From: Schmidtea polychroa
Taxonomy: Eukaryota
Direction: 5' to 3'
NCBI GenBank assembly: GCA_044892525.1
Contig: CM097886.1
Coordinates: 15,686,001 to 15,750,000, forward strand
DNA: 64,000 bases
Part shown: positions 1 to 64,000 of the stretch, in pieces
How positions within the stretch are numbered: position 1 is the stretch's first letter
Layout: every line of letters starts with the position of its first letter
Program-made: the position numbers and the translations under genes
Notes under the pieces: generated by a model
Database searches by the model: none
What the model was told of the DNA's origin: nothing
The model's input: the letters and a program-made list of their open reading frames with translations, nothing else

Positions 1-1379
1 CGACTTATGCAATGATTATATCTAAATTGAAGTCTTTTAGAAGTCTCAGGGGATATTCTAATAAGTTTTGTAAGAAAAATAAGAAGACTAATAATGATAT
101 GACAGTTGCATGTTAACTTAAATTTATTCTTTCTTGTTAAGAGTAGGATAAAATTCCGTTGCACTGGTAGCTTTATGGAAAGAGTTTAATTTTATATTTG
201 AAGAACGTTTTCCAATCTTTAAGAAGTTGATAAAGTATTGAGTCAATACTATTGACGCCTTTTTATCAAATACACAATAAATAAACAAGTACCTACGTTG
301 CTAAAAACAACAATCACTTACTAGGCCTTTTCAAGGTACTTTCTAGTTCTTCTTTAATTCTTTAATTTTCTTTTAAGTTCTTCAATTATTCTTTCTCTAC
401 CTGAGGTTGTTTCTTTTTTGTTGATTTATCAAGATTATATATTAATAAATTAATGATATTATGTTTTTGTCCTCTTTTACATTGATATTTTTACTATTCC
501 TATTATTATTCTATTGAAAAGGATTATCTTATAATGGAAAAGTTTGTCTCACTTAATACATGCTTTCAGCGGGGGCCTATCTTGCCATTTACTTGTTTAA
601 CATTTAATTTATGCTGCTAACGAGAAACAAACAGTTTATATTATTGCTGGACTTGAACCCATGCAAGTTCCAGGGTACACACATATGTACCGCAAAAACA
701 ATACTAAAAATACGATCAAACAACAATAATAACAAGTAATAATTAAAAGAATTAAATAAAACAAATATAATAAAATTGCAATTCACGAAGTCGCAAATAA
801 TAACATATTTAGAATAATTAAAAAAGAGCATAAAAAGAACTGCCTTTACACGGAATTCTTGCATTCTGTGGGTCGCTGGTGATGTAGCCAACTAGGAAAT
901 CAAATTTATGCGACATCGGTAACCGGAATTTAAGCAATAAAACAAATATATCACACTTGTCGTTAACTCCAGGTAGAAATGGAGCATAAAAAATGTTAAA
1001 ATTAATATTAATAATTCAACATATTTTCCACTTAAATCGGTATTATATTCTGTCTAGAATTATATTTCTCAATTTATATCCATATTTTGTTTTAATTATT
1101 AACAGATTTTAGCACACTAATAAATAGCTCTTCAAACCTTTTAATTAAAAAATTTTGTCGCCATTTATAAAAAAAACACTTATTTTGCAATCTTNNNNNN
1201 NNNNNNNNNNNNNNNNNNNNNNNNNNNNNNNNNNNNNNNNNNNNNNNNNNNNNNNNNNNNNNNNNNNNNNNNNNNNNNNNNNNNNNNNNNNNNNNNNNNN
1301 NNNNNNNNNNNNNNNNNNNNNNNNNNNNNNNNNNNNNNNNNNNNNNNNNNNNNNAAAAGATTTACCATAATTGTCAGAT

Positions 1380-2489
1380 TCCAAATTCGACTTTCAAATA
1401 AATCTCCATTAATCCACCAAAGAATATTTGATGAGTCGATCTGGAAGTTTGGAGGGTCGTAGATATTTTCTGGTTGTCCTGGTGCTACACTAATAAGGTA
1501 ATATGAATTTCGAAATGAATTTTTGTCCAACTGCAACAGATTAGAAATGATGGCTGGCTTTTTAATCATTTCCGGAATCTAAAATTATTAATTATCCCAA
1601 CTACATATCAGTTCAGCAATTCAAAGGGGAATTAATGGGATAAAATGATATTAGTATGCAAATACATGGTAGCCGATAATTACATGATAATTTACATATT
1701 TATTCACACCATTCACATTGATAGATTACAGAACCGCTATGGCTCCGAAATTAATTAGGATTTTTTTTTCATTTTAGCACTTTTGTCTGGTTTTTTATAA
1801 TAACATAGCCCACATTGTAGCACTCATAGGTGCTTTAAGAAGCTCTTCAAAAATGTTTTTAGAATTTGATGCCTCTTTATTTATTTATATTAAAATGGGG
1901 CAATATATAATTTGAAATGTTATTAAATGCCATTTACATTTGTTTGAAATAATAAATTATAAATTTATAACAATATGGGTCTATGGGATAATATGTTGGA
2001 CCATTGGTTCGTTGTTAAGGATTGGGTTGATACTGAGCGTGTTAGGATAATTACTAAAATCATTTGCCTTAAGGAATGTTCATTTTATGATGAAATTCAG
2101 TCTCACAAATTTGACAATTTTGGGCAATGACATAATGGGGGCGTTTGGGAGAGTTTGGTAGTAGTGGAGGAAAACGAATTAGATGGACTTACATACATTT
2201 TTAGTTTCATTTTTAGTAAATTTATTCAGCCCATTATAATTTATACCATTTAAACTTTAGAGAAGAGAAAAGTTATTAAAGCTCTTTTAATTTGTTTGTG
2301 GATATTTAGAAAACGGTTAAATGAATAAAATTGGTATGATAGCTTAAATCCTTTTCAGTCCAAGATTCCTTTCTTTGGGGGACTAGCAACGTCGCGATAT
2401 TTTTTACAAAATTATAAAAATGAATATATACTCAAATTTATAGTAAACTTTGTATTTGAATTTTCCACACAGTTTTATTTTTTAGAAAT

Positions 2490-2560
<71 letters not shown>

Positions 2561-3576
2561 GTATAATTTTCTTCGGTTCTTTCTAAAGTAATAAGCTAGG
2601 TACATTCTAGAATTTTCGAGACAGATGTCACAAAAATATTCTATTTCAGGTTTTTTCTTTTTTTTGTTTTGTCGTAGCAGACTTTAAAATCTTTGATATT
2701 GCCTCTGAAACTTATTCTTTAATCGAACACTTGTATCGGTCGTATTGGAAATCGAACCGCATGAAGTTTCATGGGTTTCTCTAAAATCTTTTTTTTAATT
2801 CATTTATCAAAAGCCTCGTGTATTTTCCACTTAAGTTTACGATCATTTATTTGCTTTATCATATTAATTAATAATAAAGAATTCTCAAAATAAAGTTGTT
2901 TGAATATTCTTAGTGTAGTGACTCGGACTTTCAAATTAATAAATATATTAATTTAATAATTAAATTTCAAATACATTATTAAATTAAATAAATTAAAATA
3001 CATTATTTTATATTCTTATATACACACTTTCTTTCAAACATCTACATCTAGTTAATTTACAAAAATGTGCTCAAAACTCTCGAATTAGATCAATTTGTGG
3101 ATCAACGGAATGCTTCACTTATATATCAAATGCACATTGCAAATGAGAAATCTTTTAAAGCTACTGCTGATACTTCTACTCGTCATCAGATCACAGAACA
3201 TACAGTCAATGGATCAAATTCAAATCAAATTCAAATCAACAATTGCGCTCGGATAATGGAAACTGCACCATCATAATTGAATTTCTAAACATCCAAAAAT
3301 CAGGATAGTCATATTCAATGAAATGCAATGCCATTCCTAAATTCGCAAATACAAAGATGTGGAATCAAATAAATATATTTTTCTTATTATAGTTATGTTC
3401 CTACACTTAGATTAGCAGATTTTCAAATTAGAGAAATTGGTTATTACAATAAATATTTGATTAATTTCACTACAAAAATATTAATTAAAAAATTGACGAT
3501 GTTTTTTCTCTATATACAGGAATACCTCGCATAGTACGGTTTGTTAGCCCATAGTTACGCTACTGTTATTATTAAA

Positions 3577-3642
<66 letters not shown>

Positions 3643-5380
3643 GGTTTTGAAATTTTCAAAATATGATTGTTTTTAAAATGATTAAATAAAATTTTAGAAA
3701 TTTAAAAAAGTTTTTTAAATTAATTTTTTAGAATTTATTCGGTATTATAAAATCATACGGCACGTGTTTAATAATTTGTTTTGTTACGTTTAATTTCTGG
3801 TTTGTAGTTTTAATAAAAAATTGAATAAATAAACCGTAAAAAAATTCACTACGGATACATTCACGATCGCGCGATAATAGATCAAAGTTGTTGGTTTTAT
3901 ATTTTTAATCGTAGAGTATGTTGACTTTTATATATTTAGATTTTAATTAAAAAATAAAATGAGTGGCAGAACAAAGTGTAAAAGTGACTCCACAACCAAA
4001 AAACGCAAATGGCTCACTTTAGAACAGAAGCTTAGCGTTATTAAACTTCATGAGGAAAGGGCTTCGTTTGATAAAGTAGGAAAAGAAAGGGGAATGAACG
4101 AGGCGTCAGTTCGGAAAATTGTGAAAAATAAAGATCAATATTATTATTATTAAGTCTTAATATATATAAGTCTTAATAGGGGTACTAAGCCGTAAATTAA
4201 TTAGCGCCAGAATGCCTCGAATAGTCCGGTTTCAAATAGTACGGCTAAATTCCAGAACCGATTAACCGTACTGTTCGAGGTATTCCTGTATTCACTTAAT
4301 TTCGACACAACCTTTTCCAGGTGATTTTGATCATTATCTATAAATTTGAAAAAATAGGGAAAAAATAGGGAAAGAATAAAAAAAATTTTTCCCTATATTT
4401 TTAAAATAAATAGATAATGATCCAAATCACTCGAAAAAGGCTGTGCCGAAAATTAGTGAATATCAAAAATAAACATCGATATCATTACTGATTCAGTCAA
4501 GCTTTTTAATAAATACAATGACAATCGAAAAGATAAATCAGAGNNNNNNNNNNNNNNNNNNNNNNNNNNNNNNNNNNNNNNNNNNNNNNNNNNNNNNNNN
4601 NNNNNNNNNNNNNNNNNNNNNNNNNNNNNNNNNNNNNNNNNNNNNNNNNNNNNNNNNNNNNNNNNNNNNNNNNNNNNNNNNNNNNNNNNNNNNNATTTAC
4701 GTCGATTTCCCAGTTTCTTTCCTTTTTTATGTCCTTTTTTTAATACAAAACGGCTTTATAAATATAACTTATTAATAAAGTTTCATTTTAAAATATTCAC
4801 CTGTAGCGATATAGTCATATGTTTTCTTTCTATCAAGTTTGGCCCATTATTTTCCTTTTCCACTTGTAGTGATAGATTAAACGAAGTAATTTTTTCAGGT
4901 GAACCAACAATCGCACATGTCACGACCAGCAGGAATCTCGGCTGGATACTATAGTTCATTGACTTAGTTAGATACAAATATCCAGACTCGGAATCCAACT
5001 AAAGTGAGCTCAATGTCAATGATGTTCAAAATCAAAACTCGATTTACGTAAAGATTATCTGACATCTGATGCAAATTATCAATTCTATAGAAAATCTCTC
5101 GGTCAGAATCTAGATCCTTGCAGATGAATTTTGTAATTTTCGATCCAGATTTCAAAGAATCTGGAATTGTTATTTCTGTTGAATCATTCCCGGTCAACCG
5201 CGGGAAATGAGATTTAGGATACTTCAAAAGAACTGTTAAGGCGGAAATATACATTAAGCGTTTTCGTGGATCAATTGCATTATCTGTGAGTTGAATTCCT
5301 AGGAAATATGGATGACTTTTCTCTTTGGGCTCATCTATTAGAAAAAGAGCAGCAGCTAAAAATAAATTTTGTTAAATGAA

Positions 5381-5444
<64 letters not shown>

Positions 5445-7386
5445 TTATAGTCATAGAAATTTTATTATTATTTTATTATCATAAATAAATGCTCCAAACC
5501 GTTGCTGAGATACTAAGTTATTTTAGAGGATTCCTCGCAGTGCGGCAGTGCATGGCTTGTCGATAAAGAATGATAAAGATTTCCATAAACAGTGTTCCCA
5601 GTCTATTCAATAAAATCTCAAATGAAATCATCTATGGAACATCTGTAAATTGAATTTCAAATTTTGCCAATATTTCATAGGGAAATTGAAATTAATATGA
5701 TGTTTACCGCATGCAGCTTTGCTTGGCGCAATAAAAAAGCCATATAAATTCAGATTCAATGGAAATTATGGTAATAAATAATTTTGTTTAAATAAATCAA
5801 ACTATTGAAATGCGTTGCATAAAGCANNNNNNNNNNNNNNNNNNNNNNNNNNNNNNNNNNNNNNNNNNNNNNNNNNNNNNNNNNNNNNNNNNNNNNNNNN
5901 NNNNNNNNNNNNNNNNNNNNNNNNNNNNNNNNNNNNNNNNNNNNNNNNNNNNNNNNNNNNNNNNNNNNNNNNNNNNNNNNNNNNNNNNNNNNNNNNNNNN
6001 NNNNNNNNNNNNNNNNNNNNNNNNNNNNNNNNNNNNNNNNNNNNNNNNNNNNNNNNNNNNNNNNNNNNNNNNNNNNNNNNNNNNNNNNNNNNNNNNNNNN
6101 NNNNNNNNNNNNNNNNNNNNNNNNNNNNNNNNNNNNNNNNNNNNNNNNNNNNNNNNNNNNNNNNNNNNNNNNNNNNNNNNNNNNNNNNNNNNNNNNNNNN
6201 NNNNNNNNNNNNNNNNNNNNNNNNNNNNNNNNNNNNNNNNNNNNNNNNNNNNNNTACAGTCGTATAACACAAACATGAAAATAATATACATTTACAATTA
6301 CAGCAAAATTCATTGACATAAAATACGCATGGCCCACTGATTGTCATGGAACAATAACCTTTCCAATTAGTTTTAGAAATAAGCAACGAATCAGTTTTAT
6401 GAAGGATATAGTGGTTGAAAATAAAATTTTCTATAATTGCACTGAGAATATGCAATGTAAAGAAACAAAGAAACATTTTAATTCACATTTCATGTAGTTA
6501 ATTCAAAATTTACAGAATAGGAAATGCAAAATATTTTGACAAAGATTATTATTGTATTGTCGATGGTAATAATGTTAATGATGATGTTGATAATAATAAT
6601 AATATTAATAATAATTATTATTCAGTGGCGTAACTTCAAATTCTGGGTCCCCTGCAAGATTTTCAAAATAGGTTCCCCATACAGCCTATGACAATCTGAT
6701 AGACAATATTTTTTTATTATAAAAAATATTTTATTAATTTATTTAAAGAAACTTATTAAATATATAGCAACAACGACAGCCGACGAAAACTTGTCAATGA
6801 CTAATGACTTCAGGATAGATCAAAAACTGGAAGTGAAACCAAATGAGTGAATTAACTGCAAATTTCAACGTCATCTGGCTATTATAATTTGCCTTCGAGT
6901 CTGAGTCACTGCTCACTAGCGTAGAACAAAGCCTAAAAATATGCACCGACTACGCGTCAATAGTAATATTCTACAGTAGTGGTGGCCAACCCAAATCAAT
7001 CGAAGGGCCAAATTTTCGGGAAAATACTATCACGGGCCACAATAAATTCATTTAAAGAAATATAACTCGTTTTTACGATTCAAGTAAACTTAGAATCAAT
7101 TTTTAAAATTAAAAACATGCTAATTCGAATATGAATACTAAAAAAGACAAATATTGATTTGATGTTAAAAATTATGTCCGGGCCACATCAAAACGCTTCG
7201 CCGCCCACCGGTTGGCCATGGCTGTTCTACAGCATCTGCCCACCTACATGATTTATGGATTTGATAAGAATTATAGGGAGTTTAAAATGAGTTTCGGTTT
7301 CCGGATTTTTGTTGTGGATTTATTAATTAAAATATTTCATTTTTTCAGACTTGTTAGCCCATAGTTACGCTACTGTTATTATTAAA

Positions 7387-7471
<85 letters not shown>

Positions 7472-10400
7472 TAATGAAATTTGAAATCATTTATCAAAAC
7501 AAGAGTAATTAAAACAAAATATTTGAAATGTGAATCAAAATATAAAACTTTGAATACATATCGCTATCACAGCGAAAGCGGCCAACATGATTCCAATAAA
7601 TTTCACAAGACATTATTTACGTTAATTGGATGAGAAAGTTCTAATTCAGTTTAATCACAAGACTTTCCATTGAACTCTGTAACAAAATTCTGCAATTTGA
7701 TATGAAAATGGACATGAAATCTGGAATTCACAGAATGAATTCATGAAGTCCAATTATCAATGAAATAATATCCAAAATATGCAGTGATTATCTTCTGAAG
7801 TGTACTAGGGCGGTAAAAAACGAATTAACTTTTCATCGAATCTTAACGCTTTCCATATTGCCGAGATGTTCGCCTATATTTCCATTTAATACTTATTCAT
7901 CAACAAACACAAGGAAACTCTTGTATACAACATCCTTAATTGTACCAATTCGTTTTGGCACTTAACTTTTGTTTAATATCTACTCAAATGGTGCATATAA
8001 TATCAGATTATCTTCATGGAAGAAGCACAAGTATCTCAAACCTTTATATAAGAGGAAACCCAAAATATCGGTTTTTCCATATTTGTTATCCTGTTGATCT
8101 TTTAAACAACTTCGGGTGTTACTCAATTCTCCCATTATTATTCCTGTAAGTTTCTGCCCTCTTTTTGTCCAGACGAACAATAAGAATATTATTAAATGCA
8201 CTAAAGCTTTCTTCTCTGACTTTTGTAATGTTCCACTAATGCGTTTCAATACTGTGACTATTCGTTTTTATTTTGATATGATTTGAAAGAGGATAGAAAG
8301 ACCCTGGAGGAACATACCTCACAATATAGATATCTCACAATATAGATATATCAAAGCCTTTCTCGTAAGTCAATGCATCAGAAAAATTTAGACCATCATC
8401 ACTAATAGAAGCTGCTAACACATCTTCTAAATTATTTTTTAAACCCGGTTCAAAAGTTAACGTCATAATTCCAAGTATTTATTTAATGAAAATATAATTT
8501 CCAAACAAAGTTTCAGCGTTGAATAAAATATTTCAAAAACCATTTATTAAAATTTCGATATTTAAAATATATTTATTTAAAAATGATTTACTAATAAAAG
8601 CTTGTCTAATTTTTTAATGTAAAAATTTCAATTTAAAAATGTTTTTAAAAGTAATTTTAAATAGTCAATCATTTATCATTTAAAATTATTTTAATAAATC
8701 ATTGAAATATTTAATTCTCAGCTGAAAACACATCACAATCACAGTTCCACAAACACAAAAAATGGCAATAGGTTATATATATATAATCTTTCAATAGTCA
8801 CTGAAACATCGGATAAAATGACAAATAAGGAATTCAATTACACTGAGAAATTCTTTCCCAGTAACCTCTTCGTTAACGCTTACTTCAATGTTTAGGCTAC
8901 CTTTAATGATTTGACTTGAATACTAGTAAAACTAATTTATCTATTTAGTGAATAACTCCCCTTACTCAAAATCGCCTATGAAGCATTTTATAAAATAGAA
9001 AAGATCTATATGTGGATATACTTGGAGGTCTTAATCACACCCACATAAAATGTATAATATAGTATGTCTTTTACTAACTATTGTTATCAAATCCACGCAA
9101 CCCAAACCAAGGAGACGATGAAACCAACTCGAATGTAACTTTCCCATTATCTCCAGAATCCTGGTCAATGGCATGTAAATATAAAATTACAGATCCTCGC
9201 TTCAACGAACTTGAAAGATTAATTATCCGTCCATTTTCCTTCAAAGTTGGCACCTTATAAAAATGAATAATAAACTAATACAAATAAAAGTCTCTTACGT
9301 GATTATTATTATCCTCAACATCAATTTCAATTACAGCTGTCGAAGAGAATCTAGCATCGTCAACTATTATGTCGAACTCGTGTTTCCCAATATCTAAGAT
9401 TGATAACTTTCGAGAGAGAAATATTTCACCCGAATGGTATGCTACATTAAGAAATAAAGTCTGATTTGTCAATTTACGATGCCGGATTCTGTAAGAAATT
9501 CCATCGGGTCCGTCGGAATCTTTAGCTGTGATTTTGGTAATGAATGTTCCAACCGGTATGTTTGTGTTGAGTTTCAGATTTTGATTCGGAATTGAAATCT
9601 TTGGTCTTTGGTCATTGATATTGACAATGTAAATGGTGAGTCTAAATATTTATATCTTTAACATACATTATTAAAGTTTTCATTATTTGCCTGCACTCTG
9701 CAAACACAAATGGAGATGCTTTGGAGCTGGCTTTAATTACGAGATCATATACCGATTTTGTGTGGAAATTCAAAGGAATATTTGTCTTTATGTCACCATT
9801 GGCATCAATAAGAAATTCTTCTTGTGATGAGTAGAACTCAATGAAGTACTCCACCTGACTATTGAAGCCGATGTCTGGATCATAAACTGTCAATCGGATC
9901 ACTGGCGTTTTCGGTGGTTGACCTTCGTTGAGAAAGGCTATGAATTTGTTCTGAGAAAACACTGGTTTATTGTCATCGACATCGTCTACGTAGATAATGA
10001 CCTTGAAATGACAACCATTTATCAACTATTGGATTGACTATCAAACTACTTTCTTGTATCCACGGTTTTCCAAACTACCACAACTGACTTGAGTCCATAA
10101 AAGGATTTTGTCGATCTTCTCTCTGTCAATTCTTGCTGAGGCTGCAACAAATAGCTTTCCAGTAGATTCATGAAGAGATACCAATTCATGATTTACTCCA
10201 TCAATTATAGAGAACTTTGTTGACTCGACTTTGCAATAGCTTACCATCTTTATCTGACCGATGAAAGTTCCATCTACAGAGTTTTCTTTGACTCGGAAAA
10301 TTGCTTTTTCAGGAACAATTTGTACGTATTGGTGGTCTTGATTCAGACTGATGTCGATTAGCACTGAAATACAAGAATAATTCAAAGAAAAAAAATGTTA

Positions 10401-13400
10401 TGAATGATCATTTTAACTCATTATAAAAACAACTTGTTTAAATGCATATAAAACTGCTTTTATTGAAGTTAAAGGATAGTACGTCTCTTTTTTTGTGAAA
10501 GAAATAGATTTCTAATGACAGACTATATTCAAGCTTATTTGGCTTTTATTATTCTTATAGAAAAAAAAATATCAATCCCACGTGGGATTGAACTCAGTGA
10601 TCTTACAATTAGGTCTGACAACCTGATCAGGGATATTTAATATTATGGTTGTCCCACTCTTATCAAATAGATAAATACATTTGACATTTTGCAAATTATG
10701 CATATGGAAAACTCGTTAAGACATGAATTTAATAGAAAATATTTGGAATATCATGAACGACAAGGTTAATGACAATCACAATGTACCAAAAATCATCAAA
10801 GACTAGAAATAATTAAAGAGACTTTAAATTATTGTAAATTTTAAATAGAAGAGGGTGGAACCTGTATTATATCATTCAAAATAGGAAATTTTAACTGAAT
10901 GCTTACCCATTGTATATTTATTAGGAACTCCATTGTCTGACACAATAACCTTTAGAAAATGTCTAGTTTTCACGCTAGAAGGCACAGTAGATTTCAGGTA
11001 CAAATTTCCAGATCTTCCGTCAAGTAAGTACATTGTGTACAAGATTTGAGTTGTCGGATCTTTAAGATCGAATTGATATGTAATATTGGAGGTCTTGTCA
11101 GAATCGGTTGCTGATAATTTTGTCAAAGGCTTTTGTGGTTGATTTGAGTTTGGGATAAATATTTTTACTGGGTTTTCCGATGGAATTGGTTGATTGTCGT
11201 TTATGTCGATGATCCTTACATCAATGATTGCTGACGTCGTCTGGATACTTCTCGTGGAAATTGACTTTGCAAATGCATGAACAGTAAGCTCGATGAATTC
11301 AACAAGTTCCAGATGCAGAGGACTGNNNNNNNNNNNNNNNNNNNNNNNNNNNNNNNNNNNNNNNNNNNNNNNNNNNNNNNNNNNNNNNNNNNNNNNNNNN
11401 NNNNNNNNNNNNNNNNNNNNNNNNNNNNNNNNNNNNNNNNNNNNNNNNNNNNNNNNNNNNNNNNNNNNNNATTGGTTCTTAGTTCTCCTGTAGTTGTATT
11501 AATCATGATATGAGAATGACCAGGATTGAGAACATAAAAGATCTCTGAATTTACTGGTGGTTTTACAATATTAATTCGACCTAAAATCGTCCCCTCAGGA
11601 GAGTTTTCCAATACCTTTAACGAGAAGTGCGTCGCATTGAATGCAAGTGTGTGTTGCTTAGTATTCTGCACAAATAAAATGACTTTTGTAAAATCTTTTC
11701 TTCCAGTGGAGAGACCTAAATATATACACAATTAAATTTTCTAGATCTATTATGAGACCTTCCGAATCAGTTGCTATAATCTTCAGATTATATATATTCT
11801 TCTCCATGAAATTTAAGGGTGAACACGATAATTTACCTGTGATTGGATCTATAAAGATTTTCTTATCGAAAGTATCCCCTATTAAAAGCGGATTAATTAT
11901 TATGAAATTGATAAAAAAAACCTTCAAGAGAATAAATTATTCTTCCGAAAGTCCCGAGATCAGGATCATTGGCAACCACCGTCAGAAAATTGGTAATCGC
12001 TTCATCTTCAGGTAGTTTTACTTTAAAGATTGATCGAGAAAACTTCGGAGAATTTTCATTCCCATAGTCTATGTTAATGGAAATTCTTTGTAGATCATAT
12101 ACTGATGGATCATGAAGACTTTGAATAACAGCGGGTATCTAAAATAATAGTCTATCATTGCAACTCGTTCCACAATGTCAATTAAATATCTTATAAGGAT
12201 AAATGTCATTTAACACATTGGCCATCAATTTGACACGAGGAAAGTCATTGTTACCAAACGTCTATTAGTGACCATATGGTTAAATGAACCCTGTAAAAAA
12301 AGGACAATCCAATATAATTTCAAAGTTCGTTTTATTAACCCTGTGCCTATCCAAGCATGTTTAGTCTATCAACTTTGTGTATCATATATGATACACAGGG
12401 ACAAGAAAATGGCTTATGAAACCACCATAACCACTTTCAATTGTGCTGTCACGTAAATACATAATGAGAGAAAATCTCATTTTCATAACACCATTAAATA
12501 ACTCAAAATGAATATTATTGTAATTGTTAGATTTGTGTTTGGTTCCGGTTGAATGAGTCTGTGATTTTTTAGCAATATTGATTACTATTATAATACTACA
12601 GACTATATCCCGCAGCATTATTCATAGACAACACCAACAACTAAACACCAATTATCAATGATGATAATGTATCATTTCAGAGCATTTTTGTATTGCTTAT
12701 GGAGGGTCAATAGTATTTGAAAAGGTACCGTTTTGATGTCTGTACGCGACGGATTATCAAAACATTCATTTGTGCAATGTCAATGGGAAAATACAAATCG
12801 TTATAGCTTGACATGTTTGTACTGTTAAATTATTCTATCAAATGTCTGGAGCCTATAATTAGCATTATCAAACACATTTCGTCCCACACTTTACCATTTG
12901 CGCTACCGATCATTTCTTTTAGCGAAAAAGATTTAAATGCTGATTCTTTCTCTTCATTTTCAATCGACATGAGATAACATAAGGAATTTTTTTATTTTAA
13001 ATTCTTTAACACGTTAAAGACTGCATGTCCACCGATGGGTCACTCCGCAACAATATTACCGACATGTTTTACTTGGGGGCCGCTTGTACACCGGTGGGCA
13101 TGATTTAAATACAATTTATGTACAGTAGTCGATTCACCGGTCCCTAAATCTAGGGGTTAAATAATGTCTACTTCAAATTATTGTACACTAAAAAAATATT
13201 CAAAAAATAATATACGTAAAAAAAATGTCGGTCCATATGTGAGAAATACGATTTTGCAATGCGGTGTTCAACGTGTTAATCATCTAACTATCTTTTAGCA
13301 ATCCTCTAGCTCCTAACATTTTCGGTAGAGACATTTACACTAAAATGTACATATATATATATTGTTTTGTAGAACGTATGATATAGTAGNNNNNNNNNNN

Positions 13401-16400
13401 NNNNNNNNNNNNNNNNNNNNNNNNNNNNNNNNNNNNNNNNNNNNNNNNNNNNNNNNNNNNNNNNNNNNNNNNNNNNNNNNNNNNNNNNNNNNNNNNNNNN
13501 NNNNNNNNNNNNNNNNNNNNNNNACTTAATGATGATAAAGGCCATTAAGTCTGCCACGTTTTCTGAAGGCATAAAACAAATATACACTTGAGAAAAGTCT
13601 TCATAGATAAAAGTCATTAAATAAGTCATATAAATGTATAGTGTTCAAGTTTGAAAATGTAACACTCTATTGTGAAAAGGTTACAAAAACGTAACAAACG
13701 TGATCGGGTATACTGACGTTTGTGAGATAGAAATTGAAATGACAGTGATACTTTTTATCATTTTGGTAGTAAGAAACTGACGGCGAGGATATAAATTTCA
13801 TTTCATACAGATTTCGCTGGCTGGATGATTGTGACAGGATAGATGAATAATTTACTTAATTAAATTTATGTGAACATAAAATTTGATATTGAGCCAGGCA
13901 GCTCTTTGAAACTGCTATTAAATCAGGTGTATATATGTTATGGTACTTTTCAAAATCATTCTCATCAGATATATTAACGGAAAGACCTAGATAAGTATCC
14001 AGATTGACCTTGCTGTTGTCGTGTTCTATTAACACATTGAAGAGGGCACTCCTCATCATGGATAAAGCTTTAGTTCCCTACCGTTTTCAGAAAATATACA
14101 ATAAATGAGTAAATATATTTTAACATTTTAAAAAATAAAATAAAAATATCGTAAAAATAAAAATTTAGCAGAAACAAAAATTCGATTTTGGTAATAAATT
14201 ATTATTAATTTATCTTCCAATTTTTGAAAAGGTTGGGAAAGGGATATTTTTGGGATTAGTTTTAATTGTAAGAATTCAATCCACTTAATAGTTTGGGTTG
14301 GAATGGCGATTTAGTCTGTCATTTCGGTTGATCCTTGAACGGAAGGAAAGGCGACTCGAATGTCATTATATTCATAGTCCACAGACTTATTAATTAAATA
14401 TTTCAATCAGTCTGGGAATGAATAAAATTCATGTTTCCCAAGGAACATTAAAATCTACAAGAAGGAACGGTCAAATGTCAAAGTTTTCAATAAATTTATT
14501 AATCCCAGTCTGGTACTTAACATATTAATTGGCACATTTTCGTAGAGAGAATGTCCAGCAAATTTCGTGAATTAATCCATCTGTTCATTAAATTTCCCAA
14601 ATATATCAATGGGACATATATCCAATATTAATGTGCCATAACAAAAATGTTTTACCTGCACAATCTCAGAATTACCGATTTCCTCTCTATTGACTGAATG
14701 TTGGGTTTTAACAACTCCTGTGATCGGATCAATGGCAAATATTTGGGAGAATTTGCCAGCGATTAGATAATATCTGATATCCAAATTTCCAGTAGACGAC
14801 GTTTGTGAATGTGACAATTGCCCAATAATGAATCCGGATTTACTTTGAGGAAGACTGAGATTCATCGAAAGAGAGTTTGATATAAATCTATTGTGAAAGA
14901 TAATAATTATTATAACCGTATTTAGTCGGCGTGATACCTAATTTTAGATTTTGTTTTAATGGACTGAAAAAGAATCGAGAATACTACTGAAACAGATTTC
15001 GGAATCTCTCCCGAATCTCTCACTGTGACATTGAGTTCGTAAGCCGACACTCTCGGAGCTGACACCAAGTGGATTTTGCCAGAATCTCCATTAATCTATA
15101 TAAAAAATACAATGGAGTGATGATATCAATTTTGATTGAGAGATGACTGTTCAGATTGTCTAAATGGCTTCATTAATTAATTTCCTAAAGTGACTCTCGA
15201 GATCTGATAAACCTCAAATATGCGCATGTAGGGCGTTGTCAGAATATATAATTTGTATTATGAAGGACGGAAATAAATACGACAAGATGATTGGCAACAT
15301 TTAATTATCTTTATGGACTAATCTAATTTTTATTATCAGTTTAAATNNNNNNNNNNNNNNNNNNNNNNNNNNNNNNNNNNNNNNNNNNNNNNNNNNNNNN
15401 NNNNNNNNNNNNNNNNNNNNNNNNNNNNNNNNNNNNNNNNNNNNNNNNNNNNNNNNNNNNNNNNNNNNNNNNNNNNNNNNNNNNNNNNNNNNNNNNNNNN
15501 NNNNNNNNNNNNNNNNNNNNNNNNNNNNNNNNNNNNNNNNNNNNNNNNNNNNNNNNNNNNNNNNNNNNNNNNNNNNNGTAGAAGCATTAATTAAATTCAA
15601 AAACAATTAAATGATAATTTAAGCTTTTACTGCGAATAATATATTTAATACAAATGAAATGATTTTTGACTATAAGATAGTCCTTTTCAATTTCATGGAA
15701 TTTAGCTTCTTCTATTTTCTAAAATGCTCTTTGATCTTCTCTTTTATTTCATTTTACTTACTTCTCATTGGTTAAAAATAATAATAAACTTATTTTCTAA
15801 CGAATTTAAAATTAAAAAAATTTTTTTTCAATTAAATATCCTTTAAAATTCAAAACGACTTACTAAGAAAATTTTTTTAATTTTTAAAGCTTCTAAAATT
15901 ATATCATAGAAACCTATTTTAATAAATAATATCTTAAAATATTTATAAAATATAGTTTCCAATAACTATTTATATACACAATTGAAATATTTTTAAAAAT
16001 GTTTCTATTTTGATATTTAAATCCTAATGATCTTATAAAATTATATTTTATCTATTTTTTATATTATTCTGAATTATTATTTTTTAATTTTTAATTTAAT
16101 TTATTTTAAAAGCTATTCTCAAGGTCAAAAACAACAAATCAAATTGATGATTTCATTCATCTCTTCTAAAGGCTTTAAAAATTATTTTCCAAATTCAAAT
16201 TTTTATTTCTTTACAGTTTTTAATTGATTTCTAAAATTTTTAAAAAATTTAAATAATCGACATAATTTTTATTTCAAATATAATTTTGAAATAAACGAAA
16301 TAAAAATTGAATAATGATAAAAGTATNNNNNNNNNNNNNNNNNNNNNNNNNNNNNNNNNNNNNNNNNNNNNNNNNNNNNNNNNNNNNNNNNNNNNNNNNN

Positions 16401-19400
16401 NNNNNNNNNNNNNNNNNNNNNNNNNNNNNNNNNNNNNNNNNNNNNNNNNNNNNNNNNNNNNNNNNNNNNNNNNNNNNNNNNNNNNNNNNNNNNNGTTTTG
16501 TTAAGCTGTTTTTATTAAAAAAATTAACTTAAACGAATTTTTGAGGTTCGTATTCATTGCCGATTATAAATTAAATATTTAAACTCCGACACCTGGAGGA
16601 AAAGATTGTTTTATTTCGTTATTTGACTAATGAAATCAGGTAAATATCAAAGGAGAGTCAAAGCAAATACCCCTCTTCAAATCCCAACGATTAATGTTGC
16701 TTTTTTCTAATAATTTCATAATTAACTAATTCTTTTTGATGGGACGACTGGTAAGAATGAATGAACAAACATTTATGGAATACTTTGTGTTTTTAATACA
16801 TCTTTTGATATTTCGATGCAAATTTCTGTTTGGTACTCGGTTTTCTCAGTGGAATGTTGGCCAGAATAATTTCAACTTTTGGTTGTACATTGTGTAATAA
16901 ATCTAAAGGATATGTCAGTCTTGAAATTTATCCAAATTGAGGTTAATTAACGGAAACATGAAATAACTAAATGCATATCAATAAATCTGTCAAAGAAATA
17001 ATATCCAGTTCGGTTCGACAAGAGACTAATTACGTGTATAATATTCACTGTATATGAATCATACATTTAGATAAGGTTCGACGACACAGTGCTTGCAAAG
17101 AGTTTATAAAGTCCTCAAGACTTACGTTGTCAGATCACTTTCAAGCTCTTGATGTTAAATGCTCTCGCAACCCTCAAACATTTCATTGTCTATAGTAGAC
17201 TCAACAATAATTAATAAATTTACCAACAGAATACAGTTGTTTTATTGTTCATACAAGCTGAATCCAAAGTATAATGTATATAGCAAAATGTCAAAGCTAT
17301 AATAGGAATACGCGATTTTTAGTCTGAATCTTATTCTTCATTATTCTTCATTATATATACGGTATTTCTTTTTAAATGCAAGAAAATGTAACCCAAATAA
17401 TTGTGGGAAATTCACTTAAAACTTTGTTGTCAGAGGAATCGTTAAACGAGGTCAACGTTACACTGTATACTGTGTACCTTAAAGTCATAAGTCCTCCATT
17501 CAGAAAAATTAAAGTGATATGCCTTTTGTTATCAGTTAGCCATCCAAGGTCTTCTTCTTATTAAAAAGGTTATCAACTGAAACTTCAAAAGCTTTTTTTC
17601 TAGCTACATAGAAAAATTAGTTTATTTTGAAATCAAAGGAATATTTAAGGACGAAACTAGAAGCAGTTAAGACTCACTAATTTAGTGGAAATATTTACAA
17701 ATAGACTAATAAAAGTTATTTGAATATTTTGCAGCCGACCGTATAAACTAATGTATATCTGTAAATAGCCAAAACGAAATGGTTTACCATAAAAATTCCA
17801 TCTGGAGAATGATTAATCCGGTAAGTCAATTTAGAATTAAGACCATCGTCTGCGTCTCTTGCCACAATTTGAAATATAGAAGCATTTTCCGTCGTCGGAG
17901 CGGAAATTCTTACAATACTGCTAGAAGGACTCAAAATGTATGGCTCATTATCGTTTTCATCGACTATCCTCACGATTACTGGAAGAACAGTGAATATTTT
18001 TGGGTTGCTAACATGAGTCGCAATAACTTCGACATAAAACTGAAGAGGGGTATTAATAATATTATTTCTTTTTATAAATAAACCTGAATCTGTTTCTCAG
18101 TTTCTCTATCAAACATTCGAAAAGTGATCAACTGGCCTGTAACAGGATTGATAACGAAGTAATTATCCGGTTGCTTAATCGAGTAAACCACCTCTAAATT
18201 CTTTAAACGTTCTATATTAAAAGTAGCTACATGACTTCCAGTTGGAAGGTTTTCCTTTACTGAAAATAGAAAGGAAAATCATTTCAAATCACCAAACAAA
18301 GACTAACTTTCTAGGAATTTTGGGGAGTCCTTGGAAAACAGTGGCCATGAAAATCCAACGCGATTGACAATGATATTGATATAAAATTTTGATGAAATAG
18401 GAAACAGATGTTTCTTGTTGAAAACAAAAATGAGTGGATAATGTACATTCTTTATGTTTCGCTTGTCTTTTAAAAGAATCAACTGCTGAGAATCGTATTG
18501 CAAATGAAGGAATCCATCCGCCGTCGTCGTTGTGTTTGATATGAATAAGCATTTGGCACTAAAATGAGCTCATTAACTCAAACTAATTTTGGAGTCATTT
18601 TATATACAATCAAATAGGATTTTAACCCCTTACTATACTTCTTTGATTAACAAGTTTCAAAAATGTTTATATCATATACCATTACCAGAGTATTGTTACT
18701 TCTCAAAGTTTGAATATACTACAGCCTTTTCATTTGCATACCTATTAAACTGTTCTTAAATAGTATAAAGAGTGTAAAAATATGTAAAACCTTTAGATGA
18801 CAGAAAACGGTATTAAAAAGGCAAAATCAAACTTGCAATGAGCATCTGAAAAAAGGTCATATACCCGATGGAATCAGTAAAAAAAGTAATAGTATGAGTT
18901 TACAGTAATAAGTTACAAAGGAAAATTTTATTTATCCCTGCTCAAATTTTTGAAGAGCACACCGAATAACTTCAATTATTATAAAAATATTAGGACAACA
19001 TCTATGAACTGGAAAATAAAGGTGGATCCCTGCGCAAAATTTTCGAAAGTAATATTGAATAACATCCAGTAATGAGGACCATAATTAAATGAATAAGGAA
19101 GGACAATAATCTAAGAAAGGGATGGATAATGAACAGTGACATAAGACCTCCTATCGGCAGTTCAGGACCCGAAAATTAGAATGCAATGAGGAGTAGTTCA
19201 GTAGTAGAGCTCAACTGCTTATTGATTTTCAGCCACTGTGTATATTACTAACATGGTTGTTGCCATGGGTATGCAGATGGTGTAGAGTAAAATAATCATG
19301 AAGGCGTTTAGGAAAGAGACAATACGAAATCCATAATCAACCATAGAACATTTAAATGACACCCCCCTAAGCACCAACATTATTTTTTCCCAGTACCGAT

Positions 19401-22400
19401 ACTACTATTATTTGGTGAGTATTTTAACTAACGTTTACAATTAAAACAAATAAAATAAAGAATAATATCTGTGAAAACAGGATAACATTCACCCATAGGT
19501 TTCAGGAAATATGTTCAAATCTCCAACAACATATCCAGGTTGAGAGTGATCGGGAATAATGAAAGTTAAATTTCTATTACTTAAGAATTCTTCCGACTTT
19601 GGTTCATCTAAGGGTTTTAACAACGTATCAACAGAACTCGTCATTTTTGGGAAGCCTAAATCTGACACAATAATTCTTATTCTAAAATTTGAGTTATAAA
19701 AGATAACTACTATTTTTCAAAATATTACTTGACATTTTGAGCGCAAGACAGGCTCACTTTGGTGGTAATTAGTCCAGTCCATGAGTCGATATTAATTTGG
19801 TCCTCATTGTCACTTGAGAGTTCAATAGAATAGTTGAATATGGAGTTGAGACCTTTGTCGGGATCGACAGCTTTCACTGTGAATATTTCTGAACCCGACA
19901 ATAAGGGACAGTAAAATATCATCTAAATTAATGATTGTCAGTATTAAAGTCAATCCAAGTAAGTCTATACCTGTTTATGTAGTTTTGGCATGACAATTTC
20001 AGGAGGGTTTCGATTTGACTCAATGAAATTAATTACAATGTAAATAAGAGACGATTTTGAAGGTGAACCTCTGTCCGTTGCTGTAAGCATCACACTAAGT
20101 GGTTCAAAATACGATGTTATTGCTTCTAGACTTTTGACTCGAACAACAAATATATTCCTCGATAGTTTTTCGATATAAAAGCATTGACTATAATGAGGTT
20201 GTTTAAGGAAGACTTCGAATTCACCATTTTTTCCAATATCATCATCTTTTATTAATAATGTTCCCACTTCTGTTCCATAAGTAGCAGTTTGATGTATATA
20301 AAATATATTTGTGCTTATAAGTGTTGGACTGTGATTATTAGCGTCTATTATCCTCACAGAAATCTTGAATAATAATTTATTGAAAAAATATATAATAATA
20401 ATAACAATAATAATACTAAAATTATTGTTTTAAATAATAAATCCTGCTACCAANNNNNNNNNNNNNNNNNNNNNNNNNNNNNNNNNNNNNNNNNNNNNNN
20501 NNNNNNNNNNNNNNNNNNNNNNNNNNNNNNNNNNNNNNNNNNNNNNNNNNNNNNNNNNNNNNNNNNNNNNNNNNNNNNNNNNNNNNNNNNNNNNNNNNNN
20601 NNNNNNNNNNNNNNNNNNNNNNNNNNNNNNNNNNNNNNNNNNNNNNNNNNNNNNNNNNNNNNNNNNNNNNNNNNNNNNNNNNNNNNNNNNNNNNNNNNNN
20701 NNNNNNNNNNNNNNATTAAAAATTGTATAAATAAAACAAATAAAAGATATCGTGACTGAAAGCACAGCGGGAATATTGGGGATTTACTATTATACTGATC
20801 ATATATTTTAATTTTTTCAATAGTTATATTTGCGAACTGTCATAAATGGTGTTGGCTCTGTCAGCGAAAACATTAGATTTGCCAAGCTCCCACTGATGAT
20901 GTTATTAATACTTATATAGTGTAAACATAGACAGAACGAATAAATATATTTATTAAAAACTACCTCTGTCTTTGATAATGAGAGATTTGTAGGAAACGGG
21001 TAAGTTTTTTTTAATTAATTTTTCACGCTCGATTAATATTATCATTTTCCCAATTGCAGTCAGCAATGACGTGACGACAGCGGTGGATTTAGATTAACAT
21101 CAAACAATACAAAATCAACAGAAAATACAAACAAAGTCAGGAGATTTTCAAGTTTCAGCTTCCTCTTTTTTATGTATATTTTATAATTTGTGTTTAAAAC
21201 TAATGAAAGATTTATAAAAGGTAACAAATAGCATCCTTCTTCCAGTAACATAGAATGACTTAGTATGCTAGGAAGTCCATCAGAAATAAGTGATGGGACT
21301 ATAAAGTGAGGCATAATGAAAATAATGTGTATTAAAGAAAAAATATAATTGGTACTAGAGTGGAGGTTATGTACGGACAAATATTATTATCCTATGCATT
21401 GGAAATTATAAAAATAATCATAAAGAATTATTACTTCGACTTCCGTTTCCAAGCTTTTGAATGGTCCGTTGTCGGAAATGACTACAAGAAGATTGATGAT
21501 TCCACTTGGATTGGAATTCCAATTATTCAAGCTAGAAATTATAACCAAGCAACCTGTGGTGGGATTTATACTGAAAGGGTTAGTCATTCCGACAGGTTTC
21601 ACAATCTTCATCCGATACGTAAGATTACCATTTGGAAAGCTGTCGGCATCAGAGCATTTTAGTGGGCATTTCTTTTCACCAAGACTCGATAGATCTTCAA
21701 AGGTAAAATTTGTTTTGGAGTTTTTACAATTTGGTTTATTGTCATTAATGTCGAGAATGTTCAAATGAAGATCCAGTGTTGCAGACCCGATGGGATTAGT
21801 CAATTGAACAGTCACGACGAGATAGCTTATTTCTTCTCTGTCGAATTGTTTATTGAGGAAAATTTGACCGGTTTTCGAGTGGATTGAAATCCAGTCGCTG
21901 TATTGGGACTGAACGATTTGGTATTTGTCACTTACTGAAGGATACTTAGAAAAGACCTGAAAAGAATTAAATAATAAAGATGGTGGATTTTCCAAATAAT
22001 GAGTTTCATTTGAACTACTTATCTTCTTTGAGTATTTGTTTGGCTACTTATTCATGACTACTATAATATACCAAGATTATACGGCATCAGGTAGATGTGA
22101 GCTATTGAGAACAGAAAATAAAGAACCAACATAAAAGGAAAAAATTAAGATTGGGATTTATTAAGACACACATTTTATTTGAATTGAATAAAGTATCAAA
22201 CTTTTCTTTTCTTTTGCTTATATGTTTGATGATTAGGATAACCTTGTCCAAATCCATTATCTATGTACTCGAAGAATTTTTTCAGTCTTTATACTAGGAA
22301 CTTGAGCTTGGTTGAACATAAAAATGTAATTCAATTCTGTACAATCACTTTCAATAATTGGGAAACGTCTCCTCTTTATAGGTAAAATATCATTACCACT

Positions 22401-25400
22401 ATCTTCATAATCGGTGATAAACCCAGGGGACGCTCTAGTTGAAAAGATTATTATTTTTTTTTTATCTTATAAATGGTATTGTAAATATTGAAGAAAAGAT
22501 AATATGACTTATACCTTTTCCTATCATACAAATATAACTTACATATAGGATATGGTAATCATCATAAAAAGAAAATAAAGGACCAACTTAAGAATTTTTC
22601 TTGAAAAATTACTAAATAAGCGTGAAAATTTAAATAGCATAATCCTAATAAAATAAAATTCTTCATTAGTGATACAAAAATATATAATATTAGAGGTATA
22701 CAACCTGTACCTGCATTATTTCTATCCCCATTGTTGTGTTCTCCCAAATATTTACCAACAAATTAGAAAAGTCAAATCCTGGTTGATGGATGCCATCTTC
22801 AATATAAATAATGACCTTTTTACCAATAAATTAATACAAATTATGAAAGAATTTTACTTGAGCAAATGATGTCTGACTTTTTGGGGCTTTCGCGTAGACT
22901 TGAAACGCGATGGTTTTATTCAACATGGAACCCAAATCGTTTCCATATATTACTCCCGTAACACCATCGATGGAGAAATGAGAATAATAATTTTTCATAT
23001 CAAATAGGTAATAGGATACTAAATGAAAATCATATATTACTAGAAAGAAAATATTGTACTTGATTCTGTGTAAGATGAGTCCATGGATACTTGACCGATT
23101 TTAACTGATTTTCCCATGATTTCTGACTTAGTCAAAATGAATTGATAAAGAGATTGAGCAAAAAACAGTTTTTGGAAGTTTATTGTAACAATTGTCAAAG
23201 GCGATATATTAGGGTGCTTCTTTATCACTGATTTCACAATAAGTCTGATTGGGTTTTTGTGTATAGGAAAGTTTTTCATCAAAATTTCCCCTTTNNNNNN
23301 NNNNNNNNNNNNNNNNNNNNNNNNNNNNNNNNNNNNNNNNNNNNNNNNNNNNNNNNNNNNNNNNNNNNNNNNNNNNNNNNNNNNNNNNNNNNNNNNNNNN
23401 NNNNNNNNNNNNNNNNNNNNNNNNNNNNNNNNNNNNNNNNNNNNNNNNNNNNNNNNNNNNNNNNNNNNNNNNNNNNNNNNNNNNNNNNNNNNNNNNNNNN
23501 NNNNNNNNNNNNNNNNNNNNNNNNNNNNNNNNNNNNTCTTCAAATGTCGACTGTTCAAATTAACATAACAGAAAATATATGATGTTGTCATGCTCGAATG
23601 AATTATTACCTGACTGATTGTCTACGACTATTGCTCTAGTTGACAACTCTTCTGACATGAGATGATATTGAATGAAGCCAAGAAATTGGGCTGGAGGTAA
23701 ATTACTAAATGTTCCTACGATTTTTCCAATCGGAACAGAGAAGTTGAATTTCGGACTATCAATTATTGGAAGAGTTATCTTGATTTCTGTTGGAAGAACG
23801 TTGAAAACCTGTGAAGGTTGAATTGCAAACAGAACAACAGAAACTGCAGATGAGTTGGCTAAAAAATGAAATTGGTTCATTGTAAATTTGTGACGGTTTA
23901 AAATATGAAAAAGTCTAAAGAAACTTAAAACCTGAAATTATTAGAAATTTAAAGAAAAATTTAATTCCTTAAAGTTTTAAAAGTTTAACCGTAAAAGATC
24001 GAATTTATCAAAAATTATTTTAAAAATAAAATTAAAACTTAAAAATTTTAAATTTTAAATCCAAATCAAGTTCTTTCAATTTTTCAAATTTGCATTTTTA
24101 CTACAGCTCTGTTAGGTGATATCGATAGTATTGTCTCATATATTTGTTTTAATATTAAAGTTGGAAGATTTTTTAGTTATTAATATGATGAATCCAATAC
24201 TATTGAAACAGACTAAAATAAAGTGAGAAGATATTGGATTGTATTGGATTACGACCCAAATTAAATAAAATAAAAAGATAATTCATAATCGTAAAACTCG
24301 GGAGGAAATATTTTCAAGCAAGTTAAGGGTGAGACTTCCGTACCTACTATATAGGGAACATGATTTAATAAAGGTTGTAGTTTGTTCTATAAGGGATATC
24401 GTTACAAACGTTTGGTAACCGATTTAGAATTTCCACATATTTCTCTGCTAAAAAATCAAAGATTTAAAAAGCAAATTGAAAACTCAGTCTGAAATCTTTG
24501 ATTGAATAACACCTTAAATTTGAATCCTTTTGTTAATTTCTAGCCAAACAATAAGGTAAGTAGTTGATAAATATTTTAGAGAATTTCCCGTGATTTGATA
24601 TGAAACACGTACAAACACACTAACTTATTGAGAGCTCTAGGAGATTTCCCCATTGATAATATACTGCCCTTCGTTGCATTTGGTAATTCACTTATTCATA
24701 TATATATTTTTATTTTTATTAACCCTCTAATATTTTTGAAAGACATCCATGGAAACAAGATCAAATCTACTTGTAAATTCCATAGAATATGGAAATAATC
24801 AAATTGATGGTTGTCACTCAATTATTACTCAATTATTATCACTCACTGATTATTTTTTCCATTTTATCTATTAAAAAGAGCTTGAAGACTATAAATCAGT
24901 AATATATCAAAAACATCGATATATTACTGATTTATAGTCNNNNNNNNNNNNNNNNNNNNNNNNNNNNNNNNNNNNNNNNNNNNNNNNNNNNNNNNNNNNN
25001 NNNNNNNNNNNNNNNNNNNNNNNNNNNNNNNNNNNNNNNNNNNNNNNNNNNNNNNNNNNNNNNNNNNNNNNNNNNNNNNNNNNNNNNNNNNNNNNNNNNN
25101 NNNNNNNNNNNNNNNNNNNNNNNNNNNNNNNNNNNNNNNNNNNNNNNNNNNNNNNNNNNNNNNNNNNNNNNNNNNNNNNNNNNNNNNNNNNNNNNNNNNN
25201 NNNNNNNNNNNNNNNNNNNNNNNNNNNNNNNNNACCTTTTATTTCTTAAAAAAATTGACTATGAATCAGTAAAAATATTAAAAGAACATCGATATCTTTA
25301 CTGATTCATAGTAAAATATTTTTAATAAATACAATGTCAATTGAAAAGAAATCAGAGTTGAAAAATAGAAAAAGTCCTTTTAATATTAACACATTTTAAA

Positions 25401-28400
25401 TTTGAAAATTTTACAAATGAAATAGAGATTTTAAAATAATAATGGAAAACCAATGAGAAAAACTATACAAATTATACAATATATGGTACACGGTATTTCG
25501 GCAGAGCCTTTATCAAGTGTGTACACTGAATTTAATAACAGATCAAAAGTGAAACTAAAAGATAAGTATTATACAAATTAGTTTAAAAAATTTGGAAACT
25601 TAATTTCAAAATAATTATTTAGGAATATTGAAATTTGTTTTCTGTGAGAAATTATTGGCATCGAATAGGAGTAAGTTTCAAATCAGAATGTCTATTTAAT
25701 TAATATTGAATTAGCAATTCAGTTAACTATTTTACATTTTGTATTAAATAAATTTTACATCTGGTTTAGTTATTACTAGCTGGGCTACAAGGCGTTACCC
25801 AGGCACATAAGTCGTATAGTAAATTGCTATATTTTATTAAATGCATTTGAATTTTCAAAAGTAATTATACATAAACATATATTACATCTTATAAGCATGT
25901 GAAAATTAAAAACTCAAAATATTAATAATTTAAAATGATTATATTAATAATATATAAAATTTATTACAATATAATGATTTTAAAATGATTCAGGGTTTTG
26001 TCTCTATGATAATAAAGAACTAATTTTTTTATATCTATAGATGATAATAGTGAACAGGTAGACAGATACAGTTTTATACATTGCAAGGCTTGATGCTTAA
26101 TGTTAATGTAATGCAATAAAAGTATTTGCAGAAGGATTAGACAAAAAATAAGATACTACATTACCGGATTTTTTTAATGGTCACCCACGTTAGTGCTGAT
26201 CTGAATTGAACAGACTTAACCTAAAAATTTAAATGGGGGAAAGTTATTTTTTTGTAATAATAACGATTTATAAGGATTTTTATTATGGATTCAATTTAAA
26301 AATTACCGTATTTAGAAATTGTAACAAACATATATACATACATACATTCACAATTATATATAAGATGAAAGAAGTATTTAAATGTTATTGAAACTAATTT
26401 ATATCAATTTCAACAATAGAATCTTCAAAGTAAGATATTTAAAAAAGAAATTATGTTTTAAAATTATAATGAAATGAAAAAATAAGAGAATTTTATGATT
26501 TAAAAAAATTGAAAATGGAAATACTTTACACATTGCAGTAATTATTATTATTATATTATAACATAGAGTGACTATGTGATAACATTAAACAGGATTTGTT
26601 TAAATGCGTTTAAAACCACTAATTATCTGTATGATATGCGGAAATACTGTTGACAATCTATTAATCACACGTCATTCAATGCCATTTCTTGTGCTACCTT
26701 GCAATAAAGCTCATCAGATTTATCCTTTACAGCATCTTTATAGCACCCTATCCTTTATAGCACTCTATTCTAGAAAAACCTCAACATATTGAAAATAAGC
26801 TGTCGTCATTTTATCTTTCCATTAATATAATTGGGTCTTAGATTAAACTCGTTATTCTATACAACCTATACTCATTCACCAACTTCATTTTCTCATTCCT
26901 TTCTTTCTTTGTATCCAAAAAATAAATCGAGTTATAGTAGACATTGTTGGCTTTATCAACATTCTGTGAACATGAACTTTAGAGACCTAACACAAGGTGT
27001 CCATACGTGGAGATAAATATAAATACAATTTCTCCTTGATACAATGTACTCATGAGAATCATAATTTTCCGTTAAGATAGCACCTTAATTATTGATTTTT
27101 AACTTAAAATAATAATTCCTTTTACAATATGACTACGAAATAATGATTTAGCCACCCCTGCCGCCGATTATCCACCCCCAACTGTTGCCATTTTCTCACA
27201 ACATATTGATTTTTGCATCTCTCATTGAAGAAACATATTTTTTTTCAAATTTAAATTTGTGATATTCTTTCATAAAGATGAGCTTACAACTCTAATGACG
27301 CGAAACCGGCCTAAATAAATACAAGGTACCATAAAGTGGTTCTGTGAAGAAAAAAAAACGTCAAACTGATATCAACATAATAATCAAAGTATCTCATCTC
27401 AATTGAAATGTGAAGAATGAACAGAGTGATAATAAAAGGTGTTTGGCCATAGCTCTTAAGTGCCAATTGTTAGAAAATGATTGTCAGGGCATACACGGTG
27501 ATTGACAATGAAAATTGGGTTGAAATTTTTGAGCAAAGAAGCAGCAATAAATATTGAAAGAGAAAATCTATTAAAAGTAAAAGTGACTCATTTAGCAGAA
27601 CATGCATAAGTAATTAAGTTGGAAAATCTATGGATAAATATGCTCCCATCTACAATCGCTCTGATTGGTTGATCGGGTCTGAGATAATTATATTTGGAAA
27701 TTTTCCGCCGAGAATCTTTCGATTTTTTTTTCTTTTCAGATACGATTTTTTATCGAAATTGAATTATCTTACATAGAAATTCGTTCTTAATTTGATTTCG
27801 TTAATTTTCAGGACATTCTTTTCGAGATTCAAATTGACTTTACTATTGGTCGTCTGATATTGCCTTTCTGTGTAGTTCTTGCTTGAAGGTGAAATGAAAG
27901 TAATCGTTGGTTTGAGGCAAAGGGAGTTAGCTTTGGGGTGTTCGTTTATTGAAGGAATATAATACAATGATATTAAGATTTACTGATATCGTTGTTATTT
28001 TCAATTCCTGTTATATTTGGTATTACAGCTCGGTGAGAGGGAATTTTTAAATAATTTCGTAACACAAAATTGTCGGAGTTTGCTAATGTCCGGTGAGTGC
28101 TTGGTATGCCAAAATAAGGAAACTTAAAAAAGTTAATTTTAGTTTAATTATACTTTTAATAATTACTCATTTCATAGGAGAATGGGGCTTTATCAATTCC
28201 TTCAACAGCAATATCATTTTTGTTAATACATTTAACATGTTTTATGGGTAGGAAAATATGTATAATATAATTTTTAAGATATTTTTAAAAAGAAAATAAG
28301 ACATCCCATGTCAAAGAATAACGTAAGGGAAAATTTTCAGAAGAGGAAGGTAGAGTAGAATCATTAGATGGTTTATAAATTTTTAATTAACTTTATTTAA

Positions 28401-31400
28401 CACTAGATTTACGGGTAAAATAGCCGCAAAAATAGGTATACCTAATTCGATAAACGAAATGAGGGAGCAGGTAGAAACGAGTAATTAATATTTACCTATA
28501 TTTCATGACATATCTAAAAACCAACATATGTATTCAAAAAATAATAAATCAGTATTATATATATGTAGCAATAGAATTTAATAGATATGAAATTTGAAAC
28601 CCGTCAAATTGACGGGTTTCGTAAATCTAGTGTTAATTTTATTTCTTTTTTTATTTTACTTCAATTTTTTCAGGAATTAAAAGCTTTTTTGATCTTATTA
28701 TTAAAAAAAATTAAGAAAATTTTTGGAATATTTATTTTACTGACAAAATTGGTTCATTAAATTATTTTGGTTTGTAAGACACTGATTTAAAAATATCAAA
28801 GGAACTTAATGTTAATGATAACTATAATTTTAAAGAAATAAAAATTTATTAATTTCTAGAAAGTCATTAGCCGGTAGATGGGATAAAATATTCGTTCCTA
28901 AAGCATATTAAAACAAAATGTATTTGCTTGATTCAGTGGTTTCCAAACTTTCTGTAACTTGGTCTCCATTTTGTCCCTTACCTTTCTTCAATTTTCGAAA
29001 GAATATAATTTCATAAATACTGTCCTTACATTATAATTTTCTTAATGGACTACAAATTAATATCTATATTTTTTATAAATGTAGTTTTTTACAACAAAAA
29101 ATATTTAATTATTATAATGTAGTAACAATTTTTTTTTTAATTTTTAAAATCTAATTTTATATTTAACTTTGGTAATTATTAATTTTTTATGTAGACATAA
29201 TATTTTATTTTTAAATCCAAAATATATTATATTTAGTTTACGGAGACTCTAGAAAAATAAAATTGGAAAGACAAAATGAGATGGTTTCAATATAAAATAG
29301 AACGCTCGAAATAATTCACCCTCATTTCATCAGACAAATTTCTATTATATAAAAATTGAAAAAGAAATAATTTTAAAACAGACCCATTATTACCACCGAA
29401 AACTTGTCAAAACAACATCAGGAAATAAAAATTAAGATCTAAAATGATTTGTTTTCTCGAATTTGATTCTACAAAAAAATCTGGCAGTCCATAGAAAGGA
29501 AGTGCAATGAATCTTATCATACCTAATTAAATTATATAAACCAATCACAATTTCCGGGAGAACTTGCCCTCTTCAACCTCTGTCAAAAAAAATTAATTTT
29601 CAGCTACAAATTAATTGGGCAATTTTTTCATTTTCGCGGTTACAACTGCTGAAAGTTTACTTATATTAGCTTAATTTATGATTCTTTGTNNNNNNNNNNN
29701 NNNNNNNNNNNNNNNNNNNNNNNNNNNNNNNNNNNNNNNNNNNNNNNNNNNNNNNNNNNNNNNNNNNNNNNNNNNNNNNNNNNNNNNNNNNNNNNNNNNN
29801 NNNNNNNNNNNNNNNNNNNNNNNNNNNNNNNNNNNNNNNNNNNNNNNNNNNNNNNNNNNNNNNNNNNNNNNNNNNNNNNNNNNNNNNNNNNNNNNNNNNN
29901 NNNNNNNNNNNNNNNNNNNNNNNNNNNNNNNNNNNNNNNNNNNNNNNNNNNNNNNATTAGTGTAAAAAAATTTCAAAATAAAATTTATTTTTTAACCGTA
30001 ATTATCTAAATGTAGAACACATCCAAATATAATTTTCATAACCTGTATAAATACCCTAACCCATAATTTAAAATTAGCTAACATTTTTGTAACAATTTAT
30101 TCTTTACTTTTCTTACCCACACTGATTTCTCAGGAAATTTTCTAAACATAAAAATTTATTTCCTGTTGTATGCCTGTATAATACGCAACATGATTATCAT
30201 CCAAAAAATAAAGGAAAAACGCGTATTATATACGGATAATTACTGTATTTGAAGTAAAGTTATATGTAAACCTTTGTATCAGTTTGAAGATTTGATTAAC
30301 AAAATATAGCTTTACAAAATTAAAATTAATGAAAAACGATTTACGAAGGCCGTTTTCAAAAAAAATATATGAAAAGTTAGATTTTATAATAAAAGCGAAT
30401 AAAAAAAATTGTGAAATTTATTATTGCTATCATTTCACATTTTAATTTAACAAACCAAAGTGAAACAAATTTTAAATCTTTTCTTTTTCTATGCACAAAT
30501 CTCACTTTGAATAAACAAAGATTGCAGACGATTTTCTAAATAATTATTAATTATTTCAATAATAATGTTAACGCTTATTTGTTAATTATTCCTATAAACA
30601 TGTTGAATGCCATATGGAATTTGTATATGCTTTATATTGCATTGATTTCTTCAAACCATTGTAGTAACGACGGTAATAATTAAGAATTTTTAAGTATGGA
30701 AATTTGTTTTAATTATGTCTTTCTACAAATCTTGACGTGCCGGTCACGGCGCTAATGGTGACTCCTGTGGAATTCAACGTGTTAAGTATTTAAATACATA
30801 ATATTTAGCTTTTTAAAAGAATTGTATGTTTTGATTTATACTGTGCTAGGACATAAAAATAACTATTTATCTAAAACTAACATTTAAACATGAAAAAAAC
30901 CGACGAGTAAAAATGGTTTAAATATCGGAGTTAAACCGATGAAAATGAATAATTTCAGAGTTTCCGTTCGGGACAATTTTGTTGAAAAGGTTAATTCTAT
31001 TTTTCTTTTTGTTATATATGGTAAATATGAAAAGTAAAATCAGATTCCAGAAAACAAAATTTTAATGTCTTTATTTTGATGTTTTAAAATAAAGATCTGT
31101 AAAAGAAGAATTTAGTTTATTAACACTAGAACTATCAAAGTTGATTGGTATATTTGGATATATGTTAAGCACATCATTGAAATAACAGTACTTAAATCGA
31201 AAATAAAAAATATTTCTAACTACTGTGATCCCATATGAAAAAAAAACATTATAAATACTTATAAGGTGTTAATAAATTTAAACCAAAAAATGCGAAATCC
31301 GTCATTCTGAGGTGTTGGTAATATAGTGTTAAGGATTCCATATTTCTGCTCTTCTCCAGGCCCTGAGATTACAATTTGTGGCCTGAGGCACATTTGGCAT

Positions 31401-34400
31401 ATTATAATACTACAATTTGTAAAATCATATCGTTTAAAGATGACCCTATTTTGTGGTTTATTAACTCCGAAACCGATTGACATGACGTTCTTTTCAATAG
31501 ATTTAGTATCTCTAATTTAAAACAAACCTTTAAAATTATTTTTATATTAAATAATAAGTGTCTCTCAACGCTCAACGCAATAATGAGTTTCAATAATTTG
31601 ATAATTAAAAGTAAAAATACAAACTTTCATCATAAGCCTTTATTTGGTAAAGATATCTGGTAGACATTAGTTTGCTATCTCTAACATTATCCGTTGTACA
31701 TAAGACTCCGTGTTTGTTGATGCGAAGAATTCCGTCCGTTTTCAAAAGAAGATCATAACTGTACTGAATTCTCATTCCACAATGGCGATTTTTAACCGCA
31801 ATCTGAATATCAAAACAAATTAAATCAACAAACGAAAACCCGTCGACGTCGGCCTATGACATTTCGTAGATGGTAGCGATACAGCGGTAGATTATTTAAA
31901 AAACAAGTGGACATGCAAAGTACAATTCATTTTATAATTAATGCTGTGAAATATTTGATAGCAAACTTTGTATAAAAATCTTCATAACTTGTGCAATCAA
32001 CCGTGACTCGATTTAGTTCGTTGAATCTACTGGCTCAATTATTGAAAACATAAAGGTGCTTGTCAATCTAGAAACGTTTTCATTAGACTTACTGGAATAG
32101 AACAAAATTTCGGTATTTATATAATTATAATTCTCTTTAATGTTAGATGCGTATTAACTAGAGGACTTATGATACTGGCCACGTAATTAATGGAAATTAT
32201 TTAAGTGTTGTAGCATATCCTTTCATTCGTTAATAGGTTGCTGAATTTTTTGGGTTGTTAGAAAGTTTGTGTTTAAATTCCTTGGTTAGTTAACCCTGGG
32301 TCTACCAAAATAAAATGCCCCTACAAAATACCGCCCCGGTCTAATGGACCCGGCTTATTTTAAATTGTTGTTACATGTATTATAATGAATGTAAAAATTA
32401 AACATAATAAATAACTTTCAACAGTTGTTTATTAATTAAAAATATAATGAAAAAAATCACATATTATACAAGAATTAACATTTTGGAATATAAAAAGTAA
32501 ATGAACGTTTAATTATTGCAATTTAATTTTCGTTTCTGGTCCTATGGACCGGGCCGGTAGACTGAGGCTTAATAATTATTATCAATAATTAAATACATTT
32601 TTTGGATAAAAAGAAGTTAAAAGTAAATTCGGCAGAATACAAATTCCAATTATTTACTTAGCCGAAAACGTCTTTAAACTTATTATAAGCCATATCAGTG
32701 TATACAACGGGATAGTTGGGTGTCAGAACTCCCCAAAGACGTTTTCCATCTGAGTGTTAAATGCAGGTAATAAGTAAATGGTAATGAATTTCTATGTATA
32801 TAGTACAAAGAAGTTTTTTTAATGATAAGGATGGTCTTGTCAAGTCATTAATTCATCTTTGATAAATAAAAGCTTTAAGAGAACTAAATTAGACTCTATT
32901 TCTAATACGTTTTGAACTCTGTCTTTGTATACATGAAACTTCTACCGTCGTAATAGAAGCAATAAAATATATAACTTCATAGTTTTTGGGAGTTATAAAA
33001 ACAAAAGTTTCAAATATCTACGCATAGGACTGCTGATGTGTTTCAAATATTCTACTGACCAAGTTGACAATTGCAGTTGTACCTTTCAGATAGTGCAAAG
33101 GAATTATCCAGTAAGTTGAATGTTTAATATTTTTATTAAAAAATCACAAGTACGCCACTGTAATTGATAACTCCAACTAGTCTACTCCAAACAAGTTAAA
33201 TTTACAATATGCAATCAAAACGGCAAGAATTAATTATATTATCTATTAAAATCTAGTTATCACAATTACCTTTCCTACAACCGTTTTTAAATAGCAACTC
33301 ATATAATTCCTGAAGCAAAAATTTTGTCTATCTAAATTTTTTGTCCTTTAAGTCCATTGTAGTTGAGCCTTAGCCACTTTAAACAAATAAATTAAATCTC
33401 TCTCTCCTCTCCTTTATTATATGGTGCACCAGTGGCTTTAGGGTTCCGGTACGACACACTGAATCAAAACTTACAATGGATGTCTCAAGTGTAGCTATAA
33501 GGGTACCGCTATATCAAATCAATGACAGAGTAAGTTTTTCACTAGCGTTTATTTCACAAAAACTCAATCAAAACCAACGGAAATAACAGATCTTTGACAG
33601 AGGGGTCTTAGGAATCACAGAGTCAATAAAGCATTTTAATACATGCTGGAAGGGCGATCGTTCGTTATCTATACTGACCGTAAATCATTGACATAGTCGC
33701 CAATGATGATCAAACCGTCCCCTAGACAATAACGACAGGTCAGTTATATATCTGAATTTGACCACCCATCAAATTTATCCACGGTCGTGATGAAGAAGTA
33801 ACTGATTGTTTCTCATGGAGTATTTCAACTACAATATCAAACACGAGGTTGATAACCACAGAGCAATCTATCTTTAAAAGACGAATTGACTAATTCATCT
33901 CTGATTATAGAATGGGTAGATTGTATTCCATACGACACTTATCCAAGGCACCAAGCTTCCTGTGTTGGAAATGATATTTGGAAAATGAGTTAAACCTTGC
34001 AAGATTTCATTTCCTAACTCGAGACACAAATCCACTTAATTCGACTGTCACAACTAACAAATCTGGATTTTTCAAATTGTGAAGTGGTTTAGATCTGTTC
34101 AGTGCAAGATTCATCTCTGTCTCCAAGATGTCAATTAAATCACATCATAGCTAAAATTGAAACACATCTAGGAGTGACGACGGTCAATTTGTCACGGCTT
34201 AAACCGGAATTTGGTTTCTTAACGATTTGTCAATAAGTTCTATGAACGCTCCACGTATTGAGAAGGGGGCTATTGCAATGAATTTGAAACAAAATTTGTT
34301 TTAATAATTAATAGGAAATAAAAAAGTCACAATTTGAATTCTGATACAAATAAAGTTATTCAATTTCTTGTTCACAATATACTGTGATATACTATTGTGC

Positions 34401-36594
34401 ATATACTATACTATTCACGATATACTGTCCATGTTTTTATTTAGTGTCACCAAATAAGAGCATATTTTACATCTCAATATCCTTCTTTCTGCCTTCCATA
34501 TTCGTCACACCTTTAGTGAATTATGGATGGAAAGGATGTTTACTGATTGAGATTAGCGAAATTGCATAGAATCACTGTAAATGGTGAGACATGCTTAAAG
34601 ACTTCGAGCAAAAGTCAACGAGAATCTTGTATGTTAATTTTATATCTTTGATTGAGGATAGGGCCAAAAGCTACTTTATGTAATTAATGTTCAAAATTTA
34701 TTAAAGATGGCCTCAATATAATGATGATGAGAAAGATTTATTCCTTTTAACGCTAAAAGATCTCTATGGAATAATTCAATTAGTTACGATTCTTTATGAA
34801 TTATTTTCATTTATATATCAAGACTTACTTCTGGAAAACATTGACTCTTCCCCGCGATGACTAAAATTTTTCGAAATCCTCTACCAAAATAAAGCGGAAG
34901 CTTCCGACTACCTAATTATAAACACAGTCAGTTACTATTCATATCATATTTTCATATTCAAAATTACTTGTTATGACAATTCTCAGCTCTGTTTGGTCGA
35001 TTAAGGAATTCGTTTTCAGTGAGAACATCGAAACATTGAAGGAGTAATTTCCACAGTCGATGGATCTTTTTGACAAAACCTCTCCAGTGGTCTCGTTGAT
35101 TTTAAAGAGGTTATTAACATCAAAGAGTTTGAAAATAAATATGGGTTTAATTGGTAATTTTTTTGTCGTCTTTACGGTAGTTACGTGTTGATTTTCGTTT
35201 AGAATGGTTGACTCTATTTCCACTTGAAATCGTGTCTGTGAGAAACTGTTTTCAAATAATATGGACTCGTGAATTTTTATTGTTAATGTTTGCGTCGTTG
35301 ATAAAGACGGCTCAGGATAATCAACAGCTTTCAGAGTCAAATTGATACTGTTCGTTTTGTAATTTCCTATATCATTTATCAGTTTAAGCTCCCACATTTT
35401 AGGAAGGATTTTTATCAACTGAAAAGGAGACTGGTTCAAAATTTCGAGATCAAATGAAGTTGATATTGCATCGTTATCAGTGAGCTTGACGTGGGCAACA
35501 ATTGTATTAGGAACAACGTCGCGATTTATTTCCGAAAGGCCACTTGTCCAAAAGATTTTAATAGACGGAGGATTATCATTAATGTCAATTACATCAATTA
35601 TAACTGGTACTTTTGATGTGTGAAATGGGGGTGAATTATCGCGAACTCCAATGGAAATGTGATGGGATTTTGATTTTTCAAAATCGACACTTTTTCGAAG
35701 ATAAACATTCCCGGTTTTGTGATCGACAGCAAACAAGTCACTACTGGGAGAAGTGTTGTCAAGAAAATAGAATAATTCTCCGGATACTCCAGCGTCATTA
35801 TCTGTTGCACGGACTCGGAGGAAAGTTATGTTAACTTCTTGGTCCTCTTTAATACTAGCAATATATCGAGAAATGTCGAATTTAGGCACGTTATCGTTGG
35901 CATTCTGAACAATTATCTTGACAAGAAGCGTTGCTTGAAGAGGTGGATCACCCCCATCAATAGCTTGAATTACGAGATTGAATTGGGAAATTATTTCATA
36001 ATCCAAAGACTGTTTCAAGATAAGACGAACATAAAAAATTCCATTTGAACCGTCATGATAATCGATTGTGAAAACTTTTTCTGAATCTCCAGACACAATT
36101 CTTACTGATTGAATACTATTCTTTCCTTCGTCTGGATCAAAGACCGTAGTAAGGTCAACTTTTGATCCGATTGGATAGTTTTCAGGGATTAATTTTTCAA
36201 AATTCGTCGCGTTGAATTTCGGCTCATTGTCGTTGACGTCCAAAATTTTTATCTGAACGTTTTTCGTATCTCCATTTACTGAGATAATTAAAAATACATA
36301 AAGATTTTGTTTCTCTCGATCAATTAATCCGGAAACTTTAATTACTCCAGTCGTTTTTGAGATTGTAAATTTTGTCTCTTGAAAATCATGCATTTCGAAC
36401 GGTGGAGAAAATCCTGGACTTTCTATTTGACCGACTATTTCACCGATTGGCACATTTTCTTTTACAGAAAATATCAACAAATTGCTTTTTTGTTGTGATT
36501 GATATATACAATTTATATTTATCATAATGAGAATGAAAATAAATTGATGTTTGAAAATATTGATGGGAATTTGAGAAAGACATGAGTACATCAT
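1380..36594 (-). CDS. Giant multi-exon cadherin, Dachsous/Fat type (gene-level span; 3' end and linkage of exon 1 uncertain)
   Basis: Many minus-strand exons with cadherin motifs (DxNDNxP, DRE/LDYE, AxDxD, TG) from 36.6 kb down to about 4.9 kb, possibly 1.4 kb. No EGF/LamG domain was recognised, which favours Dachsous-like. No clear TM exon was resolved. Confidence 0.75.
2492..2556. repeat. (AT)n microsatellite
   Basis: Direct observation. Confidence 0.95.
3543..3639 (+). mobile_element. 5'-truncated non-LTR retroelement 3' end with (ATT)n tail
   Basis: GTTAGCCCATAGTTACGCTACTGTTATTATTAAAT+(ATT)n, flanked by direct repeat TACGGTTT (3535-3542, 3640-3647); same tail at 7351-7471. Confidence 0.7.
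3959..4153 (+). pseudogene. Tigger transposase N-terminal CENP-B-like HTH fragment
   Basis: KKRKWLTLEQKLSVIKLHEE...GMNEASVRKIVKNKD; no DDD domain follows. Confidence 0.85.
4289..4543. repeat. Foldback/palindromic repeat family, copy 1
   Basis: Imperfect about 170-bp palindrome followed by CATCGATAT..TACTGATT..TAATAAATACAATG..AAATCAG; related sequence at 24843-25380 and 47504-47641. Confidence 0.7.
4964..5254 (-). CDS. Cadherin exon
   Basis: TIPDSLKSGS, CKDLDSD, IFYRI. Confidence 0.6.
   Translation of the reverse strand: MYISALTVLLKYPKSHFPRLTGNDSTEITIPDSLKSGSKITKFICKDLDSDREIFYRIDNLHQMSDNLYVNRVLILNIIDIELTLVGFRVWIFVSN
6977..7224. mobile_element. hAT-type MITE
   Basis: 8-bp TSD TTCTACAG on both sides; imperfect TIR TAGTGGTGGCCAACC / CAGCCATGGCCAACC. 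Confidence 0.85.
7351..7471 (+). mobile_element. Second copy of the same (ATT)n-tailed retroelement end
   Basis: Identical about 40-nt leader plus (ATT)n. Confidence 0.7.
8405..8739. repeat. Dispersed about 335-bp repeat (inverted copy at 47648-47982)
   Basis: By-eye alignment of the reverse complement. Confidence 0.8.
9299..9641 (-). CDS. Cadherin exon (largely missed by ORF track)
   Basis: Manual translation LTIYIVNINDQRP...ITAKDSDGPDG...DVEDNNNH; followed by a 45-nt GTAAGA..AG intron 9254-9298. Confidence 0.85.
9691..10001 (-). CDS. Cadherin exon
   Basis: VDDVDDNKPVF, VYDPDIG, IDANG; probably followed by a GC-AG intron 9642-9690. Confidence 0.85.
10050..10385 (-). CDS. Cadherin exon (5' boundary approximate)
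   Basis: VKENSVDGT, HESTGKL, IDREK; followed by a 48-nt GT-AG intron 10002-10049. Confidence 0.85.
10872..11927 (-). CDS. Cluster of cadherin exons (interrupted by an N gap)
   Basis: IDPITGKL, IATDSEG, VLENSPEGT, INTTTGELRT, ATDSD, VSDNGVP. Confidence 0.8.
14572..14865 (-). CDS. Cadherin exon
   Basis: FAIDPITGVVKT, VNREE. Confidence 0.75.
   Translation of the reverse strand: MNLSLPQSKSGFIIGQLSHSQTSSTGNLDIRYYLIAGKFSQIFAIDPITGVVKTQHSVNREEIGNSEIVQVKHFCYGTLILDICPIDIFGKFNEQMD
17716..17973 (-). CDS. Cadherin exon
   Basis: IVDENDNEP, VARDADDGLNSKLTY. Confidence 0.85.
   Translation of the reverse strand: MRIVDENDNEPYILSPSSSIVRISAPTTENASIFQIVARDADDGLNSKLTYRINHSPDGIFMVNHFVLAIYRYTLVYTVGCKIFK
19725..19922 (-). 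CDS. Cadherin exon
   Basis: VKAVDPDKGLN, IDSWTGLITT. Confidence 0.8.
   Translation of the reverse strand: MIFYCPLLSGSEIFTVKAVDPDKGLNSIFNYSIELSSDNEDQINIDSWTGLITTKVSLSCAQNVK
19965..20357 (-). CDS. Cadherin exon
   Basis: IIDANNHSP, DDDIGKNG, LTATDRGSP, ESNRNPP. Confidence 0.87.
   Translation of the reverse strand: MRIIDANNHSPTLISTNIFYIHQTATYGTEVGTLLIKDDDIGKNGEFEVFLKQPHYSQCFYIEKLSRNIFVVRVKSLEAITSYFEPLSVMLTATDRGSPSKSSLIYIVINFIESNRNPPEIVMPKLHKQV
21387..21995 (-). CDS. Cadherin exon
   Basis: SKTGQIFLNKQFDREE, LDINDNKP, CSDAD, INPTTG, ISDNGP. Confidence 0.9.
   Translation of the reverse strand: MENPPSLLFNSFQVFSKYPSVSDKYQIVQSQYSDWISIHSKTGQIFLNKQFDREEISYLVVTVQLTNPIGSATLDLHLNILDINDNKPNCKNSKTNFTFEDLSSLGEKKCPLKCSDADSFPNGNLTYRMKIVKPVGMTNPFSINPTTGCLVIISSLNNWNSNPSGIINLLVVISDNGPFKSLETEVEVIILYDYFYNFQCIG
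23608..23858 (-). CDS. Degenerate cadherin exon (candidate exon 2)
   Basis: TTTTAG acceptor at 23859, phase 1, compatible with the exon-1 donor; ends VVDNQSG followed by a GT donor. Confidence 0.5.
24843..25380. repeat. Foldback/palindromic repeat family, copy 2 (spans a gap)
   Basis: Perfect 22-bp stem GACTATAAATCAGTAATATATC (24887-24908/24918-24939) with 9-nt loop, inside outer inverted arms. Confidence 0.75.
28401..28632. mobile_element. TTAA-flanked (piggyBac-like) MITE
   Basis: 13-bp perfect TIR CACTAGATTTACG, TTAA on both flanks, internal palindrome GAAACCCGTCAAATTGACGGGTTTC. Confidence 0.85.
32294..32568. mobile_element. piggyBac-like MITE
   Basis: TTAA flanks; TIR CCCTGGGTCTACC vs GCCTCAGTCTACC (10/13). 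Confidence 0.7.
33460..33840 (+). pseudogene. Degenerate Gypsy-type pol (RNase H) remnant
   Basis: Frame-broken LTMDVSSVAI..LAFISQKL..FDRGVLGI..IKHF..LEGRSFVIYTDRKSL..SPRQ*RQVSYISEF. Confidence 0.75.
34968..36594 (-). CDS. Cadherin exon 1: signal-like N-terminus plus about 5 EC repeats
   Basis: 551-aa ORF with hydrophobic N-terminus, IDREK, LDVNDNEPKF, DPDEG, LDYE, AIDGGDPP, DINDNPP. EC1-EC4 layout resembles the DCHS/Fat4 N-terminus (from memory). Probable phase-1 donor A|GTAATT at 34967. Confidence 0.93.
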
Positions 36595-39357
36595 AGAAAA
36601 TATTTTATTCTTAAAAATTCATTTAAAAAAAAAGAATGGACTTATACTACAAAACTTTGAATTTCTGAAACTTAAATTGATCATAATTATTTTATTCTTA
36701 ACCGAATGAAACACTGCCGTTATTAAGGTCAATGGATTTTTAAATGTTGATATGTTTAAACAAATATTTGTATTCTGAATACTACATTAAATAGAAATAA
36801 AATTCTAGATGCTAAATTTTATTTAGAAGTTAGTTTTTGTTAAATTTATTATATTGTCGATAAATTTAGGGGCTGATAAAATAATTAATTAAAATTTAAA
36901 GTTTTGTATTTACAAAAATATTTTATAAACAAATAAATAAATTAGAATAATCAAAGTCATGACTTAAAGTGCTTGTGTGAGAAGAAAAATTATAATAATA
37001 ATGCAATTTAATTGAATAACATTGAAAGCAAGTGTAGTTGGTAAGTTTCAGTTGTGGTTTAGCGTTCATGATGTTGGTATGGTTTCAGTTGTCTTTGATC
37101 CAAATCGCAGAGTGGTTTCAATTTTGCCGCCTCAACGCACATCTTTGTTAGGAATCATTATAGTAATGAGCAAAGTGGTTGATATCTAGTTGGTAAGTGA
37201 GCTCCATTTCAAAAACTATTCACTAATTCTCATTTTCGGATTCTTAACTAAGAGGATTTACATCATCACTAATCTTTCTTCTTAATCGTTTCTTCTCACC
37301 AAATTTTTTAACAGGTACTATTTACTGATAATTCATTGAAAAATGTTGAAATATAAATGCTTTTATTAGTAAATGGCACAAGAAATTTTTTAGTGCATCA
37401 TAATTTAAATTGCATAAATAAAGATTTAAATGTAGTTTAATATAGACAACCGACTTTTATGACTTTCCAAATTAAAAAAAGATCTTTGGTGTAATAATTT
37501 ATTCTTATTGAGAGTTGTATTCTAAACCAAAGTTTCACTTTCAAGAGATCGCAACTTTGGGAAACAACATTCATCATACAAAATCCTCTCATTATTAAAC
37601 GTCGCAATCGTGCTTAAGGCATCCTATACTATTTCATATTTTCTCCTAATAACAACATGTTACAGTATTATTTAGAGTCACATCGAAATCTTGTCACATT
37701 ATTTGAAACGTTTAAATGTAAATGAACATGTAAATGAAAAAAAAATGAAAAAATTATTTATTTAAAATTAATACTTATTTTTTAAAATATTATCCTAATT
37801 TACTTTAATTTACTTTTTTAAGGTGTTATCATATTTTCTTATAAGACCTCAATTCTTCAAAATATCATACCATAAATTTTAAAATATTTCTTTAATTTAC
37901 CTATTTTTTTATTATTGCCTTAATTTACTTTAATTTATTTATTTTTAAAATATTGTCTAAATTTCTCAGTTGCCTTCAAAATATCTAACCAAAAATTATA
38001 AATGTATTAGTTATTTTTAAATATTATCCTAATTTATATTAATTTACTTTTATTATAATATATTTATGTCTCAGTGACATTCAAAAGATCTAACCAAAAT
38101 TTAAAATCTATTACTTATTTTTAAATTATTACACTAATTTAAACTAATTTACTTTAATTTACTTAATTTAAAATTATTATCTTAATGTATTTCCATTTAT
38201 TGTTTATGTCATTTGTTTGTGTATATAAATAATAGAAATTAGGACTTTTCGTTTAGAATTTATTTTGGGTATTTTGTATTGGGTTCCAACATAGTACGTT
38301 AGTTAAAGTTTTCCAATAATTATGAACCTTACTATGGTTCACGAGACGATTAATAATCTTCAGTAATTAATTTTCTTTGGTAAGTCCTTCTATCACCAGT
38401 CCAAATTTCCAGATGGATGTCAAGGATAGAGGCATCATGGCAACATCCAGTCACTACATAGTACCAGTGGGTTAGCAATGGGTTAGTTCCAATTGTCATG
38501 TGGTCGTCTGGTATCGAATCACTTTTGATTTCTCATTAGACCTGTGGATATTTAGGTTATCTGATTCTCAGTCGACCCAACAATTTTTATTCATATTTCT
38601 ACTTAATAATTGAGCAATTTGAGTGTCTATTTTATCTGAACAAATTTGTTGATAGATTATTGCAATGTATCTTTGAGCTATCACCTTTTAAAAGTGAATC
38701 TCGCTCTGGTGACATTCTAAACAAGAGGCTTAAGTTTTATTTTCTGTAGCTAAGAACTCGTGCTGTTGTTGATTCTTAGTAATGTTTGAGGAGATGCTGA
38801 CACGACTTCAAATCCAGTGACGTATCTGCAAAATACAAAGGTCTCGTAGAAAAGAGTGATTCACATTGAATTCCAAATATGTAATTACACATATGGATTC
38901 ACATTTCATATTTCACGTTAATTTATGAAAAATTATTTTCAAATTCTTTGATACAATATCGGTTAATGAATTTTTGGCTAAGTAAATATTAGTTTTAATT
39001 ATAAAATTTCAAATGTAATTATATTTTAAATGAAAATCAATAATTTTAAAATAGTGCATGATAAAATTATTTACTACACAAAAATCTGTATTTTAGCAAT
39101 TCACATAATCTAAATTTAACATTTAAAATATAAAATTACGTAAGCATCAATTTAGCATAAAACGTTTATTAGATTTCATTGTTTAAATAATTATGACTAC
39201 TTAAGAAATTTTAAATGTTATAAATTTGAAAATAATTTTAAAATACACGATAGAAATAATTATTAATATTGATTTATCATGATTAGCAATAATATTTCTG
39301 TGTACATGCTTTTCAATATAATATAGCTATAAATACTAATTAATGCTTTTTTGTTAA

Positions 39358-40611
39358 ATTTCACAAATTAAAATTTTTAAGCTGAATAAGTTATCAAGAT
39401 ATCAAATTTTATTACCAGCAATTATTTTATTATCGTTATTATCACAGATTATTACAATACCCTTAAGCAAAAATGGTCGAAGTTATTTCCTTTATCACAG
39501 ATTATCGCCCTTGGTCATTGGACATTTTGGTTTTTGTGATTTATTTTATGAAATTATTTTAAGTTTATCTTTTGTTCCAAATAAACTGATTACTCGAAAC
39601 TCAAAATTATTATTTTATAGCTGTATAACTACTTTTAAAATAATATTGTTGGCTTTTACTGGATCATTTGGCCCAATTGGTTATATTGGTGCTGCTAATA
39701 TTATTGGGGTAATTATCCAGTTATTTTGCACTATGGAATTACTAATTTTTATTGATAAATTTATCGAAGAAAGCAATATAGAATATGGCGGAATAGCAAT
39801 TTATAATTCTATTCAAGTGTGTTCAGATTTTATTTGGTTTATAATGAGCCCTGTCGTTATAAAAGATTGCAATGGTCGGATGTTCGAAGGTTTATTTCTA
39901 GCGTTTATTCATTTAAGTTCTACACAAGATCCAATTTATGCTATTCGGAATTTAATTAGTCGAAATGGACATCCGGATTTTATTAAATTATTTTTAATCA
40001 TTGTTTCGACTTTGTGTATTATATTTATTCTAAATGTGAAAATCGTTTTCCAGTTTTCAGATTATCTTGATTGTGATGAAAAACGTTTTCATGCTCATTC
40101 GTATAGATTAATAACAACTGGATCCATTCCATTTCGTTTGTTTAATGCGATTTATTTATCGAGATCGGCAGTACCTTTTTTGAGAGATCGAATTATCAAT
40201 TCGTCTTCATCAACGGAAACGTGTATCGTTACACGACATGTGCCGAGCAATATCGATGAAATGTGCTATGGTTATTCATTAATCATTCAATCTCCAATGC
40301 CAAAACCGCTCGAATTTCAAGATTACTCTATTTCGTTTTTTATTTTGAAAATTATTTCTTGTATTATTTTGCATTTGAACTGGGTATTTTACGTTTCTCA
40401 TTCGCCTGGCTTTGTTCATGAAGATAAGTTAAAGGTTTCTCGCAGCATTGTTGTGAAATCAAAGGAAGAAATTGTCCGTTTGTTGAAATGTTCATCAGTC
40501 ATCAATGGTACTATTATTGGTGTTCTTGCTGTTTTGGGAGATTTCGTAAATTTCCCAATTGTCAGTTTGATTGGTTTTGTGAATTTTGCTACGCACTGTA
40601 TCAATTTTTAA
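39358..40611 (+). CDS. Highly divergent Sec61-alpha/SecY family translocon subunit (start unresolved)
   Basis: Colinear matches to Sec61A: TGSFG..IIQLF..IDK..GGIAIY..CSDFIW..SP..NGRMFEGLFLAFIHL..AIR..R..HPD..TGSIPF..CYGY..GTIIGVLAVLGDF. The frame is open upstream of the TTG to 39358 and includes a TM1-like segment (ILLPAIILLSLLSQIITIPL). Confidence 0.85.
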   Translation: MSQIKIFKLNKLSRYQILLPAIILLSLLSQIITIPLSKNGRSYFLYHRLSPLVIGHFGFCDLFYEIILSLSFVPNKLITRNSKLLFYSCITTFKIILLAFTGSFGPIGYIGAANIIGVIIQLFCTMELLIFIDKFIEESNIEYGGIAIYNSIQVCSDFIWFIMSPVVIKDCNGRMFEGLFLAFIHLSSTQDPIYAIRNLISRNGHPDFIKLFLIIVSTLCIIFILNVKIVFQFSDYLDCDEKRFHAHSYRLITTGSIPFRLFNAIYLSRSAVPFLRDRIINSSSSTETCIVTRHVPSNIDEMCYGYSLIIQSPMPKPLEFQDYSISFFILKIISCIILHLNWVFYVSHSPGFVHEDKLKVSRSIVVKSKEEIVRLLKCSSVINGTIIGVLAVLGDFVNFPIVSLIGFVNFATHCINF

Positions 40612-42619
40612 TGTAATCAGATTATAATATTTTTTGAAAATTAAATCTAAATGAATATTTATTTTATTTTATTCTGTTAAGATTAAAACATTTGTAATCA
40701 TATTATAATTTGTATTAGACTAAATTTATTAATTTGGTTCCAAAGATACATTGAAGAAATGAGTCATCCATATTGAATGTGGGGTAAATTCATATTTTAT
40801 TTAACATTTATATTTGAATAAGTTATTAAATATTCATTAGCTCTATCATTTAATTTTTGTTTGCCCTGTAGTTTTATACAATGCAAATTTATTATCCAAT
40901 CTTTATTAAAGTGGTCTGAAGAAAATAAAAATTTGCTCCATTTTAAAATAAATGGCTTGATTTACATAATTTATTGCCATAAATATTTTTAATAAAACCT
41001 AAATAATTTAACATTCAAAATTTTTTGATTAGGTGAATTAAGCATTTCAAGGTTAAATGTTTTTTTAAATATTCATATTTTTAAACAAACTTGTGAATTA
41101 ATAGAAATGTTAAAAATAATTAGATAAAACTTTGGCTGTGACTTATGATGAAGCAGATGTTACATATTTCCGCATAACTCCAGGCGAAATTACATATGGG
41201 ATTATATGAATTTAATTTTCAGAAAATGCTTATTTATTTTCAATGTACCAAGAAAGATTTTTATACGTTTTATACGAATAGTGTAATATTTACATTAACA
41301 TTTTTGTTCCTTCAAATTTTAGTTAATATGAATTCAATATTTCAAACAAAATTCTCAATCTTAAGTATAAAAATAAAATTTATAATCAGTAGTTGTTTTA
41401 GCCGATCTGAATTATTGTCGCGTACGTTTGCGCATTCTTTGCCTTTGGGTTAGAAGACAAAGCGTCCCTTCAGTCATTTGACCTTTAGTGATTAGACTAT
41501 CCGTTCTAGAGACTAACTGGTATACCAATCAAAAAAGAAGTGACTAGAATTATAATAAAAGACAACGTGGCTCAGAAATATTGCAAAATACGGTAAGAAT
41601 ATCAAATAATGAGTGGCCAAATAGACCCATCGTTTGTTTGAAACATAGCAAGGTCAGTTTAAAACAAGGCAAAATAATGACTTGAACTTAAATATAAACC
41701 TTTACAACATGGTTAATGTAACTGTTGTGGTGAATCATGTCATAGATGGAATAGTTGTCCAGTAAATAAGTGTTGTCTAATATGCGTTTAGAATGACCAT
41801 TTTTTAAATAACTGCTTAAGGAATGGTAATATAAGAAGAATTAATTGTATTCAGAAAGAAAATAAGTGGGGAAACCTGGCTTATTTGTATGAAGACCATG
41901 AGAATGATGATGTCAGAATCTAAAGCATGATCTATTACACGTGGTCATAGGAATGACTGTCCTTTAAACAACATATGCTCCATAGTAAACATTTCATCGG
42001 CGGAGTCGTTGAATTAGATTTGAAGAACGCAGGAAACCGAATTGTTATGCTGTTGAGATATTTGAGCTTAGTTCAATGTTGCGGAATAATTATAGAAATG
42101 TTGTGGGATACATGTGGATCCATTACGGTGATGTAAGTGGTCATTTGGACGAAATGTGGGAGTTCAGTATTAAAGCAGTTAGATATTTCACTCAGAATTG
42201 GGTTAGGAGCTAACTCGATATCATGCGTGGGGAATAACATGTGTCAGAATATAAAGAATTCAAGTTTTGTGGGTGTCATGAATTTAATTTTATCTTTTAG
42301 AATAAAACTTGTGCCAGATGTCTCGATTGTGGTAATATTGTTGGTGCCTGTTTCAATGGTACCGAACGATGCCAAAAGGCACTTGATGTTTTTGGACTAA
42401 GTTCAGATCCAAAACTAGTTGAGTTGGTAACTCAATATAATTCAATCTTTATGATGTCAGATTTTGATTTCTGTTGCATGAATTTAGTTACTCATAATAT
42501 GAAATCGACGTAAAATACTATAATTCAAAATCAGAGGTGCATGACAAAGCAAATGGAGTCAAAAGTTCTGAAATTGTTAAAAACATAATTTTCTAGAAAT
42601 GAAAGACAGTTTTGCTATA

Positions 42620-42760
42620 ATTGAATACCATTTGGGTTGTCCACAGCTCCAACGACCTTCCAAAGATTGATGCACATATTATTTGATGATATTTTGTATA
42701 ATGGTGTTGAAGTATATTTAGATCATGTGCTAATATATGGAAAGATTACGGAAGAGTATT
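42620..42760 (+). pseudogene. Gypsy-type reverse transcriptase remnant
   Basis: IPFGLSTAPTTFQRLMHILFDDILYNGVEVYLDHVLIYG. Confidence 0.85.
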
Positions 42761-43335
42761 GTTGAATTTTGCTCTTCTCAACTCCTGGTTCTTATATAAA
42801 TAACTGAAATGAAACTCAAAAATATTTATTTCGAAAAAATAACAATAAAAAAAATTCTTTTTTTTTATTTTTCTTTTTACAATGAAGATAAAAAGTGTAA
42901 TCAAACTGTGAAGTGTGGTTGTATTCCTAAATATGTTGGTGCGGGTTTTGTAGTGAATGCAATCTATTGTATGTCGGATCGATATTAGCTTCTAACCTGT
43001 CCAGTCTATTAGATCAGGAAGGGCCAAATTATTAATTTTGTTCATTGGATATATATTTGGGGTAGATCAATCGAAGTTTACCGACTCTGGTTTTTTCAAA
43101 AAAAAATATTTTTTTATTTATTTATTATTCTTGTGTCTTAATTATTTACTGATTTGGAATTCCCATAATCATATTTGGAATAATTAATCATGATCAGATC
43201 TATAAAATCATAATAATGAATAAAGTACAAAATTGAAAATATCAATAGTTGTCAAAAATAAATTTTCTCAGTTGTCAGAAGGGATTCTGATAAATTGTTG
43301 TTGAGTGACTGTCAAGGAGAAATGAAGAAATCAAA

Positions 43336-44092
43336 TGTCGAACCCATATGTTACACACGCCCATATCTTACGCAAAAAGAAAAAAATTACTAATACAAAT
43401 TTAAATCCCGAAAATGAAATACATTTTGACACTAGAAGAAATTGAAAAAATTAAAACTTGTCTAAATCAAGGAAGTAGTTGGATTACTGACTTAGATAGA
43501 CATTCAAAAAGAAATTTTATAAAGAAAGCTGAAAACTTTATTGAAGTGGAAAATAAGCTTTATCTAAAATCAGGAGAATGTAACAAAGAAATCATTGCAA
43601 ATGATGATGAAGTTGGCCTGCACAATTTATTTGAAAGATTGCATCTCCCTGACCACACTGGGATGAAAGCAATGTATGAAAACTCAAAACTCTTGTACGC
43701 GGGCTTCAAAAAGGAAAGAATAACGCGATATGTATCTTCTTGTTTAATATGCAAGAGACACGAGCCATTACCAAGAGTTGTACCTATAATCCCAATAATC
43801 TCGGAGTTTCCCTGGGAATTGGTACAGATGGATTGTGTAGATATGCGCAATTATCAAGAAGACAATGATGGATTTGGATGGATTTTGAATATCCTAGATT
43901 CTTATTCCAAATTTTTATATTCCTTTAAATTAAATAGGCTGAAAAAGATAATTTAGAAGAACAATAATTAAATTTCATTATTTAATTGCTTTTTATATAA
44001 TATTTTGGTGTTTTTATTGCTTTTTGTTTCTTTGTGTAGAATAAAAAAATTTTTGCGTAAGATATGGGCGTGCGTAAGATATGGGTTCGACA
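43336..44092 (+). mobile_element. Ginger2/TDD-like DNA transposon, internally deleted
   Basis: 43-bp TIR starting TGTCGAACCCATAT (2 mismatches), TGT..ACA ends, 5-bp TSD TCAAA, integrase-type ORF. Confidence 0.85.
43414..43956 (+). pseudogene. Truncated Ginger-type integrase/transposase
   Basis: HHCC zinc motif (LHLPDH...CLIC) and start of the catalytic core (QMDCVD..ILNILDSYSKF); second D and E missing. Confidence 0.85.
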
Positions 44093-44349
44093 TCAAATAT
44101 TTAATAATAAGGTCTGTGGATAATTGGATTGAGATTGAGAGACTGAAAAAAATGGAATTGAATCAATACTTGATATGTTAACGGAGATTGAATTGGGAAT
44201 TGAGATTACATATGATTGTCAAAGGGTTTTGTAAAATAAAGTTGTCTGTGGAAGATACTTTGGAGAGATGGGAAATTGAGAAAGATGAGATTCAATCTTC
44301 AACAACATAATAAAAAATTTTAGCAGGCTGAATATTAATGAATAACAGT

Positions 44350-44770
44350 ATGATTAAGGCTGGAATACCAAAATGCACCAAACAACTACGTTCATTTTTG
44401 GGGTTAGCTAATTATTATCTCAAGTTTGTTCAAAAATTTGCTGAGATCGCCTAACCGTTGTACGAAGCCACCAAAGGGCACGAAAAGGAACGATTAGTGT
44501 GAGGAAAGTTTCCGAAAACTAAAACACGCATTATTGAGTGTACCAGTTATGTGGATTACTTTATTTTGGATACGGATGCTTGTTTGGTGTTGTTCTGAGT
44601 GAAGTACAAAACGATTGTGAACAAGTCATAGCATATAGTTCATAGCATATGTGGTCAGAAAGAAGTTCTTAACAATATATGAGTACATTTTATATTTTCG
44701 GCATTATCTCTATCTAAATAAATTTGATATACATGCGGATGATAAGGCGTTACGTTTTGAAAATCAAATT
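44350..44770 (+). pseudogene. Gypsy-type RT/RNase H remnant
   Basis: KQLRSFLGLANYY.KFV..FAEIA*PLY...FILDTDA. Confidence 0.75.
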
Positions 44771-44992
44771 CGAAACTCATAAGCCCACAATTCTAGATAT
44801 TGCTAAGAATAATTTTTATTAAAAATAACTAATTAACGACATAAAATTCATTAGTAAAATTTAGGCATTAAAATGAAATAAAAATTACAATGTAAAACGA
44901 CCTTACACTTTAAATTAATTCCAGGCATGTAGTCCCTTCAACCCTACACTCACTACGTTATAATAATAATAATATGTATAAAATATTGATTT

Positions 44993-45170
44993 CTTGGTAG
45001 CAGCATTTATTATTTAAAACAATTAAATGATAATATAAGCCTTTTGCTGCGAATAACGTATTTAATGAAAAAATTTTCGACTATAAAATCTTATAGTCGA
45101 AAATTTGTTCATTAAATACATTATTCGCTGCAAAAGGCTTAAATTATCACTTAATTGTTTTAAATAATAA
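44993..45170. repeat. Long hairpin/MITE-like repeat
   Basis: About 80-bp imperfect arms (45007-45086/45091-45170) around a 4-nt loop AATC; related ends at 15578, 20430 and 50285. Confidence 0.8.
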
Positions 45171-45177
45171 TAATAAT

Positions 45178-45257
<80 letters not shown>

Positions 45258-46619
45258 TATAAATATAAATAATAATTATAATTATTAAATACAAATTCAA
45301 ATAATCGTTCTAATTGGTTACATGAAATCAAATGCAAAAATTTCCTACCAATCAATTATATTCTCAGTTTTCATAAAGATCATTTGAGAATTTAAAGAAG
45401 CAATCGAAAACTTTTAATAAAAATTTCCACTGGGATTTATACTGAGAAAATTTCAGCCATGCCACACAATGAAACCCATCAAAACTTCGTCAATTATACC
45501 TTTCTATTGGCTCTCAGAGAAAAGGTAAGTTTGAATAAATTATTTTATTAGAAATGTGTTGGTTTAAACAAAATTTTCAACGAATAAATAAGAATTTTAC
45601 AATCAACAGTCAGAATTAAATATTTTGGAGTTTGATTCATTTTTTATTTTTTTATCGGATTTAATTACGTATAAAATATACAAAATTGCATTTTTTATAC
45701 AATAATTTTCATAAGAGATTTTGGTATGTTCTTTCTCACATGTCGTGATTTTTATTTAGCTTCTTTAGATGTAAAGTTTTATTAATGTCTCGACTAGATC
45801 ACCAATTGAACTTGGGAATTATTCTAAAAAGATTATAATTAAGATTATTATAGAAATCAACTGAAAAATTGTCATATTTAAAGACATTCGGAAAATGGCA
45901 AATTTGAAAAAGGAGAATAAATAAGATTCGATCCTTTTGAAAGGCATTCTTCCCATCGGGTCGTGACATGAATTATAGGTCGACCTCAAATTTCTATACT
46001 CTGGATCCCTAGATTTCTATTAGGATTGACATTTTGCGTTTAGATATTTCTAAGCTTACAATCAAACTATATAAATTGATCTTGTCTTTCGTCTCATGGT
46101 AGTAGCGTACTAATATAAACTGTAAATATCATTATTTTACCCTATTGTACGACTTTAGAAAAGAAAAATAATTAGTTTTTTACTTTTTAACTGAGAGATT
46201 TGACCAAGACAAGAAATAAGGTTACATAACGAAAACCAATTAGAGCATATAACAACATGAAATAAATTCGTTTTAATTCTTAAAATTTTCACTTAATATT
46301 GTTGATGTTTGTTAAAATTTAAATGTACAAAATTCGAGTATAAATTAATTGAAATTCAATAAAATTAATTAACATTCGAAAAAATAATTTAAAAATCCAA
46401 AAATCAATATTCTTCAGGGAAAAGTATGGAGAGGTAGTAAATCAAAAGTTAAAGATAAATATAATTTCAAATTGATGGGGGGTTAGGATGTTTGTTGAGA
46501 ATTTGACAGGCGTGATGTCATATGTCAAACTGCTGTCTAATAATTACATTTAGTGTTTATTTTAGAGAACTCCACTAAATATATCATTGAGGTTGAAAAT
46601 AAAATTCATCGAGTAAATA

Positions 46620-46874
46620 CAGTGGCGGAACTTCAAAATTTGGGCCCCCCGCGCAATGTAAAATATTTCCACTTAAATTTTTCGGTTAAAGTTTAATACA
46701 TAGTTATTCACAGCAGCGCTATTCAATGATAGCTTTATGTTTGTAGGCAAATATAACTGCGGGAAAAAAGTTTCAGCAAATGATTGCAAATATTTTTTTA
46801 GTAATAATTTTGGGCCCCCTATAGCTGATGGGCCCCCGCAACGCAGGGTCCTGCGTCCACTAGTTACGCCACTG
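46620..46874. mobile_element. hAT-type MITE
   Basis: TIR CAGTGGCGGAACT / CAGTGGCGTAACT; 8-bp TSD AGTAAATA. Confidence 0.92.
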
Positions 46875-47503
46875 AGTAAATACGTCAAGAATTTAATTCA
46901 GATATTGCCTTGTAGATTATTTTAAAAGAAAATTTCAATTAAAATATAAATCGTGTTTTCCTCTTTACATTTCACATAGACGAGTTATACTCATTGTAAA
47001 TTGAGCCTGATTCAACCGACATTGCCTATATACTGCCATTATATACTATCTAAACATTCACAAATTCTTGACTTAAAATTATCTTGAAATAAATATGTAT
47101 TTTCTTTATAATATATCTTTAGTGAGCCTTATCAAAAGCACCAAGAAAGTTCAATTCTTTTGGGTAATATTTATTTCGCCTGGTAATAAAGTTTGTAGCA
47201 TTAGTTTTAAAAAATAAGTCAAAAAGAAATCTTCATTAATTGTATGAATGTTATTTGAAAATAATAATTTGTGTTGATGCGTAAATTCATCTAAGATAGT
47301 GATTCTTAACCAAGAATCAATAGAAGGTTTGACAAGGATCTGTCATATTATGTGAAAAAGTACATGGTAAAATATCTTTTTTGAACCATTATGACATAAG
47401 GTCATGTGCATGTCTTTGACAAAACTTTATCTATTTTCATTGGGTATTCATATTTTGTTTTCTTTTGTCATTATATTCGATCATCAGATTTTCTAAAGAT
47501 TTT

Positions 47504-47641
47504 GATCAAAATCACTTGAAAAAAGCAGTGCTGAAAATTCGTGAATATCAAAAAAACATCGATATCTTTACTTTCATAGTCAAGTTTTTTAATAAATACA
47601 ATGTCAATTGAATAGAAATCAGTGGTGAAAATTGAAAAAAG
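47504..47641. repeat. Foldback repeat family, partial copy 3
   Basis: Matches the right arm of copy 1. Confidence 0.65.
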
Positions 47642-47647
47642 TTCTTA

Positions 47648-47982
47648 TTGTGAGGTGTTTTCAGCTGATATTTAAATATTTCAAAAAATTATTAAGATAA
47701 TTTTAAATGATAAATAATTGACTATTTAAAATAACTTTGAAAATAATTTTTAAACTGAAATTTGTAAATTTTTAAATTAAACAAGCTTTTTAACCGGATC
47801 ATTTTTAAATATATTTTAAATATCGAAATTTTAATAAATGGTTTCTTGAAATATTTTATTCAACGCTGAAAATTTGTTTGGAAATTATACAATATTTCAT
47901 TAAATAAATACTTGGAATTATGACGTTAACTTTTGAACTGGATTTAAAAAATAATTTAGAAAATGTTTTAGCAGCTTCTAAT
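47648..47982. repeat. Inverted copy of 8405-8739
   Basis: By-eye alignment. Confidence 0.8.
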
Positions 47983-48219
47983 AATTATGAAAGTAGGATT
48001 AATTTTTAATAAAATTTCGATAATAATTGAAAAGACCTTAAAAGCTACTCAATTGTTTACGACATTAGATTTCTCGAAACATTTATCATCTCAATTGAAC
48101 TTCCATATACTTTAACGTCTTTTTCGGCTATTATATGGCCAAAACATTTTGATTTTTTAAACATTTTTCGGGCGTTATTTTTAAACCTCTGATTTTTATA
48201 CGTATTTATTTATTAATAT

Positions 48220-48269
<50 letters not shown>

Positions 48270-50333
48270 TAAATGCACACAATATCAAGTTAAAGTATGC
48301 ATTAATGGTACACGGCATACTTGAATACATTATGTAGTTAATGTATACATTGTCTAAGTTTATGCTTTACCTGTTATATACACACACACACACTTATATA
48401 TATATATATATAAGTTATAAGTATTTAATGTAATAATTAGTTAATATTAGAAATTATATTTAATTATATTAAATATTATCCTCTCATATACTAAGGTGAA
48501 AGAAAAGTCAGGAAACCTCGAATTAAATACTTGAAAAATTAAAATAAATTATACACAATATTACTGAAGAATATTATTTTCATTTCTCATTTTAAAAGTT
48601 TATTCAAGATCTTTAGGAACATTGTTTTGTATTCTTAAAGCATTCAGTACTGAAACCAAGTAATAAATTTTAAATCCTTAATTAAAATAACAATTTTCTC
48701 GGTTTTATTTATAAATCAGTATCTTTCATTCTGTAATTTCCCATTATAATTATACATGGGATTCATAATGTATGGGAAACTTAACTCAAATTACTTTTAT
48801 AATGCATTGGATTTTATAATAATTTGCAAAACTTTCTCTTAGCCCTATATGACGTCTTGTAGATTTTTTTTTAAATATATCAAATATCAAAGGCGGCACG
48901 AAATACGAAGCTGTCCAACATGCGCATCACTGGTCTCATTTGATATGGAATTCAACATGTTCCCAATCAGTGCGCACCTATAGTTATTAGATTTGTTTAA
49001 CCCCTTTCCAGCAATCATGATTTACAATGCACGATTCACTAGAGACTTTATTCATTCTATCTGCATTAGATGTACTCAATCAAAAGACCGTAGAGATACA
49101 GGAGATTTTACCATTCCACATGTTGATAATTACAACAAGTCAAACAGAATAAGATTTCTTTTGGATTTTTATTAATAGGATTTTTATATAAATATATTAT
49201 ATTTCAAAACGAAAGATGAATATTATTTCACATGATTCCCGCAGAGGATAATGATGGATGCCTTATTATTATTATTAATGGATGAATAAATCTATGTCAA
49301 TTAGTAATGCTTCTTATCAAATTTAATTGCTACTTGTAAAGGAAAAGTTTCCCGACGTAATCTAATTAGAAATTTATGAATTATATTATTGTTAAGCTAT
49401 TTGTATTAAAATCCTGTACATGTCAATCAATGCCTCAACCAAGGGGATCAGTAAATCGAGACACTTCTACCTTTGGCCCTGTGTAAATATGTAGTAAAGT
49501 CAAGTCAACAAATTAGTAAAAAAGGTTTTATTTTAAAAACGATTAAAATATACATTGTAAAACTTACTTACATTTCCAGGAAATCCTAGTTACGATTGGA
49601 AATCAAAAGTCTTTTAAAAAATTTTTTGAATTTCAATCCGAAAGCTCGAGAAAATGGTTTAAAATCATAGAAAAAATTTATTTCTCATGTAAATAACTTT
49701 AAAATGAATTAAATTAAAATGTTTTGTTTAAATTCTTTTGTTTTGAATATTAGAAAACTTGACAAAAAAAACTACGTCTCCAAATATAAAATATTTACTA
49801 CCAAATGAAATCACAATTATCTAAATTTATGTCATAGCAGTACTTATGCAATAATTTTTCTCTCGCATATCCGTACCAAGTCCACACATGTACATGTAAC
49901 ATTTCATAGAACAGCACCTTTCGCATTCTTGGGCACAGTATCGTAGATCTGGAATACCTTTAGCNNNNNNNNNNNNNNNNNNNNNNNNNNNNNNNNNNNN
50001 NNNNNNNNNNNNNNNNNNNNNNNNNNNNNNNNNNNNNNNNNNNNNNNNNNNNNNNNNNNNNNNNNNNNNNNNNNNNNNNNNNNNNNNNNNNNNNNNNNNN
50101 NNNNNNNNNNNNNNNNNNNNNNNNNNNNNNNNNNNNNNNNNNNNNNNNNNNNNNNNNNNNNNNNNNNNNNNNNNNNNNNNNNNNNNNNNNNNNNNNNNNN
50201 NNNNNNNNNNNNNNNNNNNNNNNNNNNNNNNNNNNNNNNNNNNNNNNNNNNNNNNNNNNNNNNNNNNNNNNNNNNNNNNNNNNNTAGCAGCATTTATTAT
50301 TTAAAACAGTAGGGTATTGTGTGGACCCGGGAA

Positions 50334-50407
50334 CAAAGACATATGACGTCATCGATGACGTCACAAAGACATATGACGTCATACCCCACCCCCGGGGGAG
50401 GGGGGGC
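50334..50407. promoter_or_regulatory. Terminal region: three CRE/ATF palindromes and a GC-rich box
   Basis: TGACGTCA at 50344, 50356 and 50374; direct repeat CAAAGACATATGACGTCAT; CCCCACCCCCGGGGGAGGGGGGG. Confidence 0.6.
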
Positions 50408-50463
50408 TTTTTTTTTTTTAAATTTTTTTTTAAATTTTTTTTAAAAATTTTTTTTAAAAATTT

Positions 50464-50615
50464 ATATTACGTTGCGGTATTTTAAAATTTATATTACGTT
50501 GCGGTATTTTAAATTTTATATTACGTTGCGGTATTTTAAAATTTATATTACGTTGCGGTATTTTAAAATTTATTATATTTTAATTATTAAATATATTACG
50601 TTGCGGTATTTTAAA
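50464..50615. repeat. 27-bp tandem repeat (4 tandem copies plus 1 offset)
   Basis: Core ATATTACGTTGCGGTATTTT at 50464, 50491, 50518, 50545 and 50593. Confidence 0.95.
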
Positions 50616-50670
50616 AACTTATTGATAAAAGTTTAATAAAATAAAATTATTATTACACACACACAATATA

Positions 50671-50949
50671 GTCTACCCGACAAAATATTCTGTTCCCCTA
50701 TGGTCACACACACACACACAATGTATAAAAATATTATTTACACACACGCAACAAGTTAGTGTTCTCATTGATATATTAATAATCTATATACTCCGAGTCT
50801 ATCCGACAAAATATTCTGTTCCCCTATGGTCACACACACACAATGTATAAAAATATTATTTACACACACGCAACAAGTTAGTGTTCTCATTGATATATTA
50901 TTAATCTATATACTCCGAGTCTATCCGACAAAATATTCTGTCCCCCTAT
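50671..50949. repeat. 122-126-bp tandem repeat (about 2.3 copies)
   Basis: GTCTA[C/T]CCGACAAAATATTCTG at 50671, 50797 and 50919. Confidence 0.95.
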
Positions 50950-51023
50950 GGGTACTGCTCACAAGGGTACTGGTCACGCTCAACAACTCGCAAGGGTATT
51001 AATAAACAATGTAATAAAACATA

Positions 51024-51101
<78 letters not shown>

Positions 51102-51313
51102 ATTTCTATCACAAATCATGGTTAACAAAAAACATAGTCGAATATTATAAAATTAAGGTATTGTGTTAGCACACACTCGTTATAATAATTAGCAATATAG
51201 TTTTTATGGTGTATCAAATCAAAACCTTTCTTTTACATTTATAGTCTATCAACCAATCAAAATCATATGGTATTAGTATAAATAAAAACATTATATTTTA
51301 AATTATTTTAGAA

Positions 51314-51842
51314 ATGTCGCAACCAAATTTTATGGAAAATGTTCTAAACGGAATTGTCACCGCGAATATAGTCGACAGCCTCAATTTCCTGATCAATCGA
51401 ACCGAACAAATCATTGAAGGTGAACATATCGATTATCAGCAGATGATGGAGATGGAATCCCTGGAAACCAAGAAGTATTACTTCAATAGAATATTTCAGG
51501 GTCTTTTCGATGAAGACATGAAATGGACAAGGATAATTGTAGGATTCACCTACATGAAGATAATCATTGCAAAAGGTCAACATGATTCAGAACATTATTA
51601 TCATTGGTCTTTAGAAGTAAGATTTCTTTTATAATCTATATTTTAATAATATTCATTTCTAGATAATCAAGTCCAAGTTTACCCCATGGATAGAAGCCAA
51701 TGACGGATGGGGTGTATTAAATAAACTGGCCTGCAATTTTAAAGAAACTGATGAAATCAAAAGAAAAATGAAAAACTATATAAAACTTACAACTGGAGTT
51801 GTTATAATGTATATTTTCTGTAGATATATGAATAAAAATTAA
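51314..51842 (+). CDS. Bcl-2 family protein, 160 aa, 2 exons (51314-51616, 51663-51842)
   Basis: BH1-like LFDEDMKWTRIIVGF in exon 1. Removing a 46-nt GTAAGA..CTAG intron gives BH2 PWIEANDGW and a C-terminal hydrophobic tail LTTGVVIMYIFC-RYMNKN. Confidence 0.88.
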
Positions 51843-51886
51843 TGTTATTGTTTTTAATAGTATATTTAAATGAAAATAATTCAATT

Positions 51887-52221
51887 TTAAAATTTATTAA
51901 CACATTCGCAATCGTCATCTCCACATTTCATTATATTTTCAACGACATGATCAATACAATCATTCGTAATATTATCTTTAGGTTCCTCTATAGGTTCATA
52001 GATTTCGTCATCAATTTCTTGAGTTTCTTCATGATTGTCAAATCCTGAATCTTGACTCTCAGCTACCCAGCCGATATTTAAGGCATTTGTAATAGATAAT
52101 ATATCCTCAATTTTTACACCAGCTATTTCTGCTAACTTTTCCAACAAAAAGTTGATTAATAATTCTAAATAATAAATAATTCGGTATTTAATTAATCATG
52201 TTAACCTTTTTCTGTAGTCAT
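51887..52221 (-). CDS. Acidic orphan protein, 97 aa, 2 exons (52221-52206, 52164-51887)
   Basis: ATG ACT ACA GAA AAA G | 41-nt GT-AG intron | AA TTA..; MTTEKELLINFLLEKLAEI...QDSGFD...CGDDDCEC. Confidence 0.7.
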
Positions 52222-52354
52222 TAATAACACTTTAAAACTATATTATAAGTTTGTTTATAGATTTTCTTTGTTAAATTTGCATGTCATTTGCATTAATGTT
52301 GCAATTAATAAAGAGAAAAAACAAATATGACTAATACATTTATTAAATATAACA

Positions 52355-52774
52355 TTAAAATAGTTGTGAAAGTCTAGCAGACATAATTTTCCAAATTGGA
52401 GAATACACATCATTATTATCAACTTTATATCCTTGAATTGCAATTGTAATATACCAATTTTCGTTTTCTTTGAAACCGATTTCATCAAATGAATCATAAA
52501 ATCTTGCATATCTGTTGTTGAACCAGGCATGTTGATTACAAGATAGATTCGTATTCAACCGTTTGAAAACCTCATCAATAGATTTAACATCTAACATTGA
52601 AAGCGTGCCGGATAAGAATTGAAATTTAGTTGGAATTAGCTTGATCGGTGACACCAATTTTATATTGATTTCTTCTTTTAAAAAATACATTTTATAGTTG
52701 TGGAACATTTGAACAGGTTGTACAAGTTCTGGAACAACTTTTGGCTTTTCAGTGCATGAAATTTTCTTTGTCAT
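52355..52774 (-). CDS. 139-aa protein, possible OB-fold ssDNA-binding protein
   Basis: Intact ORF with TATA and CCAAT upstream; C-terminal YITIAIQGYKV...YSPIWKIMSARL resembles the final strands of T7 gp2.5-like/viral SSBs (inference). Confidence 0.6.
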   Translation of the reverse strand: MTKKISCTEKPKVVPELVQPVQMFHNYKMYFLKEEINIKLVSPIKLIPTKFQFLSGTLSMLDVKSIDEVFKRLNTNLSCNQHAWFNNRYARFYDSFDEIGFKENENWYITIAIQGYKVDNNDVYSPIWKIMSARLSQLF

Positions 52775-53042
52775 CGCAAATAATGATTAAAATGAAATGG
52801 TACAGGGTTTTTATACCTATGACTATTGTTTATTAACCAATCAGATTGCTGTATGTCTTTGTTTAAATTGCATGTCTTTGTTTAAATTGCATGTCATTTG
52901 CATTAATGTTGCATTAATGTTTTTATTATAAATATTGTTTTTTATTATTATTATTTCTAATATTACTATTATTACTTATATTATTTCTATTATTTCGATT
53001 TACAAAAACAAAACAATTCAACATAAAAAAAAAAAAAAAAAT

Positions 53043-53452
53043 TTATTTTGATACAATCTGACTCGAGTGATGATTTCTCAGAGTCTTCACCAAACACCAT
53101 TCAACATATTGTTGATAACGGAAATTGCAACAGCTACATCCGAAAATGCAAGGAGCCTCTGCGTTCATTTCTTTCATCCCCCTTCCTATCTTGATATCCC
53201 ATAGAAAGGTGTTTATTATATCGAATATCCAGATTCGAGTTTGGTTGTATACCAAATCCGGAATGATAGCTGGATCTCTATCTTGTAGAATTTCATTTAA
53301 TTCTGGATAATAGAAACATAATCTTTGCAGGATAATTGATTGATATTCATCTGTAAAAAATATATATATTAATGTAATAATAAAAATTTGAAATTACCAT
53401 AATTTGCATGCTCTTTCATTGAGGTGATTGCGGAACTTTGTATGTTGTACAT
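53043..53452 (-). CDS. Cys-rich orphan protein, 120 aa, 2 exons (53452-53398, 53350-53043)
   Basis: 47-nt GTAATT..TACAG intron joins MYNIQSSAITSMKEHANY to DEYQSIILQRLCFYYPEL...PCIFGCSCCNF. Confidence 0.72.
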
Positions 53453-53573
53453 TTTTGTTGAATAAATGACAACTAAACCGAAAACATTTTGTTATAAATA
53501 ATCATCAGCCAATTAGATTTTGACCAATCAGAATCATGCATTTTAATTGCATTGAATTTGCAATGATAAATAA

Positions 53574-54038
53574 TTAATTAAGTGATAATAAAAAATCTAA
53601 AAATTCTTTTCCTTCAATTATTGATTTAATTTCAGATATGATATTATCAACTATACATTTGTAATCAATATTTTTTATTCCAAGAATTACTATCTTACCG
53701 CTAGCGAATATATTTACACACATAGGGTTATATTTTATATATCTCAAAGCTGGAAATAATTCTGGTTCGTAAAAGCATGGTATTAATTTAGCCAAATTAT
53801 TTAAATTACAAGAAAAACCTATATCGGAAGTTACGGTTATCGATTGTATTTCTAAATCATAAACATTATATTCACTAGCTTTGATTATTTCCTTACACCC
53901 CATAATTCTACATTTACCAGTTTTGAAATATATTATTGGATATTTTTTACTTCTATTGATAAGTTGTTGTGGTTTCCCCACTGGAAATACCATTTTTGAT
54001 ACATCAGCTTTTGCCCTGTAATTTATATTTGAAAGCAT
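53574..54038 (-). CDS. TATA-binding protein (TBP)-like protein, 154 aa
   Basis: Repeat 2 FYEPELFPALRY..NPMCVNIFASGKIVILGIK matches TBP YEPELFPGLIY..KP..VLLIFVSGKVVLTGAK; shortened repeat 1 IIYFKTGKCRIMGCK. Confidence 0.9.
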   Translation of the reverse strand: MLSNINYRAKADVSKMVFPVGKPQQLINRSKKYPIIYFKTGKCRIMGCKEIIKASEYNVYDLEIQSITVTSDIGFSCNLNNLAKLIPCFYEPELFPALRYIKYNPMCVNIFASGKIVILGIKNIDYKCIVDNIISEIKSIIEGKEFLDFLLSLN

Positions 54039-54148
54039 TTTAATGAAATAATTATAAAAAACTCTGTTATATATATAGTTATTTTAAAAAGGAGTTCATT
54101 TAAATTATCAATATAAACAATAATTATATAGTTTAAATTTAAAAAAAA

Positions 54149-54787
54149 ATGGAATTACGAAATGATGTAGTATACCAAATCGTTGGTCCGAGTGGTAGTG
54201 GAAAAACATTATTTGTTTGTAAATTATTAAAATCTAATTTGTTCAAAACAAAATTCAACAATATTTATTGGCATAGGGGCGCCGGTGAAGAACATGGATT
54301 GACTTAATCAAGTTTCTGTCAATTGAAAAACATGAAAATAGTAAAGGGTTTTGATAAAAACTGGTCAAGTCGTTTGAAAAAAGATGATGTCATCATTATC
54401 GATGATTTGTATCAAGAAGCCAATAAAGAAAAGGATTTTAATAATTTATTCACAAAAATCAGCAGACATGTTGGTGTAACAGTTATTTTCATAACACAAA
54501 ATCTATTTCATCAAGGTGGTGCACATCGAACACGTAATTTAAATGTACAATATCTAGTTATTTTCAAGAATCCTAGAGATGCAACTGTCATCGATTTTCT
54601 TGGACGACAAGCATACCCTAATAACCGTAATTTTCTTATCAGTGCATTTCAAGATGCTACGAAAATACCTCATGGGTATATATTTCTCGATTTCACACAA
54701 CAATGTCCTGATGATATACGGGTAAAAACAGATATTTTCGACCCAAAAGGTGCCATGGTATATAAACAAAGTTTAAAACAAATTTGA
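54149..54787 (+). pseudogene. Polinton packaging ATPase (A32/FtsK-like) with in-frame TAA at codon 53
   Basis: ATG 54149; Walker A GPSGSGKT; TAA 54305-54307; Walker B IIIDD; FTKISRH, ITQN, RTRNLN, FKNPRD, HGYIFLDF. Confidence 0.93.
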
Positions 54788-54901
54788 AAACACATAAATC
54801 ATGTTTTCAAAAACAAGGATATCGAGTAAAAACAACCAAAAGTTCCACCAACAACTAGTTATACTCCATCTAAAGAACGTATTACAGAAAATTTTCCTGC
54901 A

Positions 54902-55294
54902 ATGAATCTCATTTCGAAAAATCCTTAACCTAAAACTAAAAGTAAAACCACTAAGAAAGTAAAAGTTGTTAAAAATCATCGGAGTTTCCCGTTTTTCAAT
55001 ACATTGTTAAAAGCACCCAGTATGAAAAGAAACAGTATTTTGCAATCTTTTCCAAATTATGTTGTCGATGATTTACTCGATATTATACTTAAAGTAGTCA
55101 AAGGTAAGATTAAAATCAGTAAATCTAAAAAGCAATTATTGAGTAAACATAGGAAACCTTTGCTATCATTAGTAAATAATAAAAATCGTCAACAAATGAG
55201 AAAAATTATATATAAACAACAAGGGGGATTTATCGGTGCATTGATACCTTTAGCAATATCATTATTAGGTGGAATAATAGGAAGTCGATCATAA
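54902..55294 (+). CDS. Basic core protein, adenovirus pX/mu-like C-terminus (5' part damaged or start at 55022)
   Basis: Lys-rich; ends KQQGG-FIGALIPLAISLLGGIIGS, resembling pX MRGG-ILPLLIPLIAAAIG; in-frame TAA at 54926. Confidence 0.7.
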
Positions 55295-55297
55295 ACA

Positions 55298-55525
55298 ATG
55301 GGTGCTAATCCTTCATTACCAGACATTAAATTTAATATTAAATCTTCTTGTTGTAATGGAGAAGATTTGGACGAACCCAGAAGACGAAGCCGGTTTCGGT
55401 GGAGTGGCAAAATTAAACAAAAGAGTTCCGAATTCGAAAAAGGAAACCCAGAAGTGGTTATCAGACCAGCTTGCGTACAGTTTGAACAAACCAATGCAGA
55501 AACGATTCCCAACAAGAGTATATAA
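55298..55525 (+). CDS. Overprinted 75-aa ORF with N-myristoylation signature, overlapping integrase
   Basis: MGANPS (MGxxxS), SCC, basic RRRSRFRW; ACAATGG context 3 nt after the pX-like stop. Confidence 0.45.
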   Translation: MGANPSLPDIKFNIKSSCCNGEDLDEPRRRSRFRWSGKIKQKSSEFEKGNPEVVIRPACVQFEQTNAETIPNKSI

Positions 55526-56540
55526 AACATATGGAATAAATGATTTATGGCAAATGGATTTGATGGAGATGATACCTTATTCGAAAATTAACAATGGGTA
55601 TAAATATATTTTAACATGTATTGATGTATTCAGTCGGTTTGCCCGAGCAATACCCGTCAAGGCAAAATCTGCAGATGAAATGTCTAAAGCTGTTAATGAT
55701 TTATTTAAAGATGGACATCCTAATANNNNNNNNNNNNNNNNNNNNNNNNNNNNNNNNNNNNNNNNNNNNNNNNNNNNNNNNNNNNNNNNNNNNNNNNNNN
55801 NNNNNNNNNNNNNNNNNNNNNNNNNNNNNNNNNNNNNNNNNNNNNNNNNNNNNNNNNNNNNNNNNNNNNNNNNNNNNNNNNNNNNNNNNNNNNNNNNNNN
55901 NNNNNNNNNNNNNNNNNNNNNNNNNNNNAACAGTAAAGTCAAGCAAATCCTCGATAAACTGAAAATAAATCACTACTCGGTACATTCTCAATACAAAGCT
56001 GCCCATGTTGAAAGATTTAATCGAACATTGAGAGATAGATTAAAGAAATTGTTCGTGCATCAAGGTAATAAAAAATGGGTAAATGCTTTACCGAAAATAA
56101 TAACAAGTTATAATCATTCATCACATCGAGGACTTAATGGATTGAGACCGGTTGATATTACATCAAAAACAATCTATTCTAAGAAATCTGTAAAAATTGC
56201 AAAACCTAAATATAAAGTCGGTGACCATGTTAGAATTAGTAAAATTAGTGCATCACCATTTATTAAAAATTTCGATACAAATTGGAGTGATGAAGTCTTT
56301 GTAATTTCAAAAATAAATACTAGTCAGAATCCTGTAATGTATGTCATCAGTGATTATGATAACAATATTGTACAAGGAAAGTTTTATGAGCAAGAATTAC
56401 AAGTTATTCCTCCCCCAAAAGTATTTAGAATTCAAAAGATATTGAAAACTAAAAAGGTCGGCAAGGATAAACAATTCTATGTCAAATGGCATGGTTATCA
56501 AAACCCATCATGGATATCAGAAAAGGATCTAGTAAAGTGA
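55356..56540 (+). CDS. Retroviral-type (c-)integrase with C-terminal chromodomain (N gap inside)
   Basis: WQMDLMEM, LTCIDVFSRF, AHVERFNRTL, KYKVGDHVRI, WSDEVF, chromodomain IQKILKTK..FYVKWHGY..SWISEKDL. Confidence 0.96.
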   Translation: MEKIWTNPEDEAGFGGVAKLNKRVPNSKKETQKWLSDQLAYSLNKPMQKRFPTRVYKTYGINDLWQMDLMEMIPYSKINNGYKYILTCIDVFSRFARAIPVKAKSADEMSKAVNDLFKDGHPNXXXXXXXXXXXXXXXXXXXXXXXXXXXXXXXXXXXXXXXXXXXXXXXXXXXXXXXXXXXXXXXXXXXXNSKVKQILDKLKINHYSVHSQYKAAHVERFNRTLRDRLKKLFVHQGNKKWVNALPKIITSYNHSSHRGLNGLRPVDITSKTIYSKKSVKIAKPKYKVGDHVRISKISASPFIKNFDTNWSDEVFVISKINTSQNPVMYVISDYDNNIVQGKFYEQELQVIPPPKVFRIQKILKTKKVGKDKQFYVKWHGYQNPSWISEKDLVK

Positions 56541-57553
56541 ATTTTTATACTATTTTACCAAGCAATAGTTGCCCGCTTATTCATCCAGATAATCAAGCCA
56601 GTAAATTCATGGTCAATCTCCAGAATCCGATTTCTTTAAATGGGGACTGGGAAGTTGCACTGCAAGATTTTACATTCGTGTACAATACATTCCCATTTTA
56701 TAGTCAATGTAAGATTGATTTCAAAAGGAATGCTATGAAAACATGTAGCGGTATCTTTATTATCAGTAATTATGATAAAACATATCATATTCCAAATCAA
56801 CTATTAAATCAGCACTGCTCTATGTTTTACAAGGATGGATTAAATATCAGTTGTGATTTTAAACCATTTACAATAACATTCGAATATATTGAAGATGCCA
56901 AACGATTGGGTTGCAATAAGTTGAAAAATGAAGTTATGGAAACAGAATATTTATTACGCTTTAATCTATTTGAAGCAAACAGTGTAATGAGAGAAGAAAT
57001 CAAAATATCAGTGTCGTATAATAATGAAGTTGAAGAATCATTCACCTTTGCTGACGAATTATATATTGATAAACTTGATGTGTTACTTAAATATTTAAAG
57101 TACAATTGTTCACACATATTTAAAAGTTTGGACATTGTGAAAGATTTGATGTTTACCTTCAGTTTGAATGATGATATTTGCGAAGTTACATTTGATAAAA
57201 ATTTGACAAATACACTTGGATTAGAGAAGCAGCAATATCGGGAAAAATCGGCTGGTATACGTAAACCAAGAATACTTGAACATCATCAACAAATGTTCAT
57301 ATATACTAATATTATTGAGCCTATAATTGTTGGTGATTCCAGTGTTCCTCTTTTGAAATCGGTATGGATTGGAAAATATGAACATGATGAAGTTGTCAAT
57401 ATAAATATCGATAATCCCATGTATTTACCAATAGCAAGCTCATGTATAAACAATATAGAAATAAATATTCGTGACGATAGTGGAAAACTTATAAACTTCC
57501 CAAAAGACTCAAAAACTCATTTGACACTACATTTTCGTAAAGTAGATGGCTAA
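56510..57553 (+). CDS. Penton/minor capsid protein (start ATG 56510 or GTG 56537)
   Basis: FYTILPSNS, F.VNLQNPISLNGDWEVALQD, FIYTNIIEPIIVGDSSVPLL, IEINIRDDSG..INF, LTLHFR. Confidence 0.92.
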   Translation: MDIRKGSSKVNFYTILPSNSCPLIHPDNQASKFMVNLQNPISLNGDWEVALQDFTFVYNTFPFYSQCKIDFKRNAMKTCSGIFIISNYDKTYHIPNQLLNQHCSMFYKDGLNISCDFKPFTITFEYIEDAKRLGCNKLKNEVMETEYLLRFNLFEANSVMREEIKISVSYNNEVEESFTFADELYIDKLDVLLKYLKYNCSHIFKSLDIVKDLMFTFSLNDDICEVTFDKNLTNTLGLEKQQYREKSAGIRKPRILEHHQQMFIYTNIIEPIIVGDSSVPLLKSVWIGKYEHDEVVNINIDNPMYLPIASSCINNIEINIRDDSGKLINFPKDSKTHLTLHFRKVDG

Positions 57554-57908
57554 TTCCGATATTATTAGTATGTATAGTGATAGCCAATCTGGCGGTGAAT
57601 TACCATATTTTATTGGTAAACAGTACGGATCAGGTTGGTTAAAAACAATAGGGAGATTTGCACTTCCTATTCTTAAACGTATCGGTAGTTTTGGTATGAA
57701 AACTGCAAAAGATGTTATTATGAATGAACAGAAAATATTACCATCCCTAAAAACAAATGCTTTAGCTGAGTTAGGGAAGGTTCTACCTGGAGTTGCTGGT
57801 ATGTTTCAAAAAGATACGCCCCCAGCCCCAGCTCCAAAACGTAAAGGACATGGAATATCGCGTATAAACAAACGAATGAAAGGACATGGAACTATATTTA
57901 CAAAATGA
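57546..57908 (+). CDS. pVI-like/membrane-active virion protein
   Basis: QYGSG followed by amphipathic WLKTIGRFALPILKRIGSFG; basic C-terminus; lies between penton and MCP. Confidence 0.75.
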   Translation: MANSDIISMYSDSQSGGELPYFIGKQYGSGWLKTIGRFALPILKRIGSFGMKTAKDVIMNEQKILPSLKTNALAELGKVLPGVAGMFQKDTPPAPAPKRKGHGISRINKRMKGHGTIFTK

Positions 57909-59128
57909 TTTGTGGTAAATCTGAATTATGTATATTTGATAGACCATCGCCTCAAGCGGTAATCGAATTTGGGGCCTTTGAGGAAGTTTTTCCTATGAAT
58001 TCAATTACTGATAGTAGAAATGATATCGAGTTTTATATTAATGGTTCACAAACTGAATATTTAGATTTGAATGATACTTTATTGACTGTTCAGATCAAGG
58101 TTGTAGATAAAGATAGAAAAGTTTTGGATGCCAATGCAGATGTAATACCGAACAATTTCATGTTTCATACTCTGTTTAAAGATGCAGTCTTGGGATTTAA
58201 TAATATTAAGATTGAGGCCGGAAATAATACATTCATTCACAAGGCTTTGATAGAAACTATTTTAAATTACAATTCTGATACTAAAAATACCTGTCTTACA
58301 CCTATGGGTTATGCAGCAACAGATGATGAAAGAAAAAAGTGGGTTAAAGGCTCAAAATCATTCACTATGTGCTCATCATTACAACTCGATTTTATGGATC
58401 AACCGAAATATTTGCTACCAGGAGTTAATGTACACATTAGATTGAAAAGGTCTGATTCTGCATTATCTCTTACTAGTGCAACTGGTGCACCAATATGCCA
58501 ATTAGTTGATGCAAAATTATTGGTGAGAAGAGTTCGAGTAGACCCGTCAGTATTAGCTGGTCATCAATTGGGTCTTAATTCAAAACATGCAATTTATCCT
58601 TTAAAAACAAAGGAAATTGTACAATTTGCTATTGCTAAAGGTGCTTCATCATTCTATAAAGAACAAATATTTGGTGACAGAAGAATGCCTAATTTTATTC
58701 TGGTAACATTTCAAAATGAAACGCAATATAATGGATCATATACTGCTTCCAGCTCAATTTTCAAAAATTTTGGTGTTACTTCATTGACTTTGTCGAAAAA
58801 TACTGATTATAGAGAAACATATACTCAAGATTTCGAAAGCGATAATTACTGTGCGACATATATGCAGAGTATTGTTAGAAATCTGGGTTACTTAGATAAA
58901 AACTTGAATTGTGGAATAACTCTAGAAGAATTTAAAAGCAAATATCCATTTTTTACATTTGTTTTAGCCCCTGATTTTGATTTAAATCAGAGTCAACTAC
59001 CACAAAACGGGAATTTACGACTGGATATTAAGTTTGCAAAAGCTATTACTGAACCGGTACATGTTATAATATATGGAGTATTTGAAAATGAAGTTCAAAT
59101 TACTGCAAATAGAACCGTGCTAGTATAA
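57905..59128 (+). CDS. Major capsid protein (double jelly-roll, Polinton type)
   Basis: CGKSELCIF..P.Q, IEFYI, YLDLNDT, KYLLPGVNVHIRL, FFTFVLAPD, GNLRLDIKF. Confidence 0.95.
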   Translation: MICGKSELCIFDRPSPQAVIEFGAFEEVFPMNSITDSRNDIEFYINGSQTEYLDLNDTLLTVQIKVVDKDRKVLDANADVIPNNFMFHTLFKDAVLGFNNIKIEAGNNTFIHKALIETILNYNSDTKNTCLTPMGYAATDDERKKWVKGSKSFTMCSSLQLDFMDQPKYLLPGVNVHIRLKRSDSALSLTSATGAPICQLVDAKLLVRRVRVDPSVLAGHQLGLNSKHAIYPLKTKEIVQFAIAKGASSFYKEQIFGDRRMPNFILVTFQNETQYNGSYTASSSIFKNFGVTSLTLSKNTDYRETYTQDFESDNYCATYMQSIVRNLGYLDKNLNCGITLEEFKSKYPFFTFVLAPDFDLNQSQLPQNGNLRLDIKFAKAITEPVHVIIYGVFENEVQITANRTVLV

Positions 59129-59540
59129 ATGTATACAGAAACACAAAAAGTTGTCATGGAGTAAGTTTTTTGATACTGTTTAATTTTATTAAAGTAGTTC
59201 TGTTCAGGTTAATCGAATTGGAAAACAAATATTAGGAAATGAATTTGTAGGAGTTTTTCCTCTTGATAAAATTCCTTATTTGAGCAATAATCAAGCCATA
59301 ATCATCAATACTCATTCGTCTCATCTTGGTGGAGAACATTGGATAGCTATATATGTGAAACCTAGTAATATATTCGTATTCGATCCTATGGGTTTCTATT
59401 ATCCTGCTTTGTTGATATCAAAACTTCAAACAATTGGGAAACCTATTGTATATAATAAAACTATGTTTCAAAATCCATTGACTCAAACATGTGGTCAACA
59501 CTGTTTGGCATGGTTGTTGTATAAAAAATTTGATGGTTAA
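59129..59540 (+). CDS. Adenain-like cysteine maturation protease, 2 exons (59129 or 59156-59160, 59195-59540)
   Basis: 34-nt GTAAGT..AAAG intron gives MDSSVQVNRIG..FVGVFPLD; catalytic GEHW, FDPMG, FQ, CGQHC. Confidence 0.92.
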
Positions 59541-59908
59541 TAAATGTATGATTTTTATTTGTTGACTATTTTAATTATTTGTTAAATATTATTATTATTA
59601 TTTGTTAAATATTATTATTATTTGTTTTATTATTTTATTATTTTATTATTTTATGTTTAAAATTTTATGTTTAAAAATATTATGTAATACTATTACATGT
59701 TCAGTGCATGCACAGTGCAAAGTAACAAAGCACTGAGTAATAAAGACATGTAAAGGTCATTATTTCGTCATGGTTTGTATAAACAAACATGTAGTGTCTT
59801 TTCCTATCCTATCTCTATTTTCATTGGTCGGTTAATAAAACCTGTAATATCTCTCTTATATAGTCTACACTTTCATTTTTTCATCACTTTTAAAAATCTA
59901 TTAGCAAC

Positions 59909-60189
59909 ATGAACAACAACAACAATATTCAAAGAGTTGACGGAAAGATCGTTGGAGGAATTAATGGTAAATTTATTATTTTATTATTTTATTATTTTTA
60001 ATATGATTATTAGGTACTAATCAACAAATTAAAATGAATATCGACGGACAAGCTGTAGACATGAATAGAATAAATGGTAATAGTTTACTCTTATTATCAT
60101 TATTATTTTTATTATGCTTTTAGATGGAAATGTAATAAATACTTCTGCTGGTGCTGATGCTGGAAAATTTCTTTCGAAAGGACGAAAAT
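59909..60189 (+). CDS. Three short exons (59909-59966, 60014-60076, 60124-60189), probable 5' end of the pPolB gene
   Basis: Two 47-nt GT-AG introns, all phase 1, giving MNNNNNIQRVDGKIVGGINGTNQQIK...KGRK; GTAAGT donor at 60190. Confidence 0.65.
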
Positions 60190-60236
60190 GTAAGTATTTA
60201 TTTATTGTTATAAGTTTTTAAGTTTTTTTAAACAAT

Positions 60237-60294
<58 letters not shown>

Positions 60295-60296
<2 letters not shown>

Positions 60297-60730
60297 TAAA
60301 AGAAGAAACTTATGAAAAGAAGATTTTTTCATGAAAAGAAGATATTTTAAAAGAAGATTTATTTATGAAAAGAAGATATTTTAAAAGAAGATTTATTTAT
60401 GATGATTTTGAAAGGAAGATTTATGAAAAGAAGATTTATTCATGAAAAGAAGATTTACTTATTTATGAAAAGAAGATTTACTTATTTATTTATTTATGAT
60501 AATTTTTGAAAAGAAGATTTATTCATGAAAAGAAGATTTATTCATGAAAAGAAGATTTACCTATTTATTTATTTATGAAAAGAAGATTTACTTATTTATT
60601 TATGATAATTTATGAAAAGAAGATTTACTTATTTATTTATGATGATTTTGAAAAGAAGATTTACTTATTTATTTATTTATGATGATTTTGAAAAGAAGAT
60701 TTATTCATGAAAAGAAGATTTACCTATTTA
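60295..60730. repeat. Minisatellite with core (G)AAAAGAAGAT, about 18 copies, inside a putative intron
   Basis: Direct observation; variable A/T spacers. Confidence 0.9.
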
Positions 60731-60918
60731 TTTATTTATGAAAATGAATTAAATTATTTATGAAAACGAATTAAATTATATATATTTTATAATATTTTTT
60801 ATAAGATACTATTTAAAAGATAATTTTGAATAATATCTTACGAAAAATATCTTAAACTTTAAAAATGATTATTATCTTAATATTTTTTAAACATTTTATG
60901 ATAAAAATATTTTCATAG

Positions 60919-63900
60919 GTTTGAAATACCAAAACTTTTGTAATAGTCAATATCATAATGACTGCGATGATATAATGGAAAGATATTATAGTCATAAATA
61001 TAACGGTGTCACCTACATCCTATGCCCTAAATGTGAGGTTATTGAAGTTATAACGTATAAGGAATTTTATAATAAGCATAGACTCCATCTCCAACAATTT
61101 AAACCTTCTAAGAAGTCTCTTTTCTATAGCTTANNNNNNNNNNNNNNNNNNNNNNNNNNNNNNNNNNNNNNNNNNNNNNNNNNNNNNNNNNNNNNNNNNN
61201 NNNNNNNNNNNNNNNNNNNNNNNNNNNNNNNNNNNNNNNNNNNNNNNNNNNNNNNNNNNNNNNNNNNNNNNNNNNNNNNNNNNNNNNNNNNNNNNNNNNN
61301 NNNNNNNNNNNNNNNNNNNNNNNNNNNNNNNNNNNNNNNNNNNNNNNNNAACAGCACCAATAATAATAATAATGATATAAACGAAATAAATAATCTAAAA
61401 GATCAAGTAAATAAATTAAATGAACAAATAAATAATCTAATTAATATGAATAAAAGAAAAAATAATGAAAAAATAAATTCAATACCAAGTAAAAAATCTA
61501 AAGTTATTGATGTAATCACAATAAGTGATGATGATGAAATAATCAACATAAGTGATGAGGAAATTGATAATAATAATAATAATAATAATAATAGTAGTAG
61601 TAATATTTATTATAATAATCGTATTAATAATACTAATCAAATAGGTTATGGTGTCGTAGATGTCACCAGTGATTTAAATAATAATCATATTATATTAAAA
61701 ATGGACTTTTCGTCTTTAGATTTAAAAACGGTCTCTGTACCAGAAATTTTAATAAATAAATTAAATTTATATGTAAATAAATTAAAATCATGTAAAATTC
61801 AATTTTGTCTAAAGGTGGAATTTATAAAAGATGATGAGTTACAATCTTTTGTAATCTCGAATTCCGCCCGAGTTTGGAGCGATACATTCATTGACGAAGG
61901 TATTGCTCGTTTAAATGAAAAAATAATTAAAATTAATGAGAAAGGTAGTAATTGGACTATCAATAAAATAGAATACATAAGCTTTGTTCTTACTAAATTT
62001 GCTGAAATAAGTCGATTAAGTGGTAGAAGTTTTATTGAAACCCCAAAATCTTTAAGAAACTTAAGCTGTCTCATTAATGTAGTTAATAATGACCACTTCT
62101 GCTTTTTGTATAGTTTCTTGTCAATTATTAAATATGACTGTATAAATAGGCAATATAGAAATCGCCCTAATTCCTACAATCTTTCTGAAATTAAATTTGA
62201 TCCTAATGATATGCCGATGAAACTATCAAATATAAGTAAATTTGAACAACAAAATCCGGGTTATAGTATTAATGTTCTTACTTATAACGAAAAGGCTTTG
62301 ATTGACATTTCCGATGAAGATGCAGTTATGAAACATCCCTTTATTGATATAATATACAGGAGTAAGATAGTAGGAGCCATACCTATCAATTTATTATTAA
62401 TCGAAAAGAATGATAATTATCATTATCTTGGAATCACAGACCTAAATAGATTTCTTAATTGTAGGAATAGTTCAATCACTCCTGTTTGGATTTGTAGTCA
62501 GTGGTGCCCTAGATGTTTAAACGGTTTTAGGAATGATGACGCTTTTAATAGACATAAGGGTCTTTGCGATAAAAATCAGCTTGGTACTACCTTGTACACA
62601 TTGCCTAAAAATAAATATTTAGAATTTACTGATTGGAGTAAAACAGTTACTCCTCCCTTTGTTATTTACGCTGACTTTGAGGCTATCTTACCTAAAGACA
62701 CTCGCTACTTTCAACGTCATCTGCCTATTTCTGCCGGTATGCTTTTTATTAATAATTTCACAGGCGTAAAAATTTATAAGTCGTTCACCGGTTTAGATTG
62801 TGTCGATCAATTTCTTACTGAAATTGAAATGATAGGGAAATATATTGTAACTCCTTATTATTATAAAAATTATCAAAAGAAAATGATAATTACAGATGAG
62901 CAACAATTAATGTTTGAAAACAGCACATCATGTTATTTGTGTAATAAGCCTTTAGTTAATCCAGTTAGGGACCATGATCATTTTACCGGTCTATATCTTG
63001 GTGCCGCTTGTACAACTTGTAATCTGTCGAGGCAAATTAGACATACCCTTCCTGTAGTATTTCATAATTTAAAGGGTTATGATCTGCATCATATCTTGAA
63101 ATTTGGCCTTTCAAAATATCATTCGTGGAATATTAGTTGTATTCCTTTAACCAGCGAGAAATTCCTTAGTCTTTTTGCTAGGATTGACTCATTAACTGTT
63201 AAATTTATAGACTCTTATCAATTTGTCAGCGAGTCTTTAAATAATGCTGTCAAAACTTTATCATCTTTACCCTTGACCGAATCAGAATTTCAGGGTACAA
63301 TAATAACTGCAAAGGGAATTTTTCCTTATGATGTCGCAACTTCATTAGAGGTTTTACATAACACTCATCAGTTACCACCTATTTGGAAAGATGTGACTCC
63401 TGCTGAATATGAGACAGCTCAGCGAATTTGGGTTGAAACTTCATGTACTTCACTTTTCAATTACATGATGGTTTATTTAAAACTTGATGTTTTCCTTTTA
63501 GCCGATTTTTTCCAGCAATTTAGAGCTAAGTCCATTGCTCATAACCGACTAGAGCCATTAAATTTCTTAGGGATTCCAGGTATGTCTTGGAATTCAGCCT
63601 TATTAACTTTAAACTCTCCAATTGAGCTCCTCACCGATATGGAGATGTATAACTTTTTCGAGAGCGGTATCCGTGGCGGACTAACTTTTGTAAACAAACA
63701 TTATGTAAAAACAGACCCGGATACCGCTTTGCTTTACATAGATATAAATAATTTATACGGTTGGGCTTTAAGTCAACCATTACCTTGCAGTGACTTTGAA
63801 TGGGTTACTGATGATAATTTATTAAATAATATAATTGTTGAATGCACAACGGTAGATTTAGATCTGCTTGATTATGGTTATACCATAGAAGTGGATTTAG

Positions 63901-64000
63901 AAATACCGACGTCAATTCACGACAAACTGGACGATCTTCCCGTTGCCGCTGAAAAGATGTGTGTACCGGGTTCGAAAATAGAGAAGCTGTTGCTTACACA
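60919..64000 (+). CDS. Protein-primed family B DNA polymerase (pPolB), runs off the window; absent from ORF track
   Basis: Open frame (codons at positions divisible by 3) on both sides of the gap; NNDHFCF and HY (vOTU-like), YADFE, CYLC..DHDHFTG..CTTCN, FHNLKGYD, KGIFPYD, YLKLDV..LAD, GIRGG, YIDINNLYG. Confidence 0.96.

What the first reader, a model, noticed from the sequence alone, without database searches (positions are those of the whole stretch)
51314..51842. Spliced viral Bcl-2 homolog hidden by a 46-nt intron
Seen: the ORF track stops at 106 aa. Splicing 51617-51662 (GTAAGA...CTAG, phase 0) adds PWIEANDGW (BH2, cf. WIxxNGGW) and a tail-anchor-like hydrophobic segment followed by R/K, giving 160 aa with BH1-like FDEDMKWTRIIVGF. 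The BH1 NWGR glycine is replaced by Thr and no clear BH4 is visible. Established: many DNA viruses encode Bcl-2 mimics, and the BH1 Gly lines the BH3-binding groove. Inference: an anti-apoptotic gene, possibly with altered BH3 specificity, which argues for a real infectious cycle. If the host proves to be a lineage with reduced apoptosis machinery (e.g. myxosporeans), it would point to another target cell or function.
Basis: partly seen in the sequence, partly recalled or inferred. Interest (0 to 1): 0.8.

Follow-up and report, generated by a model that had tools for sequence, protein, structure and literature searches.

The report
Maverick virus captured planarian survival gene
A virus-like jumping element, present in many copies in a planarian-type genome, carries a two-part gene related to the worm's own essential cell-survival gene bcl2-1, which is likely spliced and likely keeps infected or invaded cells from dying; Bcl-2 cargo is already known for this class of elements.

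Summary
The gene lies just inside the left terminal repeat of a 16.2-kb Maverick/adintovirus-type element with a 6-bp target duplication; at least 150 near-identical copies exist. The intron has strong comparative support. All 81 copies whose second exon could be placed (100 loci examined) have GT…TAG at the same phase-0 site, at lengths of 30–51 nt, and exon 2 is under purifying selection. No RNA junction was seen. The two exons abut without a gap on Schmidtea bcl2-1 (ACW83059.1), whose knockdown is reported to kill planarians, and an intronless sister Maverick protein folds like Bcl-xL. Corrections: the host is a planarian with caspases, not a myxosporean. The missing BH1 glycine is shared with host bcl2-1, so it is not a viral novelty. 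NDGW occurs in 1 of 81 copies. A Bcl-2 gene alone does not show an infectious cycle. Bcl-2 cargo in adintoviruses is in print, and this scan noted the same gene on another copy (e1-7879924). What I add: the likely donor is the essential survival gene, its BH2 intron is absent, and a new intron was likely gained inside the element lineage.

The parts
51314..51616 (+). Exon 1 of the Bcl-2-like gene (101 codons: alpha-1 to most of alpha-6, with BH1 K-W-T-R)
   Evidence: Pfam PF00452 E=3.8e-4, below cut-off; aligns to Smed bcl2-1 up to residue 126
51617..51662 (+). 46-nt phase-0 GT-AG intron, likely gained in the Maverick lineage
   Evidence: same site and GT..TAG ends in 81 of 81 placed copies, 30-51 nt; absent from host bcl2-1 and from the intronless Maverick family
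51663..51842 (+). Exon 2 (59 codons plus stop: BH2, linker, C-terminal hydrophobic tail)
   Evidence: ungapped match to Smed bcl2-1 residues 127-182, E=2e-8 pairwise; pN below pS in 21 of 21 subfamily pairs
50302..50307 (.). Left 6-bp target-site duplication; the same 6 bases follow the right end, beyond the window
50308..51199 (.). Left terminal inverted repeat (begins AGTAGG). Its partner lies at about 65432-66485 in window numbering, beyond the window end
53574..54038 (-). TBP-like accessory gene of the element
   Evidence: Pfam TBP E=1.1e-14
54146..54787 (+). Packaging ATPase; in this copy interrupted by an in-frame stop near 54305 (start approximate)
   Evidence: Pox_A32 weak hit; Walker A in frame upstream of the stop; 213-aa open frame in other copies
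55356..56540 (+). Retrovirus-type integrase with chromodomain (partly N in this window)
   Evidence: Pfam rve E=2.9e-7 and Chromo
56486..57553 (+). Putative minor capsid protein (label from gene order, recalled; no family hit)
   Evidence: ORF; no Pfam hit
57905..59128 (+). Putative double jelly-roll major capsid protein
   Evidence: Atlas feature hits 0.98 to clusters with PF21738 on 65% and 24% of members; recognition value below the tool's threshold, so a lead
59193..59540 (+). Adenovirus-type protease
   Evidence: Pfam Peptidase_C5 E=2.3e-6
61353..64000 (+). Protein-primed family B DNA polymerase; open frame continues to about 65081
   Evidence: Pfam DNA_pol_B_2 E=7.7e-12 and 2.9e-6; 1242 codons open from 61353

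Best explanation
This is a two-exon Bcl-2-family gene carried by a high-copy Maverick/adintovirus-type element, likely spliced by the host, likely captured from the planarian survival gene bcl2-1, and likely acting as a membrane-anchored brake on apoptosis in cells where the element is active. Shown: the gene's place in a full-length element, the conserved intron site, purifying selection on both exons, full collinearity with bcl2-1, and a predicted Bcl-2 fold for an intronless sister protein. Inferred: (1) capture went through a processed copy, or with loss of the host's BH2 intron; (2) one Maverick lineage then gained a new short intron in alpha-6; (3) the spliced 160-aa protein inserts in mitochondrial or ER membrane by its tail and sequesters BH3 helices of host Bak/Bax-type or BH3-only proteins through the retained BH1 arginine, so that the cell survives replication and integration. 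Whether this serves particles or only transposition is open.
For: Element anatomy: TIRs, 6-bp TSD, pPolB, integrase, protease, putative capsid. Intron: 100 loci examined, exon-1 end found in 87, exon 2 placed in 81, all 81 GT..TAG; lengths 30, 38, 41, 44, 45, 46, 48, 51 cover all three remainders mod 3. In 0 of 81 does the unspliced frame reach exon 2: 71 stop inside the intron and 10 run on out of frame. pN is below pS for both exons in 21 of 21 pairs of seven subfamily representatives; window vs L110 exon 2 gives 0.16 against 0.42. Exon 1 ends at bcl2-1 residue 126 and exon 2 starts at 127. The intronless Maverick family L054 passes the Pfam Bcl-2 cut-off (32.7 vs 31.4 bits). Its model has pLDDT 88.7 and pTM 0.82 and matches Bcl-xL/Bcl-2 chains, TM up to 0.70. 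The family profile hits Bcl-xL at E=8.5e-8. Host L042 is single-copy, 48% identical to L054 and 89% to ACW83059.1, which a supplement row of PMC4993586 names bcl2-1; its inhibition causes systemic cell death and lysis (PMC6970515 passage citing Pellettieri 2010; PMC4993586). Trees group the Maverick genes with L042 against other Bcl-2s: 92/97; 96/97 with two unplaced metagenomic proteins inside the group. The BH1 arginine, the hallmark BH3 salt-bridge residue (PMC9609553), is kept as W-[TS]-R in 85 of 87 copies. No LxxxGD-type BH3 killer motif is visible in the alignment (motif recalled).
Against: No transcript or junction read was seen, and no binding or cell assay exists. The BH1 glycine is absent; replacing it abolishes pro-survival activity in Bcl-2 and KSHV Bcl-2 (PMC2836074), and Thr is bulkier than the host's Ser. 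Identity to bcl2-1 is only 23%. The fold was predicted for L054 (22% identical over exon 1), not for the window's product; the alignment used contained cellular Bcl-2 proteins, and without it the model was poor (pLDDT 56.6). The 81 copies are not independent: 60 of the 100 loci are near-identical members of two subfamilies. Some copies lack the donor (L081 and L082 begin CT; L207 and L208 begin AT). Trees use about 110 columns of exon 1. A first tree with Burro and L044 rows left the grouping unresolved (35/85). The intron-bearing clade had 97/96 but 94/95, unstarred. One capture versus several is unresolved (p-AU 0.14 and 0.47). Three host paralogue loci (L031, L039, L041) also lack the BH2 intron, so its loss need not involve the element.
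Confidence: 0.68

Rival explanations
1. The gene is spliced and Bcl-2-folded but is not a plain death inhibitor. With a narrowed groove it works as a decoy or antagonist of host bcl2-1, or in a non-apoptotic role such as autophagy or innate signalling, as some viral Bcl-2-fold proteins do (recalled).
For: BH1 Gly absent; no BH3 or BH4 sequence motif; shortened alpha1-alpha2 loop; 23% identity to the donor. The intronless family has W-S-K in place of W-x-R, so the lineage tolerates loss of the hallmark arginine.
Against: Host bcl2-1 itself lacks the Gly and is reported as required for survival. The intron-bearing copies keep the arginine (85 of 87), BH2 and the tail.
Confidence: 0.2
2. The gene is now silent or neutral cargo, copied along with the element. 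The conserved intron and low pN/pS record past function only.
For: Planarian Polintons are targets of PIWI silencing (PMC8532177 passages). Many older copies are decayed. This copy's ATPase is interrupted.
Against: The youngest subfamilies (copies 96-100% identical) keep open exons, and selection is seen between these young subfamilies. The same paper reports that Polintons are de-silenced during normal differentiation.
Confidence: 0.08
3. There is no intron. The 106-aa ORF is the product, or exon 2 is reached by frameshift or readthrough.
For: No RNA junction seen. Intact vertebrate Mavericks were reported as intronless (PMC8097293).
Against: The spacer varies over all three frames, always keeps GT..TAG and mostly holds a stop; no single recoding event fits. 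Exon 2 is conserved only in the spliced frame, and abuts exon 1 exactly on the host protein.
Confidence: 0.04

Closest known systems
Schmidtea mediterranea bcl2-1 (ACW83059.1 / UniProt C9WPR4; P0004) and its orthologue in this genome (L042)
   Same: Collinear from alpha-1 to the C-terminal tail; shared short alpha5-alpha6 region and W-S-x-E stretch; BH1 without Gly (W-S-R vs W-T-R); BH2 PW..NGGW type.
   Different: 23% identity; the viral protein is 24 aa shorter (alpha1-alpha2 loop and N-terminus). The host gene has an intron of about 3 kb right after BH2 GGW; the viral gene lacks it and has a 46-nt intron 16 codons earlier. The host gene is single-copy; the viral one has at least 150 near-identical copies.
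Bcl2 homologues of adintoviruses (Starrett et al. 2021, PMC8502044)
   Same: Bcl-2 accessory gene in a Maverick/adintovirus with PolB, integrase, packaging ATPase, adenain and capsid genes (text passage; three 'Bcl2' labels in Supplementary Fig. S2).
   Different: In the passages and the stored, truncated supplement that I searched there was no Schmidtea, Dugesia or planarian entry, no mention of splicing, and no donor gene. I did not compare sequences with those elements.
Viral Bcl-2 mimics of large DNA viruses (ASFV A179L-type, gammaherpesvirus vBcl-2, adenovirus E1B-19K, iridovirus Bcl-2)
   Same: Predicted fold of the sister protein matches them (BFVD, best E=3.5e-3, TM up to 0.66); compact Bcl-2 core with a tail.
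   Different: Identity 10-22% in the top rows, so a separate capture. They belong to viruses with shown particles; most keep the BH1 G-R pair (PMC9609553).
BCL2-like domain in Burro giant LTR retroelements of planarians
   Same: A second planarian mobile element with a Bcl-2 domain (PMC6431247 passages); such polyproteins of about 3000 aa are in this genome too.
   Different: Embedded in a polyprotein, no intron, on a very long separate branch. A common origin with the Maverick gene is neither shown nor excluded.

Membership tests
Bcl-2 family (Pfam PF00452) | Profile match over the curated cut-off | tested here: inconclusive
   Exon 1 alone scores 21.4 bits against 31.4. In-frame-intron relatives score 32-34.5 bits when read through in the genome search, and intronless L054 scores 32.7. 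The window's own full product was not scored.
Bcl-2 family (Pfam PF00452) | Helical bundle fold like Bcl-xL | tested here: met
   For the intronless sister L054 only: pLDDT 88.7, Foldseek probability 1.00, TM up to 0.70 to Bcl-xL. The alignment used held cellular Bcl-2 proteins.
Bcl-2 family (Pfam PF00452) | BH1 motif (NWGR type) | tested here: inconclusive
   W and R kept, G replaced (K-W-T-R); host bcl2-1 has R-W-S-R.
Bcl-2 family (Pfam PF00452) | BH2 motif (W..NGGW) | tested here: met
   PWIEANGG in 62 of 81 copies; this copy has PWIEANDG.
Bcl-2 family (Pfam PF00452) | C-terminal membrane anchor | tested here: inconclusive
   15-residue hydrophobic stretch, mean 1.6-2.8 in seven copies from different subfamilies, followed by basic residues; short for a full transmembrane helix.
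Pro-survival Bcl-2 proteins | Binds BH3 helices and blocks Bax/Bak-dependent death | not testable with these tools
   Inferred from kinship to bcl2-1.
Bax/Bak-type effectors | Intact BH3 (LxxxGD; motif recalled) | tested here: not met
   The aligned alpha-2 reads LNFLINRTE.
Maverick/Polinton (adintovirus-type) element | [quoted passage not shown] | tested here: met
   Ends at 50308 and 66485, with TAAAAC on both sides; two other copies also have 6-bp duplications.
Maverick/Polinton (adintovirus-type) element | Protein-primed PolB and retroviral-type integrase | tested here: met
Maverick/Polinton (adintovirus-type) element | Capsid, packaging ATPase and protease genes | tested here: met
   Protease; ATPase weak hit with Walker A, interrupted in this copy; major capsid by Atlas lead; minor capsid by position only.
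Maverick/Polinton (adintovirus-type) element | Forms infectious particles | not testable with these tools
   No data.

The most novel reading that the evidence does not exclude
Planarian Mavericks took the worm's essential survival gene bcl2-1, lost its intron, gained a new one of their own, and spread it to well over a thousand loci, often at both ends of an element. When these elements are de-silenced in differentiating cells they supply a splice-gated extra dose of survival signal that bends tissue turnover in their favour. With Burro retroelements carrying a Bcl-2 domain too, apoptosis would be the main filter that planarian mobile elements have evolved to beat.
Probability: 0.2. Interest if true: 0.75.

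Novelty: new variant of a known kind. Interest (0 to 1): 0.5.

Why it matters
Bcl-2 cargo in adintoviruses has so far been a label on genome maps. Here the likely donor is a named, RNAi-tested essential gene in an animal model with routine knockdown and much RNA-seq, so whether a Maverick's accessory gene suppresses host cell death becomes testable. It is also a clean candidate for spliceosomal intron gain inside a Maverick gene, with the host gene and an intronless sister lineage as comparators; intact vertebrate Mavericks were described as intronless. It suggests that a Bcl-2 lineage without the BH1 glycine can be pro-survival. The surprise is moderate, because viral Bcl-2 mimics are common.

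Tried and rejected
RNA evidence: no RNA holder listed. Four of the 12 listed runs were laid, all as contigs of guessed or unknown type. No joint at 51616/51663 was among the 15 shown, with 246 more not shown, and one contig of X3 runs unspliced over the 3' end of exon 1, the intron and exon 2; no conclusion either way. Protein database with exon 1: 3 hits, all unnamed short unspliced gene calls; the two more distant ones match subfamilies found in this genome. With L054: none. Viral contigs: the alignment had no searchable stretch; exon 1 gave 2 weak 40-residue matches, E=4e-4, treated as chance and not followed. Single-sequence fold of L054 was poor. Exon 1 against the PDB by sequence: best E=0.13, though Bcl-2 family chains fill the top 12 of 15 rows. 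A motif scan for a host Bak/Bax BH3 in 11 loci gave two unconvincing matches, so no complex prediction was run. A published S. mediterranea BCL2 primer did not match L042 at up to 3 mismatches; uninformative across species. Pellettieri 2010 and a second planarian apoptosis paper were not held, so the bcl2-1 phenotype is cited second-hand. An accession I recalled for bcl2-1 was wrong; the right link came. Rejected: myxosporean host; viral origin of host L042, since it carries an intron right after BH2 GGW like 5 of the 8 other host paralogue loci checked; frameshift or readthrough.

Full report
1. Observation. The ORF at 51314 stops after 106 aa. The stretch 51617-51662 is 46 nt, begins GTAAGA, ends TTCTAG and follows 101 whole codons. 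The next 180 nt encode 59 aa with PWIEANDGW and a hydrophobic tail; the total is 160 aa. Exon 1 alone has a weak Pfam Bcl-2 match (E=3.8e-4, 21.4 bits, cut-off 31.4); exon 2 alone has none.

2. Setting. The gene starts about 115 nt inside the inner edge of the left terminal inverted repeat of an element running from 50308 to 66485 in window numbering (16.2 kb), with TAAAAC on both sides. The element has a TBP-like gene, an ATPase (interrupted by a stop in this copy), an rve integrase with chromodomain, an adenovirus-type protease, a putative double jelly-roll capsid (Atlas lead) and a protein-primed PolB. It is a Maverick/Polinton of the adintovirus type. The genome is 781 Mb. A protein search with exon 1 scored 150 of 2384 candidates, and all 150 were 96-100% identical; a second subfamily filled another 150 places. 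These are lower bounds.

3. Host. A single-copy host gene, L042, is 89% identical to a Schmidtea mediterranea Bcl2-like protein. The genome also holds polyproteins of about 3000 aa with a Bcl-2 domain, as described for planarian Burro elements (PMC6431247, passages). The host is therefore a Schmidtea-like planarian. It has 14 caspase-domain matches at E<=1e-8 among 34 candidates and several Bcl-2 paralogues, so the reduced-apoptosis scenario falls.

4. The intron, by comparison of copies. I examined 100 distinct loci: 30 of the window's subfamily, 30 of a second, and 40 others. The exon-1 end motif was found in 87 and missed in 13; exon 2 could be placed in 81. The acceptor was set by counting seven codons back from the BH2 PW, not by looking for AG. 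All 81 begin GT and end TAG; lengths are 30, 38, 41, 44, 45, 46, 48 and 51 nt. Of the 6 unplaced, L200 and L205 show GT..AG and an exon 2 by eye; L195 has its exon 2 about 2.6 kb further on and L229 runs into unrelated DNA. In 0 of 81 does the unspliced frame reach exon 2. The site is kept in subfamilies whose exon 1 is only 44% and 31% identical, with different intron interiors. Exon 2 shows pN below pS in all 21 pairs of seven representatives; window vs L110, L049 and L046 give 0.16/0.42, 0.12/0.56 and 0.10/0.27 (ungapped register, so pairs with L190 are inflated). Against: the copies are far from independent, about eight subfamilies, and four copies seen lack the GT. RNA evidence could not be obtained.

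5. What the product is. Exon 1 aligns to Smed protein P0004 up to residue 126, and exon 2 from residue 127 without a gap. A sister family in another full-length Maverick (L054; anatomy) has the gene as one 144-aa ORF that passes the Pfam cut-off. Folded with a 48-row alignment, it gives pLDDT 88.7 and pTM 0.82 and matches Bcl-xL and Bcl-2 chains (24 matches at E<=0.001, TM up to 0.70), with viral Bcl-2s next. The alignment included cellular Bcl-2 proteins, and the single-sequence model was poor. A profile of the family alone, without outside Bcl-2s, finds Bcl-xL at E=8.5e-8 and 53 proteins among 1.84 billion representatives; of the 10 looked up, the three with an informative name are Bak or Bcl-xL-like or uncharacterised vertebrate entries.

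6. Origin. P0004 (ACW83059.1) is listed as the best nr hit of bcl2-1, E=2e-131, in a supplement row of PMC4993586. That paper reports total lysis after bcl2-1 RNAi, and PMC6970515 states that its inhibition causes systemic cell death and lysis, citing Pellettieri 2010, which I could not read. Trees on exon-1-equivalent stretches group the Maverick genes with L042 against other host and vertebrate Bcl-2s (92/97; 96/97, with two unplaced metagenomic proteins inside the group). Burro and L044 rows were left out of both; with them the grouping was unresolved. The intron-bearing forms are one branch (97/96, 94/95). The host gene has a different intron, about 3 kb, directly after BH2 GGW, as do 5 of 8 other host paralogue loci checked; none of the four Maverick copies checked has a standard donor there. 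The simplest order is host gene, then a captured copy without the BH2 intron, then one intron gain in alpha-6. One capture or two is unresolved (p-AU 0.14 and 0.47).

7. Motifs. BH1 reads W-T-R or W-S-R in 85 of 87 copies and W-S-R in host bcl2-1, so the glycine loss is inherited. The arginine, which makes the hallmark salt bridge to BH3 aspartate (PMC9609553, passages), is kept. Loss of this glycine kills pro-survival activity in Bcl-2 and KSHV Bcl-2 (PMC2836074, passages); this is the main reason for doubt. No BH3 or BH4 sequence motif is visible, but alpha-1 aligns with the Bcl-xL BH4 helix and is helical in the model. The window copy differs from most: NDGW in 1 of 81.

8. Mechanism. Most likely (0.68): the host spliceosome removes the intron; the protein anchors by its tail and binds BH3 helices, delaying death of cells in which the element replicates or integrates. 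Splicing is inferred from strong comparative evidence; anchoring, binding and protection are inferred from kinship. Polintons are PIWI targets and are de-silenced during normal planarian differentiation (PMC8532177, passages), which gives a setting. The gene does not by itself show particles.

9. Known and new. Starrett et al. note Bcl2 and IAP homologues in adintoviruses (PMC8502044; passage; supplement rows; that file was cut when stored, so planarian entries could be unseen). Intact vertebrate Mavericks were reported as intronless (PMC8097293, passages). Introner insertions in dinoflagellate Maverick-like elements are described (PMC11957031, passages). Searches (listings only; some searches listed 20 of 54, 20 of 24 and 12 of 52 papers) showed no paper on a spliced Bcl-2 in a planarian Maverick; the library lacks most subscription journals and Repbase. 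Earlier notes of this scan describe the same gene on other copies. Other papers seen as passages only: PMC3566077 and PMC7586133 (one supplement row).

10. Verdict. Real, well supported by comparative genomics, and a variant of a known kind. Interest 0.5.

Noticed in passing
G000, places listed; L061-L066, L077-L078: Many elements carry the Bcl-2 gene at both ends. Among 150 places there are 14 convergent pairs 4.7-16.2 kb apart, against 1 divergent and 1 same-strand pair. In four inspected cases the inverted repeat has grown to 1.4-4.4 kb; in three it replaces part of the polymerase, in one the polymerase frame is intact. Possibly end-copying during protein-primed replication.
   Followed up: partly
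window 52166-52221 (- strand) and 59909-60190 (+ strand): Other accessory genes of the element look spliced: a short ATG exon and a GT..TAG intron ahead of the ORF at 51887-52195, also seen in L110 and L219, and a small gene with three short exons bounded by GTAA..TAG introns after the protease. Not tested further.
   Followed up: partly
window 53574-54038 (-): TBP-like gene (Pfam E=1.1e-14), also beside the intronless Bcl-2 family; several earlier notes of the scan cover it.
   Followed up: no
L046-L050, L059, L060, L219: Where the intron length is a multiple of three, the unspliced frame ends at the acceptor's own TAG after a run of Leu/Ile/Phe, which would give a short protein with a hydrophobic end. 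Not shared by the 46- and 44-nt subfamilies, so probably a by-product of T-rich introns.
   Followed up: partly
L031-L037 (G000:C4:89.9-90.8 Mb): Seven near-identical host Bcl-2-family genes with canonical NWGR and no BH2 intron lie in one cluster.
   Followed up: no
P0007, P0008, P0014 (unnamed metagenome proteins): Distant relatives with a similar N-terminal GLL stretch; the P0007 cluster lies on contigs up to 13.7 kb. Their carriers are unknown; they could be other planarian or viral Bcl-2s.
   Followed up: no
window 34939-36594 (-), 39358-40611 (+), 43414-43956 (+): Host-side features: a cadherin-repeat exon (Pfam E=2e-48), a 417-codon hydrophobic open frame without a Pfam hit, and an integrase zinc-binding fragment.
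   Followed up: no

Follow-up and report, generated by a model that had tools for sequence, protein, structure and literature searches.

Previous studies have reported virus-encoded TBP-like factors in herpesviruses and nucleocytoviruses. The late genes of beta- and gamma-herpesviruses carry a variant TATA word (TATT), and ORF24 of KSHV has a viral TBP fold in which V122, T124, V161 and L205 are made polar, as set out in the passages of PMC12529657 available to us, including its Table 1. According to the same passages, ORF24 is a large multidomain protein of 752 aa with a Pol II-binding N-terminal domain and with all four Phe; the stirrup glutamates are absent, TFIIB binding is predicted to be missing, and other viral factors act together with it. 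The nucleocytovirus TBPs are also virus-encoded and have a degenerate regulatory surface on the N-lobe; the available passages of PMC7221094 report that their first stirrup Glu is only ~40% conserved and that nearly all of these viruses encode their own TFIIB. The word 'polinton' had 0 occurrences in those passages. In print, the only mention of TBP together with Polintons that we found was the label 'TBP' in a MELD-virus figure legend of Starrett et al. 2021 (PMC8502044), in a search that had subscription journals and Repbase outside its coverage. The available passages of that paper gave no promoter word or function for the label and did not make family membership evident, and the part of its supplement that was searched contained no match for TBP or for the family motifs. 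In the literature searched, we found no description of how Polintons time the expression of their capsid and packaging genes.

In the present study, we analysed a window of 64,000 nucleotides of Schmidtea polychroa (the whole stretch of DNA under study), in which a Polinton of 16,178 bp (16.2 kb) carries a gene for a TBP-like protein. The original prediction, made from the letters of the window, had named an intact ORF of 154 aa at 53574–54038 on the minus strand, and this was borne out by the ORF list. The Pfam TBP model (PF00352) matched residues 62–125 with 55.7 bits against a cut-off of 22.9; the single matching stretch was repeat 2, and repeat 1 was invisible to Pfam. A sequence search of the PDB gave 35 matches, all 35 of which were TBPs or TBP fusions, and an atlas search gave TBP clusters only. 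The AlphaFold2 model, for which 75 homologues served as input, had a pLDDT of 96.3. In this predicted model, strands were found in both lobes, H1 of repeat 1 was absent, and H2 was replaced by a helix of 4 residues. Comparison with TBP chains (for example, yeast 66–240) gave Z scores of 12.2–12.6 and an rmsd of 2.5–2.9, and the top unrelated structure entry reached a Z of 6.2. Because 141–144 residues could be aligned with the TBP chains, the protein was regarded as two-lobed, and the model indicated that the ORF is a two-lobed TBP fold. The claimed TBP homology was thus supported both by Pfam and by structure comparison, with a Z of up to 12.6 on the predicted model.

The segment lengths of the protein were compared with those of 79 cellular TBP cores. 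The N4–F38 spacing was 34 residues versus 47 in 79/79 cores, and the G47–S66 spacing was 19 residues versus 34 in 73/79 and 35 in 6/79 cores. Repeat 1 was accordingly 13 and 15 residues short, which matched the earlier by-eye estimates exactly, and the GCK–IQS interval held 14 residues, as had been read. Repeat 2 was well kept, with E91-P92-E93, F95 and F111 all in place, in line with the claim of an intact EPE stirrup and both Phe. Three of the four intercalating Phe were retained; F38 corresponded to F116, and a K occupied the F99 position, so the suspected loss of one repeat-1 Phe proved correct. In common with TBP, TBPL2/TRF3 and TBPL1/TRF2 (PF00352), the protein has the two-lobed saddle, N69, F116, F190, P191, F207, S209, K211 and E186/E188, and it shares the word YEPELFP in repeat 2 with eukaryotic TBP. 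It differs from eukaryotic TBP in having neither H1 nor most of H2 in repeat 1, in lacking F99, in the replacement of V71, V122, T124, N159, V161, I194 and L205 by other, conserved residues, and in belonging to a mobile-element-encoded family on a long branch. In the fold search, nucleocytovirus TBP-like proteins had E-values down to 8e-8 at 8–22% identity, and herpes proteins ranked low (E 0.004–0.03), so that close kinship with them was not evident. Unlike ORF24, the TBP-like protein has ~150 aa, is stand-alone and retains the stirrup. It may work like a herpesviral TBP mimic, which would be a likeness in working and not one of membership.

Table 1 of PMC12529657, within the passages available, lists the DNA-reading positions of yeast TBP, and we counted the residues at these positions in an alignment of 192 family rows, 170 of which were full-length. 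Cellular TBPs have V122, T124, L205, N159, V161 and V71. In the family, V122 was replaced by R in 184/185 rows, T124 by M in 188/189, L205 by N in 191/191, N159 by S or T in 190/191, V161 by T or S in 188/191, V71 by N in 143/172, and I194 by R in 152/192. V122, T124, V161 and L205 are likewise the positions made polar in KSHV ORF24. F116 (184/184), F190 (191/192) and F207 (191/191) were kept across the family, and a Phe near position 99 was found in only 6 of the 170 full-length rows. The N-terminal repeat of TBP contacts the 3' half of the TATA box, and the changes in this repeat of the TBP-like protein were the loss of F99 and the gain of N71, R122 and M124. Position 114, at which Leu is the source of the clash at TATA position 7, stayed hydrophobic in the family (I 50%, V 33%, L 16%), which counts against a changed reading of that TATA position. 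Both segments of repeat 1 were short in 121/170 full-length rows, and 29/170 had near-canonical spacing. Because all 29 near-canonical rows carried R122, M124 and N205, the rewiring and not the shortening defines the family, and the shortening of repeat 1 is likely to be secondary.

The surfaces for partner proteins were also compared. The acidic TFIIB stirrup was nearly invariant in the family, with E188 in 190/192 rows; the first stirrup Glu (E186) was present in 180/192 and the elements yielded no TFIIB, which sets the family apart from the nucleocytovirus TBPs. The N-lobe basic patch positions were gapped or variable. In the available passages of PMC7221094, the N-lobe H2 surface is assigned as the contact for TFIIA, TAF1, Mot1 and Brf, and this agrees with the contact surface for TFIIA, TAF1 and Brf1 on which the original prediction had relied. 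Its reading of a virus-captured TBP held in so far as the homologue is carried by a virus, retains the stirrup and no longer has the N-lobe H2 surface; from these features we infer that the protein may bind TFIIB and, having lost that surface, may escape TFIIA/TAF control.

The element has the hallmarks of a Polinton, namely inverted repeats with AG-type ends, a 6-bp target duplication, a protein-primed PolB and an rve integrase. The left terminal inverted repeat (50308–51199) starts with AGTAG, and its partner ends 2485 bases beyond the window; AGTAG stands at both ends, and the duplication TAAAAC flanks both (left copy at 50302–50307). The TBP-like gene lies within these repeats, as had been claimed, and a location outside the element was ruled out. 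Other mobile-element remains were seen outside the Polinton at 39733–40611 and 43414–43956, the second ORF being a weak integrase zinc-binding match. Near the left end, a Bcl-2-like ORF (51314–51634, plus strand) scored 21.4 bits in Pfam, below the cut-off, with CCAAT and a canonical TATA upstream; Bcl-2-like ORFs were also observed in other Polinton subfamilies at 22–58% identity. ORF139 (52355–52774, minus strand, 139 aa) also has a canonical TATA upstream. Its confident model resembled uncharacterised proteins of giant viruses and bore a weak likeness to DNA-binding proteins of phages and baculoviruses; judged by this model, it is possibly a single-strand binding protein. ORF139 was found near the TBP-like gene in 21/81 loci, and a TFIIB-like identity was rejected by structure comparison of its model. 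Two small genes, at ~53020–53451 (minus strand) and 59909–60200 (plus strand), looked spliced, with short AT-rich GT–AG introns read by eye; the apparent introns are consistent with nuclear Pol II transcription. In one of four contig sets, which was guessed to be RNA, a contig ran unspliced across a putative intron, an observation neutral as to expression.

The candidate promoter of the TBP-like gene (54039–54077, minus strand) has TATATATA at a distance of 39 nt from the ATG, which is directly preceded by TCATT, a word that resembles the initiator consensus. On the opposite side, the 8-base word YATAAACR stands at 54112–54119 (plus strand), 37 nt before the ATG of the ATPase gene, as a putative late promoter. 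The A32-type packaging ATPase (54149–54787, plus strand) is head-to-head with the TBP-like gene and has one in-frame stop here; it was full length in 25/30 of the closest copies, and its Pox_A32 match was weak in this copy, close relatives being annotated as such. Another YATAAACR box lies in its 3' end (54761–54768, plus strand) and encodes YKQ. The genes that follow are all on the plus strand. The small basic ORF 'PX' (55022–55294) contains boxes at 55211 and 55290, and a 75-aa ORF starting with MG (55298–55525) was conserved in 6 relatives. The rve integrase with a chromo-like C-terminus (55356–56540) has 394 aa from the first ATG, and its rve match, which extends across an internal run of N, had an E-value of 2e-6, below the cut-off. 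It is followed by a putative minor capsid protein (penton; 56486–57553), named by position and conservation, with a box at 57445; a conserved 120-aa ORF, 'PW' (57546–57908), whose box at 57863 encodes INK; and a putative major capsid protein of 407 aa (57905–59128), with a box 42 nt before its ATG. Neither capsid candidate had a Pfam match. An adenain-like protease region (59129–59540) was recognised by motifs read by eye, and its frame is broken near the start here. The capsid and protease genes were named by their position, size, motifs and conservation, and PX, PW, penton, major capsid and adenain are used as putative labels. The protein-primed-type PolB (60975–64000) runs on in frame to 1078 bases beyond the window; PF03175 was above the cut-off in related elements, whose PolB was 55–72% identical to the one here.

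No RNA polymerase was found among the ORFs of the Polinton. For TFIIB, there was no match in 11 window ORFs or 16 neighbour proteins, a search that a divergent or spliced form could escape, and a genome-wide TFIIB search gave 32 candidates versus thousands for Polinton genes. The host TFIIB gene is split by introns, and many TFIIB-like copies exist in the genome. Thirteen TFIIB-family matches with open frames of 301–310 aa were located at C3:38.2–39.1 Mb and C1:23.8–24.2 Mb (L168), and the one of this group that was read is an intronless divergent TFIIB.

The distribution of the gene was then evaluated in the genome of the host, an AT-rich eukaryote, and in metagenomes. The best 150 of 4135 genomic candidates were scored, and 150/150 had 97–100% identity; stop-free frames were found in 149/150 of these scored copies, a figure biased toward the best matches. 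The gene also occurs in other subfamilies of this genome, at 52–63% identity. A first homologue search returned 97 homologues, mostly of 145–160 aa. In a profile search of proteins clustered at 50%, most of the 150 top matches listed shared the family motifs, the 140 further representatives in this listing being mostly family members. A Polinton core gene was present at 38/80 metagenome loci and at 26/35 loci of at least 3 kb, so that the proposed check for other Polintons carrying the gene gave a positive answer. At 42/80 loci, mostly short, there was no core gene, and the same held for 9/35 longer loci. These loci are not independent samples, and the denominator of 80 includes L112, which groups with cellular TBPs and is no family member. 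The position of the gene varied: it adjoined the ATPase at some loci and followed the protease or PolB at others. An exonuclease-like ORF of ~160 aa was observed in 22 loci (L040, L059–L091 and others), with DxE read by eye and no Pfam match, and KilA-N, C2H2 zinc-finger or phospholipase-A2-like genes are additionally present in some elements.

Most pairs with dS >0.3 had a dN/dS of 0.08–0.26 (one pair, 0.38), and near-identical pairs gave noisy values of 0.06–1.2. A quick tree of 92 rows, without bootstrap, included TBPs from cells (14), the host (6) and viruses (4). The family was set apart from all of these by a branch 1.04 long with an SH-aLRT of 99; the cellular side also held L112 and three representatives. 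The host genome contains a canonical TBP and five divergent full-length paralogues (L136–L141; C1:244.96 Mb, C1:41.96–42.00 Mb, C2:182.64 Mb, C2:132.29 Mb, C1:195.75 Mb), none with the family motifs, and two of the five divergent paralogues are intronless over the core. A host TBP pseudogene or recent capture was rejected, as the six host TBP-like loci grouped with cellular TBPs and dN/dS was well below 1; at least 150 near-identical copies exist, with no near identity to a host TBP. The three refuting conditions attached to the original prediction all failed: the fold was confirmed, the gene proved widespread with a dN/dS of mostly 0.1–0.25, and it sits within the inverted repeats. Taken from the sequences, the evidence indicated that the TBP-like family is Polinton-linked and under purifying selection. 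No donor emerged from the tree, and the presence of YEPELFP suggests that the source was eukaryotic and not archaeal.

To evaluate the YATAAACR box, we counted it in 80-nt upstream regions from which near-duplicates had been removed, with expectations from dinucleotide shuffles. On the sense strand, the box was present in 61/76 upstream regions of virion and packaging genes versus 1.6 expected, in six gene groups chosen after the motif had been noticed by eye; on the reverse strand, it was present in 0/76. By gene, the counts were 19/21 for the ATPase, 15/19 for PX, 9/10 for the major capsid, 7/9 for the phospholipase-like gene, 5/5 for the MG-protein and 6/12 for the penton. The remaining groups gave 1/7 for PW, 3/5 for the protease, 6/12 for the integrase, 8/11 for the exonuclease-like gene and 2/18 for ORF139. 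The box was thus neither universal nor confined to structural genes. An unbiased hexamer count on the chosen gene set ranked ATAAAC first, and the distance from box to ATG was mostly 31–48 nt. Between 54112 and 59785, seven boxes lay on the plus strand and none on the minus strand. Over the whole window, there were 19 matches versus 21.9 expected, and because of this lack of overall enrichment the signal is positional. The nearest sites of two genes in this copy were imperfect, namely GATAAACA for the penton and TATAAATG for the protease. Where the box overlaps upstream coding sequence, ATPase 3' ends had the codons YAT AAA C in 20/21 (background product ~0.44), PW genes had ATA AAC in 7/7 (~0.18), and zinc-finger genes had CAT AAA in 7/7 (~0.27). 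These codon counts indicated that the box overlap fixes synonymous codons.

The TBP-like genes themselves showed a different upstream pattern. The box stood before 0/53 of them, canonical TATA before 19/53 versus 4.1 expected, and TATA with initiator spacing before 15/53 versus 1.3 expected. In this copy, the TBP-like, ORF139 and Bcl-2-like genes have a canonical TATA 37–41 nt before the ATG.

As a control, we used a second family of Polintons that is also present in many copies in this genome (C2:104939934–104955102, L133 and L115; 15.2 kb between inverted repeats), with 98 of 3247 capsid candidates scored. No TBP-like gene was found inside the inverted repeats of five copies (top profile score, 4.6 bits), a TBP-like match near copy B4 falling outside its repeats, and the box was present in 0/27 upstream regions. 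The contrast is confounded because this second family, a single lineage, also has a different capsid module. TBP-less Polintons with the same capsid module were absent from the IMG/VR scans with capsid and ATPase queries, and further genome searches for TBP-less controls returned the two known families and fragments only. In the second family, a phospholipase-A2-like region is fused to the integrase, as judged by eye, and a T-rich tract that ends in AAAATG lies ahead of its genes, perhaps as mere translation context.

Collectively, we consider it probable that the TBP-like protein is a viral late-promoter factor that reads YATAAACR and recruits host TFIIB and Pol II, and the capsid, packaging and integrase genes are likely to be switched on by it, as their upstream sequences suggest. 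Host TBP would first transcribe the TBP-like gene through the canonical TATA and initiator, and the TBP-like protein would then engage the minor groove of YATAAACR. Positions 1 and 7 are where the box departs from TATAWAWR, and the polar-for-hydrophobic replacements would let C fit at both of them. The acidic stirrup would dock TFIIB, with the host protein proposed as the partner because none was found to be encoded in the element, and loss of the basic N-lobe surface would free the protein from TFIIA, TAF1, Mot1 and Brf control. In sum, these steps would amount to an early-to-late switch from one 150-residue protein. The link between protein and box rests on their co-occurrence and on one negative lineage.

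Other explanations were weighed against this late-promoter reading. The box is unlikely to be the target of a host factor (TBP, a divergent paralogue or a forkhead protein), with the viral TBP-like protein being accessory or acting elsewhere. The host does have a canonical TBP, its five divergent paralogues and many TFIIB-like copies, and ATAAACA within the box matches the forkhead core. However, the forkhead variants GTAAACA (3) and GTAAATA (2) were not enriched in the 76 upstream regions, the reverse strand had 0, and ATAAACG occurred 13 times in the upstream set; a forkhead site was disfavoured on these counts. As for host TBP, TATAAAC departs from the consensus at position 7 only, a change that host TBP partly tolerates. 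A TATA variant with C(-25) is bound by host TBP (PDB 1qn3), only through Hoogsteen pairing according to the available passages of PMC4402545, and the best-tolerated changes are at positions 1, 6 and 7 in those of PMC10005294. A host TBP site would nevertheless favour the canonical words, and neither TATAAAA (5/76; expected 4.9) nor TATAAAT (6/76; expected 4.1) was enriched; CATAAAC was present in 22/76, and C at position 7 is required. A host reader is also at odds with the finding of the same box in elements from varied environmental samples and with its being missing from the other Polinton family in the same host.

The original prediction had offered two functions, and the dedicated promoter factor is the one favoured here. 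The other, a dominant-negative decoy that dampens host transcription by soaking up TFIIB or blocking host TATA promoters, appears improbable, although the near-invariant TFIIB stirrup, the missing TFIIA/TAF surface, the loss of one intercalating Phe and the presence of another host-modulating gene (the Bcl-2-like ORF) would all suit it. A TFIIB sink would have no need of an invariant, altered DNA face, and a blocker of host TATA boxes would have kept the canonical face. A decoy also leaves the box unexplained, and the element itself needs host Pol II, since it has no RNA polymerase among its ORFs. The preference for a dedicated factor over a decoy comes from a DNA face that is altered yet invariant, together with the existence of a promoter word to match it. 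We gave equally little credence to a non-transcriptional role in DNA binding (replication, packaging or single-strand binding), with the box as an RNA-processing or packaging signal. A preference for single-stranded DNA is reported for Giardia TBP, in which three of the four Phe are missing (PMC12209930, passages available), a probable DNA-binding protein gene adjoins the TBP-like gene in the 21/81 loci noted above, and the box looks like a poly(A) signal. Against this, the TBP-like protein retains three of four Phe together with the stirrup for TFIIB, and the distance from box to ATG is narrow. AATAAA was at expectation (16/76 versus 15.7; AATAAAC, 2), which disfavoured a poly(A) signal. An RNA-processing signal is further contradicted by the frequent position of the box inside upstream coding sequence, ahead of its stop codon, and by the gene upstream of the ATPase box, which runs the opposite way.

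These results place a conserved Polinton gene family among the viral TBP-like factors, most probably as a late-promoter factor. For the wider reading, that a widespread Polinton clade has its own early-to-late switch, the smallest known viral initiation module and a third viral solution, we lean slightly in favour. If true, this solution would stand beside the herpesvirus complex and the giant-virus TBP–TFIIB pair, and it would be direct genetic evidence for a viral replication programme in Polintons. It would also be a natural case in which TBP, a highly constrained protein, changed its DNA specificity with the TFIIB contact kept, and so would bear on how TBP reads DNA and offer an orthogonal promoter–factor pair. 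The factor and its matching word make it testable whether animal Polintons behave as viruses, since a single small protein and a site of 8 bases are all that is needed. As the genome has at least 150 near-identical copies of the gene, any expression could touch host transcription.
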